From Isosphaeraceae bacterium (GTDB lineage: Bacteria; Planctomycetota; Planctomycetia; Isosphaerales; Isosphaeraceae), in the NCBI GenBank assembly GCA_052146555.1, contig JBKQMU010000083.1:39316-103315 (forward strand): a stretch of DNA of 64,000 nt, in the 5' to 3' direction. Shown here one piece after another: positions 1 to 64,000 of the stretch. The notes under the pieces were generated by a model, which was given only the letters and a program-made list of their open reading frames with translations, ran no database searches and had not been told where the DNA came from. Both the position numbers and the translations under genes were made by a program. The number at the start of each line of letters is the position of its first letter. Positions within the stretch are counted from its first letter, which is position 1.

Positions 1-1328
<1,328 letters not shown>

Positions 1329-1682
1329 TTACAGGCGCCTGCGGCCTCGGGCAAGCCAGTGCCGGCCAGCAGTGGGCAGGCGGCAGGCGGCAGTGAGCGG
1401 GTATTAGCACACTGGTTGCTTGGTCTCGAAGGCACTGGTCATTTCGGAGAGTTTCGCTTTCCACCACGTCGAATCATCAGCCCGGTGGAACAGCTCGCCC
1501 CGAGCGGGAATTCGTGCTTCGGCCGCGCTCCAGATTTCCTCGCGGCTGATCGGACCTTCGCCGGCCTGAGGATCTTCGCCTGGACGAAGCAGTGGAGCGG
1601 AATGCTGGATGACCGTGCCGCCGATGTAATCTCTGAGTTTGAATGATTCTCCCAGCCAGGGGAAATGGGTAGTTGAAGCTTC

Positions 1683-2225
1683 CTAGGGCCGAATGCTCCA
1701 GGGCGCCATCCGCTCGATCATTCGATCCCTCACCACCAGCGTGTGAAACGAGATCGCCCCAAAGTGAGCGATGAAAGTCAGGAAAAAGAAGTACGCGAGG
1801 ATGGTGTGCGCTTTCCGAAGCACTGCATACAGCATCGCATTGTGCGGAAGGATGCTAGGCAGATGCAGGGGTCCATACAGGACAATCGGATAGTGTGCCG
1901 CCGACAGCATGCCCCAGCCGACCAGCGGCAGAGCGAACATCAAGCCATACATCGTGAGTTCGGACGCCGTTGCCGCCAGCCGCTCCGCGCGCGACATCGT
2001 GGCAGGAAAGGGAGGCGGCGGGTTCAAGAGCCGGTTCACAAAGCGAACGACGACCAAGATCAGAATCGCGATACCGAGCGGGCGATGGATGGACACGAGC
2101 ACGTGGTAGTTGGCCAACGAGACGACCATGCTGACGCCGATACAAAGCATGGTCAAGACCATCGCGGCCATCGTCCAGTGCAGCAGTCGCGAGAAGGCGG
2201 TGAATTGGCGGCGCTCCGTTGACAT
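1683..2225 (-). CDS. Cytochrome b561 family membrane protein
   Basis: About four hydrophobic helices with heme-type His motifs (SRLLHW, SIHRPLG, AHTILAY, AHFGAISFH); 2 nt downstream of the catalase-like gene. Confidence 0.85.
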   Translation of the reverse strand: MSTERRQFTAFSRLLHWTMAAMVLTMLCIGVSMVVSLANYHVLVSIHRPLGIAILILVVVRFVNRLLNPPPPFPATMSRAERLAATASELTMYGLMFALPLVGWGMLSAAHYPIVLYGPLHLPSILPHNAMLYAVLRKAHTILAYFFFLTFIAHFGAISFHTLVVRDRMIERMAPWSIRP

Positions 2226-2227
2226 GT

Positions 2228-3334
2228 TCAGCCTCCTTTACGTACGACGGCTGGTGGGGTCGCGCCTGGCTGCTTCGTCTCGCCGGCACGCCTGGTAAAG
2301 GACTGCGAGTACACCGCCGAGCGGGCGCTCAGGAATGGATCATCCGATGGCGCGATGCCCACCGGCAACACCAAAGGGTCGAAGTTGATATTGGTGGCGG
2401 CACTGGTTTCGTCACTCTCCACTCGATCCAGCGTCAGAGTTCCCACATCCACCTTTTCCCGCCCCTCCGGCCAGGGGATGGAGGGGTCGTGGGTGGGATC
2501 GCCCGGCTGTCCAATGATGATGAGATGCCATCGCAACGGCTGGCGCTGGAGATGTGTGACGAGCGCGTCAAAGAGATAGTTTTTGTCGTGGGGTGCCGAA
2601 GCGGTGCTTGCCGCCTCGAACGGCTGCTCGGGCATCATCAGCCAGCGCACCGGTATGGAATCGCCCGCCGCATTGATGAAGCGAAACGCATGCAAACCGT
2701 GGTACGTGCTGTTGCCGAACCCGGATGAGACCGCCCGGCCCTTGATGACCTTCATCGCCTCCTCGGATTCGGGATGCCGTGCCAGAAACGACTTCATCTG
2801 GTCTGGATCAGGCTTGCCGGTTTTGGGGTCGGGTGCCGACGCCAGAACCAGCTCATAAAACGCCGCGGGAGTGCTGGCCGGAACGACCGGCAGGTTGATC
2901 ATCGCGGTTCGCCACAGCTCGCCGCCGGGCAGGGAAAACTCAAGTGCCAGGCCGCGCACCGTCTCCGGCATGTCGGCGGCAAAAGGCTGTCCGCCCGACA
3001 AGGAGAAGCGGCCGATCACGGGCAATCGCTCGGGTCGAAAGACAACCGCCTTGGAGAGACGGACGCCATTGCCATTGCTTTCGAAGAACCCGGCGACGCC
3101 TAGCCCCTTGGCATGATTGCGACGGAAGCCGGGGTGGACTCCATCGACGTGCTCGAAAGCGTCGGCAAACCGAGTGGGGGTAAGCTCATTCGGAGTGAAC
3201 CACCCGCCGAGATAGGCGAACGCTCCTGCGACCGCCCCAAGAGCGGCACCGATCAGTGCCAGCCTTGCCAGCGAGCTGATCGTGCCGAGCCGGGGCCGCG
3301 CAGCTTCTGCTGGTGCTTCAGGGTAGTCCGACAT
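2228..3334 (-). CDS. Catalase-related heme peroxidase (SrpA-like), N-terminal anchor/signal
   Basis: RRNHAKG distal-His motif, VIGRFSLSGG, NFDPLVLP, RSAVYSQSF proximal-Tyr motif. ATG 3334 preferred over TTG 3346. Confidence 0.85.
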   Translation of the reverse strand: MSDYPEAPAEAARPRLGTISSLARLALIGAALGAVAGAFAYLGGWFTPNELTPTRFADAFEHVDGVHPGFRRNHAKGLGVAGFFESNGNGVRLSKAVVFRPERLPVIGRFSLSGGQPFAADMPETVRGLALEFSLPGGELWRTAMINLPVVPASTPAAFYELVLASAPDPKTGKPDPDQMKSFLARHPESEEAMKVIKGRAVSSGFGNSTYHGLHAFRFINAAGDSIPVRWLMMPEQPFEAASTASAPHDKNYLFDALVTHLQRQPLRWHLIIIGQPGDPTHDPSIPWPEGREKVDVGTLTLDRVESDETSAATNINFDPLVLPVGIAPSDDPFLSARSAVYSQSFTRRAGETKQPGATPPAVVRKGG

Positions 3335-3869
3335 CTTCCGCTCCAATCAACTTGAGCGTAGCCCGATGTGCGTACTGCGATCAACCGTAGTTCCGTTGGG
3401 AGAATCTCTGGCGATTCACACGGCTGCTGCCACTCGATCCTGCTCAGACCTGAATTCTACCGCCGTTCAATTCTAGAGGGACTGTTGCCGCTCACCGAGT
3501 GATCAGGCTAACAGTTTCCGCCACTGTTGCATTCGTCCCTTTGGGGTCGTCGCACTTGACTCTGGCTCGGGGACGACGAGACGGCCGGACCCAGAGCCGT
3601 GTGACACTGCCTGCACAAATGAGGCCAGACGGGTGTGTAATCGTCCCTGTTCACAGGGAAATGCCAAATGCGGGCGGCCCCGCCCCTCCGGTGCGTCGGC
3701 ATCAGGGGGTTGGGGATGTCTCCTTTTGAAAAGGCGGAGACCGCCGCGCGGTGCGGCTTCAAGGAAGCCAGTTCTTACGGGCAAGCGCGGACCGAAAGCC
3801 AGGTAAGATCGCTTACCCCGCACTTCACGTTCCGCCGGTGCAGCCAAGCGCCCGGATCACGGTCTGCAC

Positions 3870-3896
3870 CCGGCGGAGTGAGCTGAACTCCGCCGG
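3870..3896. other. Perfect 10-bp hairpin (terminator or REP-like)
   Basis: CCGGCGGAGT-GAGCTGA-ACTCCGCCGG in intergenic DNA; no clear U-tract. Confidence 0.35.
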
Positions 3897-4077
3897 AAGA
3901 GGGCTGCAATCCGGAGACTCGAGTGTCACAATCGTGTCGCAAGGGAAAAAAACCTCGCGTCAGTTCACCCGTAGAGCGTACCCTGGTTGACCTCCAGGGC
4001 GAGTCCCGGGGCAACCTGCGGCCCGGGCCATAAGGATATCGGTCCGGTTTCCCACCGGCTTGATCTTGGCCGCCGAT

Positions 4078-4746
4078 TCATGACTGGCCGCGTGGACCAC
4101 TCCGCAGCAGGGGCACGACGTACTTCCTGAGAAAAACCGGAGAATCCGGACCGAAGTGACCGCCGAGATGGCCGGTAGAGGCCATCCGGGCCCTCCATCG
4201 GACCTGGGTGAGCTTGGCGTACTGGCTTGCCCGCTCTGGGTCCGATTCCTGCGTTGGGACGCGAAAGCCGACAAGCCCCGCACCGACGGTTCGCACCCGG
4301 TCGGCCGTGCCGAAGACGCGTGTTCCCACCCCCAGGATGAAGACGTCCCAAGGCGACCAAAAGACGACCATCTCTTGGGCCACTGCGCGGAGCGCGGCGG
4401 TCAGGTCGTAAGTTGGTGAGAGCGCCGGGGCCAAGAGGACCACACGCTCGACCGCGTTCTCGCCCAGCTTCTCGAGTGCACCCACGGCCACCGCGGAACC
4501 GGCCGACTTGGCGATCAGATAAACCGGCTCCGTGGGATTCCGCTCCTTGAAGCGCACAACGATCTGGGCCAGCAGCTCGGCCTTGCGGTCGCGATGGGGC
4601 ACATCGGTCAGGTCGGCCAGCCAGCGGCCCAGCCCGTGCCCCCAGGGAAAGACGTGGATCGCATAGGGCATGCCCACGCGTCCCAGCACGTAGCGCAGGC
4701 CGGTGCCGCAGAGGTCGAAACCGCCGACCCCGCCGACCACAAGCAC
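4078..4746 (-). CDS. Alpha/beta-hydrolase fold protein (true start probably further upstream)
   Basis: VYLIAKSAGSAVA nucleophile-elbow-like motif, VVLLAPALSP, late GGHFG His. The frame stays open upstream to about 4920 without ATG/GTG/TTG. Confidence 0.65.
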   Translation of the reverse strand: MLVVGGVGGFDLCGTGLRYVLGRVGMPYAIHVFPWGHGLGRWLADLTDVPHRDRKAELLAQIVVRFKERNPTEPVYLIAKSAGSAVAVGALEKLGENAVERVVLLAPALSPTYDLTAALRAVAQEMVVFWSPWDVFILGVGTRVFGTADRVRTVGAGLVGFRVPTQESDPERASQYAKLTQVRWRARMASTGHLGGHFGPDSPVFLRKYVVPLLRSGPRGQS

Positions 4747-4932
4747 GAAGGCCTCGACCCGAGAGTCTGGCGCCAGTCCATCGACCAGAGGCGGCCCAAA
4801 GAGGACCCGGTACAGCGGTTCGATGAACAGTCTGGAGAACCAGGACGTGCGGCGGTCCGCTTTCGCCTCAGGGGGTTTTCCTTGCAGCGTTGACGGTGCC
4901 AGGATCTCTTCCTTTCTTGCTCAGGGGCATCG

Positions 4933-5964
4933 CTAGGACGATCGCGACGGAACCGGCGGCCCGGAATCGCTAGCCTTGGGCGGGATCGGTTTTTCTTTCT
5001 CTTTGTCCCGTTCGATTCTGGGCTGGGGTAGTGCCGGCTCGGTCTCGGTTTCCTGCCACTTCATGGCCCGAGCATGGCGCGTGGGAGCGATGCGGAGAAT
5101 GATGTCGCCATCTTGAAAGAGCCGGACGGTGCCGTTGGACTGGCTGACAACGACGGCCACTGCCCGGGTCACCTCGGTGATGGCCGCGGCGGCCCAGTGC
5201 CGCGTGCCCAGACCCTTGGGGAGGGTCAGCCCGGTCATGGGGGCGTCGACCAGCCGGCAGGCGGCTTCGACCGTGCCATCCCTGGCCACGATGAAGGCGC
5301 CGTCCATCTGGGCGATCTCCTTGATCGCCTCACGCACGCGGGGGTCGCGGACGTTGCGCTCCTTGCGGCGATAGCCCTTAAACGGGTCGAAGCCCAAAGG
5401 ACGCGTGCGCGACAGGACGTTGCGCGCATCGCCGACGACGATCAAAGTGCCGACGGGCTTCCCTTCACGGCCCTCGCGGCCGATCTCGACGGCTGTATCG
5501 ACCACGGCCTTGAGGGTCTCAAAAGGGACGGAGGTCTCGAGCGCCCGGAGGTCATGCGCCGAGAGACGCTCCAGGTGCTCGCCCACGCGTATCACGGACA
5601 TCGAGTCGATGGCCTCGGCCTCGAAGCCCGAATAGACAACGACGATCCGGACGCCGGCCTTGAGCTGGTCGTTGGCGACGGCCTCGATCAAGGCCAGCGA
5701 GATGCGTTCGGCGATGGCCGCTTCGGTCGGCTCAACCTCGATGGCTTTGAGACCGAGCTTGCGGATCGCCTCGATCTGGCGTGGGGACGACGACGCCACG
5801 AAGACCGCCGGGGCCCCCGCGCAGACCGAGCGGACGAGCTCCCATTCCATGTTCCCTTCGGGCATGATCAGCACGCCGACAGCGCACAGACGCGTGGCCG
5901 CCTCGCAGGCCAGCGACAGGATCGGCAGAATGGCGGTGGCCTTCGAGACTGGGTTTGGCGTCAC
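4933..5964 (-). CDS. DAC (DisA_N) domain protein with N-terminal alpha/beta domain; putative diadenylate cyclase
   Basis: MDGAFIV (DGA motif), GLGTRHWAAA (RHR-like motif), EGREGKPVGTL, VVVSQSNGTVRLF. Confidence 0.85.
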   Translation of the reverse strand: MTPNPVSKATAILPILSLACEAATRLCAVGVLIMPEGNMEWELVRSVCAGAPAVFVASSSPRQIEAIRKLGLKAIEVEPTEAAIAERISLALIEAVANDQLKAGVRIVVVYSGFEAEAIDSMSVIRVGEHLERLSAHDLRALETSVPFETLKAVVDTAVEIGREGREGKPVGTLIVVGDARNVLSRTRPLGFDPFKGYRRKERNVRDPRVREAIKEIAQMDGAFIVARDGTVEAACRLVDAPMTGLTLPKGLGTRHWAAAAITEVTRAVAVVVSQSNGTVRLFQDGDIILRIAPTRHARAMKWQETETEPALPQPRIERDKEKEKPIPPKASDSGPPVPSRSS

Positions 5965-6082
5965 GGAACACGGCCTCGATCGGATGGCTTTGGCGGCGCA
6001 TCGTCACCCCGCGGAAGGTCTTTCCTGAGCGAGTCACCCCGACGGCGCGGCGCGTACAGCCATCAGAAAGGGCATCGCGGAA

Positions 6083-6174
6083 GGGTGGCTGGGGCAGAAT
6101 GCCCCAGCAGCCATAACTTGACGGCCACGCGCGGGCATGTCTGTGGTGTCGCTGCCGCTCCACCACAGCCACCC
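6083..6174. repeat. REP-like element, family A (GGGTGGC...GCCACCC termini)
   Basis: GGGTGGCTGGGGCAGAATGCCCCAG...GCTCCACCACAGCCACCC; related copies at 9490, 23974 and 39091. Confidence 0.7.
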
Positions 6175-6181
6175 GCCGGCC

Positions 6182-7018
6182 TTATTTCTTCTTGACTTCC
6201 TCCGGCTTGGGTGAAGGAGTCGGAGCCGCAGCCGGTGTGGCAGCCGTAGCCGGTCTGGCAGCCGCAGCCGGTGTGGCAGCCGCAGCCGGTCTGGCAGCCG
6301 CAGCCGGTGCTGGTCCCTTGGCCTTCCGCACTTCGTCGATGTACTTGTTGAGCATGGCGGCCCGCTGCTCGTAGTACGCCTTCAGCCCGCCGCTGGGGTT
6401 GATGATCCGGAGGTCGGTCTGAGGGTTGATCGTCACGCCCTCCATCGACTTGCCATAACCGGTGAACCAGCCGCAAAAGACCTCGGGAGAAACGGCCCAG
6501 TAATTTTTCTTGGCGGCCGGGTTCTTGAGCGTCCGGGCGTCGAGCGCGTAGCCCTTGACCAAGATGTCGAGGATCGGGGGCGGGTCGATCGAGGTGTCGA
6601 CAAGTCCGGCGTCCTCAGCGGCCACGATGGCCTCGGCTACCGCCTTACGCGCCTTCTCGAGTTTTTCCTCGACCTCTTTGGGAACGGTCGGAAGAGGAGC
6701 TTCGGCGAGCTTCTCAGCCTCTTTCCTGGGCGCTTCGGCCTTGGGCTGCTCCTTCGCGGCGGCAGCCTCTTGCTTGGGTGCCTCGGCCGGGGCGAGCTCT
6801 TTCTTGACTTCCGCCTTGACCTTACCCTCCTGAGCGGATGCGGGGCTCAACCACGAAAGCGCCAGGGCCAGGCTAAGGCCAGCCGACCACAAAAGCGGAA
6901 CAAATCTTCGAACCACCGCCAGATCTCCTTTCGCACGGGACACGTCGAGATTGCGGCCCAGCATGCGCCGGGTGTCCTGTATCCGGTCTTCCGTTTGCCG
7001 TAGGTCCCAGGCGTCCAC
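6182..7018 (-). CDS. Hypothetical exported protein with Ala/Lys/Pro-rich linkers
   Basis: Signal-like segment LLWSAGLSLALALSWLSPASAQ followed by a globular core; start uncertain. Confidence 0.6.
   Translation of the reverse strand: MDAWDLRQTEDRIQDTRRMLGRNLDVSRAKGDLAVVRRFVPLLWSAGLSLALALSWLSPASAQEGKVKAEVKKELAPAEAPKQEAAAAKEQPKAEAPRKEAEKLAEAPLPTVPKEVEEKLEKARKAVAEAIVAAEDAGLVDTSIDPPPILDILVKGYALDARTLKNPAAKKNYWAVSPEVFCGWFTGYGKSMEGVTINPQTDLRIINPSGGLKAYYEQRAAMLNKYIDEVRKAKGPAPAAAARPAAAATPAAAARPATAATPAAAPTPSPKPEEVKKK
6228..6309 (-). repeat. 18-bp coding tandem repeat (about 4.5 units) encoding an AAARPA/AAATPA tail
   Basis: Unit G(C/T)AGCCGGT(G/C)TGGCAGCC repeated directly. Confidence 0.9.
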
Positions 7019-7244
7019 GCCTCCGGACCGCTGGACCTACGGAGAAACGGTGATCTTACCGGCCCAAGCGCCGCCCGGCTAGGGACGTTGGAAGTGAACG
7101 ACGAAGGTGGGAGAAGACGCAGTTCGGCGGCGTCTCTTGACCCGCCGCATTACCAGACCGCACGGGGAGCTTCACCGACGGGGATACGCCCGTTGGGGGC
7201 TCCGAATGAGGCTACGACTTTATGTAGATCGTTGCATAATCCGC

Positions 7245-7272
7245 TTGACGCGCTGCATATTCGCTGTATAAT
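7245..7272 (+). promoter_or_regulatory. Sigma70-like promoter of the TA pair
   Basis: TTGACG-16 nt-TATAAT; AAGGAG RBS at 7328-7333 before GTG 7340. Confidence 0.7.
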
Positions 7273-7339
7273 TCCAGTGTACGATGACCGATATGGTTCC
7301 CTTATTTAAGCTAGTTATAAATTAATTAAGGAGAGTTTA

Positions 7340-7756
7340 GTGGATTCTAATCCTACTAAGAAGCCCATCAAGATTGGTGTCAAGCAGGGCGATGGTCCTC
7401 CTCCAGGATACCAGTGGAATGTAGACGTTTTGGACAGCGCATTCCAAGAGGCGATGAAGTTTCTCGATGAAGCCCAGTACTATCACCTCGCGGATCAGGT
7501 TCGGGAACTGGCGCGTCAGTCCGATCCGACCCACAGTGATACCGTTGATGTTAGACCAATTGAAGAGTTTTTCGAGATTCGTGATAAGGGCGGGATTCTA
7601 GGCAAGATCAATGCCCGCGTATTCTACTTTGTGGACAAGCCGACTCGGAAGATTGTTGTGATCGGTGCCATCAAGAAAGAAAACGAAGGTCCAACGGAGC
7701 CTCATGTCCGCATTCGTATGCGCAGACTCATGAGGGTTTGTCAGTCGAAAGAATGA
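7340..7756 (+). CDS. RelE/HigB-like (Gp49-type) toxin
   Basis: FFEIRDKGG...ARVFYFV...IVVIGAIKK pattern; lies upstream of an HTH gene. Confidence 0.7.
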   Translation: MDSNPTKKPIKIGVKQGDGPPPGYQWNVDVLDSAFQEAMKFLDEAQYYHLADQVRELARQSDPTHSDTVDVRPIEEFFEIRDKGGILGKINARVFYFVDKPTRKIVVIGAIKKENEGPTEPHVRIRMRRLMRVCQSKE

Positions 7757-7801
7757 TTTCGGTTTGCCTTGTAATGAGCGCCCATGGCGGCGAGAGGTCG
7801 T

Positions 7802-8314
7802 ATGATGTTGAGAGAAACCACTCAGAGCCCAAGCGGTTTGTCTGATTCGCTCGGGATTTTGCCTGAGCCAGTCAGGGCGGCGATCCTGGCTCTGTCAGTT
7901 TTGATAGACCGGATCGGGAAACTTCCAGAACCTGACCGGGATGATCTGTTCGAATTACTCCAGGAGTGGCGAAAGGCCGATTCTCCCGAGCAGGCGAAGG
8001 CCATACGTGAGGCGATGGAGGAGATCCTCGCTGGTCCGCCCTGCGTCGAGGCTAAGGCTCTCCCACTGACCGAGCGGAAACCTCCCGTGCCGGAGGGGTT
8101 TCAGAAGTGGACGGACTTCATCAGCAAAAAGATCAGAGCGGAGCGGGAAGCGGCTGGTCTCACGCAGCAGCAGTTGGCTGAAAAAGCGGGTTTGGGGCAG
8201 AGCCACATCAGTCGACTGGAAAACGGTGAACACAGTCCGAGCCACCTGACCCTGGAGAAGATTGCCTGTGCCTTGGGGAAGTCCGGGGGGGAATTAGACC
8301 CTTGCTTGGACTGA
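7802..8314 (+). CDS. XRE-family HTH antitoxin (HigA-like) with long N-terminal helical extension
   Basis: IRAEREAAGLTQQQLAEKAGLGQSHISRLENG; GAGAGG RBS before ATG 7802 (alternative start 7784). Confidence 0.85.
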   Translation: MMLRETTQSPSGLSDSLGILPEPVRAAILALSVLIDRIGKLPEPDRDDLFELLQEWRKADSPEQAKAIREAMEEILAGPPCVEAKALPLTERKPPVPEGFQKWTDFISKKIRAEREAAGLTQQQLAEKAGLGQSHISRLENGEHSPSHLTLEKIACALGKSGGELDPCLD

Positions 8315-8342
8315 CTTCGCCTTTTTGGACGTAGCGGAGCAC

Positions 8343-8371
8343 GGGCTCAGTCGGGAGACTGAGCCCTTTTT
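8343..8371 (+). terminator. Rho-independent terminator
   Basis: GGGCTCAGTC-GGGA-GACTGAGCCC-TTTTT just after the HTH gene. Confidence 0.85.
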
Positions 8372-8627
8372 GCTTCGAGTTCCGGCGACATCACATAAGA
8401 CTCGACAATCAAGGACGGTGTCCCCAGAACCGTTGCTGAGGTGTCCTTACCCGGGGTGTCCTGAATCCGGTCGGTTTGCCGGCTCAAGCGGCTGGCGACT
8501 CTTTTTTCTCCGCGGCCTTGTAACGCTCGGGCCGTTCCGGCGACTCACGGTCGGACACCCTGCGCGGGCGTGTCCGATTGTAGGGAAGGACGAACGAATC
8601 TCAACTCAACCAAAGGAGTGAACCTCC

Positions 8628-9452
8628 ATGCGCAATGCCTTTTTGCCACGGAAGTTACGAGTCTTGACGAGCGTCATCGCCCTGGCTTTTGGGGGGCCCC
8701 TGGCGGCCGGAGAACTGGAAATTACCGTGACCAGCGATCAGCCGGCCGGAGGGTTCGCATTCTCGCCGGTCTGGATCGGGCTACATGACGGTACGTTCAC
8801 CACGTACACGCCCGGCACAAAGGCCTCCACGGCACTGGAGGCTGTCGCGGAGCTCGGCGATAGCTCCGGACTCCAGGCCACTTTCCTGGGTCACGGCGTG
8901 CCGACCGTCGTGGGCGGTTCTCCTTACGGGCCGGGTAGTTCGGTGTCGACCACCGTCAATGTGGCTAACCCCTCGACCGACCAGTACCTGAGCTTCGCCG
9001 CCATGGTCGTGCCGTCCAACGACTTCTTCATGGGCAACGCCAACCCTCTGGCCTTTCACGTCTATGGCGCGTCGGGCCAGTTCCTCGGTCCGCTCACCAT
9101 CCAGATCTATGGACGCAACGTCTGGGACGCCGGCACCGAGGTCGACAACATCAATTTCGGGGCCGCGTTCATCCTGAGCGATAACGCCAAAGATCATGTC
9201 GCCGAGAATGGCACGATCAACCCGGTCTTTGGCGGCCCGATCGACTACACGTCCTATTTAAACAGCATCCTGGGCAAGGAAACGCCCTACAACTACACCA
9301 TCTCGCACTTGATCTCCCCGAACGACCTTCTGGCCACCATTCAGGTGAGCTCGGTGCCGGAGCCCTCGACCCTGATTCTGCTGGGCGTAGGCTCAGCCGG
9401 CGCGCTCTTCGCCCGCCACTGGTGGCGGAGGCGGTTCCAAGCAATTGGTTAA
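8628..9452 (+). CDS. Spondin-domain PEP-CTERM protein
   Basis: Signal peptide; FSPVWIGLHDG, LSFAAMVVPSNDFF, WDAGTE spondin_N-like motifs; C-terminal VPEPSTLILLG...WWRRR. Confidence 0.85.
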   Translation: MRNAFLPRKLRVLTSVIALAFGGPLAAGELEITVTSDQPAGGFAFSPVWIGLHDGTFTTYTPGTKASTALEAVAELGDSSGLQATFLGHGVPTVVGGSPYGPGSSVSTTVNVANPSTDQYLSFAAMVVPSNDFFMGNANPLAFHVYGASGQFLGPLTIQIYGRNVWDAGTEVDNINFGAAFILSDNAKDHVAENGTINPVFGGPIDYTSYLNSILGKETPYNYTISHLISPNDLLATIQVSSVPEPSTLILLGVGSAGALFARHWWRRRFQAIG

Positions 9453-9489
9453 GAAGTTGCGTGTGAGAAAGTGACCATTTTCTCGAATC

Positions 9490-9570
9490 GGGTGGCTGGG
9501 GCGGAGTCGTGGGCGCCCCGGGGCAGCGGCCCCGGTTCTGGTGCATCGCTTGGCTCTGCTTCAGGCACCC
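9490..9570. repeat. REP-like element, family A (degenerate)
   Basis: Starts GGGTGGCTGGGGC and ends CAGGCACCC; between convergent genes. Confidence 0.5.
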
Positions 9571-9619
9571 GGAGATCTGATCACGGCTCGAATTGCGCAA
9601 CGACTCTCCACGCGGCTCC

Positions 9620-9802
9620 TTAACTTCCACTTCCCAGCGTACTGTTCACGCCGCTGAACGTAGCACTGGCGCTCTGACCGAGCGTGGTGAGGATTGTGAT
9701 GCAAGCAACGAGAATCAAGGCCAGCATCACGGCGTACTCAACAGCAGTCGGGCCATCTTCGCTCTGCAGGAATCGGGAGATCGAGGGAAGGAAGCGAGTC
9801 AT
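9620..9802 (-). CDS. flp: Flp family type IVb pilin
   Basis: SEDG|PTAVEYAVMLALI cleavage motif with E at +5, hydrophobic helix, 60 aa. Confidence 0.92.
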   Translation of the reverse strand: MTRFLPSISRFLQSEDGPTAVEYAVMLALILVACITILTTLGQSASATFSGVNSTLGSGS

Positions 9803-9983
9803 GGATTTGTCTCTCAGATGGTCGGATGGAATTGGTCACATGACAGATTCAGACCTGCTCGCCCATCTTACTCCATGCTTGGTAAGCTGGTGACGGAACG
9901 GGCCGAAGAAACGACACATGTTGCCTCGATGCAACGACAGGCCGCGTTGCAAACCAGAGGACACGGAGCCCCGGAATCGTGCC

Positions 9984-10074
9984 GGGTGCCACGCTCGTGT
10001 CCGCGTGAGCATGCGGGGTGAGCTTCGGCTTCAGTAATCAGGGGCACGCTTGCCCCGGTGCAAGCGTGAAACCC
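9984..10074. repeat. REP-like element, family C (GGGTGCCACGCT / CACGCTTGC..GCAAGCGTG)
   Basis: Hairpin at 10045-10068; inverted relative at 15753-15840; partial copies at 22668 and 32905. Confidence 0.6.
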
Positions 10075-10143
10075 AACCTTTTGCCCCAGGCAACCAGAGA
10101 TCTGATCACGGCTCGAATGGCACATCGAATCTCCCTCGGCTCT

Positions 10144-10341
10144 TTAACTTCCGCTTCCCAGCGAGCTGTTCACGGCACTGAACGAAGCACTGCAGCTTTC
10201 ACCGAGCGTGCCCACGATTGTGATGCTGGCAAGGAGAATCAATGCCAACATCACGGCGTACTCAACGGCCGCCGAGCCATCTTCGCTCGAACCATCTTCG
10301 CTCAGCAGGAACCGGCAGATCGAGGGAAGGAGACGAGTCAT
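10144..10341 (-). CDS. flp: Flp family type IVb pilin, paralog 2
   Basis: SEDGSSEDG|SAAVEYAVMLALI; 15-nt internal duplication at 10273-10302. Confidence 0.88.
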   Translation of the reverse strand: MTRLLPSICRFLLSEDGSSEDGSAAVEYAVMLALILLASITIVGTLGESCSASFSAVNSSLGSGS

Positions 10342-10539
10342 GGATTTGTCTCGCAGATGAATTGGTCGGGATTTGATAGATGACAGATTCAGACCTGTCT
10401 GCTCTACTTACTCCATGTTTGGGTAGCTGGTGACGCAGTAGACCGGAAAAGCGACGCGGGTTGCCTCAAGGCAACAACAGGCCGTGTCGCAATCCCGGGG
10501 ACGCGGAGCGCTGGAATCGTGCGTCCCTGGAACGGCGTC

Positions 10540-13500
10540 TTAATCTTGAATCTGCTGGCTGCGGCGCGCCCCTAGCCGCTGAACCTGGGGCAGCGCCTCG
10601 GGCGTGAACTTGGGGTTGGCCGACGGGCCCACGACATGCACGATGAAGAACTGCCCGCTCGCCTCGCGCAAGAGGTCGCTGACGACCGGCAGGTGAAACC
10701 GATCACGCCCGTAGAGGACGCGGAGCCGCAAGTCGAGGTTGCCCTGGGGATCGCGGATTCCTTTGCCCTGCAGGCTAAAGGCGGTCCCTGTGAGCTTGAT
10801 CGGGTCGAGGTTCGTCGTCCCCTGGTCGATGAGAAAGGCAACGTCCGCCGAGTCAAAGAGCGTGTTGCCCGAGGTCCGCGGCCCATCGAAAAGTGCGAAA
10901 TTACTGTTGAGAAAGTTGACGAACCGCAGCGCCACCGGCAGCTCGCCGAAATCTCCGTGGGCCATGTGCGCTTCGCCATGGCCCTGGATGCTGCGCGCGT
11001 CGCTGCCCAAGCCGCTGAGGTCGATCGCCGCGCTTAAGCTTCCCCGGAACGACTGGCGGCCGGGCAACGTCTGGGTGTACTTTTCAAGCTGGGCCTGATA
11101 GAGCCGCAAGCTAGCGGTGAACTTGGGCGTCAAGTCGAGGGTGATCGAGCCCTTGCCGCGGAGCCGGCCGGCAAGCAGCTTGGCCTGAAGGTCGTCGAGC
11201 CGGGCCATGCCGCGCTCGATGTGAAAGGGGCTCTCGACCTCGGTGATCTGCTGGCCCATGAAGCTGACGCTCGCCAGCTCGAGGATCCCGTTGACCTCGA
11301 TCGCCTGGCCGTCGGACCAGCCGCGGACCCTCCTGAGCTGGCCCTGGATATGCTCCAGCGGAATCGTCGCCTTCAGCTTGTTGTCGATGAAGACCACGCT
11401 GGTCTCATTCCAGCGGCACCAGGCGGGCTCTCCGGGGTTTCCCGACCAGCCGATCTCAAGGTTGCCCCGGGCCGTGAATGGCCGGCTGTCATCGAGCCGC
11501 AGGGCAAACTGGGCCATCAGTGGCGGCATGATCTTGCGGAGGCTCGAATCGAGCCGGATCTCCTTGACCCAGAGGTTGCTGGCCTCTAGCGCAAATCGGC
11601 CGCTGTCCTCGACGGTCACTGCGCCGGAGTTGAACTGCACGGGGGCGCCATGGAAAAAGAACGTCACGTCGTTCATGGCCACCTTGCCGTTGACGAAATC
11701 GAACCGGCCGCCCACGTTCTCCATCCGCAGCTCAAGCGTCCTGCCCGGTCCAACACCCGGCTGCGGCGACCGCTCGATCAGCAGGCGCACGCTCGTCTCA
11801 GGCTTGGGCACGATCGTGATGTGGTTCACCTCGGGAACGCCCGGCTCGATCCGAATCGTGGCTGCGACGTCGCTGGCGCCCGCGGGGTTGATGATCGACC
11901 AGGTCTTCCGCCAGGCCGGCTGCAGCGCCTTGCGCAAATCATCGTTGAAGGGAAGGTTTTCCGCCGCGATCTTGAGGTCGATCTTGAGGGGCGGCTCACC
12001 GCTGGACAGTTTGGGCCCGGGGAGCTTCCAGACCTCGCCGTCGCCTCTGATCTGCGCCTGGCCGTTCTTCCCCCGCATGTTCTTGAACACCCAATGATCC
12101 GGGTGCAGCTCGAGCTTTCCGGTGAGGTTGCGAATCGGATAAGGCAAGCCGGCCCAGGTGATCTCGCACCGGGGGTTCAGATCAAGATCGGCGTGGACTT
12201 CCACATGCCCTTCGGGCTTGGCTCCCGGCCCGTGCATCGGCCTGCGCGTCACCTGGACGGCGGCCTTGACCGAGCCGGCGGGATGAAACTGCGAGACGAC
12301 TTTGCGCATGCCCGTCGGCAGCGCGGTCATGAACGTATCGTCGATCGGAACCGACTGGGCATCGATCTGAAGCGCGACGACGGCCTCGGGGCCGGGGTTG
12401 TCGATCACTCCGTGCATGGTGGCGGGCCGCTCGCCGATCAGGCCGCGCATCTCGACGCCCAGCCGCTGCTTCTCGAACGTCAATTGCCCGCTCATGTGTT
12501 CCAGCGGATAACGAAAATGACGATACTCGGCCGCCACGTCGCGACAGACGACCGTGGCGCCTGCGCCCACGGGGCCCTCTTCGCGCTCCCGGGCCAAGTG
12601 CAAATAGGCGTCGACCTGGCCGCGCGGCTTGAAGACGTCCCAGAGCTCGGCGAAGTGTGCTGGGGTTACCTCTTGAAGCCGCCGGTCGAGCTCCAGCCGC
12701 AAGAGATCGACGCGAAGATCAAACGGGCAGGTCGCCGGGTTGACCCCAGCCAGCGTACCGGCTGCGCGCACGATCGTGCTGCCGTTGGTTCCCTCAGCGT
12801 GCTTGATCGACACCTGGCCGTTGCGGATGGTCACATGCGCGCCCAGATCGTTGATCGGAAAGGGGAGCGAGGGACATTCCCAGACGCCGCCGCGCAGCCG
12901 CAGGGTCGCATCGTATTCAGCTCGCTCTTGGCGCGCGGCCGGGTGAATCGTCAGCCGGCGCAGCTCCAGGTCGACCTCCCCTCGGTTCAGCGCCACGGCC
13001 TCAAACGGCTGGCGCAATTCCGGCGGCAGCCGGCGATGCAAGTTTTCCGAGATGGTCAGCCCCGCCAGCTCACCGCCGAGAGTCGTCTCGCCGGTGGTCG
13101 GATCGATCGAGCCCTCAAGCGCGAGTTTCTCGAACAGGTCGCCGTGGGCCGATCCCTCGAAGTGCAGGCGGCCACTGGCATCAGTCTCGATCTTCAAGAA
13201 AACATCACGCAAGATCGCCACGTCGCCGCCAGCCGCGGATGAGGGCTGAGGTGCTGATCCGCCCTCCGCGTCGTCACTGCCTAGAAGCTGGATCGTGCCG
13301 TTGCGAATGAAGATCGGGGGCGGATTCTGGATCGCCGGGGCCGGCCAGGGGTCCGCGATCAATCCTTGAAGGTTCCACGTACCGTCGCGCCGCCGGCAGA
13401 GACGGAGCGTGGGTTGCGAGATGATCACCGCACTCGGTTCGAAGCGGCCGTGCAAGAGCTGGCGGGCGTCCAGGCGCATGCTGATCCAGGGAATCTTGCC

Positions 13501-13764
13501 GGTCAAGAAAGGTTGGCCGTCGATCCACTGGCGGAGCTGAACTTGAGTCACCGTGATCTGGCCCCGCCAGAGCCCGATATTCACCTTGCCGGTCTCGACG
13601 ACCGCCCGGGGCAAGAAACGGAGAGCCTCGCCCCTGATCACCCTCGCCGCCGTCTCACCACTGGTGAGAAGCGCATACCCGAACCACGCGGCGGCAGCCG
13701 ATAGCAAGAGCAGGAGCAAGAGCCCCCACGCCATGATTTTTCCCAGCCGTCTAGCCAGCCGCAT
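10540..13764 (-). CDS. AsmA-like (bridge-like lipid transfer) protein
   Basis: N-terminal TM anchor, long beta-rich body, AsmA_2-like C-terminus (FDSADVAFLIDQG...GTAFSLQGKG...LDLRL). Confidence 0.75.
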   Translation of the reverse strand: MRLARRLGKIMAWGLLLLLLLSAAAAWFGYALLTSGETAARVIRGEALRFLPRAVVETGKVNIGLWRGQITVTQVQLRQWIDGQPFLTGKIPWISMRLDARQLLHGRFEPSAVIISQPTLRLCRRRDGTWNLQGLIADPWPAPAIQNPPPIFIRNGTIQLLGSDDAEGGSAPQPSSAAGGDVAILRDVFLKIETDASGRLHFEGSAHGDLFEKLALEGSIDPTTGETTLGGELAGLTISENLHRRLPPELRQPFEAVALNRGEVDLELRRLTIHPAARQERAEYDATLRLRGGVWECPSLPFPINDLGAHVTIRNGQVSIKHAEGTNGSTIVRAAGTLAGVNPATCPFDLRVDLLRLELDRRLQEVTPAHFAELWDVFKPRGQVDAYLHLAREREEGPVGAGATVVCRDVAAEYRHFRYPLEHMSGQLTFEKQRLGVEMRGLIGERPATMHGVIDNPGPEAVVALQIDAQSVPIDDTFMTALPTGMRKVVSQFHPAGSVKAAVQVTRRPMHGPGAKPEGHVEVHADLDLNPRCEITWAGLPYPIRNLTGKLELHPDHWVFKNMRGKNGQAQIRGDGEVWKLPGPKLSSGEPPLKIDLKIAAENLPFNDDLRKALQPAWRKTWSIINPAGASDVAATIRIEPGVPEVNHITIVPKPETSVRLLIERSPQPGVGPGRTLELRMENVGGRFDFVNGKVAMNDVTFFFHGAPVQFNSGAVTVEDSGRFALEASNLWVKEIRLDSSLRKIMPPLMAQFALRLDDSRPFTARGNLEIGWSGNPGEPAWCRWNETSVVFIDNKLKATIPLEHIQGQLRRVRGWSDGQAIEVNGILELASVSFMGQQITEVESPFHIERGMARLDDLQAKLLAGRLRGKGSITLDLTPKFTASLRLYQAQLEKYTQTLPGRQSFRGSLSAAIDLSGLGSDARSIQGHGEAHMAHGDFGELPVALRFVNFLNSNFALFDGPRTSGNTLFDSADVAFLIDQGTTNLDPIKLTGTAFSLQGKGIRDPQGNLDLRLRVLYGRDRFHLPVVSDLLREASGQFFIVHVVGPSANPKFTPEALPQVQRLGARRSQQIQD

Positions 13765-13825
13765 CCACGGGTCCTCAATAGGACAGGGCGCTGCCCTACG
13801 TTCACAAGATCATCACCGCATCTTT

Positions 13826-14059
13826 CCTTCTCCCCGTGGGAGAAGGTGGCCGAAGGCCGGATGAGGGGGAATCGACAGGTCCACGCGTCCCTCAACCGCC
13901 GCTGCGCGGCACCTTCTCCCGGGGGCAGAAGGCATCTTTTTTCCCTTCTCCCTGTGGGAGAAGGTGGCCGAAGGCCGGATGAGGGAGTGAACAGGTCCAG
14001 GCGCCGACCACCCGCCCCTCAACCGCCGCTGCGCGGCACCTTCTCCCGGGAGGAGAAGG
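13826..14059. repeat. REP-like cluster, family B (CCTTCTCCC-n-GGGAGAAGG hairpins), two tandem composite units
   Basis: Repeated GGGAGAAGGTGGCCGAAGGCCGGATGAGGG and CCCTCAACCGCCGCTGCGCGGCACCTTCTCCC modules. Confidence 0.85.
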
Positions 14060-14138
14060 TATGACTGCAAGACCCTCTCCTGACCGCTCAACACAACGCG
14101 CGAACATACCACTCTTATGTCCCACCCGCCCCTCAACC

Positions 14139-15530
14139 TCACATTCCCTCGCGATCGTCGCCGGCACGCATGATACCGACCCTCCGCGCCCAATCAAAGA
14201 GCCCCACGGCCGCCAGGCTCATCGCGGGGACCTCGGCGGGAATCCGGTACCGCATCGAGCTGGCGAAAAACAGATGCAGCGCGCAGAAGTAAAAGAGAGG
14301 CCCGGCCAGAAGCACCCAGGCTCTCAGGTCGCGTCGCCGGCACCAGAGCCCCAGGCCAATCAAAACGAGCAGCGGAACAGCAAAGAGCGTGCCGCCTACG
14401 GCCAGGACAGGCGAGCGAAAACCCTCGGCGCTGGGCCACGGGCTCCAGTATCGGCCCAGTTTGATCGCGGCCAATTCGAACGTCCTGCGTGGATGCTGGC
14501 GCAGGAAGTCCAGCGCCCGGGATAAGAGGACGCGATCCTGGTCCAGCTCGTCGAGCGGCCAGATATCCGGCTCGCTCAGGAAGCTCAGATCGCTTGCGCC
14601 TGTGGCGCGCGGGTTCAAGCCATCGTAAAGGCTGGCGCCCATCCAGACGGCCGTCGGCACGAACCGCCCGAAGACCCGGGCATTGCGAACCCACCAGGGC
14701 CCCATCACGAGTACCAAGCCGGCCAGAACGAGCGCCACGACCCGGGTCGTCCGGGCGATGCGCCGCCCTGGCGTCTGGTCCGGCGTGCGGAGCGACGCCC
14801 ACGCCCAGGCCGCCAGCGTAATCGGCACAAAGAGTGCCCACGACGGCCGTGTCAAGATCGCCGCGCCGCTGGCGGCCCCGACTCCCAGCGCGATCAAAGC
14901 CTCGCGCACCGCGGGCCGCGGCCGGCTTGGTTCTGCTTCCGGCCCGTTCCAGAGGACGGCCTGACCCCAGAGCGCAAGGAGCATGAAGGGAACGAAGAGC
15001 GCTTCGGAGAGGATCACCGCCGACATCAAGAGGAAATACGGATGCACCGCGGTAAGAACCGCGGCCGCGACCGGAATCGGAACCGTCCAAGTATGGCGGA
15101 GGGCTCGAACCGGTGCCTGATTCTCGCCGAGCGACGCCTGTCCCCGGCGGCCAGCCGCTTCGCAGGCGCGGCTGAGCCGGTAGACGAGCCAGACCGAGAG
15201 AGCGCCCAGCACCGCCTGCACGAGGCGCACGCCGAGCGGCCGATCTCCCAGCACCGCCTGAGTAGCCGCCAGAAACGCGGGATAACCCGGCGTCCGCAGC
15301 GCGAAGTGGGGAATATCGCCCCATTCCACCACCTCATACAAGGTTCCCACGCGGATGGTCCGCGCCAGGCTCCAGTAATACTCGGCGTCGGGAAAGAGAC
15401 AGATCCGGACCGAGCCGGAACCCTTGCGCCTGACGTACCACTCAACCACACCCGCCGCGGCCAGCCGCGCCAAGAGCGCCAGCTCGAGGACTCGCCAGGG
15501 CAGGCGCGATCGACGTGTTGGCTCGGACAT
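14139..15530 (-). CDS. ArnT/PMT-like (GT39) membrane glycosyltransferase
   Basis: FPDAEYYW, RTPGYPAFL, ILSEALF, AILTRP, PWWVRNA; many TM helices. ATG 15530 chosen (ORF extends to 15596). Confidence 0.8.
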   Translation of the reverse strand: MSEPTRRSRLPWRVLELALLARLAAAGVVEWYVRRKGSGSVRICLFPDAEYYWSLARTIRVGTLYEVVEWGDIPHFALRTPGYPAFLAATQAVLGDRPLGVRLVQAVLGALSVWLVYRLSRACEAAGRRGQASLGENQAPVRALRHTWTVPIPVAAAVLTAVHPYFLLMSAVILSEALFVPFMLLALWGQAVLWNGPEAEPSRPRPAVREALIALGVGAASGAAILTRPSWALFVPITLAAWAWASLRTPDQTPGRRIARTTRVVALVLAGLVLVMGPWWVRNARVFGRFVPTAVWMGASLYDGLNPRATGASDLSFLSEPDIWPLDELDQDRVLLSRALDFLRQHPRRTFELAAIKLGRYWSPWPSAEGFRSPVLAVGGTLFAVPLLVLIGLGLWCRRRDLRAWVLLAGPLFYFCALHLFFASSMRYRIPAEVPAMSLAAVGLFDWARRVGIMRAGDDREGM

Positions 15531-15752
15531 ACGCGGCCGCCGCTCCCGGTCTTGGACTGGCTCGCACTCTCGCTTTGAGGACGATTTCCAGGCCACCGGC
15601 CGGACGTGACCGGGCCAGCCCGCGGATCGTATGTTAAAGCGGCCAGAGCGTCAATGACAAGTAGGTGGGGTGGTTGATTGGGTTGATTGGAGCGTAGCCG
15701 CGTAGTTGGGGCGTCTTCGAGAAAAGTAGGTCTCACACAAAATTTGCCGGGC

Positions 15753-15840
15753 CACGCTTGCGTCTTCGCAAGCGTGCGGGAGTCGGCGAGCGATCCCCCG
15801 CATGCCCGGCACGCTCACGCGGACGTTGACAGCACGGCCC
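15753..15840. repeat. REP-like element, family C, at a gene-truncation point
   Basis: CACGCTTGCG-TCTT-CGCAAGCGTG...CCCCGCATG...CTCACGCGGAC, colinear with the reverse complement of 9984-10074. Confidence 0.6.
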
Positions 15841-16472
15841 GCGTCTGGAGTTCGGAGCCGCCGAGCGTTTCCATCGATCAGGTCCGCCGCCGGTCCGCCG
15901 TCGAGCTCGTCTCCACGCTCTTCGAGACCCACCTGCTGAAGACCCAGGTGAAGGCCGCGATCCAGTCCGATCCCGCGCTCCACGAGCCGCTGCGCAGCCT
16001 TGCACTGGAAATCGCCGACCGCCGCGGCGAGGACGCCCAAGCGCTCTATGATTGGGCGTGGCTGTGCATCCTGCGCCCGGAGACGTCGCCGGAATTGTCC
16101 CGCCAGGCACAGAAGCGCCTGGAAGCCGCCTGCAGCCTGGTGGCCGACGATCCCGATCGCCGCAACGAGTATTGCCACGTCCTGGCCTTGGCACTCTACC
16201 GTGCTGGTCGGGCCGACGAAGCCCTCCGGGTGGTTGCTCGCCTGAACGGCGATCTCAGCCAGAACGGCGACGCGAGCCCGCTTTCGATCGACCTGGCCGT
16301 CACCGCGCTGGCCAGCCAGAAGCTCGGCCGCCACGCCGAAGCCCTCGCCGCCCGCGACCGGCTGCGAGCACTCGCCAGCGCCCACCCCGACGATCAGCAA
16401 GCCGCCGGCTTTTTGCATGAGGTCGAGTCGGTCGTGCATGAGATAGGCACCCGGAAGATTGATCGTTATTGA
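15828..16472 (+). pseudogene. 5'-truncated remnant resembling the C-terminus of WD40/TPR Ser/Thr kinases
   Basis: DSTARVW (WD-repeat end), helical LVSTLF...ALEIA segment, TPR-like YCHVLALALYRAG and DLAVTALASQKLG; no credible start/RBS. Confidence 0.6.
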
Positions 16473-16482
16473 CCTCCGGTGG

Positions 16483-16751
16483 CTAGTTCTACTGTATCGG
16501 GTCGCCATCGAGACACAAACCTTTTGATGTCGTGTACTTATGAAGAATTCGCTCGGCAAGAGCCCCTGAGCCCTCGGATCGACCCATTTTTTCAGTGCTC
16601 GCAAGGAAACTCCGATTTTTTCAGGCAACCGCCGGCATCCGCTTGTCTGTAGTATGTCGACAAAACTCGCGAGCACCAGAAATTGCAGAAAATCTAACCT
16701 AAGCCACTGAAACAAGTTCCGCCGCGTCTGGACCCGATACAGTAGAACTAG
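16483..16751. mobile_element. MITE-like / internally deleted IS (269 bp)
   Basis: Perfect 21-bp terminal inverted repeats CTAGTTCTACTGTATCGGGTC (16483-16503) and GACCCGATACAGTAGAACTAG (16731-16751); no transposase inside. Confidence 0.8.
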
Positions 16752-16832
16752 AGGAAAGAAAGAAGAAAGAAAAGGACATGGAAAAAAGGAAGAAAGAAAA
16801 AGAAGAAGAAGAAAAGAAAAGGACATGCAATG
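16752..16832 (-). repeat. Low-complexity purine tract anchored on a CATTGCATGTCCTTTT core (minus strand)
   Basis: AAAGGACATG occurs twice amid AAG/AAAG stutter. Confidence 0.75.
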
Positions 16833-16911
16833 TTTTCACATAGCGAACGGCAATAATGAGCAAGTCATTGTGCTGGGTCGTGATCCAGCCTACTCGACTG
16901 ACCCCTTCGCT

Positions 16912-17595
16912 TCATTCGCTATTGTAGAGTTGCGGCAGAAAGTTCTCCAATGAGCCCATCTCTTCAACGGCGTGCTTGAGCCAGGCGTGTCCTTTCGCAT
17001 TGGGGAACATCAGCGCGCTCACCGGCTTGGAGAGTACCCAGAGTTTCATGTTTCCCGGCGTGATCAGGCGGTGTTCAAAGCGCGTTCCGCCTTCCGTCTG
17101 ATGGAAGTCGTGCTCCATCCGCACGATCGAGAGACCGGCGACGACGACGTTGTTGATGAAGCCGGTTTCGTCGAGCTTCTCGATTCTCGCGGTGACATCG
17201 GTCTTATAACGCGGGTTTCGAGCGATGAATTCGCAAATTCGGATCTGCGCTCCGGGCCCTATTGACCCGTCCGGAGAGCGTCGCACGTAGCGCACCCAAC
17301 AGTGATCGAGGGGGTGGAAAACGCGGTACCGGCTGAGAAGGCTGCCCCCGATCTCGACTTCGCCTTCAAGGTGACCGAACCACCAGACGAGCATCTTGGG
17401 AGTAATGCCCTTGAGGAATTCGTCGACCCAAAAACACCTGCGTCCGTCTGCGAGAGTCTTCAGCCCGGACCTCGCCGAAGAAAATGGCTTGAGCTCCCAT
17501 GGCAGGGAGAGCGGTTCCGGTGGCGTGGAGCTCGAAGGACCCGTGTTCATTGAATCTGTGCCTGGCGCGGCCTTCAGGTCGGCGTCCGAAGGCAC
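16912..17595 (-). CDS. DAPG hydrolase PhlG-like protein
   Basis: GITPKMLVWWF, RYRVFHPLDH, ICE, WLKHAVEEM...FLPQLY; the H/E/H-x3-E pattern matches PhlG Zn ligands. Start 17595 or 17550. Confidence 0.65.
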   Translation of the reverse strand: MPSDADLKAAPGTDSMNTGPSSSTPPEPLSLPWELKPFSSARSGLKTLADGRRCFWVDEFLKGITPKMLVWWFGHLEGEVEIGGSLLSRYRVFHPLDHCWVRYVRRSPDGSIGPGAQIRICEFIARNPRYKTDVTARIEKLDETGFINNVVVAGLSIVRMEHDFHQTEGGTRFEHRLITPGNMKLWVLSKPVSALMFPNAKGHAWLKHAVEEMGSLENFLPQLYNSE

Positions 17596-17975
17596 GTTTT
17601 CGCCCGCAAGCTGAGAGGTTGAGATAGCTTCGGTTCGATGAACGCCATCGGATTAAGTGCCTTGCGCCTCGTTAGCCGCGGGCTTTCATCTTCCTTGAAA
17701 CTGCGCCTTAAGTATAGTGTAGTGTGTCAGCCCAAGTGGCACAAAGCCTTGGTTAGAAATCAGCCTCCTTCGGGGGTTCGATGATGAGAACCTGGAGGTC
17801 CGATAATGAGCGTTGCCCCAAACGCCGCAATTCGACGCTGGTGCTCTGTCACTTCTTGATTATCGGCTAAACACAGGACAGTTTCTCTCGAGAATCATCT
17901 GCTTTCATGCACCATTCGTTGCTGAGACGGACTGCAAACGGGGAGAATCGCTGAAAATCAGTGTCAAAATGGATA

Positions 17976-18610
17976 ACTATGCATGTCCTTTCCTTTCTTC
18001 CGGGGCGGGATTATGCGTTGTTTACTAGCATTCTAATCTAAATCCATATAAAAAGACGTATCTATCTCACATACTTTGCCGTCACTAAACCACAGCTTTC
18101 GGGTCCAGTAGTTCCCAAATGGTTTACCCGCGCGTGTGTAATTCCACACTTCGCGTCTGTATTCCCACACTTCGCCCTCCGATTCTCCTGGAGTATCCCA
18201 ATTGACATCAATTCGTCCCAATGGCGGCCCCATGATTTCCTCGACCTGACGAGCACTCATTCCAATTCGCAGGGAACGAAACGATGACTCATTGTACCCT
18301 TCTGCATAAACTGTCGACGTATGATTATCAAGTGAACATATACAATAGAGAAGCACATCCAATGGACTGGGGTTATTAAAGATCATATGCACGGTGCAAG
18401 AAAAAACTATCCCGGCCATGGCCACAGCGGCTGCCATACGCCACACGCTAGGGTGTACCTTCCACAGTCGCATCGCATCGATCCCACTTAAAAGGAGGGG
18501 CAGCGGTTGGACGCCGCTCGCGGTGCAGCCCTCAGAGCAAAAAGCTCGGTCCAATCCTGAACAGGCACGCTATCACGGGCCACTATTATGGACCACTATG
18601 CATGTCCTTT
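17976..18610. repeat. 16-bp perfect direct repeats ACTATGCATGTCCTTT (17976-17991, 18595-18610)
   Basis: Read directly; each copy is followed by a short pyrimidine stutter. Confidence 0.85.
18033..18473 (-). CDS. Hypothetical membrane-anchored protein with SmpA/BamE-like domain
   Basis: TM segment, then LRIGMSARQVEEIMGPP...WNY...KLWFSDGKV; visibly AT-richer than the flanks. Confidence 0.55.
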   Translation of the reverse strand: MRLWKVHPSVWRMAAAVAMAGIVFSCTVHMIFNNPSPLDVLLYCICSLDNHTSTVYAEGYNESSFRSLRIGMSARQVEEIMGPPLGRIDVNWDTPGESEGEVWEYRREVWNYTRAGKPFGNYWTRKLWFSDGKVCEIDTSFYMDLD

Positions 18611-18857
18611 TCTCCCCCTTTCTCCCCTGCTTGAGGTCCAGCCGAAAATTTATCCATTTATCCAGGGATGTGTCTCAAGAAATGTCCACTCGCCGCTCGC
18701 TGTAAGTTTCTTGAGAACTGTGAGTTATGACTTGTGCTAGAGTGGGTTGTCCAATATTCTGTCCAATCTTTTGTCCGGCACAATGTCGTGTCAAGGTCTC
18801 CACTTGGCGTTTTCCCCATGTTCGCGACGTGCCGGTCCGGTGCGGGTCGATCCGCCG

Positions 18858-20306
18858 TCAGGAAGGCTCACTCGGTTCCCACCGCAGGCCGAGCTTTCTC
18901 CGAGTCTGCTCGCTCACCTTGACGCGGTCGGCGATCCGCTGGCCGACCACCCAGATGATGCCCTCGGCGTCGCAGAGCAGGGGGGTGAAAGGTCGATCCT
19001 CGCGGGCGACTTTCCGGCCGCGAAAGAAGTCGCGCAGCGGCGTGCTCTTGCCGCCCATGCCCAGGGGCTCAAACCGGTCGCCAGGCCGCGGCGCTCGGAT
19101 GAAAAGTGGCGGAACGACCCGGTCCAGGTCGATCGTCTCATCACGCAGGGCGTCTTCGTCCAGCAAGAGGTGCAGTGTGCCGGTACTCCAGGCGGCCGAC
19201 CCGGGCACCTCGAGAACCGTGACTTGCGACGGAGCCGGCCGGCCCGCGTTCCTCGAACCGGCGAGGACTCGTTTCAAAAGGAATCGCTCAGGCGGTGCGG
19301 TGGCGCTTCCTGTCGTGAAGAGCTCGATTCCGCCGCCGATCGCCAGGCCGCTCAACTCCCCTTTGCGTGCAAGTGCCGCCAGGCGACGCCAGCGCCGCTG
19401 CGACATGCCGCGCTCGGGCCAGCCCACAGCCCGCCAGGCCCTGCGCAAGAGCTCGGTCCGCACGAAAAGCGGCAGCCCGCGAAGTCGATCGCGGTCAAGC
19501 TCGATCCTATCATCGGATGCGTGGCAGATCGCCTCCTGGCCCAGCGAGTGCAGCCAGTGGTCCAGGGCACGCTCGGATTGGGCAGCGAGGCTGCCTAGCC
19601 GGACGAGCGCGGAGACGACGCGGGGATTGTACTCGTCGGCCAGGCGCGGGAGCATATCGTGGCGGATCCGCGCCCGGGTCCGCGAGAGATCGAGGTTGCT
19701 GGCGTCGTCGCGGTACTCTTGCCCCAGTTCCGCCAGATGCGCGCGAATGGCCTGGCGCGAAACCGAGAGCAAGGGCCGCACGAGCAGAATCGGCGGCTGG
19801 TTGCAGAGCCAGCGCTCTCTTGGCATGCCCGCGATGCCCCGCAGCCCACTTCCCCGCACGATCCGGTGGAGGATGGTCTCGGCCTGGTCGTCGAGCGTAT
19901 GGCCGACGGCGATAGCCGAGGCGCCACGGGCCTGGGCCTGCTCGATCAGCCAGGCATAGCGAGCGCGGCGGGCATCGGCCTCGAAGTGGCTTTTCCGCGG
20001 CGGCTGCCAGGAGCCCAGGTCCACGGGCAGCCCCAGATGATGCGCCAGCGTCATTACCAACGCGGCGTCGGCCTCTGCGGCCTCGCCCCGTGTGCCGTGA
20101 TTGAGGTGCGCCACCGAGAGCGACAGCCCCAGCTCCGGCGCAAGCTCCGCCAGGACCCGCAGCAAGCCGGTACTGTCAGAACCCCCCGAGACGGCCACAA
20201 CCCACGCTGTGCCCGCCCCCCGGGCGATCCACCGCTCGATCTTGCGGCGAACCTCCGCAAGCCAGGAGGGGCGTCGCTCGGAATCAAGGGCGCGATCGGG
20301 TGTCAT
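18858..20306 (-). CDS. tilS: tRNA(Ile)-lysidine synthetase
   Basis: VAVSGGSDS PP-loop, HLNHGTRG, GHTLDDQAETILHRIVRG, LVRPLL, TilS_C tail. Confidence 0.96.
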   Translation of the reverse strand: MTPDRALDSERRPSWLAEVRRKIERWIARGAGTAWVVAVSGGSDSTGLLRVLAELAPELGLSLSVAHLNHGTRGEAAEADAALVMTLAHHLGLPVDLGSWQPPRKSHFEADARRARYAWLIEQAQARGASAIAVGHTLDDQAETILHRIVRGSGLRGIAGMPRERWLCNQPPILLVRPLLSVSRQAIRAHLAELGQEYRDDASNLDLSRTRARIRHDMLPRLADEYNPRVVSALVRLGSLAAQSERALDHWLHSLGQEAICHASDDRIELDRDRLRGLPLFVRTELLRRAWRAVGWPERGMSQRRWRRLAALARKGELSGLAIGGGIELFTTGSATAPPERFLLKRVLAGSRNAGRPAPSQVTVLEVPGSAAWSTGTLHLLLDEDALRDETIDLDRVVPPLFIRAPRPGDRFEPLGMGGKSTPLRDFFRGRKVAREDRPFTPLLCDAEGIIWVVGQRIADRVKVSEQTRRKLGLRWEPSEPS

Positions 20307-20345
20307 GACTGATGGAGAGCGGAAGAACGACGAGCCCAGCCTTTA

Positions 20346-20498
20346 CCTTCTCCCTCGAGGGAGCGGGGGGAACCCGGGGAACCCGCGTGCGGGTCGCGGG
20401 GTCGGGCCGGAACGGCCGGATGAGGGGGCTCCATCACGACGCTTGCTTCCCACCCCTCAACCGCCGCTGCGCGGCACCTTCTCCCGGTGGGAGAAGGG
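20346..20498. repeat. REP-like element, family B
   Basis: GGCCGGATGAGGGG...CCCCTCAACCGCCGCTGCGCGGCACCTTCTCCCGGTGGGAGAAGGG. Confidence 0.8.
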
Positions 20499-20599
20499 AT
20501 GGTCACACCGGCCTTCCTTGATCGTCGCCTCCGGAAGAGAAAAAGACCAGTAGGCAGTTTGGGACTGAAAACAGGTGCGCGCTGTCGTATCATCGGCTC

Positions 20600-21550
20600 A
20601 TGAATTCCGAACGACTCTCGCTTTTACAGTGTCCGCGATGCCGCGGCCGAGTGGAGCTCAATGGAGATCCGTCCCAGGCGGTGCGCTGCGTCTCCTGCGA
20701 AGCGAGCTACCCGGTGATCCGGGGCGTGCCGCGTCTTGCCGGTGATACTTACGCGGCAAGCTTCGGCCGCCAGTGGAACCGGTACGACGTCGCCCGGACC
20801 GAGGAAGACGAGGCGACTTTTGAAGTCAAGACGGGAGTCAACCCCAAGACGCTTGCCGGCAAGCTCGTGCTCGACGCCGGCTGCGGCGGCGGCCGCTATG
20901 CCCGGCTGGCCGGCAGTTACGGGGCCAGCGTGATCGGCGTCGATCTGAGTGCAGCCGTCGAGAAGGCCGCCACGCTCTGCGCAGGCCTTCCCTCGGTGGT
21001 CATCGCGCAGGCCGACCTTCTGGACCTTCCCCTGGCCGATGCCGCCTTTGACCTGGTTTTCTCGATCGGCGTGCTGCATCACACGCCCGACCCCCGGCGC
21101 GCCTTCGCCCAGATTGCCCGCAAGGTCAAGTCCGGCGGACGGCTGGCTGTCTGGCTCTATCGCCGCAACACGATGCCTCAAGAATGGCTCAACACCGCGC
21201 TGCGGAGCGTCAGCACTCGCCTGCCCCCGCGCCTGCTGGAGCCCCTTTGCGCAGGGCTCGGCGTGCTCGGGAGTGTGCCCCTGGTCAATCGGACGCTTAA
21301 CAAGATCGCCAACTTCTCCAGCCACCCCGACTGGACCCTCCGCGTGTGCGACAACTTCGACTGGTACGCCCCGCGGTATCAGTCGCACCACACGCTTGCG
21401 GAGCTGAAATCGTGGTTCGCGGAGGAAGGCTTCGACGACCTGACCGAGCTCCTGCCGGCCAAGGCCGGCGCGCTCTACGACTGGGCGTTCCACCACAACT
21501 TACTGATCGGCAGCGGTGTCAACGTGGCCGGCACCCGGCGCGCGGATTGA
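20600..21550 (+). CDS. Class I SAM-dependent methyltransferase with N-terminal Trm112-like Zn knuckle
   Basis: CPRC...CVSC...YPVIRGVPRL; VLDAGCGGGR; FDLVFSIGVLHH. Confidence 0.88.
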   Translation: MNSERLSLLQCPRCRGRVELNGDPSQAVRCVSCEASYPVIRGVPRLAGDTYAASFGRQWNRYDVARTEEDEATFEVKTGVNPKTLAGKLVLDAGCGGGRYARLAGSYGASVIGVDLSAAVEKAATLCAGLPSVVIAQADLLDLPLADAAFDLVFSIGVLHHTPDPRRAFAQIARKVKSGGRLAVWLYRRNTMPQEWLNTALRSVSTRLPPRLLEPLCAGLGVLGSVPLVNRTLNKIANFSSHPDWTLRVCDNFDWYAPRYQSHHTLAELKSWFAEEGFDDLTELLPAKAGALYDWAFHHNLLIGSGVNVAGTRRAD

Positions 21551-21574
21551 GCGAAGACGGAATGAAAACGGCCA

Positions 21575-22363
21575 TCACCCCCCCGCCTCTTCCATGGGGC
21601 GCACCACCCAGTCGATCAAATCGACGACCAAGGTCGAAACCACGACCAGAAGCAGCAAGAGCGCCATCAGAAAGATCGGTGATGGCCACGAAGCTTTCCA
21701 GCCCGTCGCGGCCAGGCCGGGGCTGGCCGGTCTCGGTTTCGTTCCCGTGAACAAATCCCGCGTTCCAGGCAGGAGCATGACCACTAGCAGGAACCAGGGC
21801 AGGGCATCGGCAACGACGTAATCCGGCCACTGGTCGAGCCAGACCGGCGCGTGGAATCGCCACTGCCAGAGCATGACGAGGGTCGTGACGATCACCACCA
21901 GCGCATCCCATGCAATCGCTCCGACCCGGGCCCAGCGCCAGAGCCGCCAGAGTCCGTGGCCTATTGTGAGGTTGACGGTGATCAGGATGATCGGAAGGAT
22001 GATCCCGCGCAGAGGACCCGACTGGGGAATGCCCTGCGCTCGCATGCTCAACAGCTCCTGAGCAAGCCAGACCCCGGCGCGGAGACCAAGTGCTGAGTGA
22101 ATGAGGGCAACGATGCGGACCGCCACGGTGCGCGGGGTCGAGGCTGATCGCGGAGGCGTGATTTTGGCGGCCAATCCGACCATCTGGGGAGCGGCGGCAC
22201 GCAGCCGCTGACGAATGACCATCGCCAGCGTCACCAGACAAAGAAGCGCAGGCAACCCCGTAAGATTCCACCACGCGACCAGCGTGAGAAAATCCCAAGG
22301 GCTAGGCTTGGCAGCGGGAGGCATTGTCTTCTTCCGCCTCTCGAAGTTCTCGCGCGGCAACAA
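21575..22363 (-). CDS. Hypothetical multi-pass membrane protein
   Basis: About six to seven hydrophobic segments; no motif recognised. Confidence 0.6.
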   Translation of the reverse strand: MLPRENFERRKKTMPPAAKPSPWDFLTLVAWWNLTGLPALLCLVTLAMVIRQRLRAAAPQMVGLAAKITPPRSASTPRTVAVRIVALIHSALGLRAGVWLAQELLSMRAQGIPQSGPLRGIILPIILITVNLTIGHGLWRLWRWARVGAIAWDALVVIVTTLVMLWQWRFHAPVWLDQWPDYVVADALPWFLLVVMLLPGTRDLFTGTKPRPASPGLAATGWKASWPSPIFLMALLLLLVVVSTLVVDLIDWVVRPMEEAGG

Positions 22364-22746
22364 TCGGGGTGCAATGACCGCTCCGACGTGGCTCTTGAAT
22401 TCACCCCGAAGGGCATCCGACGACCGGGTCGCAAAAAAGTGGACGCCAATGTCTTTTTAAGAAGCCTCTCGAACATGCTCAGGCCTTGGCTCGGCTGTTT
22501 TCCCCCTGTTCGACTCGGGTTGCCGTTTCATCGCGGCGATCTCGAGCTTCCGACAAACCCTTATTATAGCAAGCTTGTGGTAACCCTCACCAGACGATCG
22601 GATAGAAGAGCCGTTTCCAGTGGTCGCCGCGCGCCACCCAACAATTGGGGCGTCGGAGGCCCGCGCCGGGTGCCACGCTCACGCCCAGAGAGGCGTGCCG
22701 ACCGCCGGTCAAAACGGAAGAAATCGACACCCCAGGCAGCGCCGCC

Positions 22747-23649
22747 TTAGATCCGCGGTCCGCGGTCGCCGACGGGGAAAGCACCCCAGCCCAGCTTGTC
22801 GCGGAGGGTCCGATAGAAGCTGTGGCCGGGAAGGCGGACCATCGGGAAGTGGGTCTTGCCGCGGCGGATGACCACCCGGTCGCCGGCCTGGAGCGGGATC
22901 TGCACCTGACCGTCGATGACCAGCACCGCGGACGTGCCTTCGCCCCGAGAAACCATCTCGAACGTCTTATGCGCGCTGTCGACCAGCGGGCGCTGGGTCA
23001 GCGTGTGCGCGCAGATCGGCGTGACGACGAACATGTGCGCATTGGGCGGCAAGATCGGACCGCCGGCAGAGAGGCTGTGCGCGGTCGAGCCGACGGGCGT
23101 GGCGATGATCAGGCCGTCGCATCGATAGGTCATCACGCTCTCGCCGTCGATCGACAGGCCGATCTCGATCAAGTGAAACGTCGGTGACGCGCGGATGACG
23201 GCATCGTTCAGACCGCGGAAGGCGCGCATCGGACCGTTCTTGGGTATCAAGGTGCACGAGAGCGTCATCATGCTTTCGACCGTGAACCGCCGCTCGGACA
23301 GGTCGGTCAAGCGGTCGAAGAAGACTGCGGGGGTCAAGTCGGCGAGGAAGCCGAGCCGGCCGGCGTTGATGCCCAGAACGGGGGTCGGATGGTCGTCCAT
23401 CCGGCGGGCGGTGTGCAGCACGGTTCCGTCGCCGCCCAGCACGAGGGCGACATCCGCGGGGAGCTTGGCAAGGTCGGAATCGGCGGAGAGATCGATGCCC
23501 GCCAGGATCACGCCCGGTTTGCAGACGATGGTCACGGCCAGCCGCTCCGCCTCGGCGTGGACCTCTTCCCGCGTGCCGTTACCCAGAATCATCAAGCGCA
23601 AGGGCGGCCGCGGGGCAGACCGGTGGGGCGGCTGCGGCGAGTTCTCCAT
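22747..23649 (-). CDS. nadK: NAD kinase
   Basis: LGGDGT, GINAGRLGFL, LND, DGLIIATPVGSTAHSLSAGGPI. Confidence 0.97.
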   Translation of the reverse strand: MENSPQPPHRSAPRPPLRLMILGNGTREEVHAEAERLAVTIVCKPGVILAGIDLSADSDLAKLPADVALVLGGDGTVLHTARRMDDHPTPVLGINAGRLGFLADLTPAVFFDRLTDLSERRFTVESMMTLSCTLIPKNGPMRAFRGLNDAVIRASPTFHLIEIGLSIDGESVMTYRCDGLIIATPVGSTAHSLSAGGPILPPNAHMFVVTPICAHTLTQRPLVDSAHKTFEMVSRGEGTSAVLVIDGQVQIPLQAGDRVVIRRGKTHFPMVRLPGHSFYRTLRDKLGWGAFPVGDRGPRI

Positions 23650-23806
23650 GAGCTCAGAGGCCCTCCTCCAGAGTTTTGATCCAGGCGACCGTCCGGTGGA
23701 AACGACCGGCGCAGGCCAGACTCTATGACACCCGAAATGAGGGCATTCTGCCAGGCGGGATTAGCGGGGCCGTTTCATTCTCTGCAAGGGTCGCCACAGG
23801 CTGCCC

Positions 23807-23901
23807 CCCTCACCCGGCCTTCGGCCACCCTCTCCCGAAGGAGAGGGTATGAATCAACCTTCTCCCCCCGGGAGAAGGTGCCGCGCAGCGGCGGATGAGG
23901 G
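23807..23901. repeat. REP-like element, family B
   Basis: CCCTCACCCGGCCTTCGGCCACCCTCTCCC..GGAGAGGG and GGGAGAAGGTGCCGCGCAGCGGCGGATGAGGG. Confidence 0.8.
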
Positions 23902-23973
23902 GAGTCTACCGCCAGGATGAAACACCCCTGAACCCGGCTGCATCGCGATCGCATGACGACGGGCCGCTGCGTC

Positions 23974-24047
23974 GGGTGGCCGGGGCAGAATGCCCCGGGC
24001 CTTCGGCGACCGCCCCGGGGCGTCGCTGCGCTCCGACCCGGCCACCC
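23974..24047. repeat. REP-like element, family A
   Basis: GGGTGGCCGGGGCAGAATGCCCCGG...CCGGCCACCC. Confidence 0.75.
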
Positions 24048-24125
24048 AAATTCCCTGTGGTCTGGCCGCTGATCTGAAATCGCTTCTGCCGACCTGCCCA
24101 GCGTGGTGGAACAGGTCGTCCCGTG

Positions 24126-27100
24126 TCACTTCGAGGGAGACGGGGGGATCTCGTCACCGAAGCCGTACTTCACCCACTCGTCGAAGTTCTGTGGTTGACG
24201 CGAGTCGGCGATCAGGGCGAGCATCTCTCTGAGGTGGTGGGCGAAGTTCCGCATCGACCTATAGCGATCGAAGTCCTGCGTCGATACCCCTCGGGGATTG
24301 TTTCGCATCCGTTGGTCCTGCTTCCTTAACTCATCTTCCCAGTACCTGTCGCATTCGTCCCGCTCGCTCTGACCCATGATCTTGGCATCCGGCAGACAAA
24401 GGACCGCGATGCGGCGAAGAAACTCCTCAGCGACCATCTTGCTGTTCCGCCACACCTCAAAGAGCTCAAACATGCAGTTAGCCGATTCCAAATACTCTTT
24501 GCTCAAGATCACGAAGACTCGGTTTCCCGAACCGAGCCGTTGCATGAACCTGGAGAATCGATCGCCGAGGCCCACCCCAGTCCGATCGCGTAGGACGCTC
24601 TTACCTCGCCGGTCCGCCTCCTGACAGAGCCGATCTACCAGCGCCATGCTCTCCTTATTTTTCCAGCCGTAGGAGACGCAATACTCATCCGCGTTGGACG
24701 GCGGCGGGGTGAACTCTAGTTTTCGCTCGGGTGCAGCGTCTTCCCCTTCGGGCCACACGACGTGTCCCGGGCCAGATATCTTCGGGTGGGCCGGATGCAG
24801 CGCATCGGAAGTTCCCTTGGTTTCCGGCACCAAGCATCCGGACCGCTGGATCTCTTTCTCGATCCACTCTTGAAGCCGCCCAAGCAGCTCTACCTCCTGA
24901 CCGCCCCGGGCGGACACCGCGATCTGGCCGCTCCAGGTGTTGGGCTTGTCGCTTAGCCGTTGCTCGATGAGCGCATGGCTGCGGGTGGTCCGTTCATAGA
25001 GGCAGACGCCGTCCTTCCAGTACACGGCGCTGATTCCCGCCTCCTGGCCGAGCCGGCTGATGATGCCGCGCATGACGCCGGGGTGCAGGAAGGGGAGCTC
25101 CACCACCAGGTCCCCGCCCGGCTCATGCTCGCCCCACATCGCTTCGATCTCCGCCTCCACTAACCCCCGATCCGGCAGCAGATCGGGGGCGATGAATTCC
25201 GTCTCCAGCTTGCCCCCTTGATCTCCCTTCCGATGCACGAAGCAGATTCCGCACGATTTCATCATGCTGAGGAAAAGCTCCTGTTCCTCGATGCCGTAAT
25301 TGCTCCACACCCGCTCTTCAAGATCCTCGCGGATGAAGCGGCCCCTGGCCCGCTGCAACTGTCGGTAGCATTTCTCCCGATGAAAGACGGCATACACCGC
25401 CTCGAGCGCCCAGGACTGATCGAGCACGATACGGTCGTCGAACAGCCCCTTCTGGTAAAACACAATCCCCGTGTGGTGCAGATAGTCGAGAAGCAATTCG
25501 GGGCTGCTCACTCCCCCCGCTTCGGTACAGAGCTGGTGAAAGAAGTCCCAGGTCAGCCATCGGTATTTTCGCTCCTCCGCGGGGAGCGTCGCGTCACCGT
25601 CCCTCAAGGCCTCCAGCTTCCGCTTGACCTTCATGCGGCCTTTGCCGATCCGCGCCTGACCCATCGTCTCCCGCAGCCACAGGATCGCTTGCTGAAGAGC
25701 TTCGTTGAGCGCACCACGACCGCGGTCCTTCAAGGCGCTGTAATGCAGCACCTTGCGGAACTTAAAGTCCCCCAGCGTCTCATCCTCAACGGGCGGGCGC
25801 AGCTCCTCGTCCGTCGCCTGGTCGCACTGGTTTTGCACGATCAGCACCGGGCTGTTGACGCCGCTTAAGTGCCTCACGTATTCCAGCCAGTAGGCCAGCG
25901 GGTGGTTCTGGAAGGTCATGCCGCCGTGCTCGTACTCCCGCGCGTTCTCTGACTGGGGCGTCCAGACGAGGACGAAGATCGACTGCGTGCGCATGAAGAG
26001 CGCGTGGGTGCCGTGATAGAGATCCTGGCCGCCGAAGTCCCAGAGATGCAGGCGGGCCTCCTCGCCCGGGCCAGATGGAGGCCCTGCCTCCTCATGGCCT
26101 GGGTGGGAAGCCTCGATGGCCTGGGGCGGCATCGGCAACGGGGCGGAGGTCACCAGAATGCCGTGCGTGCTGTCCACGCTCGGATCGAACGCCTCCCCGC
26201 GGAGGCGGCGACAGATCTGCGTCTTGCCGATCCGCCCGTTCCCCAGCACCAGCACCTTCACGTCCGGCAGACGTTCCTCTCCGACCTCCAGATCACGCAA
26301 GTGTGCCCGGAGGCGTTCCAGGCAGTTCGCAGAGGCGTGTGGGGATAACACCTCTGCGGGAATGTCGGTGATGTGGGTATTGAAAAGAAAGAGCTGGACA
26401 AGTGATCCGAGCCAGACCAAAGACCCCGGCAGATCGCTCACCGGGGAATTGGAGCAGTTGAGCAATCCCAGCGCGCTCAAGGCGGCCAGTGGACCCAGAT
26501 CGCTCACCTGGGTGTTGGAGCAGTGGAGCAACCGCAGCGAGCTCAAGCCTGCCAGCGGACCCAGATCGCTCACCGGGGTCCCGGAGCAGTCGAGCGATTG
26601 CAGCGCGCTCAAGCCGGCCAGTGGACCCAGATCGCTCACCTGGGTGTTGGAGCAGTGGAGCAATTGCAGCGCGCTCAATCCGGTCAGTGGACCCAGATCG
26701 CTCACCGGGGTGGCGGAGCAGTTGAGCGATCGCAGCGTGCTCAAGCTTGCCAGTGGACCCAGATCGCTCACCTGGGTCATGGAGCAGTCGAGCGACCGCA
26801 GCGAGCTCAAGCCGGCCAGTGGACCCAGATCGCTCACCGGGGTATTGAAGCAGCTGAGCGCTTGCAGCGAGCTCAAGCCTGCCAGCGGACCCAGATCGCT
26901 CACCGGGGTAGAGGAGCAGCGGAACGATCGCAGCGCACTCAAGCCGGTCAGTGGTCCCAGATCGCTCACCTGGGTCCCGGAGCAGTCGACCGCTTGCAGC
27001 GCGCTCAAGCCCGCCAGCGGGCTTAGATCGCAGATGTCGGTTTCGCAGACTGACAGGAGCCTCAGTCCGGGAAAACGCTGAAGGTGGATGAGCTGGTGAG

Positions 27101-27323
27101 CGTCCTGATTCGGATCCAGGTCCGAAGCGGCGTCATGCCACTTTCCCTGCTCATCCCGCCAGGCGCTTCCCAGGTTCAGGCCCCAGAGATGCTCCAGCTC
27201 GAACAGCTCCTCCGGCAGTTCCGTCAGCCCAAGTCGGCCAAGGTCGAGGAAGCCGGTGCGTTTTTCCTTCGCTTCCGCGATGCGTTCGCGGGCGATGGCG
27301 AGGCCTTCAGGGTCGGAGGGCAT
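24126..27323 (-). CDS. LRR-Roc-COR-TIR protein
   Basis: About 11 LRRs; Roc GTPase (GNGRIGKT, STHGI, WDFGGQ); COR region; C-terminal TIR-like domain (YCVSYGW...VFVILSKEYLESANCMFEL). Confidence 0.9.
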   Translation of the reverse strand: MPSDPEGLAIARERIAEAKEKRTGFLDLGRLGLTELPEELFELEHLWGLNLGSAWRDEQGKWHDAASDLDPNQDAHQLIHLQRFPGLRLLSVCETDICDLSPLAGLSALQAVDCSGTQVSDLGPLTGLSALRSFRCSSTPVSDLGPLAGLSSLQALSCFNTPVSDLGPLAGLSSLRSLDCSMTQVSDLGPLASLSTLRSLNCSATPVSDLGPLTGLSALQLLHCSNTQVSDLGPLAGLSALQSLDCSGTPVSDLGPLAGLSSLRLLHCSNTQVSDLGPLAALSALGLLNCSNSPVSDLPGSLVWLGSLVQLFLFNTHITDIPAEVLSPHASANCLERLRAHLRDLEVGEERLPDVKVLVLGNGRIGKTQICRRLRGEAFDPSVDSTHGILVTSAPLPMPPQAIEASHPGHEEAGPPSGPGEEARLHLWDFGGQDLYHGTHALFMRTQSIFVLVWTPQSENAREYEHGGMTFQNHPLAYWLEYVRHLSGVNSPVLIVQNQCDQATDEELRPPVEDETLGDFKFRKVLHYSALKDRGRGALNEALQQAILWLRETMGQARIGKGRMKVKRKLEALRDGDATLPAEERKYRWLTWDFFHQLCTEAGGVSSPELLLDYLHHTGIVFYQKGLFDDRIVLDQSWALEAVYAVFHREKCYRQLQRARGRFIREDLEERVWSNYGIEEQELFLSMMKSCGICFVHRKGDQGGKLETEFIAPDLLPDRGLVEAEIEAMWGEHEPGGDLVVELPFLHPGVMRGIISRLGQEAGISAVYWKDGVCLYERTTRSHALIEQRLSDKPNTWSGQIAVSARGGQEVELLGRLQEWIEKEIQRSGCLVPETKGTSDALHPAHPKISGPGHVVWPEGEDAAPERKLEFTPPPSNADEYCVSYGWKNKESMALVDRLCQEADRRGKSVLRDRTGVGLGDRFSRFMQRLGSGNRVFVILSKEYLESANCMFELFEVWRNSKMVAEEFLRRIAVLCLPDAKIMGQSERDECDRYWEDELRKQDQRMRNNPRGVSTQDFDRYRSMRNFAHHLREMLALIADSRQPQNFDEWVKYGFGDEIPPSPSK
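26415..27074 (-). repeat. 66-bp tandem array (10 units) encoding 22-aa LRRs
   Basis: AGATCGC recurs every 66 bp; consensus LSALQSLDCSGTPVSDLGPLAG. Confidence 0.95.
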
Positions 27324-27474
27324 GGGTCAGCGCGATGATCCAACAGGGCCAGTACACAAGAGCAAGCGACGCCAGCGCTATTGTCTCACAGTTGGCGCTG
27401 TTCTCAAAGGTGCCGTTCATCCATCGGCCATGATGTGAGACCCTCTTCGGCGCATGTCCCCCGAAGCCGCCGTT

Positions 27475-27608
27475 TGCCTGACCGCAGGTCTCCCCCTGGG
27501 TACCAGGGCCGTCGCTGACGCTTCCGGCTCTGACGATGACTCCCGCCGGGGCCGTGGTTGCAGACCTCCGGTCGGCGGCGTGGCAACGTCAGGAGACCTG
27601 GCCACAAC
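27475..27608. repeat. REP-like palindromic element, family D
   Basis: Inverted AGGTCTCC / GGAGACCT plus GACCGCAGGTC / GACCTCCGGTC modules; intergenic upstream of the LRR gene. Confidence 0.4.
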
Positions 27609-27905
27609 AGAGAGCCTCTGCGGCAGGTCGCCACCAACCGGTCAAAGCCAGCAGATCTGATGAAACCGAGCGTCATGTCGTAAAATAAGAATAGAGGCGG
27701 CGCGCTCGTTCCACGCGGCCAGAACAGCCGGCCGAGGTTCGATCCGCGCGCCGGACCGACGGGCTTGTCACCTCAGCTCGACCAAGGACCGGGCAATGTC
27801 CCCAAATGTCACACTTCCAGCGAAAATATTGCCGGAAAAATATAAGCAAAGGTAATATTAGTGCCCCGGACGCAGGCGCAACTCGAACATAGATATGTCG
27901 ATCCG

Positions 27906-28095
27906 CCTCATCCGGCCTTCAGCCACCTTCTCCCAATGGGAGAAGGAAAGACGATACCCTCTCCCTCCGGGAGAAGGTGCCGCGCAGCGGCGGATGAGGG
28001 CGCGTCTGGGGCAAGTCGATCCCCCTCATCGGGCCTTCGGCCTCCTTCTCCCAATGGGAGAAGGAAAGACGATACCTTCTCCCCCCGGGCAAGAG
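27906..28095. repeat. REP-like cluster, family B (two units) right after dxs
   Basis: CCTTCTCCCAATGGGAGAAGGAAAGACGATACC occurs twice. Confidence 0.85.
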
Positions 28096-28122
28096 ACTCG
28101 CGCCAGGTTGCAGCCCGTGTCC

Positions 28123-30096
28123 TTACTTGAGCACCGCGGCGGGGGTCGAGCCAGTGCCTCGGCCGTTCTTGCCGTTACTCTCGGTCTGGGTGGCAAGCAG
28201 GCCGACGGACCGGGCCATTCCGATAGCCGAGGCGATGATCCCCTCGACGTCCAGCCCGACCTCGGCGAGCTGCTCGTCGTGCTCGGCGTGGAACACGAAC
28301 CGGTCGGGCAGGCCCAGCCGGCGAACGTGCCCGGCGGCGATGCCGGCGTCGCTGGCCGCTTCCAGCACGGCCGACCCGAAGCCGCCGGCCAAGCAGCCCT
28401 CCTCCACCGTCAGCACGAACGCGGCTTCCTCGATGGCTTTGCAGACCGTCGCTCGATCCAGCGGCTTGGCGAAGCGGGCGTTGATCACCCCCACGCGCAG
28501 GCCGTGCCGCTCACGAAGCTGTTCGGCGGCCCGCACGCAGGTGCCCAGAAGCGCCCCGCAGACGATGATCATGCCGTCGGTCTCCCACTCCAGGACCTCG
28601 GCCTGTCCCAGCTCGATGGGCTGGAAATGCCGCTCGATCGCCTCCAGACTGGCGCGGGGATAACGGATCGCCGTCGGCGAGGTATGCCCAAGGGCGAATT
28701 CGATCATGGGGTCGACGTCGTACTCATCGCCGGGGGCCATCACCACCATGTTGGGGAAGACTCGCATGTAGGCCAGGTCGTAGCTGCCGTGATGCGTCGG
28801 CCCGTCGGCGCCCACCAGCCCGCCCCGGTCCAGGCAAAACACGACCGGCAAATCTTGAAGCGCCACTTCCTGGAAGATCTGGTCGTAGGAGCGCTGGAGG
28901 AACGTGCTGTAAATGTCGACCACCGGCCTGGCGCCCGCCTTGGCCATGCCCGCCGCGAAGGCGACGGCGTGGCTCTCGCAGATGCCGACGTCGAAGAACT
29001 GGCCGGGGAAGACGTCGCGAATCTTGTGGAGCTTGTTGCCCTCGCACATGGCCGCCGTGAGGATCGCCACCTTGGGGTCCCGGCGGCAGGCCTCGAAGAG
29101 CGCGGCACTGACCGCGTCGGTGTACGTCCGGTAGGAGATCGACTTGAGCGGGATGATCCCGTTTTCCGCCTTCCGAAACGGCGCGGGCGCATGAAACTTC
29201 ACGGGGTCCTTAACCGCCGGCTCGAAGCCGTGCCCCTTGTTGGTCAGGACGTGCAGGAGGATCGGCCCGTCCATCGCCTTGACGCGCTCGAGATAACTCC
29301 GCAGGCCCTTGAGGTCGTGGCCGTCGATCGGACCCAGATACGTAAGGCCCAGCTCCTCGAAGAGCATCCCGTGATGGAGCGAGGCCTTGATGGCGTCCTT
29401 GAATTGCTGGAACCAGCGCTCGGCGTGCTCGCCGACCACGGGAATGGTGGGCAAAACCGACTTGAGGCGCTTGTTCCAGTCGAGGTAGGTCGTGGACATC
29501 CGCGCGCTGTCGAGATAGTTAGCCAGCCCGCCGACGCGGGGGCAGATCGACATCTTGTTGTCGTTGAGGATAACCAGGAGCGGGGTCTTCAGTCCGCTGG
29601 CGTGGTTGAAGGCTTCAAAGACGATGCCCGAGGGCAGGGCACCGTCGCCGATGACGGCCACCGAGTGCCGGTTGGGCTTGCCGGTGAGCTGGTCGCCGAC
29701 CTTCAGCCCCATCGCGGTGGACGGCGCGCAGCCGGCATGGCCGGTCATGAACAGGTCGAAGGGGCTCTCGGCCGGGTTGGGATAGCCCATCAGGCCGGCT
29801 TTGGTGCGGATCGTGTGCAAGAGCCCTGCGCGGCCGGTGATGAGCTTGTGCGGATAGATCTGATGGCCTGTGTCCCAGATCAGGCGGTCGTGCGTGAAAT
29901 CGAACGTCAGGTGCAAAGCCAGGCAAAGCTCGACCACCCCGAGGTTGCTGGCGAAGTGCGCCGACCGGCGGCCGACCACGCCGATCAGCGCGTTGCGCAT
30001 CTCGGCGGCGAGCTGATCGAGGTCTTTATCGGAGAGCTTCTTCAAGTCGGCCGGCGACTGGATCCGAGCCAGCAAGGCATCCGCACTAATCATCAA
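28123..30096 (-). CDS. dxs: 1-deoxy-D-xylulose-5-phosphate synthase
   Basis: WDTGHQIYPHK, GDGAL...ILNDNKMSI, DVGICESHAV, DGPTHHG. Confidence 0.98.
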   Translation of the reverse strand: MMISADALLARIQSPADLKKLSDKDLDQLAAEMRNALIGVVGRRSAHFASNLGVVELCLALHLTFDFTHDRLIWDTGHQIYPHKLITGRAGLLHTIRTKAGLMGYPNPAESPFDLFMTGHAGCAPSTAMGLKVGDQLTGKPNRHSVAVIGDGALPSGIVFEAFNHASGLKTPLLVILNDNKMSICPRVGGLANYLDSARMSTTYLDWNKRLKSVLPTIPVVGEHAERWFQQFKDAIKASLHHGMLFEELGLTYLGPIDGHDLKGLRSYLERVKAMDGPILLHVLTNKGHGFEPAVKDPVKFHAPAPFRKAENGIIPLKSISYRTYTDAVSAALFEACRRDPKVAILTAAMCEGNKLHKIRDVFPGQFFDVGICESHAVAFAAGMAKAGARPVVDIYSTFLQRSYDQIFQEVALQDLPVVFCLDRGGLVGADGPTHHGSYDLAYMRVFPNMVVMAPGDEYDVDPMIEFALGHTSPTAIRYPRASLEAIERHFQPIELGQAEVLEWETDGMIIVCGALLGTCVRAAEQLRERHGLRVGVINARFAKPLDRATVCKAIEEAAFVLTVEEGCLAGGFGSAVLEAASDAGIAAGHVRRLGLPDRFVFHAEHDEQLAEVGLDVEGIIASAIGMARSVGLLATQTESNGKNGRGTGSTPAAVLK

Positions 30097-31034
30097 CGAT
30101 CCCTTTCCAAGAGTGCCAGCGCCAGCTCGCGCAGGCGGAATCCGTTCGAGCCTAGAGACGCCAGGGCTAGGGTGGCCTCGTCGGCAAGCTGCTGGGCCCG
30201 GAAGCGGCTTCCATCAATGCCCAGGAACCTCGGGTATGTCCATTTGCCTAGACCGGAATCCTTGCCGACGCGCTTGCCAACTTTGGCTTCATCACCCTGG
30301 ACGTCCAGGAGATCGTCGACGATCTGAAAGGCCAAGCCGACGGCTCGCCCATAGCGGTCCAGAGCATCCATGTGTGCCTGAGGGGCTCCGGCAATCACGG
30401 CTCCCATCTGCAAAGGAGCGCGGAGCAGAGCGCCGGTCTTACGGCGGTGAATGGCTTCGAGCTTCTCCAGCGACCCTGAGTCCTGCTCGCTGGCGGCGAG
30501 CTTTTCAGCCTGGAGGTCGGCCATCTGGCCCCCGACCATGCCGGCGGGCCCCGCCGCTTCCGCCAGGATCCGGACACACTGGAGGGCCGAGGCGTCGGGC
30601 TCGACCGACCGGGCGACCAGCTCGAAGGCCAGCGTCAGTAGAGCGTCCCCCGCGAGGATCGCCGTGGCCTCGCCAAAGGCCCTATGGCAGGTCGGCCGGC
30701 CCCGCCGCAGATCGTCGTTGTCCATCGCCGGCAGGTCGTCGTGAATGAGCGAGTACGTGTGCACCATTTCAATCGCACAAGCAGCGCCCAACGCTCCGCT
30801 GGCGTCGCCACCGCACGCCTCGGCGGACATCAGGCACAGAACCGGCCGCAATCGCTTCCCACCCCCCAGCACGCTGTAACGCATGGCTGCGGCCAAGTGG
30901 GCCGGCGTCGCCGCCCCGCAGTCCAGGTCAACCTCCGGCAACCATCGATCCAGAGCATCATCCACCCGTTGGCGGGCCTGCTCCAGATATTCTTGTAGCG
31001 GAGCTTCAACGGATATTGGCAGGCAAGTCGTCAT
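30093..31034 (-). CDS. ispA: Polyprenyl (farnesyl) diphosphate synthase
   Basis: GGKRLRP, SLIHDDLPAMDNDDLRRG, KTGAL, FQIVDDLLD; 4-nt overlap with dxs. Confidence 0.96.
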   Translation of the reverse strand: MTTCLPISVEAPLQEYLEQARQRVDDALDRWLPEVDLDCGAATPAHLAAAMRYSVLGGGKRLRPVLCLMSAEACGGDASGALGAACAIEMVHTYSLIHDDLPAMDNDDLRRGRPTCHRAFGEATAILAGDALLTLAFELVARSVEPDASALQCVRILAEAAGPAGMVGGQMADLQAEKLAASEQDSGSLEKLEAIHRRKTGALLRAPLQMGAVIAGAPQAHMDALDRYGRAVGLAFQIVDDLLDVQGDEAKVGKRVGKDSGLGKWTYPRFLGIDGSRFRAQQLADEATLALASLGSNGFRLRELALALLERDR

Positions 31035-31530
31035 GGGACAATTCGTTACGTCACGTCATGTGCGAGAGCGAGAAGCCGCTTTCCGGGGCCCGGTAGCAAG
31101 CGACCGCGGGTTCCTTCCCCGATTGCTCGGTGCTCTCGCTATTGTTGACAGTCATTCCTGGAATGTCCACATCCCAGCCGTCAAAACTTTGTGTCGCAAA
31201 GCAGTGCGCACCGCTTCCGAAGTCTGGCTCTCAAACGCGCGATGAAATAGAGGGTCTGGGTTATCCTTGCGGCCTGGCCTTGCTTCACAACTCCTTTTGT
31301 TATCACGTTTTGCGTTTCTTGGGAAGAGAGAAAACCGGAGCCCGCGGGAATCGTCAACGGGCGTGGAGGGGGAATCTCAAGCGCGCCGGACGGGCCCAGA
31401 CGCATGCAGTGCGGCAAGGACGGAAAGGTGTGAAGATGAGCTGAAGAAGAGATATTGGCCGGATTGGCCGATGGGTTCTTACCACCTTTTGCGAACCGGG
31501 CGGAAGCGATCGCAGTTCGGGCGGGATCGC

Positions 31531-31851
31531 TCACTTCCTCGATTTACGGACCGGCTCGGCTTCGTCGCCGCGCGGTTCTTTGCGCTTTTGACGCTCGGTT
31601 TCGATCGTTGCGGTCGCGTCGAAAGGGGCCGTGGCCGCCTTGCCTTCGGAATCGACGCCAGTGAGCAGTGCCACGGACCGCTCGGCTCGTTCCAGCATGG
31701 CGTAGCACTGGGACAGCAGGCGCACGCCGGTCTCGTACCTGGCCAGCGCCGCGGCCAGGTCTGGCTCGCCGCGTTCCAGCGCCGAGACGATCTCCTCAAG
31801 CTGGCTGAGGGCCGTCTCGAAGGGAGGTTCCTTTGCCTCTTCCGCGGACAT
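31531..31851 (-). CDS. xseB: Exodeoxyribonuclease VII small subunit
   Basis: FETALSQLEEIVSALERGEPDL..ALARYETGVRLL..C...LERAE. Confidence 0.93.
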   Translation of the reverse strand: MSAEEAKEPPFETALSQLEEIVSALERGEPDLAAALARYETGVRLLSQCYAMLERAERSVALLTGVDSEGKAATAPFDATATIETERQKRKEPRGDEAEPVRKSRK

Positions 31852-32075
31852 GAGAGACTCGCAGTAGGAATCGGGGCCGGGCGATCCCAAGACTCATACG
31901 TTCGACCCGGCGTCGGGAGACGCTAGCATACTCGTTACGGCCCGCTCGTGCGACGGGGCTCGAGTGAACCGTGACCGGGCAGCGAGCCGCCAGGGGTTCC
32001 AGCCTCTGAATTTCCAAGACGTACGAGGAATGCTCCACAAGAGTTTTTACAATTTGGTGTAAATATAGATGGCGA

Positions 32076-32104
32076 TGGACGCCAACCGGTAACGGTAGTA
32101 TAAT
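32076..32104 (+). promoter_or_regulatory. Sigma70-like promoter of the BrnT-like TA locus
   Basis: TGGACG-17 nt-TATAAT, 28 nt upstream of ATG 32133. Confidence 0.55.
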
Positions 32105-32132
32105 CCTCAATGACAAAGCGAGCTAAATAACA

Positions 32133-32465
32133 ATGAAGTATCACGAAGAATTTGACTGGGACCCCTAGAAGGCAAGAACGAATCAGAAGGCTCACGGCGT
32201 ATCTTTCGAATTTGCCGCCAGCGCACTTGCAGATGAGCTGGCAGACATATTTCACATCGAAGAGTATGACGAGGCGCACAGCAGGAAAGAAAATCGGTAC
32301 ACCACTCTTGCATCGCACCCGATGAGGCGAAGTGTCGTTCTCAAGATCGTCTGGACCGATAGATCGACGGATGACGAGCAGATCACGTGGATCATCAGTG
32401 CGAGGCACGCGACCCGCAGGGAGCGAATTATTTATGAAGAAAAAACCTTTCCCAAGCGCACGTAA
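32133..32465 (+). pseudogene. brnT: BrnT-family toxin with in-frame TAG at codon 12
   Basis: Manual translation: MKYHEEFDWDP*KARTNQKAHGVSFEFAASAL...WIISARHATRRERIIYEE. FDWD/K..N..HG/IISAR is the BrnT signature. TAG at 32166-32168. Confidence 0.85.
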
Positions 32466-32868
32466 AGTCGTCCGACTGTCGGCGGCGGAGCTTCCAGTTC
32501 CGACTACGGAAGAGCTGCAACGCATGGAAGCCATGATGGACGGCCCTGTTGACACGTCCGACATTCCCGAGACAACCGAGCTCGGTCCTCGCGTGAAGCG
32601 AGATACTTCGGGCAAGCTGCAAAAGAATCAGGTCGGTCCGATCGGCAAAGCGATACTCAGTGCATTGGGCCGCCGGCGGATGACGAGATACGCGCTTTGG
32701 AAGAAGGCCAATGCCTTATGCCCTACGCTGTCCCAGTCCGCGGTTTATGAATACCTTCGCGGAGAGAGGGACATCGGAGTCGTGTACGCAGAAGCCTTGA
32801 TGGCGGCCGTCGGGTTGAAGGTTGTATCGCAAAAACAAAATCCGAGCGGCCCAGGATCGAGCCTTTGA
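32434..32868 (+). CDS. Putative antitoxin: BrnA-like N-terminus plus C-terminal HTH
   Basis: Overlaps the toxin 3' end; DTSDIPE motif; LSQSAVYEYLRGERDIG HTH-like segment. Confidence 0.65.
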   Translation: MKKKPFPSARKVVRLSAAELPVPTTEELQRMEAMMDGPVDTSDIPETTELGPRVKRDTSGKLQKNQVGPIGKAILSALGRRRMTRYALWKKANALCPTLSQSAVYEYLRGERDIGVVYAEALMAAVGLKVVSQKQNPSGPGSSL

Positions 32869-33242
32869 CCAGCGTGGGTCTCCCGACCCCGCCGCGCCAA
32901 CGCCGGGTGCCACGCTTACGAATTCGTAAGCCTGCCGTCCCCGCGGCGACCGTCGCTCACGCTTCCGGCTCAGAACACTCCGATCATTTGCGCTTGCCGG
33001 CCGAATATGTCTCGACGCGCACCGAGGCTGTCCGGACCGGTGCGGCCGTGGCGACCCTGGCAGGCGCCTTGGCGGCGTCATTCTTGCTGGCTTTCGTCTT
33101 CCCCGACGTTCGTCACGGGACCGTGATCGGGTATGTGCCATTCCGCGGTCCAGGGACTCCGGAGCCCGGCGTTCCGGAAGAGAGCGAGTCTGCGTAGGTG
33201 TGCGTTCCGCACACGAGATACATACATAAACCGGAGCGAAAC

Positions 33243-33491
33243 TCACAGCCGGGTTCGTCCGGGTAACGGCACCGGTCGATTGGGACGAGCCGTCGCCCCA
33301 GTTGATCCGCACCTGGTAGACCGCGTTTGGGTACTCCGTGGAGCCGATGTTCGGGTCCTGGAACGAGGCGACCGGACCGCTGAAGCTGACCCCTCGGTCG
33401 TGGAAACGGTCGGCCGCGAGGTTGTCGGCATGGTTCCTGTCTGGACGTATACTGACATGTTCAGCGTCGTCGAGGCGGTCGATGGCGTCCA
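33243..33491 (-). pseudogene. Frameshifted fragment of a PKD/Ig-like repeat surface protein
   Basis: TVSTTEG then (frameshift near 33390) VSFSGPVASFQDP...YQVRINWGDG. Confidence 0.55.
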
Positions 33492-33495
33492 CTAA

Positions 33496-33742
33496 GAGCT
33501 CGGCCTCCTGGTCCGCGAGATTCCCACCGCGCCCGCCAAGCCGCCGCTGCGGCACCCCCGAGCTTGCCCCCACCGACCAGGAGCACTCCCTGCTCGGCCA
33601 TCTCGACAATCCTCCCGTCGGCGTCGACGAGTTGAACCTGCGCACCAGCCTGACGGCCTCTCGGGTCATGGCCACGCTCTGTGTCCTGGAACTGAAGCGG
33701 CTGGTCCGCCGGCTGCCGGTCCACCAGATCATTCGTGTCTGA
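33496..33742 (+). pseudogene. dprA: Frameshifted 3' remnant of dprA (winged-helix tail)
   Basis: ELGLLVREIPTAP..PLRHP / frameshift / ELAPTDQEHSLLGHL..P.GVDEL..TSLTASRVMATLCVLELKRLVRRLP. Confidence 0.7.
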
Positions 33743-34529
33743 GCCTTGCTGAAAGCCGCTCGTTGTTCTATATTATTCGTATTATCTTTGCCGGATACCT
33801 GACCCACACATTACCCAATCTGCCCAGGCTGCTTTGGCAAAGAGGAATATCCCTTGCTCCGCGATGATTATTTGCAAACCATGTTGCGTCGAGAGAATGT
33901 GCGAAGAATTCAAGAGAATACGCTCGAAGTCGCTTGTGAGACGGCGCAAAGCGTCTTTCGTGATAGGCATCAAGCAACGAGGTGCGATAGGGAATGCATT
34001 GTTTCGATCCTGATCTGACTTGACGAAGTGGAGATCAGCGGCAAAATTGACTATTTAGGCGTGAGTGTGCGACGCTCACCGGCGTTCTGTCGTACTCGCC
34101 CCTACAATCCTCACGTGAGTGGATCCGGGGCTAAAGCAGTCGACTTGGTCTCGCGAAAGAATGGGGAGACAGTTCGTTAACGGGCGGTCCTAGTGGACGG
34201 TCGAACCGTTAGCATCCCCCGCGATTTTCGGGTGTCAGCTCAGCGCGGCGCATGGCTCAGTACTCGCGCTAGCTCGTTTGTCCATCCTTCGTGACGGGAA
34301 ACCGAATCCTGGATGGTGATCGAAACGTATGTACCACCTCCTGCACCTCTTGTAATGTAAGACCAAAGACCAATGTGGCGGAGCATTCACGACTTCTGGG
34401 AGAGCTCTTGCTACCGAAGGCGGGTTCCGGGGCCTGAAGTGACTGTTTGTTCTTCCACGGAAACTGAATCCTGATACAACGATCGCAACCTGAAATTTTG
34501 GAATCTGCGGCATAAGGAGGTGAGTCACA

Positions 34530-35399
34530 ATGGGTCGGTCGAAGATCGTGTTTAAGCTCTTTTGCCTGGTTGCTTTCTGGCTTTCGCAGCACGCTGCCGA
34601 TGCCGGGCAGATTCTCACTCCGCTTCAAACCCAATCGATCGCTCCGCCGGGCGTACTCATCCCGACCGACTGGGGGCCGGGGACGACAGGGATCAAGGAC
34701 CCTCTTTCCTTCAACCAGTTCGATCCGAGACTGGGAACCTTGGAGGCCGTCGACGTCACGATGTCGACGACCATCCGGAACGACTACATATTGACCTTCG
34801 TCCCAACGCCGATCGAGACCACCCTCTATGTCGCGACATCGGCGACCTCAGCTCCGAGCATACTCGCCGACCCGTCCCAGAGGGAGAAGCTCACCGACGG
34901 TCCCACCGTGATCCTTAATGCTCCCGATGGCATTGGGCAGATCTTCGGTCCTCCGGCCACGAGGCAGCCGGTTGACTTTGTGACGTTGACCGAGTCCAGC
35001 GGCACATGGCAATCTCAGAATCCCTACGCCCCGAATTTTATTCCGCCCACGGTGACCAATCTGTCGCTCTCGCGCACCCTGGACACTTCAAATGCGCCGC
35101 CCTCGCTGCTGTCTGAGTTCACCGGGACGGGCAAGGTCGACCTACCCCTGACGGCGACGGCGTTTTCGAGCTTCTTCACCGATAGCGGTAATGGCAGCGG
35201 CACCGTGCTCACGACGGCCAATGCCACTGTCACGGTCCAGTACGTCTACTCCATTGTTCCCGAGCCCTCCAGTGCCATTCTCGCGATCCTGGGAATCGGC
35301 ACGACCTGCCTCTTGTTCCAGTTGCGTCGCCGCGCTGTGCAACGCCGCGGCTGCTCAAGCGATCGGAGCCGAACTGGCTCTGACATCGATCACGTCTGA
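34530..35399 (+). CDS. Choice-of-anchor-E-like PEP-CTERM protein
   Basis: Signal peptide; FNQFDPRLGTLEAV, FTGTG, VTVQYVY; VPEPSSAILAILG...LRRR. Confidence 0.8.
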   Translation: MGRSKIVFKLFCLVAFWLSQHAADAGQILTPLQTQSIAPPGVLIPTDWGPGTTGIKDPLSFNQFDPRLGTLEAVDVTMSTTIRNDYILTFVPTPIETTLYVATSATSAPSILADPSQREKLTDGPTVILNAPDGIGQIFGPPATRQPVDFVTLTESSGTWQSQNPYAPNFIPPTVTNLSLSRTLDTSNAPPSLLSEFTGTGKVDLPLTATAFSSFFTDSGNGSGTVLTTANATVTVQYVYSIVPEPSSAILAILGIGTTCLLFQLRRRAVQRRGCSSDRSRTGSDIDHV

Positions 35400-35985
35400 T
35401 CGAGGCAGGCAGCGCGGCGACCTCGTCCTCGCCGGCCACGGTGCGGGCGATGGGTGGATGGCGATCCGGCCCGATAACCGTGGGCTTCCCCGCGCCGCGC
35501 GAACGGGGCCGTGAGGGCCCTCCGATCTGCCAGGGCTCCCTTCTCGGCGCGACCAAAACTCAGCGCCGGAGACCAGGATGGTTTTGGCGAATCGGAGGGG
35601 AGCCGCGATGCGTCTTCGGCTTTATTGCTGATGCTCGAGTTCAGCTAGAACCGACCACACTTCCTGATGGTGCCTCACCGCACTTTGACATCCGTCTGTC
35701 CTGCTTGTTGACTCCTGTCGACGATCGAGGAGAGGACCGGCGTTCCAGGATTGTTCCGTCGTTTGCTGCGGGTTGGAGGTGGGCTTCCCTTGTCGAAGGG
35801 AAGGACCAGCCGCACTTATGCCCGTGCAAATCGGGGGATGTCGCCCCCGAGCCGGGCCTGTGTGCGAGTGGGCCCAACTGAAGCTCACGACGTCGAATCA
35901 CCCGACGGAGGACGTTCTCCGTCGTCGGGCGTCCCATTCCTCAACGACCCGTTCCCTCGACTCGATTCATCTAGGAGCCAGTGCC

Positions 35986-37212
35986 ATGAACGCCGTGGGA
36001 TGGATGTGGCTGCGGCGACTGCTAGAGAGAGCTTTGTACCCGGCGGGAAAGCCGAACCACCGCTCCCAGACGAGGCGGAAGATCGCCCCCAGCCTCCAAG
36101 CGCTTGAGGCCATCGAGCTGCTGAGCACCGGCGCCCCGGTGATAGGCTACCCCTCGCCGCGGTCGATTTACGCGGAACACCACCTGCTTTCCGGCCAAGC
36201 CTCCAAGTTCAACGCCCCTAGCGCCTCAGTCATGAGCGACAGTTCGCCGGTGACCCTGCCTGCGCAGACAGCCTCGATCAGCAACACGCTGACGAATTTC
36301 GCGAACCTGCCCCTGACTCCGGCCCTGAACCTCTTCGACCCATCGCTGGGCACGTTGGCTTCGGTTGTCGTGAGTCACACGGCGGCCATCCAGAGCAACA
36401 TCACCTCGCGGAACCTCAGCCCCACGTCGCCGGCCGACATCACGGCGAGTGTTTCCGGAAGCTTCCAGATCGACGGCCTCAATCAGCCGATCGCGCAGCC
36501 GACGCAGACGGTGACGAGCCAACCCATTTCGGTGGGAGAGTTCGGCTCGGGCAATGACACAGCCACCTTCCCTCCCCTGCAGATCGCGAACTCGTCATCA
36601 GAAACCATCACCGATTCCGCCGGTTTGGCGTTCTACACCGCCTCGCCCGGCCGGGCGTCGATTGCCCTGACGATGACGGCGACGGCAACCGCTTCCGCCA
36701 ACGCACCCAACGGTAATCTGCTGACGACCGCCGAGTCGTTCGCGACTGGAACGGTGACCATCGCCTACACCTACGTCCCTGAGTGTCCCACCGCAGTCGG
36801 TGTCGGCCGGATCGGTCTGCACCACCAGCAGACGCAGCTCGTCGTCACCTACAGTGGCGCAGTAGACCCCGTGCTCGCCGAGAACCCTAATGACTACACG
36901 GTGATCACGCGGGAAGGGAAGAAGATTCCGATCGTCTCGGCGACATATAATGCAGCCACAAATTCGGTGACGCTGATCCCCGCGCATCGGCTCAACGTTC
37001 ACCATCACTTCGTGCTCTCGGCCTTGCCTCCCTGCCCCGACGGCCAGCCCGGAAATGCGCAGCTCATCCCCTTCGGCGGCAAGCAGTCGCTGATTGGGTT
37101 CCACAACCATCGCGGCCAGTTTGTCCCGTTCCATCCCCGCGAAAGTGCTGGGTCCGTGCGCCGCCGCGGCCAGTCCGCCGCAGTCCATCTAAGCGATCGT
37201 TCGCAAGCCTGA
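35986..37212 (+). CDS. Choice-of-anchor-E-like protein with planctomycete LEPRxLL-type N-terminal motif and Ig-like C-terminal domain
   Basis: LQALEAIELLS; FDPSLGTLASV; VTIAYTY; AGGAG RBS before ATG 35986. Confidence 0.72.
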   Translation: MNAVGWMWLRRLLERALYPAGKPNHRSQTRRKIAPSLQALEAIELLSTGAPVIGYPSPRSIYAEHHLLSGQASKFNAPSASVMSDSSPVTLPAQTASISNTLTNFANLPLTPALNLFDPSLGTLASVVVSHTAAIQSNITSRNLSPTSPADITASVSGSFQIDGLNQPIAQPTQTVTSQPISVGEFGSGNDTATFPPLQIANSSSETITDSAGLAFYTASPGRASIALTMTATATASANAPNGNLLTTAESFATGTVTIAYTYVPECPTAVGVGRIGLHHQQTQLVVTYSGAVDPVLAENPNDYTVITREGKKIPIVSATYNAATNSVTLIPAHRLNVHHHFVLSALPPCPDGQPGNAQLIPFGGKQSLIGFHNHRGQFVPFHPRESAGSVRRRGQSAAVHLSDRSQA

Positions 37213-37256
37213 ATCGCTGATCGCCCATCGATTCATTGGCCTGCCGACCGGAAAAG

Positions 37257-37288
37257 GCCCGGCCTCTCCTCAGAGGCCGGGCTTTCTT
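37257..37288 (+). terminator. Rho-independent terminator (possibly bidirectional)
   Basis: GCCCGGCCTCT-CCTC-AGAGGCCGGGC-TTTCTT, with AAAA upstream. Confidence 0.8.
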
Positions 37289-38094
37289 CGTCGCGGGACC
37301 TGCGCGGACGGCCGTGCTGTTGATCCCTGGCAACGCAGGCAATCATTAAGGCAACCAGCCGTTGACTTTTTTCCCAAGGAGGGTTGACCGTATCTCGTGA
37401 TCCGGGTTAATCCTTACGCCCAAGACCCGGCACCAAGACACGGACTTGCTCTGTCAGAGAATGCGATCACGATCGAGGGGTCAACCTGATCCATGTCTGC
37501 CCTCTTGTCGTCGCCAAGCGATCGGTTGCGAATGATAATCGGCGTGTGCAAACCTCAACGGTGGGAGCGTACGGTGGACTGGGTCCTCGCCAATTTAAGG
37601 ATCGACGCCACTCACGGAGGGGATAGTGGAGGGATGCGCATCCGTGATGTCATGGTAGGCCAGGTGGGTGCTGGCCGCGACAGATTCTTGGACTGGGCAG
37701 CCGTTCGAATCGGGGCTCCTGGGGCGGTCGGCATTGATTTGACGGCTCCCTGGGGGCGGCCTACGGTTCCTCATGGAGGGACATCGCAAACCTCACAGGA
37801 CAGCTCGGTTTCTGTCCTCGGACGGTGCGCGGCTCATGCGTGAACCACCCTAGATCGTCGTAGGTTGATGGCCATCCACTGTCCATCTACCGAGCTGGCG
37901 GCTACAGCGCAGACCCCGATCTCTTCGGGATGAGCGGCCCCGTAGGAATCCATCACGACTCAAGCCGAGAGTCGTTCTCCGTTTGATCTTCTTTTGAACC
38001 TGCTTGCCGAGCGGGCTTCCCAGGCACCGTCTTGAGGATCGCGGTACGCGCGGTCCTTGGGCTGGAGAAAGAGCTTCCGCGTGAGGAATCCCAG

Positions 38095-39027
38095 ATGTAT
38101 CGACCGACTTTGCTCAAGCGCTTTTGTCTGCCATCAACCTCTGACCGTCGAAGTCGTCGCCAGTTCACTGCCGCCGTGCTACCACTCGAAGATCGGCGTC
38201 TGCTTTCGACCTCGGCCGGTGGCGACCTGGCCTCGGCCGCGATGACTCAGACCGCGACGTTTCCAAACATCGAGTCACTTCCCAATGTGAGCACTCAAGC
38301 GATCCTGTATTTCAATTCGAACATGGGAACCTTGACTGAGGTGGACTTGGTGACCTCCGGGTCGTTCAGTGCCGAATTCCAGGCCGAGAACCTTGGATCT
38401 ACGGCAACCACAATCAACGCAACGACCAGCGACAATCTATCGATCAACGTCCCGAGCGGAGCGGTGCCGGTGACCATTCCCTCGGTCAACTGGACCCTCA
38501 ATAGCGGCAAGGACTCTGCACCGGTCACGAGTAGCTCCACGCCTCAGACAACGGAGTTGACATCCAGCGCGGATCTCGCCGCCTTCACCGGCAACTTCCG
38601 GATGCCCATCAGCGTGTCCAACCAGTCGACCACAAGCTCAGCGGCGGGCGACGGCGACCTGTCGGCAAAGTTCAATACCCAGACGTCCGCGACGCTCACC
38701 GTCATTTACCACTTCACTCCCAACCTTCCGAGCCTCGATCCGCCTCCAGGCCCAGGCCCGCTATCCTCCACCCCGACGAGCTCCACTTCCCCCATCAGTG
38801 GATCAAGCACCGTCACACCATTACCCTCCGGCACCGTCCAAGGCACAAGCACCCTGCCCGCGACCGGTTCGACCAAGATCGGACTCTCCTCCGGTCACGT
38901 CCAGAAGAACGCCTCCGTGAAGAAGTCGACGCCGATCCATCCGGCTGTCCATCACGTGCTGGCCCGCCATCCACGGCCGGCGGTCGAACATCTTCCAGCG
39001 AAGAAGGCCCATGTGGCCCACACTTGA
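38095..39027 (+). CDS. Choice-of-anchor-E-like protein with LEDRRLLS motif and Ser/Thr/His-rich tail
   Basis: PLEDRRLLS; FNSNMGTLTEV; FTGNF; LTVIYHF; GAGGA RBS. Confidence 0.72.
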   Translation: MYRPTLLKRFCLPSTSDRRSRRQFTAAVLPLEDRRLLSTSAGGDLASAAMTQTATFPNIESLPNVSTQAILYFNSNMGTLTEVDLVTSGSFSAEFQAENLGSTATTINATTSDNLSINVPSGAVPVTIPSVNWTLNSGKDSAPVTSSSTPQTTELTSSADLAAFTGNFRMPISVSNQSTTSSAAGDGDLSAKFNTQTSATLTVIYHFTPNLPSLDPPPGPGPLSSTPTSSTSPISGSSTVTPLPSGTVQGTSTLPATGSTKIGLSSGHVQKNASVKKSTPIHPAVHHVLARHPRPAVEHLPAKKAHVAHT

Positions 39028-39090
39028 TAATCTCTAAGATTCTCGCGAAGATCTCGAACAAAGAGGCCACTCTCACGGGGGACAGAAGCC

Positions 39091-39200
39091 GGGTGGCTGA
39101 GGCAGAATGCCCCAGATTTGCTGAACCTCAAAACCGCCAGCGACAACTGTGGTGTCGCGTTCGGCCTGTGGTGTAGCGTTCCGCTCCACCACAGCCACCC
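39091..39200. repeat. REP-like element, family A, followed by a 10-bp tandem (C(C/T)ACAGCCCT x3, 39211-39240)
   Basis: GGGTGGCTGAGGCAGAATGCCCCAG...GCTCCACCACAGCCACCC. Confidence 0.8.
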
Positions 39201-39239
39201 AGCCGCTCTCCCACAGCCCTCTACAGCCCTCTACAGCCC

Positions 39240-39368
39240 TCATCCGGCCGTACTTCTGCTGGTCGTGCGGAGAACGCGGCTGGTGATCTGACCGGAAGCC
39301 AGCCGGGTTTGGATGAGGTCGTCGGGCTGGACATCGTCAGGCTTGCGGACCAGGGTCGTGCCGTCGGC
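39240..39368 (-). pseudogene. xseA: Second copy of the xseA 3' end
   Basis: 39265-39368 matches 43519-43622 at 98/104 nt; both encode ADGTTLVRKPDDVQPDDLIQTRLASGQITSRVLRT. Confidence 0.95.
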
Positions 39369-39535
39369 CCACGCTGCCCTCCGTGCACAGATCTCGCAAA
39401 CATTTTCGGGCATTTCCATGGCCATCAAATGTCTTTCGGCCTTATCATAGCGAGGAGGAAATTTTCAGGTCTGAACCAGGTCGAGTGAATACCCAGAACG
39501 GCCTGATTCTATCCCGGTCTCACGGCGAGCGCCCC

Positions 39536-42500
39536 ATGAGCATCGAACTCAGCCTCGAGTTCCCGGATCAGAGCAACGTCATCGTCTCCTACGGGAACGT
39601 CAAATCGGGCGCGCTCGACTTCAAGAACCCACTCACCGCCCAGGACCGCAAAGAGCTCCGCTGGTACCTGGAAGTCTATGGAGCGCACTCGCTTGGCGAT
39701 CCGGACGACCAGGAAGCGAAGCGCATCGCTGCCAAGCTGGAGACCTGGGGCGAGGCACTGTTCAACGCCGTGTTTGGTGATCGCGCGGCGCAACGCCCTT
39801 TCAACGCCTTCCAGGATGCCGGTGACAAGGCTCGCCTGCTCACCATCAATGCCGAGTCGCCGGCCATTCTCGGGCTCCCCTGGGAGCTGCTCTGCGACCC
39901 GGGGCGTGGCGGGGCGTTCCTGTTCAACGAGCACCCGCGAATCAGCATCCGCCGCGGCGTGAGCGGCGCAACCGGTGGCCGCACCCCGTTTGTGGTCAAG
40001 TCCAAGGAGCGGCTGCACATGCTTTTCATCGTCAGCCGGCCCGAGGATGTCCCCTTTCTCGACCCGCGGGCCGATCCCGCCCCTGTGCTCGACGCGCTGG
40101 AGACGCACGCTCCGGGCCGGGTCACGTGGGAGTTCCTCCGCCCCCCGACGCTCGATGCGCTCGTGACGCGGATCGATGACAGGCGAAAGCAAGCGGTGGA
40201 TATCCTCCACTTCGACGGCCACGGTGTGTTCGATACCGACGGCGGCCTGCCGGAGCGGCTGAGCAACCGCACGGTGAATATCGCGCAGGTCCTTTCCGGC
40301 CAGATGCGGAAGGACCTGATCGTGGAGGCTTCCGCCAAGTCGCCGCCGAACATTGGCTATCTGCTGTTTGAAAAGGCGGACGGCCAGCCGGACCTGGTCT
40401 CGTCGGAGAAGCTCGGCTTCAACCTGCACCGCCGGAACGTGCCCTTGGTCATCCTCTCGGCTTGCCAGAGCGCAGCGCAGGGGGACAACGAGGAGCCGCT
40501 GGGCAGCGTGGCCGCGCGACTCACCGCCGCCGGCATCCCCGCCGTGCTGGCCATGACGCACTCCGTGCTCGTGCACACCACGCGGGCCCTCTTCGGCGAG
40601 TTCTACGCCCAGCTCGCCGGCCACCGGGCCATCGGCGAGGCGCTCGACGCTGCCCGCCTCCATCTCCTCAATCACCCGGAGAAATACAAAGTCCAGCGCG
40701 GCCCGGACCGCGTGCCGCTGCGGCTCTACGACTGGTTCGTGCCGTCCTTGTACCAGGCCGGGGCCGATGTGCCGCTCATCCGGGAGGCGAAAGGCAAGAA
40801 GCGGGTATCCGGCGCTGCGCTGGTCGAGCCGCGCTCCAATGTCCCCGCCCGTCCCGAAGCCGGCTTCTTCGGGCGGAAACGCGAGCTGTGGGACATCGAA
40901 CGCTGGTTTATGGGCAAGGCCCGCCGCATTACCATCACCGGTTTCGGCGGACAGGGGAAAACAGGGCTGGCCCTGGAGGCCGCGCGCTGGCTCACTCGGA
41001 CGAAAATGTTCGAGGCAGCGGTGTTCGTGGACTATTCTCGGGTGCAGGCGGCAGACGCGTTATCAGTGGCCGTGAGCAACATCGGCAGCGTGCTGGGTCA
41101 GAGTGTCATCGACGCCAACGCCGCACGCGAGGCGCTCCAGCAGACCCCCACGCTGGTGGTCCTGGACAACCTCGAAGCCGTGGCCGCGGTGCCCTTGCGC
41201 GAGCTGCTCGACGCCGCCAAGGGCTGGTTCGAGGCCGGCCCGTCCCGCGTGCTCCTCACCACCCGCACGCCGGATTTCGGCCACCCGGACTATCGGGTCG
41301 AGGGCACGCTCATTCATCGGCGGATCGTGCTGGACGGACTGGGGAATAAAGAGGCGTCGGATGATGCGCTGGAGTGGTTCGCCGAGCTGTCCAAGCTCCC
41401 GCCGGCGCCGACGCTGCCCACGCCAACGCGCGAGGCGCTCATCGATCTGTTCGACAAGGTGCGGTTCCACCCACTCTCCATCCGTACGCTGGCGGCGCAG
41501 CTCAAGACTTGGCGTCCGGCCGAGCTAGGCGATCGGCTGGGGCAGTTGCTCGCCGGCAGCGCGAGCGGATCGCCCACGGCGAGATCGACCGAGGCCACGC
41601 TCCCCGAGCTGGTCGCCTCACTCAAGCTCTCGCTCGACCGGCTGGACGCCGCCGCCCGACAGGTGCTGCCCCGGCTCGGCGTTTTCCAGGGCGGGGCGTT
41701 CGAGACGGAACTACTGGCCATCACGGGCCTGGAAGATGCGGAAGGGGGCGGAACGAACGTCTGGCCCGACCTGCGCCGGCAGCTCGAAGCTGCGGCCTTG
41801 ATCGAGGCGGAGACGGTGCCGGGCGTGAAGCCGCCGTTCCTGAGGTTCCATCCCACGCTGGCCCCGATGCTCTGGGAGCAGCTTGGCCCCGACGAGCGCG
41901 CCCGACTCACCACCGCTCACCGGCAGGGGTATTATGAGCTCGCCAGCGGCTTGAACTTCGCAGACGACAAGAACCCGCACGAAACACGCGCCATTGCGTC
42001 GCGGGAACTGCCCAACCTGCTCCATGCCGCTGATGCCGCCTTTGATGCCCACGATCCCGACGCCGTGAGCTTCGCGGACAGCCTCACCAAGTTCCTCAAC
42101 GTCTTCGGCCTCAAGCGAGATGCCGAGCGCCTCACCGCCCGGGCGCAGGCCGCATCCGGTGACGAGGGCTCGCCTGCCTGGTACCTGGCCCAGTCGCAGC
42201 GCGGCGAGCAGTTGTGGGCCTCCGGCCAGGCGACCGAGGCGGCCCAGGTCTTCGAGGCCATCCTTTCGCGTCTCGGCGACGCCCCCAGCTACGAGCGTGC
42301 GGTAACGCTGGACAGATTCGGCCGGTGCTTCAGGGCCGGCGGACGGCTGGACCTGGCGGCGGCGCGCTACCGGGAAGGCCTTGAGGTGACTGAGAAGCTG
42401 GAGCAGAGCGATTGGGTGAAAGGTCTGACGTACTCGTTGCACACTGATCTCGCGGACGTGCTGTGCGATCGGGGGCAATACGCCGAAGCGCGGCAGGAAT

Positions 42501-43483
42501 ACGAAACAGGACTCAGGATCGCGGAGGAACTCGGGAACTTGCGTAACCAGGGCGTGACTCTCGGCCAGCTTGGCACGCTGGCCATGCGGGAAGGCAAGCT
42601 TGAGGAAGCACAGGCGCGCCACCGGGCCGCGCTCGCGCTGTTCCAGCAGCTCCGCGAACCGGCCATGGAGGCCGTCGTCTGGCATCTGCTCGGCTTGGTC
42701 TATCAGAAAGCCATGCAATGGGACGAGGCCGAGTGGCACTACCGAGAGGCAGCACGGATCCAAGGGGAAAGGGGCAACATCACCGGCGCCGCCCAGACCT
42801 GGAACCAGTTGGCCAACATCAGCAAGGCAGCCGGCAAGCCGAAAGCGGCGGAGGACTGGTGTCGCAAGGCGATTGAGGCTCGCCGGAAGATCGAAGAGCC
42901 CAAAGAACTAGCACTTTACCTTAACAACCTCGCCAACCTCCTGCAAACCCAACCGGATCGGCTGGCCGAGGCCCGCCAACTGGCCGAGGAGGCGCTGGCG
43001 CTCAAGAAGACCCTCGATCCCGGTGCGGCGGAAATCTGGAAGACGTACGGCATTCTCGCGGAGATTGCGGACAGGGAGGCCGGACTCACGACGAACACCC
43101 GCCGGCAGGCAGAACTCCAAGCGGAGGCGCGGGAACACCGCCGTCTCGCCCGCGAGGCTTTACGCAACTTCCCCGGCGCGCGGCAGGAGCTGCAGGGGCT
43201 CCTGCCGCTGATCGACGCGACCTTGATGGCCGTCCAGGACTCCGCACAACAAGAGAATCCCGATGCCATTCTGAAGGTCTACAGCGATGCCGGCTGGAAC
43301 AAGATCGTCGATGCGGTGCGCCGCATCGTTGGCGGCGAGCGCGACCCAGTTGCTCTCGGTTTGGACTCCGACCTCGATCCCGGAAGCTCGCTGATCGTCG
43401 GAATCATCCTCGCCGCCCTGTCCAACCCCTTCACGCTCTCGGACCTTCTCCCGCCGAATGACGGTCCCAAAGTGGCGAGCTGA
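39536..43483 (+). CDS. CHAT (caspase-like) protease - STAND/NB-ARC-like ATPase - TPR protein
   Basis: LPWELL, ILHFDGHG and VILSACQS (His/Cys dyad); GFGGQGKT Walker A; LVVLDNLE Walker B; about 7 TPRs. ATG 39536 preferred. Confidence 0.9.
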   Translation: MSIELSLEFPDQSNVIVSYGNVKSGALDFKNPLTAQDRKELRWYLEVYGAHSLGDPDDQEAKRIAAKLETWGEALFNAVFGDRAAQRPFNAFQDAGDKARLLTINAESPAILGLPWELLCDPGRGGAFLFNEHPRISIRRGVSGATGGRTPFVVKSKERLHMLFIVSRPEDVPFLDPRADPAPVLDALETHAPGRVTWEFLRPPTLDALVTRIDDRRKQAVDILHFDGHGVFDTDGGLPERLSNRTVNIAQVLSGQMRKDLIVEASAKSPPNIGYLLFEKADGQPDLVSSEKLGFNLHRRNVPLVILSACQSAAQGDNEEPLGSVAARLTAAGIPAVLAMTHSVLVHTTRALFGEFYAQLAGHRAIGEALDAARLHLLNHPEKYKVQRGPDRVPLRLYDWFVPSLYQAGADVPLIREAKGKKRVSGAALVEPRSNVPARPEAGFFGRKRELWDIERWFMGKARRITITGFGGQGKTGLALEAARWLTRTKMFEAAVFVDYSRVQAADALSVAVSNIGSVLGQSVIDANAAREALQQTPTLVVLDNLEAVAAVPLRELLDAAKGWFEAGPSRVLLTTRTPDFGHPDYRVEGTLIHRRIVLDGLGNKEASDDALEWFAELSKLPPAPTLPTPTREALIDLFDKVRFHPLSIRTLAAQLKTWRPAELGDRLGQLLAGSASGSPTARSTEATLPELVASLKLSLDRLDAAARQVLPRLGVFQGGAFETELLAITGLEDAEGGGTNVWPDLRRQLEAAALIEAETVPGVKPPFLRFHPTLAPMLWEQLGPDERARLTTAHRQGYYELASGLNFADDKNPHETRAIASRELPNLLHAADAAFDAHDPDAVSFADSLTKFLNVFGLKRDAERLTARAQAASGDEGSPAWYLAQSQRGEQLWASGQATEAAQVFEAILSRLGDAPSYERAVTLDRFGRCFRAGGRLDLAAARYREGLEVTEKLEQSDWVKGLTYSLHTDLADVLCDRGQYAEARQEYETGLRIAEELGNLRNQGVTLGQLGTLAMREGKLEEAQARHRAALALFQQLREPAMEAVVWHLLGLVYQKAMQWDEAEWHYREAARIQGERGNITGAAQTWNQLANISKAAGKPKAAEDWCRKAIEARRKIEEPKELALYLNNLANLLQTQPDRLAEARQLAEEALALKKTLDPGAAEIWKTYGILAEIADREAGLTTNTRRQAELQAEAREHRRLAREALRNFPGARQELQGLLPLIDATLMAVQDSAQQENPDAILKVYSDAGWNKIVDAVRRIVGGERDPVALGLDSDLDPGSSLIVGIILAALSNPFTLSDLLPPNDGPKVAS

Positions 43484-43499
43484 ACGGACCGCTGCTTGT

Positions 43500-44678
43500 T
43501 CATTCCGAGGTAACGGCCGTGCGCAGGACGCGGCTGGTGATCTGGCCGGAAGCCAGCCGGGTTTGGATGAGGTCGTCGGGCTGGACGTCGTCGGGCTTGC
43601 GGACGAGGGTCGTGCCGTCGGCTTGAAAGGTGAGGCTATAGCCGCGAGCCAGAACGGCCAGTGGGCTCAGGGCTTCGAGCGACGCAGCAAGCTGGGTGAG
43701 GCGGCTGCGGCGATCGTCGAGGCAGATCCGGATCGCGTGGCGGGCCGCTTCGGAGAGCTGGTCGAGGCGGGTGCGTGCTTCCTTGATCCGGGTCTGGCTG
43801 ACGCGATGCAGGCGTTCGGCCAGGCGATCGAGGTGCATGGCGACCTCGCGGCAGTCGGGGACGGCAAGCTCGCCGGCCTCGCTGGGCGTCAGTGCCCTTC
43901 GGTCGGCGGCCAGGTCGGCCAGGGTCACATCGATCTCGTGACCGACGGCCGAGACGACCGGCAGGCGTGAGCCGGCGATCGCCCGGGCCACGATCTCTTC
44001 ATTGAACGCCCCCAAGTCCTCGGTGGATCCGCCGCCCCGGGCGACGATGATCAGGTCGGCGTCTCGCAGACGGTTGGCAAGGTTCACCGCCGCGGCGATC
44101 TCGGAGCCTGCTCCCGTACCCTGTACCCGCGCCGGTGCGATCAGGATCTCGGCGGCGCACCACCGCCGGGCCGTAATCTGAAGCAGGTCACGGACCGCCG
44201 CGCCGGTCGGACTGGTGACGATCACGACCCGGCGCGGAAACCGCGGCAGCGCTCGCTTCCGCTCCGGATCAAAGAGCCCTTCGGCCGCCAGCCGCGCGTA
44301 AAGCTGACGAAAGGCCAGCTCCAGCGCTCCAACGCCCTCCGGCTCGAGGTGGCGGACGACGACCTGGTAATCGCCCCGGGGCGCATAGACCGTCAGTCGT
44401 CCCAGCACCCGCACCGCCAGGCCGTCGGCAAGGTCGAAGGCCAGCCGCTGGGCGTCGGTCTTCCACATCACGGCGCGGAGCGAAGCCAGCGGGTCCCGGA
44501 GGCTGAAGTAGACATGGCCCGACTTGGGCCGCGCCAGGTTGGTGATCTCGCCGGCAACGGCAACATCGCCGAAATCGCCTTCCAGAACGTCCTTGATGCG
44601 ATCGGTCAGCGCTGAGACCGACTCGAACCGCGGTCCCAGCAGGTCGCCGACAGGGCGGAACGAAAAGGCGCTCGACAT
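43500..44678 (-). CDS. xseA: Exodeoxyribonuclease VII large subunit
   Basis: VAGEITNL..SGHVYFSL, VTSPTGAAVRD, IVARGGGSTEDL..FNEE, SAVGHEID, LTPSEA, LSPLAVLARGYS. Confidence 0.97.
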   Translation of the reverse strand: MSSAFSFRPVGDLLGPRFESVSALTDRIKDVLEGDFGDVAVAGEITNLARPKSGHVYFSLRDPLASLRAVMWKTDAQRLAFDLADGLAVRVLGRLTVYAPRGDYQVVVRHLEPEGVGALELAFRQLYARLAAEGLFDPERKRALPRFPRRVVIVTSPTGAAVRDLLQITARRWCAAEILIAPARVQGTGAGSEIAAAVNLANRLRDADLIIVARGGGSTEDLGAFNEEIVARAIAGSRLPVVSAVGHEIDVTLADLAADRRALTPSEAGELAVPDCREVAMHLDRLAERLHRVSQTRIKEARTRLDQLSEAARHAIRICLDDRRSRLTQLAASLEALSPLAVLARGYSLTFQADGTTLVRKPDDVQPDDLIQTRLASGQITSRVLRTAVTSE

Positions 44679-44846
44679 GATTTTGGCCGGTTCCCACACG
44701 AGCCACTTGGTCAGTTCCGTAGCGTGACAGTGTAGCTGCCGCACGGACGGGTGAACAGGCAGTGGGCGGGTCCGCGGTTATCCCTTCTCCCGCCGGGAGA
44801 CGGTAAGAATTAACGCGCGACACCCTCGCCCGCCCACTGCCGGCTG

Positions 44847-45986
44847 TTACTGACCGATCCAATCGTCGTCGTTGAGCGATTCCTTACCGTTCCGGGTCAC
44901 CAGGCCCCGCAGGACGACGACGTTGACAGATCCGGAGAGGAAGCGGACGGCACCATCGCCCATCACGATATTGGCCCCGCCGTTGTGGAGAGAGTAGATC
45001 TCGTCGTCGGCACCGGCGTTTTGGCCCGTCCTGGGGTTTCCAGTACCGTCGTTGTGGTAGGGCTGGGGGCCGTGAGAGGGGCCACCGGGATTATCCGCCT
45101 GCCCGGAGACGCCGATGGCACAGGCCGGCTCGGCCCATCGCCAGTATCGACGATAAACGGCCGTTCCCATCCCCATGCCGGTGGTCATTTCTGTCGCGGC
45201 GGTTGGTGGCATTTGCGTAGAAGGATAGTAGTTGGGATCGTTGGAGAAAAAGCTTGCCAGATAGGCAGACTGGAAGGTGGCGTCGCGGCTGGCGTCCTCG
45301 GCCACCAGGATGGTGGTGGAAAGACCATCGATCACTGCGCCCACTTTCGTCAATCCCTTGGCGAGCAGGCCGTCAGCGCGGGAACTTTGGTTGCGATAAG
45401 GCGTGGCGGGATAATAAGTGCCATCCGCGCGCGTTTTGCCATAAGGGTCGATGTCGGTGTAGTACGTTGGAGCATAGTCGGTGTAGCCGTAGCCGCGGGA
45501 ATTGAGCACCGAGTTGCTGGGCATCATCTGGTCGGTCGGGTCCAGATCGTCCGTGCCGATGTTCGATTGCCTCTGGGCCGAGGGGCAAAGGAGAACCTGA
45601 AAGGCCGTGCCAGCGACTGTGAAATTTTGTCCCCACATCACGTCGTAAGGGAGCTGGAAGTTGTAGCTGTTGTAGTAACCACCCCTGTCGATAAACGCGA
45701 GGAGCCGCGGGAAAACGCCATGGCCGTCCACGAACTGACTCGTGGGCAGGCCGGATGTCGGGTAGTAGGTCGATGCGCCCGCGGGGGGAAATGCCCGGTA
45801 GGCGCTCTCGTAGTTGTGCAGGGCCAGGCCGATCTGCTTGAGGTTGTTGACGCACTGTGCGCGTCGGGCGGCTTCGCGGGCCGTCTGTACGGCAGGAAGC
45901 AGCAGGGCCGAGAGGATGCCGATGATCGCGATAACCACCAGCAGCTCGATCAGTGTGAATGCACGGCGCGAATTCGTGGTTTCCAT
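44847..45986 (-). CDS. DUF1559 prepilin-like protein
   Basis: [48 protein letters not shown]; C-terminal H-x9-DG ([12 protein letters not shown]). Confidence 0.95.
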
Positions 45987-46164
45987 GGCTTTAAGAAACT
46001 CCAAGAAAGGGAAGCTCGGTGTGTACTCTCACGTGAAGCCAGCGACCCCAAGGGGCGCGGTACACGAGTGACAGGACTGTGACCAAAGACGGACGTTTGC
46101 CGGTCTCGCTCGGGAGAGTGCCCGGCAGGCTTACGGTAGGTAGCGGAGTGTCACATCGCTGGGA

Positions 46165-46641
46165 TCAGGCCGAGTTCCGTGGCCTTGGGGGCCTGTCGAT
46201 CCGGGAGGACCGCTGAGAAGGGAGGCAGCAGGAGGAGGTGTCGGACAGCGGTTCGCTGGCCTCTGGTTCCCATCTCAGGAATCCGAGGCCAAGAATTGCG
46301 GCTCGGGCCGAGGGACCCGGCGGCCTCGCACTCGGGACGGCCGGGTCACTGCACGGAGACTCGCCCAGGCACGGGCCAGACTCCGTGCTCTGCTCGCTGG
46401 CGGCTGATCGGGTTGAAGACGCGGGGACACCGCGGCGGGGCGATCTGGACCGGCCGCAGCAGCAGGAGGCCATCCGGCAGCGCTCACCGCAACGACAGAC
46501 CCGGGCATGTTCCTCCGCGTCGAAATGGCCCGCGCTTGGCGCGCCCGCGGCAGCCGCGTTCGCCTGAAAAGCAAGACCGAACACGGCCGCAAGCAGAAAG
46601 CCTGTCGCGAAAAACCTGGGATTGTGCGGCCGTGGAACCAT
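46165..46641 (-). CDS. Cys-rich exported-type small protein ending in RPPR (possible leader/regulatory peptide)
   Basis: Signal-like helix, CRCGERC..SCCC, PC...PC, C-terminal RIDRPPR; upstream of the DUF1559 gene. Confidence 0.6.
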   Translation of the reverse strand: MVPRPHNPRFFATGFLLAAVFGLAFQANAAAAGAPSAGHFDAEEHARVCRCGERCRMASCCCGRSRSPRRGVPASSTRSAASEQSTESGPCLGESPCSDPAVPSARPPGPSARAAILGLGFLRWEPEASEPLSDTSSCCLPSQRSSRIDRPPRPRNSA

Positions 46642-46863
46642 GCTTGAGAAGCCGTCGCAGTCAGGTCGTGGTCGTTCCAGAGAAAACCTGGCACCGAATT
46701 GGAGCGTGCTTTCTGGAGTCCACACCATAATTCGACGCTGCCAGACCTCAGGATATCATCATACCGCTGGGGGCGCACGCCGCAATACGGTTGAAGAGGG
46801 CAGGGGGCTGGTAGTTGTGGGCAGTAAGCGGTGGCCAGGCGGCAATTAACAGAGCCCGAAGCG

Positions 46864-47880
46864 TCAGCGACGGCCACAGTTCGCGAGTGACCACGCAGCG
46901 CGTCGGCTCGGACGCGCGCGCGACAGGTTATGGGGCCCGGCGCAGGTGGCGGCTCGATGACCGCGGGCTGGACTGTAACAGGGCCAGAGAAGATGCGCGA
47001 CGGCCTGGGCCGGATGGGTGGCGATCCGCGCCTCGAGCTGCCGCAGATAGTCGGTCACGGCCTGACCTTGCCCGCCGTCCTCGATTTGGCCTGCGGCCTG
47101 GAGATCGAGCCGGTACCGACCGCCCTTTTGGTGGGTACAAAAGATGTGGTAGACGGGGGCCCGGGTCAAGACGGCAAGCTCGGTCCAGATGGAAAGGAAC
47201 CGATGCTCCACACCCAGCAACCGTCCCGGTTGTGTGTTCGGGCTGACCCAGGGGATGTCGCCGCAGAGATAGACCGCCAGACCATCACGCAGGGCTGCGC
47301 GGGCACGCTGGAGCAGCTCGACCGCCTGCGGTCGCGTCAGGTCGCGTTTCAGGAACATACGAGCCTGGGGATGCGGTCCGGTGGCATCGTCGAACCGTCG
47401 CGTCAAAAGCCTTGAGACATGCCAGGGACGTTGAACCATGGCACGCACAGGCAGCCCCATGCGGTAGAGCCAGTGCAGCCCCTCGATATAAGCCCCCAGG
47501 TGGCTGCCGACGAGAATCACGCCCCGACCGGCCGCCAAGTCGCTCTCGAGCTGTGCTGCTCCCACGACATCGAAGCGGCCCAGAGCTTCGTGATCCCTCG
47601 GGCAGTCCAGGGGATAGTCGCGCGCCAAGGTTCGCAGCGTGCCGGCGGCCAGCGCCGGCCAGAGTTCCTCGACCGGGCCGTCGAGATCCAGCGCCTCCTG
47701 GGCGCGCCTCAGCGCCTGCCGCAGCCGCGCTTTCGCGCCAGGTCGCAGCCCGATGAGCGCTTTGCCCAAAGCGCTTAAGACCGCGTCGCACCGGGCCGGT
47801 CCCAGGCGAGAGAGCAGGGGCAGGAAAAGTCCGTAAAACGCGGACTTCCAGCAGAAGGCCCTGCGCAGAAGCCGGCTCAC
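46864..47880 (-). CDS. LpxL/LABLAT-like (lysophospholipid) acyltransferase
   Basis: GRGVILVGSHLGAYIE (H-x4-E type), AVYLCGD, LAVLTRAPV, ARIATHPAQ; 4-nt overlap with the upstream gene. Confidence 0.8.
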   Translation of the reverse strand: MSRLLRRAFCWKSAFYGLFLPLLSRLGPARCDAVLSALGKALIGLRPGAKARLRQALRRAQEALDLDGPVEELWPALAAGTLRTLARDYPLDCPRDHEALGRFDVVGAAQLESDLAAGRGVILVGSHLGAYIEGLHWLYRMGLPVRAMVQRPWHVSRLLTRRFDDATGPHPQARMFLKRDLTRPQAVELLQRARAALRDGLAVYLCGDIPWVSPNTQPGRLLGVEHRFLSIWTELAVLTRAPVYHIFCTHQKGGRYRLDLQAAGQIEDGGQGQAVTDYLRQLEARIATHPAQAVAHLLWPCYSPARGHRAATCAGPHNLSRARPSRRAAWSLANCGRR

Positions 47881-49634
47881 ATTTCTGCTCCTTGTGCCGT
47901 GGCCATGGTTCCCAGCCGCTGATAATCAATCTTGTCCGTCGACGTCGCCGGCAGGCTCGCCACGAAGGTGATCGTGTCGGGAACCATATATGGGGGCAAA
48001 TACTCAGTGCAATGGCGCTTCAGCGCGATGATCGATCGCTTCTGGTCTGGCTTGAGGGCGACGAACGCGGTGATCGTGACGCCTGCATCATCCGACCGGG
48101 CCACGACCGCGGCGCGGTCGACTCCCGGATGGCGATAGAGAACCGCTTCGATCTCACCCAGCTCGATCCGGTAGCCGCGCTTCTTGACCATCCGGTCGCG
48201 TCGGCCGTGAAAATGGAAGCAGCCATCACCGGAGTCAACGACCAAGTCGCCGGTCCGGTACCACCGGGGCCCTTCGTTGTCGGTGAAGAACGCTTGGGCC
48301 GTGAGCTCGGCCTGGCCGAAGTAGCCGCGCATGACGCCGGGGCCGGCGATCGCGAGCTCTCCCAGCGTGCCGGCGGGAACGTCCCGGCCCTCCTCATCGA
48401 CGACCCTCGCCGACAGCGGAGGGCAGACACTTCCGATCGGGTAGGGCGCTATTCGATCGTCGGGAATGACCGCCGGAATCGACTGCGCCGTGCAGACGTT
48501 AGTCTCCGTCGGGCCGTACAGGTTCCAGAGCCGCGCATCGGGCCAGAGCCGCCGCAACCTGCGCAAGGGGCCGATCGGGAAGACCTCACCGGCGAAGAGC
48601 ACCAGCCGAGGCGCGACGGAGCCCTCGCGGTCCAGGCCGCCGTGCTCGGCCAGCAAGGCGAGAATCGACGGGGCCGAGTACCAAACGCTGATCCGCCTTT
48701 GCGCCAGGAAGTCGCCCAGAAGCGCGGGTTCCTTCGCTAGCCTTTCACCGATCAAGACAAGCGTGACGGCATTGCGGCAGGCAACGTAGAGGTCGAAGAC
48801 AGACAGGTCGAAATGCAGCGGCGCATGCGACGAGAAGCGATCGTCCGAGTTCCACGGACCGAGCGTCTCCTGGCACCAGTCCAGAAACGTAAATGCATTG
48901 GCATGCGAAAGCATGACCCCCTTGGGCTGGCCAGTCGAGCCCGAGGTAAAGAGAATGTAGGCCGGGTCTTCGGGATCGCGGTCAGGGGGCAGGGGAGCGG
49001 GGGCGTCGTCGGCCTCGATCTCCGACCAGAGGGCATCATTGCCGATGGTCGGCCAAAGGGCCGGGTCGTCGTCGCGGGAAGGTTCTGAGGAGGTCGGTGA
49101 GCACTCCGGTTCGTCGACCTTGATCAGCCTGGGCAAAGGGCCAGGGCCCGGCCAAGCCGCGCGGAGGGCAGGGGCCAGCGACGTGCTGACCACGACCGCC
49201 TTGACCCCGCTGGCCGCGAAGATCGTCACCGCGCGCGCAGCCGGCCCGGTGGGATCGACGGGCACGTACGCGGCCCCGCTGCGGAGGATGCCGTGCACGG
49301 CCGTGACGGCCTCCAGGCTCTTGGGCAGCCAGAGCCCGACCCGGTCGCCGCGACCTGCGCCCCAGCGGGCCAGCCGGGTCGCCAACCGGTCGGCACCGTG
49401 CAGAAGCGCTGCGTAGGTGAGGGTCCGGCCGTGCTCGTTCTCGAGGGCCACGTGATCGGGCCGCCGCGCGGCGGCCAATTCCAATAGGTGACCGAGATGA
49501 TGCATTTCCCTGGAGCTTTTCCCGCACTGCGTGCCCTTGGCAGCGGCAGCCGGACCAAGAGGTGGGGCCATCAGCAGTCCCGCCTGGTTCGTAAGTTCCG
49601 TCTGGTTCGTAAGTTCCGCCTGGTTCGTCGTCAT
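47877..49634 (-). CDS. Stand-alone amino-acid adenylation domain protein (DltA/AlmE-like)
   Basis: YILFTSGSTGQPKGV, HFDLSVFD, FAGE, NLYGPTE, YRTGD, GRRD..VKKRGYRIELGEIE, terminal Lys motif; 18-bp NQ(A/T)ELT repeat at the N-terminus. Confidence 0.92.
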   Translation of the reverse strand: MTTNQAELTNQTELTNQAGLLMAPPLGPAAAAKGTQCGKSSREMHHLGHLLELAAARRPDHVALENEHGRTLTYAALLHGADRLATRLARWGAGRGDRVGLWLPKSLEAVTAVHGILRSGAAYVPVDPTGPAARAVTIFAASGVKAVVVSTSLAPALRAAWPGPGPLPRLIKVDEPECSPTSSEPSRDDDPALWPTIGNDALWSEIEADDAPAPLPPDRDPEDPAYILFTSGSTGQPKGVMLSHANAFTFLDWCQETLGPWNSDDRFSSHAPLHFDLSVFDLYVACRNAVTLVLIGERLAKEPALLGDFLAQRRISVWYSAPSILALLAEHGGLDREGSVAPRLVLFAGEVFPIGPLRRLRRLWPDARLWNLYGPTETNVCTAQSIPAVIPDDRIAPYPIGSVCPPLSARVVDEEGRDVPAGTLGELAIAGPGVMRGYFGQAELTAQAFFTDNEGPRWYRTGDLVVDSGDGCFHFHGRRDRMVKKRGYRIELGEIEAVLYRHPGVDRAAVVARSDDAGVTITAFVALKPDQKRSIIALKRHCTEYLPPYMVPDTITFVASLPATSTDKIDYQRLGTMATAQGAEM

Positions 49635-50920
49635 GGCTGCTTCCCTGCGGTATTCACGTATGCAAAATCTGTACCTAGGGCGGTAGGTTTCGTTCCGATC
49701 GTGCCCGCACTTTTGATCGTGCCTGGCAGATCCGGAAAGAGCAACCGATAGAACTGCGCGTCGGCAGCCAGAGATCGGGCCAGTGCCAGAAAGAGGCGGC
49801 GGTGGCCCAGGGAATTGGGATGATCGTCCCAGGCGGCGATCTCAAGGCTCGCCGGGTCATAACGATCGAAGGTATCGCTTAAGTCGAAGACCGGCAGGGC
49901 CTGGCGACAGGCAATCGCCTTCAAGCGGGCGACCGGCTCGGCCCGGGCCAGGGGCGCGTCGGCCTTGCCGACCCGGGGAATGATCACGATCAAAAGCGGC
50001 ACGCCTGCGGCACGGCACTCTCCGGCGATGGCGCCCAGGGTGGCGTCGTAGAGCTCCCAGTAGCACGCTTTGAGTCTGGCCTTGATCAGCTCTTTGTGAA
50101 CCAGGCGGCCCTCGGCGTCGACCCGCAGCTCCTCCGGTCCGATTCCCGCGCGGGCCACCGTGCTTTTCAAGAACTCGTCGGTCGGCACGACCCCCTCTCG
50201 AAACACGTCGCAGAGGTGAATTTCCATCAGCCGCTGGTCCAGCATGGTCGCCGAGTACAGCACCAGGTCGGGGTGGAAGGCCATGGCCTTGCGGCGCAGG
50301 GTCTCGAGCCGCTGCAGCGGGCTGTAGGCCGCGACGGCGAAGTTGAGGACCTCAAACCGGCGCTTGGGCCCATAGCCAAGGCGTCGGGCGTGATCGCAGA
50401 GCCACTCCCCGAGCTGATGGCTATAGGTTTGCTCATAGGTGACGCCCCAGCCCATGTCCATCGAGGCACCGAGGACCGCGATCCGGAAGGTCCCCTTGGG
50501 CTTCTCGAGTGTGATCTCGGCCGAGTGCATCCCGTGCGAGTTGGTCACAAACGGCTGGCCGAAGAGGGTCTGGCGGATGTTCGGCAAAAGCTCGAACTGG
50601 AGGAAGTCGCCAGTCAGCCGGCGCGAGACCTTCGCGTCGTTGAACCGGACCCAGCCGTTGGGCTTGCCCAAAAGCCGTAGCGCCAGCTCGCCGCGCGCGC
50701 CTTCGGGACCCTCGCCGCCGCCGATGAGCCCCTCGTAGTAACCCGCGGCATGAATCTCGCGCTCGGCCCTATTGAGCTCGGGAGATCGGGCCGACGCGAT
50801 CACCGAGCGGAGGACTGGCCATCGCTCGGGCCAGGGGATGACGGCCACCGCCAGCAGCAAGAGGCTGCCGACGAGTGTGATCCGGGCCGACTGAACCGAG
50901 GTCGCCTGCGAGGTCGCCAT
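49631..50920 (-). CDS. SGNH/GDSL-fold protein (AlgJ/DltD-like) with N-terminal membrane anchor
   Basis: RIAVLGASMDMG, EVLNFAV, WDDHPN (D-x-H). Confidence 0.78.
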   Translation of the reverse strand: MATSQATSVQSARITLVGSLLLLAVAVIPWPERWPVLRSVIASARSPELNRAEREIHAAGYYEGLIGGGEGPEGARGELALRLLGKPNGWVRFNDAKVSRRLTGDFLQFELLPNIRQTLFGQPFVTNSHGMHSAEITLEKPKGTFRIAVLGASMDMGWGVTYEQTYSHQLGEWLCDHARRLGYGPKRRFEVLNFAVAAYSPLQRLETLRRKAMAFHPDLVLYSATMLDQRLMEIHLCDVFREGVVPTDEFLKSTVARAGIGPEELRVDAEGRLVHKELIKARLKACYWELYDATLGAIAGECRAAGVPLLIVIIPRVGKADAPLARAEPVARLKAIACRQALPVFDLSDTFDRYDPASLEIAAWDDHPNSLGHRRLFLALARSLAADAQFYRLLFPDLPGTIKSAGTIGTKPTALGTDFAYVNTAGKQP

Positions 50921-50938
50921 CGCGCCAGTGCTCCTCTG

Positions 50939-52558
50939 TCAGACTCCGCAGAGACCGCGGTGCAAGAGGCCAAACCACGACGAAAGGCTGGGGCTCGACC
51001 AGAGCGACCAGAGCAGGGCGATGGTCGTGAAGGTCGCCGCCGTCTTGAGCCCGCGAACCAAGAGCGGCCGTATCTGTAAGGCGCCGGCCGCCGGCTGCGG
51101 CTTGATCCGCCGGGCTCCGCGAGTACGGCTGCCCTTACGGCTGCCGCGGGCATCGAGCTGCACGTTCACGAGAACCAGCACCCCCAGCACGCCCCAGAAG
51201 AGCGCGTCTGGCAGCGAGAGCCCCCACGAGCCCCGCAGCCAGAACGACTGGTACGCGTGCAAGAGCCAGGTGGCCAGGAAGACGGCCAACGTGCCGGCCG
51301 CCAGGGCCGCCGGCTGCGGCCATCGCTTGAGCCGGAAAACGACCGGATTGAAGAAGAGCCGGACCATGAAGTCCTTCCAGTAGATGTTGATTCTGCGCCA
51401 GTAGTCGGTAAACCCGGTCGCCAGCAAGTAGCGGAGATGCGTCTCGGGAAGCTGGTAACCGAAGAGGTGCAGCATGCCGCAGGCCATGTGGAACTGCCCA
51501 GAGACGCGCAGGTAGAGCAGGTAATTGCAGACGAGATAGCCGGCCAAGCTCGACGCGCCGTGCACCTGCTCGGGCGTGATCAGAAGCTCGTGATAGACCA
51601 GTCGGTAGGCGATCAAGTGAAGCGTGCCGCGGAAGATCATCGCCAACCCCCGCCGCTGGATGGCGTGAACGTCGAGGGCGAAATAGCCGCGCTGCATCGT
51701 CCGGTAGTCGACGACCGGAAAATGCATGAAGCAGAAGTTCGGCAGCAGCAAGAAATATCCGGCGCCGTCCCAGAGCGTCTCGGGCCCTTTCGCATGCTTG
51801 ATTTCATACATATAAATCATCATGCGGAACATGAACATGCTGGCAAGGACCGGCCAGACGTTCACGGGTACCGACGAGAAGACGGCCTGGCTGCGCGCGG
51901 CGGCCAGCCCCGCGGCCAGGGCAGCCAGGAGAATGGCCCGGGCGGTCCACGAAAGGGGTAGGAAGCAGACCGACAGAAGGACCGCGGAGAGCCCCAGGAC
52001 GATCGTGGCCGCGAGCGTGCCGAAAACCCAGAAGAGTCCCGCGATCGACACGGCCAGAAACAGCGGCTTCTTCCAGCGGTAGGGAGCCAGATAGTGAACC
52101 GGCAGCGCCAGGAGTGCCAGGTTCGCGAGGCTGAGGAAAGCCCGGCCTTCGATCTGGTACCGCTTGAAGACGATGCACAAGAGACCGAGGCAGGCAAAGG
52201 ACCGCGCGAAGGGAATGAGCCGACGGCGGCAGGTCTCGGGCTCTCCGGGGTAAAGGCCCCAGTCGCGAGAGCCGCCAGGCGCGCTGCCCGCTTCCTGATG
52301 CGCGCGCAGCACGAACCGGCGGTGCGGCGCTTGCCGCGACTTCACCGTCTTTCCGACGTCTACCCCCATGAAGTGGTCCCTTCTCGGCTCCTCTCTTCGT
52401 GCCGCGTCAGCCAGGCAAAGACCAGGCGAACCGCTTCTCCGCGCCGGCTCGAACGAGCGGGCGATATTTGGTGGCTCGAACCAAAGGCGGCGGATGGTCG
52501 CAAGGACAGCGCCGGGAATGACGGGATCGCCGGAAGTGGGTGCCCCCTGCATCGGCAA
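50939..52558 (-). CDS. MBOAT family O-acyltransferase (DltB/AlgI-like); start uncertain
   Basis: LRVSGQFH, FTDYWRRINIYWKDFM, FLATWLLH; many TM helices. Confidence 0.85.
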   Translation of the reverse strand: MPMQGAPTSGDPVIPGAVLATIRRLWFEPPNIARSFEPARRSGSPGLCLADAARREEPRRDHFMGVDVGKTVKSRQAPHRRFVLRAHQEAGSAPGGSRDWGLYPGEPETCRRRLIPFARSFACLGLLCIVFKRYQIEGRAFLSLANLALLALPVHYLAPYRWKKPLFLAVSIAGLFWVFGTLAATIVLGLSAVLLSVCFLPLSWTARAILLAALAAGLAAARSQAVFSSVPVNVWPVLASMFMFRMMIYMYEIKHAKGPETLWDGAGYFLLLPNFCFMHFPVVDYRTMQRGYFALDVHAIQRRGLAMIFRGTLHLIAYRLVYHELLITPEQVHGASSLAGYLVCNYLLYLRVSGQFHMACGMLHLFGYQLPETHLRYLLATGFTDYWRRINIYWKDFMVRLFFNPVVFRLKRWPQPAALAAGTLAVFLATWLLHAYQSFWLRGSWGLSLPDALFWGVLGVLVLVNVQLDARGSRKGSRTRGARRIKPQPAAGALQIRPLLVRGLKTAATFTTIALLWSLWSSPSLSSWFGLLHRGLCGV

Positions 52559-53151
52559 GAGGGCGGGGACCAGCTCGTCCCTGAACTGGCGACCCCCGCT
52601 ACGGCCGCATCATCCCTGATACGCCTGTTAGCTCCGTGGAGGTCCCTGGATCCTGGAACCCCAGGTTCATGCTTCGGTAAAAATTTTTGGGTTGTGACCG
52701 GTGGGAAGGGCGTAAGAGCGGTTGTCGCTCCGTCGACACCGAGCCTCCGGTTCCTTGTGGGCTCGCTGTGCCGGGGTCTCCTTCCCATGGCAACGGCGAT
52801 TTAACCGAGAGCATCCGGGGCTGTCAACCCGACCGATCCGCGAAAGCCCCATTTTCATGCCCGGGTCTCCCCGGCCGCGGACCGATGCCACTCCGCTAAC
52901 CCTTTTCTTCGCAAGGAGCTTGCAACTCCTTTCGATTTTTTCCCTGGGCGAGCGGTCCACAAGGGGCGTGTGGGAACGACCCAGGCGGCGATCGCGCAAC
53001 GAGACAGCCCCGGTCCTCCAGGGCCGCGCACAAGCGCGTCTCGACTTGGTACAATCATGTCTCGACCTGGCTTGCTCTTCATGGTACCGTGGCCTGCTTA
53101 CAAGTTTCCGACCGGTCGGATCGGGCGGCCCGGCACTGATTCTGCAAGACG

Positions 53152-56100
53152 ATGGCCGATTCTGAATCCAAAGATCTAACCACGGTCCTTACCTCCCGCA
53201 GTCAGGCGCCTGTGCTGGCCTTGGTATTGATGCTGGCGGCGACGGCCGGTGCGCTGAATCTTGCGCAGGTCCCCCCCGCCGCGTCGCCCGCGCCCGGTCC
53301 CACGGCCCCCGCCGCGAATCCTTCTGCCCCAAGTGTCCCCCCATCGCCCGCAGCCGTCAGTCAGGATGCCCTTGAGGCGCTGGAACCGCTCTACCGTTTT
53401 CTCAACGTGGACCGCGTTCCGCGCTCGCTCGAGGAGCTAAGCGGGCTGCTCGAGGGATATCACGTCACGACTTTGATCGCCACGATTTCCGATCCCAAGG
53501 AATCGCGCCTGAGCTACGATTTCGACATGGGGCTAGAGGCCATCCAGCGGGCCATTGAGTCACAGGGCTACACGCTGGACCGGTTCCGGCTTCCCTGGTT
53601 GGAGGGGGACGCTGGCGGGCCGACCTCGGGCACCTCGGCGGCCGGAACGAGCTCCGCCGCCACGCTCGTGCGAGGGCGTCACCAGCGGCAGCCCGGCACC
53701 ATCCTCTTCCGGATCGATCGCAGTCCGCCTGCGGCCGGGCGGCCGGCCGCTGCGCAGGAGCTCTTGCTCCTCTTGATCGTCGGCGAGACGCCCACCTGGG
53801 GCATCCAGCAAGAAGCCTTCAAAACCAGCCTCGACATTGCCTGGACGATTGATTTCCAACGAAATTCAGGTGATGCGACGGGGAGCACGGCGATCAAGAT
53901 CGTGGCGCCGACGTTCTCGGGCTCGGGCGACTCGCTGGCGCGCACGCTCCGCACCTGGACGTCCAGCCAGGCCCAGCGCGCTAGCGCGCGGTTCTGGGTT
54001 TGCACAGGCGCAGCCACGGCCATCGACAAGCCTTGGTTCGAGAACAATGCGCGGCCGGCCCAGGTCATCTACGCCGCCACCGTGATTCCCGACGAGCTTC
54101 TCCTGCGTGCTTTGTACCGGTTCCTTGCTCGCCCGGCCGGCCGCCTCGATCCCTCGTCTCCGCTGCTGCCGAAAGGCAAGATCGCCTTGCTAGTGGAGGG
54201 AGGGTCCGGTTACGGGTCCGCAGTGGGGAACACTTACGGGACCAGCGGCACTTCGGATGAATCCAGAAGCATCATCTCCATCCCGTTTCCGTCCCAGATC
54301 GCTCAGGTTCGAGCCAGTACCTCGGCGGCCGATGCCACGGGCGGGTCGGCCAAGAATCGTCAAACGATTCCCTTCGATGCACCCCCCGGCCGCCAGAGCG
54401 ACAGCCTGCCGGCTCTCGCGCCCCGGATGACGGTCGCCACTGACAGTCTGATCCTCTCAAACATCTTGACGACGATCTCCAGCGAAGATATTCGCTACGT
54501 TGGCATCGTGGCGACCGACATCCTCGACGTGATCTACCTGACCCGGCTCATCCGCGAGAACTGCCCGGACGTGCAGATCATCCTGGTGGGCAACGACCTG
54601 CGTTATACCGACCCGCGCTTCACGCTCGATTTCCGGGGCACGGTCATCGCCTCGTCCTACCCGCTGGATGCGCGCGCCCAGATCTGGTCGTACCCCTTCC
54701 ACGGGGCGATCGAGCGCAGGCTCTTTGCCAACGAGTTCGACGTGGGCCGGTACAACGCCGCGCTCGTCCTGCTCAACGGCGTGCCCGATCCCAATCGAGC
54801 GGGACGGCTGGTCGTCGACGCGAGCCGGGCCGAAGACTTCCTGGTTTACGGCAAACCATTTTCAGCTACGACCTTCGATTCGGTCAATCGCCGCCCGCAA
54901 GTCTGGATCAACGAGGTCGGCCAGTTCAACGTCTGGCCTCTGAAGGTCCGCTCCCTGAGCAACTATGATCCCGCGCTGCGGGCCAAGGCCGAGGCCCTCA
55001 TCCCGCCCATCGAGAGCCTTAATCCTCAGGCCGAGTCGACTGATCGCCTTAGATTCTCGTATGACTATCCGCTTTTCTGGAAGATGATTTTCGCCGCCGG
55101 GACGTTCGTGACGCTCTTGCTGGTGGGGCTGGTGCTTTATACCAACTGGCGCCGCGCCGGTGCCGATCGAGGGCGATCAAGCTGGTTCGACCCCTTGCTG
55201 AGCCGGTTCGACTTGACCTACCCCGGCCGCTCAGGCAAGAGCCTATTGTTGATCACCCTCCTGGTCGTTGCCCTGGCGATTCCCTACAGCCTGCTGGCGA
55301 CGCCATTGGATATCGCCTTGCCGCCGGCGGTCACGGCCGAGGGCGAGCGGGACGCGACTCTCGTCGTGAGCTGGGATGTCTACGCGCTCTGCGGCACGGG
55401 CGTCTTCACCCTGGTCTCGCTTCTGCTTCCTCTGGGCATTTGCTTACGCGAGGTCTTTCGCAGCGGCCGGCGGTCGCGGCGCCGCGACCGCAGTCCGGCG
55501 GAGGACTTGCCGCTGGACCCCTGGCTGGTCGCCGAGGACATGACCCTCCGCGCGATGGTGGTCCTGACCGCGGCGACGGGCATCGCCTGTATCGTCTGGC
55601 GGCTTTACCAGTTCGCACTCTTGCGGCCGTCATTGCCCAACGACTGGCTGGCGCTGGATCGAAGTGCGCATTTGCTGGGCGGAATCTCGCCGATCATGCC
55701 GGTCTCCTGCCTCGGCGCAGCCATCTTCTGGTGGGCGTATCTCGAGCTCAAGAGAATGAATTCTTATCCCCTGCTGCGGCGGGGCACGGACTTGATCTGC
55801 GAAACCGGCATTGGCGGACTCGAATGCTCGACCTCGGACTCGACTTCACCCTCACCCTCGCCCTCGCCCTGGCACCCTCACCTTTGCCGGCTCAACGCCC
55901 GCTTTCGTCTCTGCGTCGATCTGCTCGAGTATCCGGTGACCGTCCTGCTCTCGAAGAACCTGCCCTTAGGCGGGCTCGTGGCCTTGGCCTTCCTGGGTCT
56001 GGTCGTGTTTGTCTGGGGGGTGGTCTGGCCTCGCTACATCCCCACGCCGGAAGGGAGCTGGTTCGACGTCCTGATCGTGGTTTCGCTTCTGGGCTATCTC

Positions 56101-56991
56101 TTGCTGCTACTCTACTCCCAGGTGCGCTATCTTTGGCTCGGCAGATCGCTCTTGCAACTCTTTCGGCAGCTTTCCCTGCTGCCGATGGACAGAACGTTCG
56201 ACCGCATCCCGCCGCGAGTTGTCGCGCGGTTCGGCCGGTTCCTGCGGACCTCGCTGCAGGACGACATCGACCTGGAGATTCCGCTGCAGCAGTGCCGCCT
56301 GGTTCTGGGACAGGGCGATTGTTCGGGGGCCGGCCGGCCCCCAATCCTAAAGACAGTCCACGCCACACTCGACGAGGTCGGTCCCCACACCGAGCAAGAG
56401 TTCTTCGAACTCGTATCAACGGCATGTGCCGCTCCGGTGATCGAGCGGGCCTGGCCCTGCCGCACCCTCGACCAGGCGTATGGTGGCGCGGCTGCTGCCG
56501 AGGCTCCGAAGCAGGACACAACTGCGACGCCGGATGGAAGCACTCCAGGCGAAACCGACCCGAGCGCCCCCTCCGGAGCGTGGCTGAACCTGGCCGAGGA
56601 ATTGATGGCGGTGCGGATCGTGTATCTCGTCAGCCAGTTCGCCGGCCCGCTGCGGAGCATGTCGGCTCAGCTCATCTACGGGCCAATCCTGCTGCTTCTG
56701 GCTGTGGCCTGGTATCCCTTCCACCCGATGTGGCTGATGTCGATCGTGATCTGGGTGTTCATCGGTGTAGGAGTCCTGGCGACCTTGGTGCTCTTGATTC
56801 AGATCGAGCGCAACGACTTCGTCAGCCGGGTCGCCCGTACCGCGCCCAATGCGCTGAAGCTTGATCAGACGTTTATATCCAACCTGTTGCCCTACGCCGT
56901 GCCCGCGGCTGGCTTCCTCCTCACCGCGTTTCCCTCGCTGAGCTACTGGATGGGCACGCTGCTGGAACCCATCGGCCGGGCGGTGAGGTGA
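53152..56991 (+). CDS. Large hypothetical membrane protein (exported alpha/beta region plus about 10 TM helices)
   Basis: Signal-like segment, about 600-aa globular region, then repeated hydrophobic segments; no family recognised with certainty. Confidence 0.8.
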   Translation: MADSESKDLTTVLTSRSQAPVLALVLMLAATAGALNLAQVPPAASPAPGPTAPAANPSAPSVPPSPAAVSQDALEALEPLYRFLNVDRVPRSLEELSGLLEGYHVTTLIATISDPKESRLSYDFDMGLEAIQRAIESQGYTLDRFRLPWLEGDAGGPTSGTSAAGTSSAATLVRGRHQRQPGTILFRIDRSPPAAGRPAAAQELLLLLIVGETPTWGIQQEAFKTSLDIAWTIDFQRNSGDATGSTAIKIVAPTFSGSGDSLARTLRTWTSSQAQRASARFWVCTGAATAIDKPWFENNARPAQVIYAATVIPDELLLRALYRFLARPAGRLDPSSPLLPKGKIALLVEGGSGYGSAVGNTYGTSGTSDESRSIISIPFPSQIAQVRASTSAADATGGSAKNRQTIPFDAPPGRQSDSLPALAPRMTVATDSLILSNILTTISSEDIRYVGIVATDILDVIYLTRLIRENCPDVQIILVGNDLRYTDPRFTLDFRGTVIASSYPLDARAQIWSYPFHGAIERRLFANEFDVGRYNAALVLLNGVPDPNRAGRLVVDASRAEDFLVYGKPFSATTFDSVNRRPQVWINEVGQFNVWPLKVRSLSNYDPALRAKAEALIPPIESLNPQAESTDRLRFSYDYPLFWKMIFAAGTFVTLLLVGLVLYTNWRRAGADRGRSSWFDPLLSRFDLTYPGRSGKSLLLITLLVVALAIPYSLLATPLDIALPPAVTAEGERDATLVVSWDVYALCGTGVFTLVSLLLPLGICLREVFRSGRRSRRRDRSPAEDLPLDPWLVAEDMTLRAMVVLTAATGIACIVWRLYQFALLRPSLPNDWLALDRSAHLLGGISPIMPVSCLGAAIFWWAYLELKRMNSYPLLRRGTDLICETGIGGLECSTSDSTSPSPSPSPWHPHLCRLNARFRLCVDLLEYPVTVLLSKNLPLGGLVALAFLGLVVFVWGVVWPRYIPTPEGSWFDVLIVVSLLGYLLLLLYSQVRYLWLGRSLLQLFRQLSLLPMDRTFDRIPPRVVARFGRFLRTSLQDDIDLEIPLQQCRLVLGQGDCSGAGRPPILKTVHATLDEVGPHTEQEFFELVSTACAAPVIERAWPCRTLDQAYGGAAAAEAPKQDTTATPDGSTPGETDPSAPSGAWLNLAEELMAVRIVYLVSQFAGPLRSMSAQLIYGPILLLLAVAWYPFHPMWLMSIVIWVFIGVGVLATLVLLIQIERNDFVSRVARTAPNALKLDQTFISNLLPYAVPAAGFLLTAFPSLSYWMGTLLEPIGRAVR

Positions 56992-57111
56992 CCGTTCCGA
57001 CGGCGAATCGAGACGGTTTTTCGTCAAGTCGATGGCCCCTGCCGGCCGATCGAACTTGATACGCGATTGACCGCGATAAGCTCGCATCCATCCGCTCTGA
57101 GGAGACTTCTC

Positions 57112-57654
57112 ATGATCAAGCAGCCGGGACAGTGGGAAACATGCATCCGGGTCTGGGCCTCGCTTGGCATCGTCTGCGCTATTGCTGGCGGCTCGGGCGG
57201 TACGGCGTTTGCCCAGGTGACCACCACCGCGCAGTTACTGCGCAAGAGCGGTCCTGAGCTGGACGACCTCTATCGCCTTGGAAGTGCCGTCGCCATTCCC
57301 CCCGGCCGGGTCCGCGGCACCGCCATTCTGGCGCCTGGAACCGGAAGGAACGGTCTCCTGGCTCTCGGGACGAGGGCGATCTGGCAGGGTAAGGTGATCG
57401 ATCCCGGCGGTTCCCTGGCGGTCAACCGATTTTTCGGGTTGCCGGTTGTTCGCGCAGCGGTCTATCAGGACCACAGCTGGTTTGACGGAGGTCCAGCCCT
57501 CATCCTGGATTACAGCCAGACCTCGCGAATCTATGCCCACAATCGGGACGAGATCCGCCAGATCGCACCGGGACTGTACCTGGGCCTCATGTACGCGCGG
57601 ACGGCTTCCCAGCCGACCCTGCGCATGTACTTTGTGCTTCAGACAATGCCCTGA
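57112..57654 (+). CDS. Conserved-looking hypothetical exported protein
   Basis: GAGGAG RBS; WQGKV, DGGPALILDY, RDEIRQIAPGLYLG. Confidence 0.7.
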   Translation: MIKQPGQWETCIRVWASLGIVCAIAGGSGGTAFAQVTTTAQLLRKSGPELDDLYRLGSAVAIPPGRVRGTAILAPGTGRNGLLALGTRAIWQGKVIDPGGSLAVNRFFGLPVVRAAVYQDHSWFDGGPALILDYSQTSRIYAHNRDEIRQIAPGLYLGLMYARTASQPTLRMYFVLQTMP

Positions 57655-57746
57655 GCCCCAGGCTTGGCCAGAACACGTTCAGCGCGCCGCTCCAACCCGG
57701 CCGATGCCGTGACCGGAGATCTCCAGACCGGCCGAAAACGCGCCGG

Positions 57747-57806
57747 GGCCATGCGGTCAAGCGCGGTGGCCATGCGGTCGAGCGCGGTGGCCATGCGGTC
57801 GAGTGG
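57747..57806. repeat. 21-bp tandem repeat, about 3 units
   Basis: GGCCATGCGGTC(A/G)AGCGCGGT between convergent genes. Confidence 0.85.
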
Positions 57807-57923
57807 TCGACGCGGCCACGGGAGGAAACCCGCGCCGACGGTGGGCCCTTTTCTTATCGCTCCGACGAAGCCAGCCCAGGGTAACGCCCTGGGGACTTTT
57901 CGCGGTAGCGCAAACGTAGACCG

Positions 57924-58754
57924 TCAGGTCCAGGGCCACCAGGCCAGGTAGCGTTCCCAGATCGTATCGAGCGTGGTCGCCGCTTTTTCGGAAATCCTGA
58001 CATCCACCAAGTCCGAGACTGTCGTTGGCTCCGGGTTGATCTCGACGGTGGGAATACCCATCGCCTGGCCCATACGGATCGGCTCGATGATATATTCGAA
58101 CAGGCTGCTGGTGCCTATGCTGAAGATCGCATCAAAGCCCAACCCAAACTCGTACCAGAGCCGCTCCAGCTTGTCTTGCGGGAGTTCTTCTCCAAAGAGA
58201 ACCACGCTGGGGCGTATCAAGCCTTCGCACGCCGGGCACCGCGGCGGCAGGCTCAACTGGGTGTAGTTCTCGACGGTGGACTGGCAACCGCATCTCATAC
58301 ATTGCAACTCGTGCAGGTTGCCATGCACGTCGAGAACGTTCCGGGAGCCTGCGAACTGATGCAGGCCGTCCACATTCTGGGTGAGAATCCAGACGTCGTC
58401 GAAATAGCGATCCATCTCCGCGATCACGTGATGGCCGCGATTAGGCATAGCCCCACGCGTTGAGCGCTCGAGCTCCAGCAAGTAGTGCCAGGTGATGTCG
58501 GGACGCAGCCTCAACATCGGCCCGGAAAGTGCCTGCTCGATGGACAACCCGTGCTGAGTTGACTGGTGAGCCCGATAGAGGCCGTCGCGGCCACGATACG
58601 TAGGAAGCCCCGAATCGGCAGACATTCCCGCGCCCGTGATGAACAACAAACGACGAGCCCGGCCCAAAACGTTGACAACACGGTCGATGCCACGATTGCT
58701 GTCCTGGGACAAGTCGGCGGTCGACAGAGGGCGATCAATCTGAGAAGATGACAT
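57924..58754 (-). CDS. cobB: Sir2-family NAD-dependent deacylase
   Basis: ITGAGMSADSGLPTYRG, TQNVDGLH, HG, two CxxC, GTS, EINPEPT. Confidence 0.93.
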   Translation of the reverse strand: MSSSQIDRPLSTADLSQDSNRGIDRVVNVLGRARRLLFITGAGMSADSGLPTYRGRDGLYRAHQSTQHGLSIEQALSGPMLRLRPDITWHYLLELERSTRGAMPNRGHHVIAEMDRYFDDVWILTQNVDGLHQFAGSRNVLDVHGNLHELQCMRCGCQSTVENYTQLSLPPRCPACEGLIRPSVVLFGEELPQDKLERLWYEFGLGFDAIFSIGTSSLFEYIIEPIRMGQAMGIPTVEINPEPTTVSDLVDVRISEKAATTLDTIWERYLAWWPWT

Positions 58755-58995
58755 GGTCACACTCACGGATGTGATCAAAGAGCACACGCCTTTGGCACGG
58801 AAAAGCGACCTTGCAACACAATGGTTATACCAAACTACCACGCGGTTTCACTAAAAAATTTCTGGATAGCCAAGTATTTCTAGAGGAACCGATTTCGCGG
58901 ACAGTGTTTGGATTGCTATGATCGGTTCTTCGGGGTAGGTTCTGGAGCACCCGGCAATTTGAGGAGAGAAGCCAGGCAATCCAGGGAGGATTGGG

Positions 58996-60948
58996 ATGAA
59001 CTGGCCAGGGATGGCGTCGCCGAGACAGTACGTCCGGCGCTCTTGGCCCGAGCTGCTGCTGTGCCTTTTTGCAGCGTGTATTTTTCTGGGATCGTTGGGT
59101 TCACCGGAGCTCTGGGGCAAGCGCGAGCAGCGGGCTGCGGCCGAGGCACTGGACACGGTTCAGAACGGACGCTGGCTGGTCGCACAGATTCAGGGTCGCC
59201 CGCGGCTCGAGAAACCACCTCTGCCCCGCTGGGCTGCTGCTGTGCTTCTGCGTCTCAGCGGTCGCCGGGACGAGTGGGTCGTCCGCCTTCCTGGTACGGT
59301 TTCGGGCCTGGCAACGGTGATGGTGGTCTACCTCCTGGGGGCCCGGATCGGCGGCCGGTCGCTGGCAATTACGTCTGCCATGGCACTGTGCACAACGGGG
59401 CTGTTCATCGCGGAGCTCCGGCAGGCGGGCAACGACGGACCACTCGGCTGCTTCACCAGCCTGGCCCTTCTGGCCGCCTGGTGCCGCATCCACTCTACTA
59501 GGACTCTAGAACACCCGAGCTTCGGTAGCCCTGGCGTTGACACTAACCGCTGCAAAGGCCCTCGGGCCTGGGTGTTGCTCTTTTATGGTGCGCTGGGTCT
59601 GGGGTTCTTGTGCAAAGGGCCGATCATCTTGGCCCTCGTCGCCTGGTCGGTCGTTCCTTACCTGGCCTGCACCCACCGGTTGAAGTCAGGCCTACGCGCG
59701 CTGATCGATCCTGCCGGGCTACTGCTCTTTTTCGGGCTGGCCGCATGCTGGCCGATCCCGGTCCTGGTCGACGACCCAGGAGCGCTGGGCGTCTGGATCA
59801 CGGAGATGGGTCAAAAGACGGGAATGCTGCCAATTGCCCATCGGAACCGCGCCTCGCTCGAGCTGGTGCTGCCAGCACTTGCGTTGCCATGGCCGGTGGC
59901 AGGGCTCTCAGGCCTGCTTCTGCCCTTCTTTCACCGCCGCTTGCGACGGCACTCGTGGGTTCCCGGCTCAGTCTGGTTCCCTTGGTGGTGGGTCGTCGGA
60001 AATCTGGCCATGTTCCACACATGGGCCGTGGCGAAAGCCAACTACCTGGTGCCCTGCATGCCGGGACAGGCCCTCCTCATTGGCATGGCCTGGATTCATT
60101 TGAGCCGTGCCGCTCATGACCGGTGCCGAGGGGGACGGGGGGTTCTCGCGCGTGGCGCGATTCTACTTCAATGGCTCATTGTGTTGCTTTGCGGCATCAG
60201 CGTGGCCCTACTTGGCCACGTGTCGCTGGAGTCGGCTCCCCGTCCGGCGCTGGCGCTTTTGGTGGCAGCGGCGAGCTGCGGCGTTGCCGCTGGTTTCTGG
60301 ATATGGCAGCGCGGTTCCTGGGTGCTCTCGCTCTTGCCCGTCACGGCCGCCTGCGCCGTTGGCGTGATTGTTGGCTACGGGTTCGTTGCACCCTGCGACA
60401 ACCTCGCCCGGGGCCACCGGCAACTAGCCGGGCAGCTCGAAAGCCTCCTTCCCCCCGAGACGGAAACCGTCCACTTTTTCCACGAGATTGACGAAGGGCT
60501 ATGGTTTTACCTCCGCCAGCATCGCCTGGCTCCTGTGCCGGGAAGCCAGGCCCTGTACAGCAACAGCCACGACAGACTGTCGGACTTGATCGGCAGCGGA
60601 TCTACCCTGGGCCTTCATCCGCAGCCGTCTGCTACCCTCTTAAGCCAGCAGAAACCGGTCCTCCTCGACTGGCTTCGTCACGGGGAGGACGCGGGAGAAT
60701 ACCTCCTCATGCGCGCAACTCTCTATGATCGAATGGCTTCGGAGCTTACCGGACTTGTCAGTCCGCTCTACCGCGAACCCCAGCGGAAACGAAATAGCTT
60801 GGTTCTGCTCCAACGGCACCCCGCTACTTCAGTCCCTCCCTCTGCCGCCCGTCTGGCCGGCTTACGCATTGCCTGTCCTCGGGTGAACACATTGCCTGTC
60901 CTCGCACCCCCCGCACCCCCTGGCCTCGCATCCCCCGGCACCCCCTGA
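58996..60948 (+). CDS. ArnT-family (GT39) glycosyltransferase
   Basis: EQRAAAEAL...W, RLEKPPL, VVRLP, AGND, GFLCKGP, YLVPC; many TMs. The last about 27 codons lie in the repeat region. Confidence 0.88.
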   Translation: MNWPGMASPRQYVRRSWPELLLCLFAACIFLGSLGSPELWGKREQRAAAEALDTVQNGRWLVAQIQGRPRLEKPPLPRWAAAVLLRLSGRRDEWVVRLPGTVSGLATVMVVYLLGARIGGRSLAITSAMALCTTGLFIAELRQAGNDGPLGCFTSLALLAAWCRIHSTRTLEHPSFGSPGVDTNRCKGPRAWVLLFYGALGLGFLCKGPIILALVAWSVVPYLACTHRLKSGLRALIDPAGLLLFFGLAACWPIPVLVDDPGALGVWITEMGQKTGMLPIAHRNRASLELVLPALALPWPVAGLSGLLLPFFHRRLRRHSWVPGSVWFPWWWVVGNLAMFHTWAVAKANYLVPCMPGQALLIGMAWIHLSRAAHDRCRGGRGVLARGAILLQWLIVLLCGISVALLGHVSLESAPRPALALLVAAASCGVAAGFWIWQRGSWVLSLLPVTAACAVGVIVGYGFVAPCDNLARGHRQLAGQLESLLPPETETVHFFHEIDEGLWFYLRQHRLAPVPGSQALYSNSHDRLSDLIGSGSTLGLHPQPSATLLSQQKPVLLDWLRHGEDAGEYLLMRATLYDRMASELTGLVSPLYREPQRKRNSLVLLQRHPATSVPPSAARLAGLRIACPRVNTLPVLAPPAPPGLASPGTP

Positions 60949-61260
60949 GGTCCCAACGCACGGGGCACACGCATCGCCTGTTCTTGCAGAGCGTGTCCTT
61001 GCGGTGCGATTCCTCGCAGTGCGCTTGCAATGCATGTCCTTGCAGTCAGTCAGTGCAGTCAGTGAGTCAGTGAGTGTGTCCTTGCAGTCAGTGACAAAGG
61101 CTGGGCCCGATGAACCGCCGAGGGGCGTCCGCATTGCCTGTCCTTGCTTTGTCCTTGCTTTGTCCCTTTGTCCTTGCTTGCACACAAGGCTTCGCCCTCG
61201 CACACGCCGTTCGCATTGCCAGTCCTTGTGTCCTCTGCCGTGTCCTCGCACACGCTCCGC
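60866..61260 (+). repeat. Irregular array of six GCATTGCCTGTCCT(T/C)G-like cores with stuttered spacers
   Basis: Cores near 60866, 60889, 60971, 61027, 61131 and 61213; spacers built of GCACCCC, CAGT, TGTCCTTGCTT and CACAC reiterations. Confidence 0.85.
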
Positions 61261-61735
61261 GTACGTTGCACGCTGAGGTCCCGTTAAAGCCTGCCGCCTG
61301 GCGAAAACCTACAGTGGAAACGCATCGATCCGATGGCGTCAGCGCTGGCGGTTACCCAAGGTTCATCATGCCGAGAAGTCGGCTTACGCGGATTGTGCGG
61401 GCGCTTTCGTTTGTGCAGATTTCCTATTTTATCGGACCCCGACGACCGTCACGGCCGTCGTCGTAAAGTCTTGGTACAAAACACGAAGCGAATTCAAGAT
61501 GAGAGGTTTCGGTGTCGATAGAACGGTTAGCTCGCCGTGGAGCATCCAGGGCGAGAACTCGGGAGCACCCAATTGGTGGTATCGACTTGAGGAGAGACGC
61601 AAGCGTCTCGGGTCCCGGGAAGACCTGAACCGAAGGTCCGATGCCATGGACGACCGACACTTAGCAGGGTCAAGCGAAACGGCCGGCCGGAATCGCCACC
61701 CTCGATTTACCGTTAGCTATGGAGAGTATTCTCCC

Positions 61736-62365
61736 ATGTTGAAGTCCTTGACGTTGAGCCTCAGCCTCGCCGTTGCTCTTGGGTTTTGCAGCGTGAGCAT
61801 GGCAGGCCATGATGGTTGCTCGGGTTGTGGTCTGGCCTCTCCGCAGGCTGGCCCGGCCCCAAGCGCCCAGGGTCCGGTCGTGACTGGTTGTACGACCAGC
61901 TGCGCCCCCAAGAAGAGTTGCTTTAGCGGCCTGCATGGCCAGTTTAGCGGCCTGCAATGCAAGCTCAAGAGCCTCTGCAATCCTCCGGTCACGTACGAGT
62001 GGGTTCTGAAGAAGAAGGTTCTGTGGGGTCACCACGGCGGCGGTTGCGGCGGCGGCTACGCCGAACCTTGTGGCGCTGTCTATCCCACCAGCCAGGTTGT
62101 TCCTTCGGGCCAGGGCGTGCCGGCTCCTTCGGGCCAGGGCGTGATTCCGGCCCCCACGGGCCAGGGCGGCTACGCGGCTCCTCAGGTTGCACCTATCTAT
62201 GGCGCTGGCCAGCACGCCTACAAGGCGGCCAAGCCCACCGCGACGATCGCCTCGGTTCCTGCTGATATGTCCCCAGCCATCGCGGGCGAAGAAGCTCCTC
62301 CGGCTCCGGAAGTCAAGGAGACCAGCACGAGCGGCCTGCTCCTCCCGACCCCCTCGGGCAACTGA
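61736..62365 (+). CDS. Hypothetical secreted Gly/Cys/Pro-rich protein
   Basis: GGAG RBS, signal peptide MLKSLTLSLSLAVALGFCSVSMA, YEWVLKKK core, PSGQG repeats. Confidence 0.7.
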   Translation: MLKSLTLSLSLAVALGFCSVSMAGHDGCSGCGLASPQAGPAPSAQGPVVTGCTTSCAPKKSCFSGLHGQFSGLQCKLKSLCNPPVTYEWVLKKKVLWGHHGGGCGGGYAEPCGAVYPTSQVVPSGQGVPAPSGQGVIPAPTGQGGYAAPQVAPIYGAGQHAYKAAKPTATIASVPADMSPAIAGEEAPPAPEVKETSTSGLLLPTPSGN

Positions 62366-62476
62366 TCAAGCGGTTCCTAAAATTTCACCGAATGACGATC
62401 CTCGCAATGCTCAAACATTGCGAGGATCGTTGCTTTTCGAAGCCTGCTTTGCGGTCATCACGTCTCCAGGACGCGA

Positions 62477-62504
62477 TTGACAGACCTCCGTCTTTGTGCA
62501 TGAT
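62477..62504 (+). promoter_or_regulatory. Possible sigma70 promoter
   Basis: TTGACA-16 nt-CATGAT upstream of the FliF-like gene. Confidence 0.35.
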
Positions 62505-62677
62505 TCGAGCGCCGCAGGAAGCGCCGGACCATGAGCCCAGGGAAGGGTACGCCCGGCCGGACGAGGCACTCTCCAGGCACTCCGGCCATCGCCGCTTTGG
62601 GCCTCTCGCTTTCCCTCTTCCGTGCGGGTCGTGTGCTAGCACACACGAGGCAATCGCCGACGCCCTCGGGAGGGTCG

Positions 62678-64000
62678 ATGCCCGGCTTCACCTGGCCGTT
62701 TTCTGGTTCCTCACTGGGCCGCTTGGGCCGCTGGCTGCGGCAGCTTCGATCGGCCCTGGCCACGCTCCGCCCACCAGTGCGGTGGGCGCTGGCCGTCACG
62801 GCGCTTCTTGTGCTCTTGGTCCTAGCCCTGGTTATGATGCGCAGCCTGGCCTTAAGTTCGACCCAGAGCATATTTCTTCATTCCGGCCGCAGATACCAGC
62901 CTGGCGACCTGGCGAAGATCACGCGCGTGCTGGATCGGCTGCGGATCGATTACCGGGTCGACGACCAGCGGCGAATCGCGGTTCCGTCGGAACAGATCGA
63001 ACAGGCGGCCGCGGGGATCAGCAAGGTGGAGATCGGGCCGCGTCTCCCCGGTGAGATCCGCGATGACCCGTCGACAGTGGCCGGCTCATGGCTCGATACG
63101 CCTCACGACAAGGAGTTGCGCGAGCACCGCAGGCAAGAGCAGATCCTCCAGTCGATGATCAGCGATCTGGCCGGCATCATCGACGCCTTCGTCCTCATCA
63201 ATCGGCCCAAGCCGCGCGGCCTTGAGCCCGCGCCCAAACCTTCGGCATTCGTCCGGATCGAAACCGAAGGTGATCGTCAGCTCCCCTTCCGGACGGTGCA
63301 ATCGATCACGACGTACCTGACCGGCTACGTCCCGGGGCTCTCGGCCGATGCGATCACCGTGGTCGATCGCCGGGGTCACAATTATCTCGATGCCGGCAAT
63401 CCCGCCTTGAGCGCGCTCTCGCACAATCGAGCGCGTGAAGAAGAGCTGAGTGAGGAGATCCTCGAGAAGCTCGATTGGATCGAAGGGGTGCGGGTCTCGG
63501 TGCAGTTACCCGGGACGGCGGCAAGCAACCCCGGCACCGCGGCAAGTAACCCCGGCACGAAGTCCGTTAGCCAGGCTCGCGACCAGGCTGCCGTCGGGCC
63601 CGAGATCGAGCCCCAAACCGCATCTTCCGAGGTTCGCATCAATCGACCCATGACACTCGAGCAAGAGCCGACGGCCAGGGCCCTCGCGTCTCCCGCTTCG
63701 AGCCCGAGTGGCTCCGCGCGACAGCCTGCCGCGGGCGTACCCGTCGAGCTGGGCCGGGTCTGGGTGAAGATTCCGCGCAGCTATTTTCTCCGTGTCAGCC
63801 AGCGGCCCGGCCGCAAGGAACCACCCTACGACGAGCTCCAGAAGCTGATCGCCCTCACGGAAGAACAGATCAAAACAGGCATTGCGCATGTGCTCTCCGG
63901 CCCCACGGTCTGGGAGACGAAAATCGACGTGATCCGCGACCTTGTGCCGCTCGAAGAGCCCGCGATCGCCGCACCTCAAAGCGCCCGGCGATTCGTGCCC
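62678..64000 (+). CDS. FliF/YscJ-like ring protein (runs off the window)
   Basis: Not in the ORF track. Manual translation from ATG 62678 (GGGAGG RBS): TM helix, then IAVPSEQI..., LQSMISDLAGIIDAFVLINRP, PSAFVRIE, VPGLSADAITVVDRRG, LDWIEGVRVSV. Confidence 0.7.
   Translation, partial: MPGFTWPFSGSSLGRLGRWLRQLRSALATLRPPVRWALAVTALLVLLVLALVMMRSLALSSTQSIFLHSGRRYQPGDLAKITRVLDRLRIDYRVDDQRRIAVPSEQIEQAAAGISKVEIGPRLPGEIRDDPSTVAGSWLDTPHDKELREHRRQEQILQSMISDLAGIIDAFVLINRPKPRGLEPAPKPSAFVRIETEGDRQLPFRTVQSITTYLTGYVPGLSADAITVVDRRGHNYLDAGNPALSALSHNRAREEELSEEILEKLDWIEGVRVSVQLPGTAASNPGTAASNPGTKSVSQARDQAAVGPEIEPQTASSEVRINRPMTLEQEPTARALASPASSPSGSARQPAAGVPVELGRVWVKIPRSYFLRVSQRPGRKEPPYDELQKLIALTEEQIKTGIAHVLSGPTVWETKIDVIRDLVPLEEPAIAAPQSARRFVP

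What the first reader, a model, noticed from the sequence alone, without database searches (positions are those of the whole stretch)
46864..52558. Hybrid envelope aminoacylation operon: MBOAT + SGNH + adenylation enzyme + LpxL-like transferase
Seen: four same-strand genes, the last three coupled by 4-nt overlaps; no carrier protein was recognised in the window. Established: an A-domain plus LABLAT transferase is the AlmE/AlmG lipid A glycylation logic; MBOAT plus SGNH is the DltB/DltD and AlgI/AlgJ trans-membrane acylation logic. Inference: one activated amino acid (or acyl group) is delivered both to a cytoplasmic-face lipid and across the membrane to a glycan, or via a lipid intermediate. 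I do not recognise this combination as a characterised pathway.
Basis: partly seen in the sequence, partly recalled or inferred. Interest (0 to 1): 0.7.

Follow-up and report, generated by a model that had tools for sequence, protein, structure and literature searches.

The report
Proline-fed envelope acylation operon, LpxL-like add-on
This planctomycete operon most likely loads proline onto a carrier protein encoded elsewhere in the genome, probably oxidises it towards a pyrrole acid, and passes it through a DltB-like membrane enzyme onto a cell-surface sugar polymer. I found no paper describing such a surface modification, and this bacterial family adds a lipid-A-type acyltransferase to the operon.

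Summary
Four minus-strand genes (MBOAT-like, SGNH, adenylation enzyme, LABLAT acyltransferase) lie at 46864-52366. The last three are coupled by ATGA and GTGA overlaps, and no carrier protein gene is in the window. The order is kept in 53 of 60 Isosphaeraceae loci that hold the A gene.

The A-domain is not DltA- or AlmE-like. Its binding pocket matches the L-prolyl-carrier-protein ligase PltF at 8 of 9 positions. The genome carries, on other contigs, one PltL/Bmp1-type carrier protein and one AnaB/Bmp3-type prolyl-carrier dehydrogenase.

In other planctomycete families and other phyla these genes sit in one cassette with a fused MBOAT-SGNH protein. Some cassettes add a PltA-type pyrrole halogenase, and several lie among glycan synthesis genes.

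The MBOAT-like protein gets no Pfam or PDB sequence hit, but its model folds like DltB and keeps the catalytic His.

Best reading: a Dlt-like, carrier-dependent transfer of a proline-derived (probably pyrrole-2-carboxyl) group to an extracytoplasmic glycan. The LABLAT gene, the MBOAT/SGNH split and the scattered carrier and dehydrogenase genes are Isosphaeraceae features. What LABLAT does, and what the acceptor is, remain inferred.

The parts
50939..52366 (-). MBOAT-fold membrane acyltransferase, DltB-like (about 475 aa; the ORF is open up to a TTG at 52558). Predicted to take the acyl group from the carrier protein across the inner membrane.
   Evidence: No Pfam or PDB sequence hit. The AlphaFold model has pLDDT 87 and pTM 0.84. 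Best Foldseek matches are DltB 8jem_A (E 2e-8, TM 0.56/0.63) and 6bug_C, then HHAT, PORCN and LPCAT3. H370 aligns with the canonical 'LWHG' His and N327 with the 'WRRWH' His of AlgI-like MBOATs. The family holds 624 clusters at E<=1e-30, and nearly all members are fused to an SGNH domain.
49631..50920 (-). Membrane-anchored SGNH/GDSL transferase or esterase. It has an N-terminal transmembrane helix and a predicted periplasmic catalytic domain. It is the split-off equivalent of the C-terminal domain of the fused MBOAT-SGNH proteins.
   Evidence: PF13472 23.6 bits, below the cut-off. The Ser (GAS), Gly, Asn and D-x-H-P blocks are invariant in 24 relatives, fused ones included. The model has pLDDT 81, and its fold matches are generic SGNH enzymes (CgnD, TesA, Axe2), not specifically DltD or AlgX.
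47877..49634 (-). Stand-alone adenylation enzyme, predicted to be an L-proline--[carrier protein] ligase (PltF-like). It has no carrier domain of its own.
   Evidence: TIGR01733 368.9 bits, above the cut-off; the DltA models score below theirs. The best single-domain PDB hit is 6o6e_B, L-proline--[L-prolyl-carrier protein] ligase, at 329 bits against 218 for DltA. The pocket region scores 137 bits over 141 residues, and the specificity residues are D-L-F-(Y/S)-L-A-L-V-C against D-L-L-(Y/S)-L-A-L-V-C in PltF. The code is kept in 51 of 61 orthologues, and 5 are identical to PltF. It is the only such A-domain in the genome; the next best is 27% identical.
46864..47880 (-). LABLAT-family (LpxL/LpxM/PatA-type) acyltransferase. 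Its start overlaps the A-domain stop by 4 nt. It is found in this position in Isosphaeraceae only.
   Evidence: PF03279 34.9 bits against a cut-off of 22.3. The profile's nearest solved relatives are PatA 5f2t (E 2e-6) and LpxM 5knk (0.04). H127 is invariant and aligns with the PatA catalytic His. The +5 position of the HX4D/E motif is hydrophobic in all 23 sequences aligned, and D208 (GDIPW) is invariant. About 436 orthologues were found. It is absent from the cassettes of other lineages.
52367..53151 (.). Divergent intergenic region between the operon and the 1279-aa membrane protein gene; presumed promoter region.
   Evidence: ORF map. The sigma-70 pattern scan found nothing meaningful here.
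58996..60948 (+). PMT_2/PMT-family GT-C glycosyltransferase (ArnT/PMT-like). A possible partner that builds or modifies the acceptor on the periplasmic side. The link is weak.
   Evidence: PF13231 49 bits. An orthologue lies divergently upstream of the operon in 30 of 80 Isosphaeraceae loci. A PMT_2 gene also sits inside a complete cassette in the unrelated locus L158. Caveat: synteny in this family also extends to flagellar genes and xseA.
53152..56991 (+). 1279-aa polytopic membrane protein without any family match, transcribed divergently from the operon. Probably not part of the system.
   Evidence: No Pfam or NCBIfam hit. Found next to the operon in only 6 related loci: L002 and L047, L049, L051 and L068, at 52-66% identity, and not in A. 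giovannonii.

Best explanation
The operon is the Isosphaeraceae form of a carrier-protein-dependent envelope acylation pathway that works like Dlt but carries a proline-derived acyl group.

Steps:
1. The A-domain (47877-49634) activates L-proline and loads it on a free-standing 84-aa carrier protein encoded on another contig (G000 C169:17783-18037). The proline specificity is shown by homology and the specificity code. The pairing with this carrier is inferred from orthology.
2. An AnaB/Bmp3/PltE-type flavoprotein encoded on a third contig (C306:2326-3489) oxidises prolyl-S-carrier to a pyrroline- or pyrrole-2-carboxyl thioester. The enzyme family is shown. How far the oxidation goes is inferred from sister clusters that add a PltA-type pyrrolyl-carrier halogenase.
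3. The DltB-like MBOAT protein (50939-52366) takes the acyl group from the carrier at the cytoplasmic face and moves it across the membrane (inferred from fold and from the conserved His and Asn).
4. The membrane-anchored SGNH protein (49631-50920) delivers the acyl group to an extracytoplasmic acceptor, most likely a glycan (inferred from gene context in other lineages).
5. The LABLAT enzyme (46864-47880), translationally coupled to the A-domain, is an addition specific to this family. It may use the same acyl-carrier donor on a cytoplasmic-face lipid, as AlmG does, or it may acylate the lipid-linked acceptor. This step is the least certain.
For: Proline triad:
- A-domain: the best single-domain solved relative is the L-prolyl-carrier ligase 6o6e_B, at 329 bits against 218 for DltA.
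- The pocket is identical to PltF at 8 of 9 compared positions. The ninth residue (F239) occurs in another prolyl ligase, 7thn_B.
- The code is conserved in 51 of 61 orthologues, and 5 are identical to PltF.
- Carrier: one orthologue in the genome, 51-65% identical to the in-cluster carriers of sister lineages. Among its best solved relatives are the Bmp1 carrier domain and PltL, which rank ahead of DltC.
- Dehydrogenase: one orthologue, 41-54% identical to the in-cluster ones. Its best solved relative is the prolyl-ACP dehydrogenase 4irn at 388 bits, followed by 6cxt_B and 5zw0.
- A, carrier and dehydrogenase are each the only gene of their type in the genome.

Link to MBOAT/SGNH:
- The genes share an operon with 4-nt overlaps.
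- Seven planctomycete loci outside Isosphaeraceae, and four of six loci looked up from other sources, carry MBOAT-SGNH + carrier + A + dehydrogenase side by side.
- PltA-like halogenases follow in L034 and L036; halogenase-family genes also follow in L158 and L161.

MBOAT: fold and catalytic His.

SGNH: catalytic blocks conserved.

Glycan target:
- Cassettes or fusion genes lie among GT2, GT4, Wzx, Wzy, sulfotransferase and sugar-nucleotide genes.
- In Isosphaeraceae the orphan carrier gene lies head-to-head with a Wza-like Poly_export gene in 18 of 30 loci.
Against: - Nothing here is biochemical. No product, acceptor or phenotype is known.
- The carrier and the dehydrogenase are unlinked in this genome, so their pairing with the operon rests on orthology and single-copy status.
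- Two of six fused relatives looked up have no carrier, A-domain or dehydrogenase gene within 8 kb. Some Isosphaeraceae have a second MBOAT+SGNH pair without an A gene. The MBOAT family may therefore not always use this donor.
- The SGNH fold matches are generic, so it could be a hydrolase that releases the acid rather than a transferase.
- The extent of oxidation (2 or 4 electrons) cannot be told from sequence; the best hit, AnaB, stops at the pyrroline as I recall. This genome has no halogenase.
- LABLAT lacks the acidic residue of the HX4D/E motif, and its donor is unknown.
Confidence: 0.62

Rival explanations
1. One activated acyl group on one carrier protein is delivered to two acceptors. 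LABLAT puts it on a cytoplasmic-face lipid such as lipid A, as AlmG does with glycine. MBOAT/SGNH puts it on a periplasmic glycan.
For: The LABLAT start overlaps the A-domain stop by 4 nt. It follows the A gene in 53 of 60 loci. It is a separate orthogroup from the genome's other LABLAT, which sits beside LptF/G. Its non-canonical active-site motif suggests a non-standard donor. From my own knowledge, AlmG is a LABLAT that uses glycyl-carrier protein. This model is compatible with the best explanation and is nested within it.
Against: The cassette works without LABLAT in every other lineage examined. Nothing shows that LABLAT binds the carrier protein. An ordinary fatty-acyl donor fits the data equally well.
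Confidence: 0.25
2. A secretion-coupled natural-product route. The proline-to-pyrrole cassette makes a small-molecule acid or ester. MBOAT carries it across the membrane and SGNH acts as an esterase that releases it, or puts it on a small acceptor, rather than decorating a polymer.
For: The triad, and the halogenase and methyltransferase in some lineages, are typical secondary-metabolite enzymes. The best SGNH fold matches include the thioesterase TesA and the crocagin biosynthesis protein CgnD. An ABC-2 exporter follows the cassette in L035.
Against: No condensation, ketosynthase or other assembly enzyme accompanies the triad in any cassette seen. The characterised bacterial MBOAT+SGNH pairs I know of (Dlt, Alg, Pat, Wss) acylate polymers. 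Glycosyltransferase, flippase and polymerase neighbours recur. The system is nearly universal in a whole family: the carrier gene is present in 117 of 121 genomes, which is unusual for a secondary metabolite.
Confidence: 0.12
3. Two unrelated modules share an operon by chance of synteny. MBOAT+SGNH would be an ordinary acetyl-CoA-dependent O-acetyltransferase pair (AlgI/AlgJ or PatA/PatB type). A-domain+LABLAT would be a separate lipid aminoacylation module.
For: JGI names many homologues AlgI. Some genomes have MBOAT+SGNH pairs without an A gene.
Against: The SGNH and A genes overlap by ATGA. In other lineages the fused MBOAT-SGNH gene sits directly beside carrier, A and dehydrogenase genes with no LABLAT present. 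The family is well separated from canonical AlgI, with no PF03062 hit and 20-22% identity. DltB, the carrier-dependent MBOAT, is the best fold match.
Confidence: 0.06
4. A true Dlt system that D-alanylates an envelope polymer.
For: The DltA NCBIfam models match at about 270 bits. DltB is the best fold match. DltC is among the carrier protein's hits.
Against: The DltA scores are far below the curated cut-offs of 476-560 bits. The pocket code is PltF-like, not DltA-like. A prolyl-carrier dehydrogenase is a conserved partner. The SGNH protein does not match DltD specifically.
Confidence: 0.02

Closest known systems
Dlt pathway of Firmicutes (DltA, DltC, DltB, DltD, DltX): D-alanylation of teichoic acids
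   Same: The same logic: a stand-alone adenylation enzyme loads a small carrier protein, an MBOAT-fold membrane protein accepts the acyl group from the carrier, and a membrane-anchored SGNH-type protein finishes the transfer outside the cytoplasm. DltB is the best structural match of the MBOAT-like protein.
   Different: The cargo is proline-derived, not D-alanine. A flavin dehydrogenase modifies the cargo on the carrier. The MBOAT gets no PF03062 hit and is usually fused to its SGNH partner. The SGNH protein is not a recognisable DltD. The host is a diderm planctomycete without teichoic acids. The carrier gene is unlinked here. DltX was not looked for.
Thiotemplated proline-to-pyrrole triads: PltF/PltL/PltE (pyoluteorin), Bmp4/Bmp1/Bmp3, PigI/PigG/PigA, and AnaC/AnaD/AnaB (anatoxin-a, which stops at the pyrroline)
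   Same: The A-domain, carrier and dehydrogenase each have these proteins among their best solved relatives. The specificity code is nearly identical to PltF. Sister clusters add a PltA-type halogenase.
   Different: There is no downstream PKS, NRPS or condensation enzyme. The pyrrolyl carrier is instead paired with a membrane MBOAT/SGNH transferase. In this genome the three genes lie on three different contigs.
AlmE/AlmF/AlmG glycine modification of lipid A in Vibrio cholerae (from my own knowledge)
   Same: An adenylation enzyme is translationally coupled to a LABLAT-family transferase, and a small carrier protein is the presumed donor.
   Different: The A-domain code is for proline, not glycine. 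The carrier is not in the operon. LABLAT is only distantly related to any solved member, PatA at E 2e-6. No evidence points to a lipid A acceptor. AlmG itself was not compared.
AlgI/AlgJ/AlgF/AlgX, PatA/PatB and WssH/WssI O-acetylation systems
   Same: An MBOAT plus an SGNH-type partner acting on an exported glycan. Polysaccharide genes are frequent neighbours of the family.
   Different: Those systems use an acetyl donor and need no adenylation enzyme or carrier protein. Canonical AlgI-like proteins of planctomycetes are only 20-22% identical.
Fused MBOAT-SGNH + carrier + A-domain + acyl-CoA-dehydrogenase cassette noted elsewhere in this scan (unpublished AI notes)
   Same: The same protein families and the same predicted chemistry. 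My own look-ups confirm the cassette in seven planctomycete loci and four other loci.
   Different: Here the MBOAT and SGNH parts are separate genes, the carrier and dehydrogenase genes have left the cluster, and a LABLAT gene has joined it.

Membership tests
MBOAT superfamily | Multi-helix MBOAT fold | tested here: met
   The model has pLDDT 87. The top 26 Foldseek matches are all MBOATs: DltB, HHAT, PORCN, LPCAT3, DGAT1, MBOAT7 and ACAT.
MBOAT superfamily | Invariant catalytic His, plus Asn/Asp/His about 40 residues upstream | tested here: met
   H370 is invariant and aligns with the 'LWHG' His of canonical AlgI-like proteins. N327 aligns with their 'WRRWH' His. That these correspond to DltB H336 and H289 is my recollection and was not tested.
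MBOAT superfamily | Match to Pfam MBOAT models (PF03062 / PF13813) | tested here: not met
   No family matched even at E<=10. No PDB sequence hit, even with a profile. This is a divergent subfamily.
Dlt D-alanylation system | DltA: D-alanine-specific carrier protein ligase | tested here: not met
   TIGR01734 scores 269.9 bits against a cut-off of 559.85. The pocket matches PltF, not DltA.
Dlt D-alanylation system | DltC carrier protein encoded with the system | tested here: not met
   There is no carrier gene in the window. The trans candidate resembles the Bmp1 carrier domain and PltL more than DltC.
Dlt D-alanylation system | DltD-type extracytoplasmic partner | tested here: inconclusive
   The protein has an SGNH fold with an intact triad and a membrane anchor. 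No DltD chain is among the top 50 fold matches.
Thiotemplated pyrrole triad (PltF/PltL/PltE type) | Proline-specific stand-alone A-domain | tested here: met
   6o6e_B scores 329 bits. The code is identical to PltF at 8 of 9 positions, and at 9 of 9 in three sister clusters. This is prediction only; there is no assay.
Thiotemplated pyrrole triad (PltF/PltL/PltE type) | Dedicated carrier protein with a Ser attachment site | tested here: met
   C169:17783-18037 encodes an 84-aa protein with the GGILDS motif. PF00550 scores 19.6 bits, just under the cut-off. PltL and the Bmp1 carrier domain are among its best hits.
Thiotemplated pyrrole triad (PltF/PltL/PltE type) | Acyl-CoA-dehydrogenase-type prolyl-carrier oxidase | tested here: met
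   For C306:2326-3489, the best PDB hits are the prolyl-ACP dehydrogenase 4irn at 388 bits and 5zw0 at 297 bits. Whether it performs a two- or four-electron oxidation cannot be tested with these tools.
Thiotemplated pyrrole triad (PltF/PltL/PltE type) | The three genes are clustered | tested here: not met
   They lie on three different contigs in this genome. They are clustered in sister lineages.
LABLAT (LpxL/LpxM/PatA/AlmG) | Match to PF03279 above the gathering score | tested here: met
   34.9 bits against 22.3. Nearly all listed orthologues (118 of 120) carry PF03279.
LABLAT (LpxL/LpxM/PatA/AlmG) | HX4(D/E) catalytic motif | tested here: not met
   H127 is invariant and aligns with the PatA His. 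The +5 residue is Ile or Leu in all 23 sequences. D208 is invariant elsewhere in the protein. Activity is therefore plausible but the motif is non-canonical.
AlmEFG lipid A glycylation | Aminoacyl-carrier protein as LABLAT donor and lipid A as acceptor | not testable with these tools
   This needs enzyme assays or lipid A mass spectrometry.
AlgI/AlgJ-type O-acetylation | Carrier-independent acetyl donor; AlgI-type MBOAT | tested here: not met
   No PF03062 hit. The MBOAT is operon- and cassette-linked to an A-domain and a carrier protein.

The most novel reading that the evidence does not exclude
Isosphaeraceae would carry two hitherto unknown envelope modifications fed by one thiotemplated donor. 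The first is ester-linked pyrrole-2-carboxyl (or dehydroprolyl) groups on an exported or periplasmic glycan, placed by the split DltB-like MBOAT and its SGNH partner. The second is the same group placed on lipid A or another membrane glycolipid by the non-canonical LABLAT, acting like AlmG. The syntenic ArnT/PMT-like GT-C enzyme would supply the sugar that is acylated.
Probability: 0.2. Interest if true: 0.85.

Novelty: new variant of a known kind. Interest (0 to 1): 0.68.

Why it matters
If the reading is right, a building block known only from antibiotics and pigments (carrier-bound pyrrole-2-carboxylate made from proline) is also used to decorate the cell envelope. It would travel by a Dlt-like route in diderm bacteria, which have no teichoic acids. 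That would be a new class of surface chemistry: aromatic, UV-absorbing and halogenated in some lineages. It would be relevant to biofilm matrix properties, phage and antimicrobial-peptide resistance, and the unusual planctomycete envelope.

The MBOAT family behind it holds 624 clusters at 50% identity and is invisible to Pfam, so it is currently annotated as hypothetical or mis-named AlgI.

The Isosphaeraceae variant is useful in three ways:
- It separates the MBOAT and SGNH activities into two proteins that can be studied one at a time.
- It adds a LABLAT enzyme that may extend the AlmG precedent (a lipid A-type acyltransferase with a non-fatty-acyl donor).
- It occurs in cultured strains (Singulisphaera, Aquisphaera, Paludisphaera, Tautonia, Tundrisphaera), so the prediction can be tested directly by mass spectrometry.

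Tried and rejected
1. Pfam, NCBIfam and PDB sequence searches of the MBOAT-like protein, alone or as a 12-sequence profile, returned nothing. Membership was settled by structure prediction and by weak tblastn bridges to canonical AlgI-like genes.

2. I first thought the family had lost the catalytic His, because it has WRRIN where canonical proteins have WRRWH. I rejected this. The alignment shows that the invariant His is H370 (the 'LWHG' position), and that the WRRWH position carries Asn. As I recall, many eukaryotic MBOATs also carry Asn there.

3. D-alanylation or glycylation was rejected on the specificity code and the curated cut-offs.

4. I looked for a carrier protein inside the operon or in small ORFs of the window and found none. 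It is on contig C169.

5. I looked for a PltA-type halogenase or the O-methyltransferase in this genome and found none. I therefore do not propose a halogenated cargo here.

6. The promoter and terminator pattern scan was uninformative: counts were near shuffle expectation.

7. Four literature searches for any description of the combination found nothing relevant.

8. The SGNH fold search was meant to separate DltD-like from AlgX/PatB-like. It gave only generic SGNH matches.

11. The 1279-aa divergent neighbour was considered as a component and set aside. It is conserved only in close relatives.

Full report
**1. What is in the sequence**

Four genes lie head to tail on the minus strand.

- MBOAT-like gene: the ORF is open from a TTG at 52558. 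Its relatives are about 475 aa and cover 88% of it, so the ATG at 52366 is the likely start. The gene ends at 50939.
- SGNH gene: 49631-50920.
- Adenylation enzyme gene: 47877-49634.
- LABLAT gene: 46864-47880.

Reading the junctions shows an 18-nt spacer with GAGGAG before the SGNH gene. An ATGA overlap joins SGNH and the A gene, and a GTGA overlap joins the A gene and LABLAT. None of the genome's 11 PP-binding matches is on the window's contig.

The window belongs to an Isosphaeraceae (Planctomycetota) assembly of 365 contigs.

**2. Conservation**

The same four genes in the same order occur in Aquisphaera giovannonii and in a second complete genome. A scan of one genome per species found 579 relatives of the MBOAT-like protein. 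The best 80 are all Isosphaeraceae: Singulisphaera, Aquisphaera, Paludisphaera, Tautonia, Tundrisphaera and many MAGs.

In 60 of these loci the A gene follows, and in 53 LABLAT follows the A gene. Most of the exceptions end at a contig edge. Many genera have a second SGNH paralogue between MBOAT and SGNH, and some genomes have a second MBOAT+SGNH pair without A or LABLAT.

**3. The MBOAT-like protein**

Pfam, NCBIfam and PDB sequence searches find nothing, even with a profile. Weak tblastn matches to canonical AlgI-like genes of other planctomycetes gave a bridge.

In the joint alignment the family's invariant H370 sits on the canonical 'LWHG' His. Its N327 sits on the His of the canonical 'WRRWH' motif. 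From memory, these are the DltB H336 and H289 positions, and many eukaryotic MBOATs have Asn or Asp at the second position. The enzyme therefore looks active. H293 and H310 are further conserved residues: invariant within the family, and nearly invariant once the two canonical AlgI-like proteins are added.

A 39-sequence alignment gave a confident model (pLDDT 87, pTM 0.84). Its best structural matches are DltB (8jem, 6bug), followed only by other MBOATs.

An exhaustive search of 1.84 billion cluster representatives finds 624 relatives at E<=1e-30. Nearly all are 820-980 aa, that is, fused to an SGNH domain. The separate 475-aa form collapses into essentially one cluster. The split is thus a derived Isosphaeraceae state.

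**4. The SGNH protein**

It has an N-terminal hydrophobic helix. The Ser, Gly, Asn and Asp-x-His blocks are invariant in 24 relatives, including the fused domains. Its model (pLDDT 81) matches generic SGNH enzymes such as CgnD, TesA and the carbohydrate esterase Axe2. It does not match DltD, AlgX or PatB in particular.

**5. The A-domain and its missing partners**

The A-domain passes the curated amino-acid-adenylation model (368.9 bits against 317.4) and fails the DltA models. Among solved single-domain enzymes the best match is the L-proline--[L-prolyl-carrier protein] ligase 6o6e_B, at 329 bits against 218 for DltA.

Over the 141-residue pocket region the match is 137 bits. I placed the specificity-conferring residues by the FDxS, PS, AGE and NxYGPTE landmarks. 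Here they read D-L-F-(Y/S)-L-A-L-V-C; in PltF they read D-L-L-(Y/S)-L-A-L-V-C. A second prolyl ligase (7thn_B) has the same Phe. The code is kept in 51 of 61 orthologues, and five, including three sister clusters, are identical to PltF.

Other planctomycete families hold the key to the carrier. Seven loci there carry four genes side by side:
- a fused or adjacent MBOAT-SGNH;
- an 85-aa ORF with a GILDS motif;
- the A gene;
- an acyl-CoA-dehydrogenase-like gene.

None of these loci has a LABLAT gene.

The window's own genome has exactly one orthologue of that carrier, at C169:17783-18037, 51-65% identical. Among its best solved relatives are the Bmp1 carrier domain and PltL, which rank ahead of DltC.

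The genome also has exactly one orthologue of the dehydrogenase, at C306:2326-3489, 41-54% identical; the next paralogue is 32% identical. Its best solved relative is the prolyl-ACP dehydrogenase 4irn at 388 bits. Next come 6cxt_B, whose companion chain 6cxt_A is among the carrier's best hits (I recall this entry as Bmp3 with the Bmp1 carrier domain), and the L-prolyl-PCP dehydrogenase 5zw0. The operon's A-domain is the only PltF-like one in the genome.

In two sister loci the dehydrogenase is followed by an O-methyltransferase and a flavin halogenase. For L034 the halogenase's best solved relative is PltA, the pyrrolyl-carrier halogenase, at 397 bits. This argues that in those lineages the oxidation runs to the pyrrole. 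This genome has no such halogenase.

**6. Reach beyond the phylum and the likely acceptor**

Fused relatives carry NCBI names from Rhodocaloribacter, Chloroflexi, Anaerolineales and Candidatus Eiseniibacteriota. I looked up six contexts.

- Four carry the small ORF, the A gene and the dehydrogenase next to the fusion gene. Two of these also have a halogenase, and one has a GT1 and a PMT_2 glycosyltransferase inside the cassette.
- Two show only the fusion gene, embedded in glycan clusters: Wzy, GT2, GT4, sulfotransferases and a heparinase-like gene in one, and a GT2 gene with sulfatases in the other.

In planctomycete locus L037 the cassette is flanked by GT4, GT2 and a Wzx-type flippase.

In Isosphaeraceae the orphan carrier gene is present in 117 of 121 genomes. 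It lies head to head with a Wza-like Poly_export/SLBB gene in 18 of 30 loci from several genera. A PMT_2 (ArnT/PMT-like) GT-C gene is syntenic with the operon in 30 of 80 loci and sits at 58996-60948 in this window. Family-wide synteny also includes flagellar genes and xseA, so this last link is weak.

Together these contexts point to an extracytoplasmic glycan as acceptor. None of this is proof.

**7. LABLAT**

The protein passes PF03279. Its profile finds PatA (E 2e-6) and LpxM (0.04) as nearest solved relatives. H127 is invariant and aligns with the PatA catalytic His. The residue five positions on, acidic in the HX4D/E motif, is Ile or Leu in all 23 aligned sequences. D208 is invariant.

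The orthogroup is small, about 436 proteins, and the listed members that carry a source name are all labelled Isosphaeraceae. It is distinct from the genome's other LABLAT, which sits with LptF/LptG and fatty-acid-type genes on contig C320.

LABLAT is therefore a lineage-specific recruit, tightly coupled to the A gene. Its donor and acceptor cannot be read from sequence. The AlmG precedent makes use of the acyl-carrier protein plausible. An ordinary fatty-acyl transfer to the acceptor lipid is the alternative.

**8. Verdict**

- The cargo is proline-derived and probably oxidised on the carrier.
- The conserved unit is MBOAT-SGNH + carrier + A + dehydrogenase.
- LABLAT is an add-on whose role is open.

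Earlier unpublished notes of this scan describe the same cassette in other genomes. I read them after reaching the same conclusion (note) and treat them as agreement, not as evidence. Four literature searches found no description.

The phylum-wide co-occurrence test and the transcript evidence are therefore missing.

Noticed in passing
L155 (G000 C320:68000-86000), roughly 2173-12468: A second LABLAT gene (31% identical to the operon's) sits with two LptF/LptG permease genes, a class I/II aminotransferase, a ketoacyl synthase, a small PP-binding protein, a PlsC-type acyltransferase and an APH-type kinase. It looks like a lipid A or amino-lipid/sphingolipid-like synthesis locus.
   Followed up: partly
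L043 9784-11017 (G000 C169:17783-19016): The orphan PltL-type carrier protein gene lies head to head with a Wza-like Poly_export/SLBB gene. The pairing is kept in 18 of 30 Isosphaeraceae loci from several genera.
   Followed up: yes
window 53152-56991 (+): A 1279-aa protein with a long N-terminal soluble part and many predicted membrane helices has no Pfam or NCBIfam match. It is conserved next to the operon only in close relatives, at 52-66% identity.
   Followed up: partly
L045-L124, e.g. L055 9438-11845: Most Isosphaeraceae genera have two SGNH paralogues between the MBOAT and A genes (about 30% and 55% identical to the window's single SGNH). Several genomes have an extra MBOAT+SGNH pair without A or LABLAT. 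In L122 a carrier gene lies next to such an extra MBOAT copy.
   Followed up: no
L035 228-8138: Directly upstream of a full cassette, and in the same direction, lies a LysW/LysX-type amino-acid biosynthesis set: aconitase-like large and small subunits, an isopropylmalate-dehydrogenase-like gene, an ATP-grasp LysX, a semialdehyde dehydrogenase, an amino-acid kinase, a class III aminotransferase and an M20 peptidase. It may supply a precursor, or the adjacency may be chance.
   Followed up: no
L158 3528-14985: A cassette from an unnamed assembly is interleaved with a GT1 gene, a PMT_2 GT-C gene and an extra SGNH gene, and has a carbamoyltransferase upstream. This is the clearest case of glycosyltransferases inside the cassette.
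   Followed up: no
L156 (Rhodocaloribacter litoris CP076718.1:1005565-1024168): The fused MBOAT-SGNH gene sits in a probable sulfated-polysaccharide cluster (Wzy, GT2, GT4, three sulfotransferases, a heparinase II/III-like gene). No carrier, A or dehydrogenase gene lies within 8 kb. Either the donor module is in trans there too, or this member uses another donor.
   Followed up: no
L034 4628-7072 (+): Next to a halogenase-bearing cassette lies an 814-aa protein that combines B12-binding, radical SAM and Asp/Asn beta-hydroxylase domains, an unusual fusion.
   Followed up: no
window 46165-46728 (-): A 187-aa ORF downstream of LABLAT is rich in Cys, Arg and Pro, has a signal-like helix and has no family match. 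It may be a real small secreted protein or a GC-rich artefact ORF. Another first-stage note covers it.
   Followed up: no

Follow-up and report, generated by a model that had tools for sequence, protein, structure and literature searches.

TIRtrons, whose TIR-associated tyrosine transposases (TIRYT) were named by Di Nocera, De Gregorio and Rocco in 2013 (PMC3733652), correspond roughly to TnpA-Y1 subclass 2.1 of Quentin et al. 2018 (PMC6006769). RAYT-like genes with non-hairpin inverted repeats, and the dispersed repeat families that go with them, were described in both studies (PMC3733652, PMC6006769). In a TIRtron, a RAYT-like Y1/HUH gene with a Y motif of the Y---NP type, the class 2 TnpA-REP signature (PMC6006769), is bounded by inverted repeats that form no hairpins and whose distance from it is roughly fixed, and the end repeats also make up a moderately abundant family dispersed as singles, dimers and clusters. 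TnpA-Y1 subclass 2.3, found in Chromatiales and Alteromonadales, comprises proteins with a median length of 325 aa, 55 inserted residues between beta3 and alphaC, the HuH motif NHYH and the Y motif YVDLNP, encoded in several copies per genome of about 75% identity and without flanking REP-like hairpins (PMC6006769). The REP/BIME/REPIN systems, such as E. coli TnpA-REP and the Pseudomonas REPINs, pair a Y1 relative (RAYT), typically single-copy, with short extragenic repeats; these REPs are imperfect palindromes of 20-40 nt that carry a GTAG tag and mostly pair in alternating or inverted order, and tandem reiteration that takes in parts of the flanking DNA can occur within their clusters (PMC3733652). 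The IS200/IS605 family (IS608, ISDra2) has an HUH/Y1 catalytic domain with a Y---Q motif and subterminal hairpins in place of inverted repeats, a cleavage site defined beside the element end, and a flank-borne target sequence kept at the left end.

An unusual repeat array was analyzed in a 64,000-nucleotide stretch of DNA (the window) from an Isosphaeraceae metagenome-assembled genome (MAG; 92% complete, 365 contigs). The array occupies 60866..61251 on the minus strand, inside a 137-kb contig, and probably consists of six gene-less ('solo') terminal recognition sequences of a RAYT-like HUH/Y1 element of the TIRYT/'TIRtron' kind, as judged by comparison of sequences. A motif search for the plus-strand core GCAWTGCMTGTCCTYG returned matches starting at 60866, 60889, 60971, 61027, 61131 and 61213, in agreement with the six cores and the spacings of 23, 82, 56, 104 and 82 nt given in an earlier, sequence-only reading of this DNA. 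With up to two mismatches to GCAWTGCMTGTCCTYG, 7 matches occur in the whole window where 0.35 would be expected, a count reached in 0 of 100 shuffles; the seventh is a site at 16818-16833. All cores of the array share one orientation, with the minus strand as sense strand, on which the core reads AAGGACA(G/T)GCAATG(C); the element end sequence spans 12-16 bases, with a conserved tip of 12 nt.

On the minus strand, core 1 (AAGGACTGGCAATGC, 61213..61227) is preceded by two partial cores (AGGACAcggcagAGGACAc, 61228-61251), and core 2 (AAGGACAGGCAATGC, 61131..61145) by a reiterated tract, or stutter, at 61146..61179, made of three 3'-truncated outer-core copies (GCAAGGACAAA / GGGACAAA / GCAAGGACAAA) that appear on the plus strand as the TGTCCTTGCTT repeat. 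Core 3 (AAGGACATGCATTGC, 61027..61041) carries a stutter of ACTGACTG/CACTGACT units at 61042..61094, with a partial core AAGGACA inside it at about 61077-61083. Core 4 (AAGAACAGGCGATGC, 60971-60985) abuts a degenerate core (AAGGACACGCTCTGC, 60986-61000), core 5 (GAGGACAGGCAATGT, 60889..60903) has a stutter of GGGGGTGC(G/C) units at 60904..60947 (a GCACCCCC repeat on the plus strand), and core 6 (GAGGACAGGCAATGC) lies at 60866..60880. Tandem Repeats Finder recovered CGCACCCCC units at 60895-60947, CAGT/GAGT units at 61035-61094 and TGTCCTTGCTT units at 61139-61179. The self-repeating tails of the sequence-only reading are thus real, except that they do not follow the cores: in the element's own orientation each tract precedes its core and sits outside the element end.

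Made up of six full cores, a degenerate one and their reiterated outer tracts, the array shows no sign of being a gene here, and a 129-aa minus-strand open reading frame had no family match. Its description as neither CRISPR nor simple VNTR holds: a CRISPR array, in which identical repeats of 24-48 nt alternate regularly with unique spacers of constant size, was rejected on the irregular spacings (23-104 nt), the short core (15-16 nt) and the spacers, which are themselves repetitive. Ribosome-binding-site-plus-ATG mimics or tiny open reading frames were rejected because the 'ATG' is replaced by AAG or GAG in about one-third of cores, and a promoter, sigma-54 type included, because gene-orientation bias is lacking and a sigma-54 site would need one more base between GG and GC.

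The array is flanked by a PMT-family glycosyltransferase gene (58996..60948, plus strand) on one side and a conserved leader on the other. The final ~27 codons of the glycosyltransferase, from about 60866, are read out of the array, so that the repeat supplies both a C-terminal tail and the stop codon; this replacement is the visible effect of the array at the locus. The locus adjoins flagellar genes, with fliF the next-but-one gene. At the syntenic site the array was absent in 6 of 6 related MAGs.

Related cores that the sequence-only reading had placed near 16817, 17976 and 18595 are also genuine. The first (AAGGACATGCAATG, 16819-16832, plus strand) is preceded by a GA-rich stutter at 16750-16818 that contains one partial core. 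The second (17980-17990, minus strand; TGCATGTCCTT on the plus strand) has an outer pyrimidine tract, the feature extending over 17980..18001, and is convergent with the first, a DAPG-hydrolase-like gene lying between them. The third (18599-18609, minus strand), with an outer stutter of two TTCTCCCCC units (feature 18599..18628), is in direct orientation with the second across a small low-GC gene. Each of the three sites has a one-sided, reiterated purine-rich tract, pyrimidine-rich on the other strand.

Across the whole MAG, the 14-mer AAGGACAGGCAATG (up to two mismatches) gave 143 matches against 30 for a reversed control, bearing out the over-representation on which the sequence-only reading depended. 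The matches include 105 intergenic copies in 59 clusters, and neighboring pairs are direct in 43 cases, convergent in 8 and divergent in 5 (13 inverted). The core recurs some 100 times in intergenic DNA, mainly in same-orientation arrays. Core orientation was unrelated to local GC skew or gene strand (Fisher p = 1.0, 43 clusters), a result that the fragmentation of the MAG renders uninformative, and a metagenome scan for strain variants with the left-flank 27-mer gave 0 matches. The window cores are of an inner variant, ...GGCAATGCG, that matches the left ends of element copies in genomes G003, G007 and G011; a full-length gene with this variant was not found in the 92%-complete MAG.

The cores are tied to a RayT-like transposase of 343 aa, an HUH/Y1 protein with the motifs NH[LM]H and YIDLNP and a core ~75 nt upstream of its gene. 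The MAG encodes three full paralogs (on contigs C359, C105 and C178) plus fragments, among them one on C247, and all four of these lie within 400 nt of a core (chance about 1e-7). Inverted cores bracket the gene on C105 and C178, the C247 fragment and a metagenome copy (L054) of 97% identity. Among most full-length copies in nine genomes, a core lies at -68 to -88 from the start codon, mostly at -75, and the left-end core is near-universal among the gene copies of the genus. Between 90%-identical copies in G005, homology starts at the core, which is the outer edge of the sequence common to element copies. Gene copy number, 3 to 24 per genome where the gene is multi-copy, correlates across the genus with the exact 11-mer count in 14 genomes (rho 0.63, p 0.016); a control 11-mer showed no correlation in the same genomes.

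The full element of ~1.5 kb has the order outer stutter, AAGGACA(G/T)GCA, promoter-like TTGACA...TAGCCT, 343-aa gene, about 200-330 nt, inverted core and another outer stutter. Downstream of the genus genes, 12 inverted and 2 direct cores were found, with an inverted core within 1.5 kb in only 5-6 of 15 copies and missing from that interval for many copies in G005, G002 and G011. Because so many copies lack it, the label 'terminal inverted repeat' fits only part of the family.

The best NCBIfam match of the transposase is NF047646, 'REP-associated tyrosine transposase' (E 5.8e-10); its 39 bits fall short of the 80-bit equivalog cut-off, and the protein-family scores in general lie under the curated cut-offs. 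Of 13 members, 12 match Pfam Y1_Tnp (best E 1e-5), and JGI labels homologues RayT. All 13 aligned copies have the tyrosine motif YIDxxP, and 10 of the 13 keep NH[LM]H. The IS200/IS605 model NF033573 gave only E 0.14, HTH_23 matched 1 of 13 members weakly (E 0.039) and Bac_DnaA_C none of the 13. The protein has an insertion of ~50 aa after the HUH motif and a conserved C-terminal extension of ~150 aa. An AlphaFold2 model built on 18 homologues had a mean pLDDT of 39, too poor for fold comparison, and sequence and profile searches of the PDB with the transposase found no Y1 structure.

Compared with the described systems, the element matches the TIRtron type in its RAYT-like gene, its non-hairpin end repeats at a near-fixed distance, their dispersal in clusters and its Y motif, and it is no unknown class, its kind having been published in 2013 and 2018 (PMC3733652, PMC6006769). 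The TIRtron TIR motif GGGGWSAS is similar, not identical, to the cores, which read AAGGACAG (6/8), AGGGACAG (7/8) or AAGGGCAG. Differences from TIRtrons include the longer protein with its insertion, the lack of a clearly detectable DnaA_C/HTH_23/HTH_28 tail, the multi-copy gene, the many copies without a recognizable right-end inverted repeat and the solo ends mostly arranged in same-orientation arrays. In length, insertion, copy number and identity between copies, in its tyrosine motif (YIDLNP beside YVDLNP) and in having no REP-like hairpins, the family resembles subclass 2.3, a candidate assignment; it differs in its planctomycete host and in NH[LM]H. With REP systems the family has in common the pairing of a Y1 relative with short extragenic repeats and the tandem reiteration within clusters. 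From REPs the core differs in lacking GTAG, in its prevailing direct pairs (43 direct vs 13 inverted) and in its multi-copy gene. The sole palindrome of the core is the 7-nt inner GCAWTGC, and the array folds no better than shuffles on either strand (z 0.32 as RNA, 1.24 as DNA). With IS200/IS605 the family shares the catalytic domain and, as proposed below, an opening site beside the element end; its Y motif is instead of the class 2 type, and no hairpins were seen at the element ends. To our knowledge, terminal stutter has no counterpart in IS200/IS605. A polar outer stutter is likewise absent from both TIRYT-related descriptions (PMC3733652, PMC6006769), and the re-copied stretches outside each end appear to be undescribed.

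The stutter is polar, its micro-units always lying on the outer side of the core, at both element ends, and often consisting of partial outer-half core copies. Over 30 nt, purine content is 0.69 outside the core vs 0.57 inside (p 2e-4), and periodicity around exact 11-mers is greater outside than inside (p 0.001). Orphan outer-half core copies number 35 outside vs 17 inside, and inner-half copies are evenly split (5 and 6). Between 90%-identical element copies the stutter units are wholly different, which suggests that the units arise during or after every insertion.

From these features, a mechanism can be proposed. The transposase would recognize the core and cut at or near its outer boundary, and the stutter would be a scar left there by recurrent cycles of nick-and-reseal or nick-extend-reseal, a reading that draws on the constant outer side, the 3'-truncated outer-half copies and the differences between near-identical copies. 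Once several units are present, slippage or unequal exchange could enlarge the array. We infer that the stutters are scars of nicking with resealing or re-priming at the element tip, with replication slippage as the main rival. A further, tentative proposal is that the polar stutter is a direct footprint of catalysis in vivo by this little-studied class of HUH transposases, in which every nick at the core's outer edge leaves a 3'-OH that is extended across the element's initial 7-50 nt before resealing, a re-initiation of rolling-circle type that would stack nested 3'-truncated tip copies outside the element.

The rival account accepts the cores as ends of a RayT-like element and ascribes stutters and arrays purely to replication slippage and unequal recombination, the transposase taking no direct part. 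Some duplicated blocks consist of a core plus 25-45 nt of interior sequence, as in a minisatellite, and have their start within the stutter, not at the core, an arrangement for which slippage or unequal exchange accounts no less well than enzyme action. Some stutter units, such as ACTGACTG and GGGGGTGC, are unrelated to the core and no partial copies of it. Purine-rich stuttered tracts are also plentiful in G004 and G009, where no close gene paralog was found, although these two genomes may carry more distant Y1 genes, the scoring having covered close paralogs. Purine-run counts across the genus, made to tell target preference from generation by the element, are governed largely by a few long tracts. 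Against an origin purely in slippage stand the confinement of reiteration to the outer side of both ends, the twofold excess of orphan outer-half copies outside and the dissimilar units of 90%-identical copies. We regard this account as possible, with well under an even chance of being correct. The HUH/RAYT guess of the sequence-only reading holds in part: the core is tied to a RAYT-like enzyme, given the proximity of all four paralogs and the fixed -75 position. That an enzyme adds reiterative DNA is one possibility, slippage or unequal exchange being an equal one. A primase-polymerase origin is without support.

A regulatory role, with the cores as operator or UP-element-like sites for transcription or sigma factors acting on the downstream operon, is improbable. 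Several loci do have a core directly abutting a good -35/-10 pair (AAGGACAGGCAATTGACA-N17-TAGCCT), and upstream A-rich tracts look like UP elements. The cores nevertheless show no orientation bias toward downstream neighbors (28 co-oriented vs 26 convergent), those of the array have no -35/-10 at all, they face away from the downstream operon on their sense strand, and the array is not kept at the syntenic site. Less probable still is a CsrB/RsmZ-like sponge RNA transcribed from the minus strand that would titrate CsrA through its AAGGACA (GGA) motifs. RNAs of that type have a promoter and terminator of their own, a conserved locus and GGA motifs exposed in hairpin loops. This idea of a sponge draws on 10-13 AGGACA motifs per 400 nt on one strand, 10 CsrA paralogs in the genome (10 PF02599 matches) and the flagellar neighborhood; against it, an Rfam search of the array gave no match, no promoter-like or terminator-like site was found in it, its RNA fold does not exceed shuffled controls, relatives lack it, and the motif, which forms one end of a transposase unit, is found in both orientations to genes and tracks transposase copy number. 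Finally, a short-read assembly artefact, conceivable for repeats prone to mis-assembly in a 365-contig MAG and named as a risk in the sequence-only reading, is scarcely credible, because the words that recur are short and separated by unique sequence, 60866-61251 is base-for-base the same over its full length in an independently deposited 9.2-kb NCBI contig, and a near-complete genome from the genus, assembled in two contigs, has arrays built alike.

TIRYT and Y1 transposases of subclasses 2.1 and 2.3 are common in bacteria, and we found no test of their cleavage sites or mode of movement in the literature, both naming papers being sequence analyses only. The one-sided, fast-changing stutter may point to the site where the DNA is opened, and the family offers a clean natural data set, with a conserved 12-nt tip and, in each genome, as many as 24 copies of the gene and some 100 solo tips. 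Recognizing it spares annotators from mistaking such arrays for CRISPR-like loci, small RNAs or binding-site arrays. Solo tips gather at gene boundaries, as at the glycosyltransferase rewritten here. If the footprint reading is true, the cleavage site would be legible straight from genomes through the stutters, and the elements would act in nature as an enzyme-driven source of new intergenic sequence and could also give rise to new protein C-termini.

The array is built on six copies of a minus-strand core, AAGGACA(G/T)GCAATG(C), which lie exactly where the sequence-only reading had placed them: at 60866, 60889, 60971, 61027, 61131, and 61213 (+ strand coordinates; spacings of 23, 82, 56, 104, and 82 nt). 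Allowing ≤2 mismatches, seven core matches occur in the window, versus 0.35 expected by chance. Tandem Repeats Finder independently called three self-repeating tracts, CGCACCCCC (60895–60947), CAGT/GAGT (61035–61094), and TGTCCTTGCTT (61139–61179), bearing out the tails described beside the cores. The tract preceding core 2 comprises three shortened core tips (GCAAGGACAAA, GGGACAAA, GCAAGGACAAA), and then comes the complete GCAAGGACAGGCAATGC. The source contig spans 137 kb of a 6.7 Mb MAG (365 contigs, 92% complete), and a second, independently deposited contig is identical to the window throughout the array. The array was absent from the syntenic position in six related MAGs. It is intergenic: a PMT-family glycosyltransferase ORF (58996–60948) enters it from the left, and on the right come a conserved leader, a gene for a small secreted protein, and fliF. 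This ORF takes its final ~27 codons and its stop codon from the array (tail ...RIACPRVNTLPVLAPPAPPGLASPGTP-stop), and the gene ends earlier in relatives; the native end and stop codon of this glycosyltransferase have been replaced by a mobile repeat.

The core is over-represented across the genome, as the sequence-only reading had anticipated, with 143 occurrences of the 14-mer at ≤2 mismatches versus 30 for a reversed control. Intergenic copies number 105, grouped in 59 clusters, and show no orientation preference toward neighboring genes (28 co-oriented, 26 convergent), which argues against a promoter, ribosome-binding site, or terminator role. Adjacent cores mostly point the same way (43 direct pairs, 8 convergent, and 5 divergent). 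The 5′ side of the core (sense) is purine-rich and locally reiterated in nearly every copy, with an ordinary 3′ side. Three further sites in the window flagged by the earlier reading proved to be solo tips of the same family as the array. Those at 16819 and 17980 are convergent and enclose a DAPG-hydrolase-like gene (16912–17595, minus strand), and those at 17980 and 18599 are direct, on either side of a small low-GC gene with a weak BamE-like match (18033–18554, minus strand). The stretch 16750–18630 is itself low in GC (0.565). The two bracketed genes are possibly cargo; alternatively, the tips might do no more than mark junctions. Other abundant REP-like families in the genome, e.g., GGGAGAAGGTGCCGCGCAGCGGCGGATGAGGGG and GCCGAAGGCCGGATGAGGG (12-mers at 50–80 copies), are unrelated to the core.

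A candidate enzyme was found on contig C359, where one of five arrays adjoins a 343-aa ORF bearing an HUH motif (NHMH) and a tyrosine motif (YIDLNP). In NCBIfam it is closest to "REP-associated tyrosine transposase" (E 5.8e-10, under the equivalog cut-off), 12 of 13 family members give weak matches to Pfam Y1_Tnp, and close homologues are annotated by JGI as "REP element-mobilizing transposase RayT". All four paralogs or fragments of the gene in this genome have a core within 400 nt (chance ~1e-7), so the earlier guess of an HUH/RAYT-like enzyme was right in kind. Inverted cores bracket the gene in C105 and C178 and the fragment in C247, in the layout [purine stutter]-AAGGACAxGCA-(TTGACA...TAGCCT promoter-like)-gene...TGCxTGTCCTT-[pyrimidine stutter]. 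The C359 copy is interrupted by the contig end; in a 97%-identical metagenomic copy (L054), the right end lies ~320 nt past the stop codon with an outer stutter there too, and both ends are locally duplicated. This right-end sequence (AAGGACAGGCAAAGGGCAGG...GAGTTACTGCACCTGCCC) resembles units of the large C312 and C359 arrays, which, read by eye, may therefore be solo ends of right-end type, with AAGGACAGGCAATTGACA units being of left-end type. Outside the window, ~7 kb downstream (G000:C83:109401–110350), there are three copies of a block AAGGACAGGCAATTGACAAGGGCCATCGGT...TAGCCT, one before each of three small paralogous genes (MPEKFNLPSMRFREALGATGLL...); the left tip and promoter appear to be reused there before non-transposase genes.

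Across the genus, 10 of 14 genomes have the transposase gene, with copy numbers from 1 to 24. In most full-length copies, spanning nine genomes, the core precedes the start codon by 68–88 nt (mostly 75 nt), and among ~90% identical copies in one genome (G005) similarity stops exactly at the core's outer edge. Downstream cores are inverted in 12 cases versus direct in 2; only 5–6 of 15 genus copies have an inverted one within 1.5 kb, indicating that the right-end repeat is not universal. Genomes with more copies of the gene also hold more exact AAGGACAGGCA 11-mers (Spearman rho 0.63, p 0.016), a trend not seen for a control 11-mer. The identity of the cores as ends of a RayT-like element is thus well supported. 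All six cores of the array carry an inner variant, ...GGCAATGCG, that matches left ends of a gene subfamily in G003, G007, and G011. Since no full-length gene with this tip was found in the 92%-complete MAG, the cores of the array are either orphans or served in trans. Members of this subfamily (L029, L036, and L045 in the 13-member transposase alignment) have DDRLH in place of DNHLH and thus lack the first HUH histidine; they retain full-length ORFs and the variant tip, and may be inactive or altered in metal binding.

The stutter is polar, lying on the core's outer side (5′ in sense orientation). Purines make up 0.69 of the outer 30 nt and 0.57 of the inner 30 nt (p 2e-4), and short-period self-similarity is greater outside the core (p 0.001, exact 11-mers). 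Orphan copies of the outer half (AGGACA-like) number 35 outside versus 17 inside, with inner-half copies equal on the two sides (5 and 6). Among 90%-identical element copies the units are wholly different (GGAAATAAA, GACGAAAAA, GGACAGAAA, AGAGAAA), so the stutter either changes at a far higher rate than the element or arises afresh at each site. The main rival to an enzymatic origin holds that slippage alone makes the stutter; it is favored by units not derived from the tip (ACTGACTG, GGGGGTGC) and by duplicated blocks that begin within the stutter. Larger duplications, of the tip plus 25–45 nt of interior, are also present. Array growth, at least, must owe something to ordinary slippage or unequal exchange, and an enzymatic origin, while plausible, is a tentative reading that we hold to be somewhat improbable. 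A CsrA-titrating RNA on the minus strand, suggested by the ten CsrA paralogs in the genome, was rejected, as the array has no Rfam match, no promoter- or terminator-like site was seen, neither strand folds better than shuffled sequences (z 0.32 and 1.24), and the syntenic site in six related MAGs lacks the array. The paralogs (PF02599, above the curated cut-off) are unusually many and lie on contigs C88, C141 (two), C220, C261, C289, C340, C107, C126, and C119.

The neighboring noncoding leader (~280 nt; 61455–61738, plus strand) lies directly 5′ of a gene for a secreted Cys-rich protein (ATG at 61736). Its sequence hardly varies across six other Isosphaeraceae MAGs, in which neighboring proteins are just 52–60% identical. 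RNAalifold predicts a multi-stem fold sequestering the Shine-Dalgarno sequence in GGAGAGTATTCTCC immediately before the ATG. The sequences are so similar that they show almost no covariation (2 of 80 pairs), and Rfam returned no match; the leader is a candidate new cis-regulatory RNA. One relative (L021) carries a 149-nt stuttered inverted-repeat insert (GCCAGATGGCAAATGGCAAAT...) in a terminal loop of the leader (L021:2240–2400) and a different small stutter (TCCTGAGTCATTGG, three times) at the array's post-PMT position (L021:1880–1930); comparable stuttering repeats built on different cores are thus present in other Isosphaeraceae.

The names "TIRtrons", and "TIRYTs" for the proteins that they encode, were given to RAYT-like genes with non-palindromic terminal inverted repeats (TIRs) on either side (Di Nocera et al. 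2013, PMC3733652). The TIRs of that work are set at a fairly constant distance from the gene; many of them share the motif GGGGWSAS, and some make up dispersed families of moderate abundance, with single, dimeric, and clustered copies. Most TIRYTs were later equated with subclass 2.1 by Quentin et al. (2018, PMC6006769), in whose scheme Y---NP marks class 2 (TnpA-REP); the transposase here resembles subclasses 2.1 and 2.3 in its length, its ~50-aa insertion after the HUH motif, its multiple copies, and its lack of flanking hairpins. The cores here (AAGGACAG, AGGGACAG) resemble the TIRtron motif, and the element class is therefore already known. The suggestion of an entirely undescribed process is not supported. 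Within the literature searched, the terms TIRtron and TIRYT are confined to these two papers, and the sections of them consulted make no mention of one-sided reiteration at element ends. Two things may be new: the polar stutter as a footprint of catalysis, and this Isosphaeraceae family of direct solo-tip arrays.
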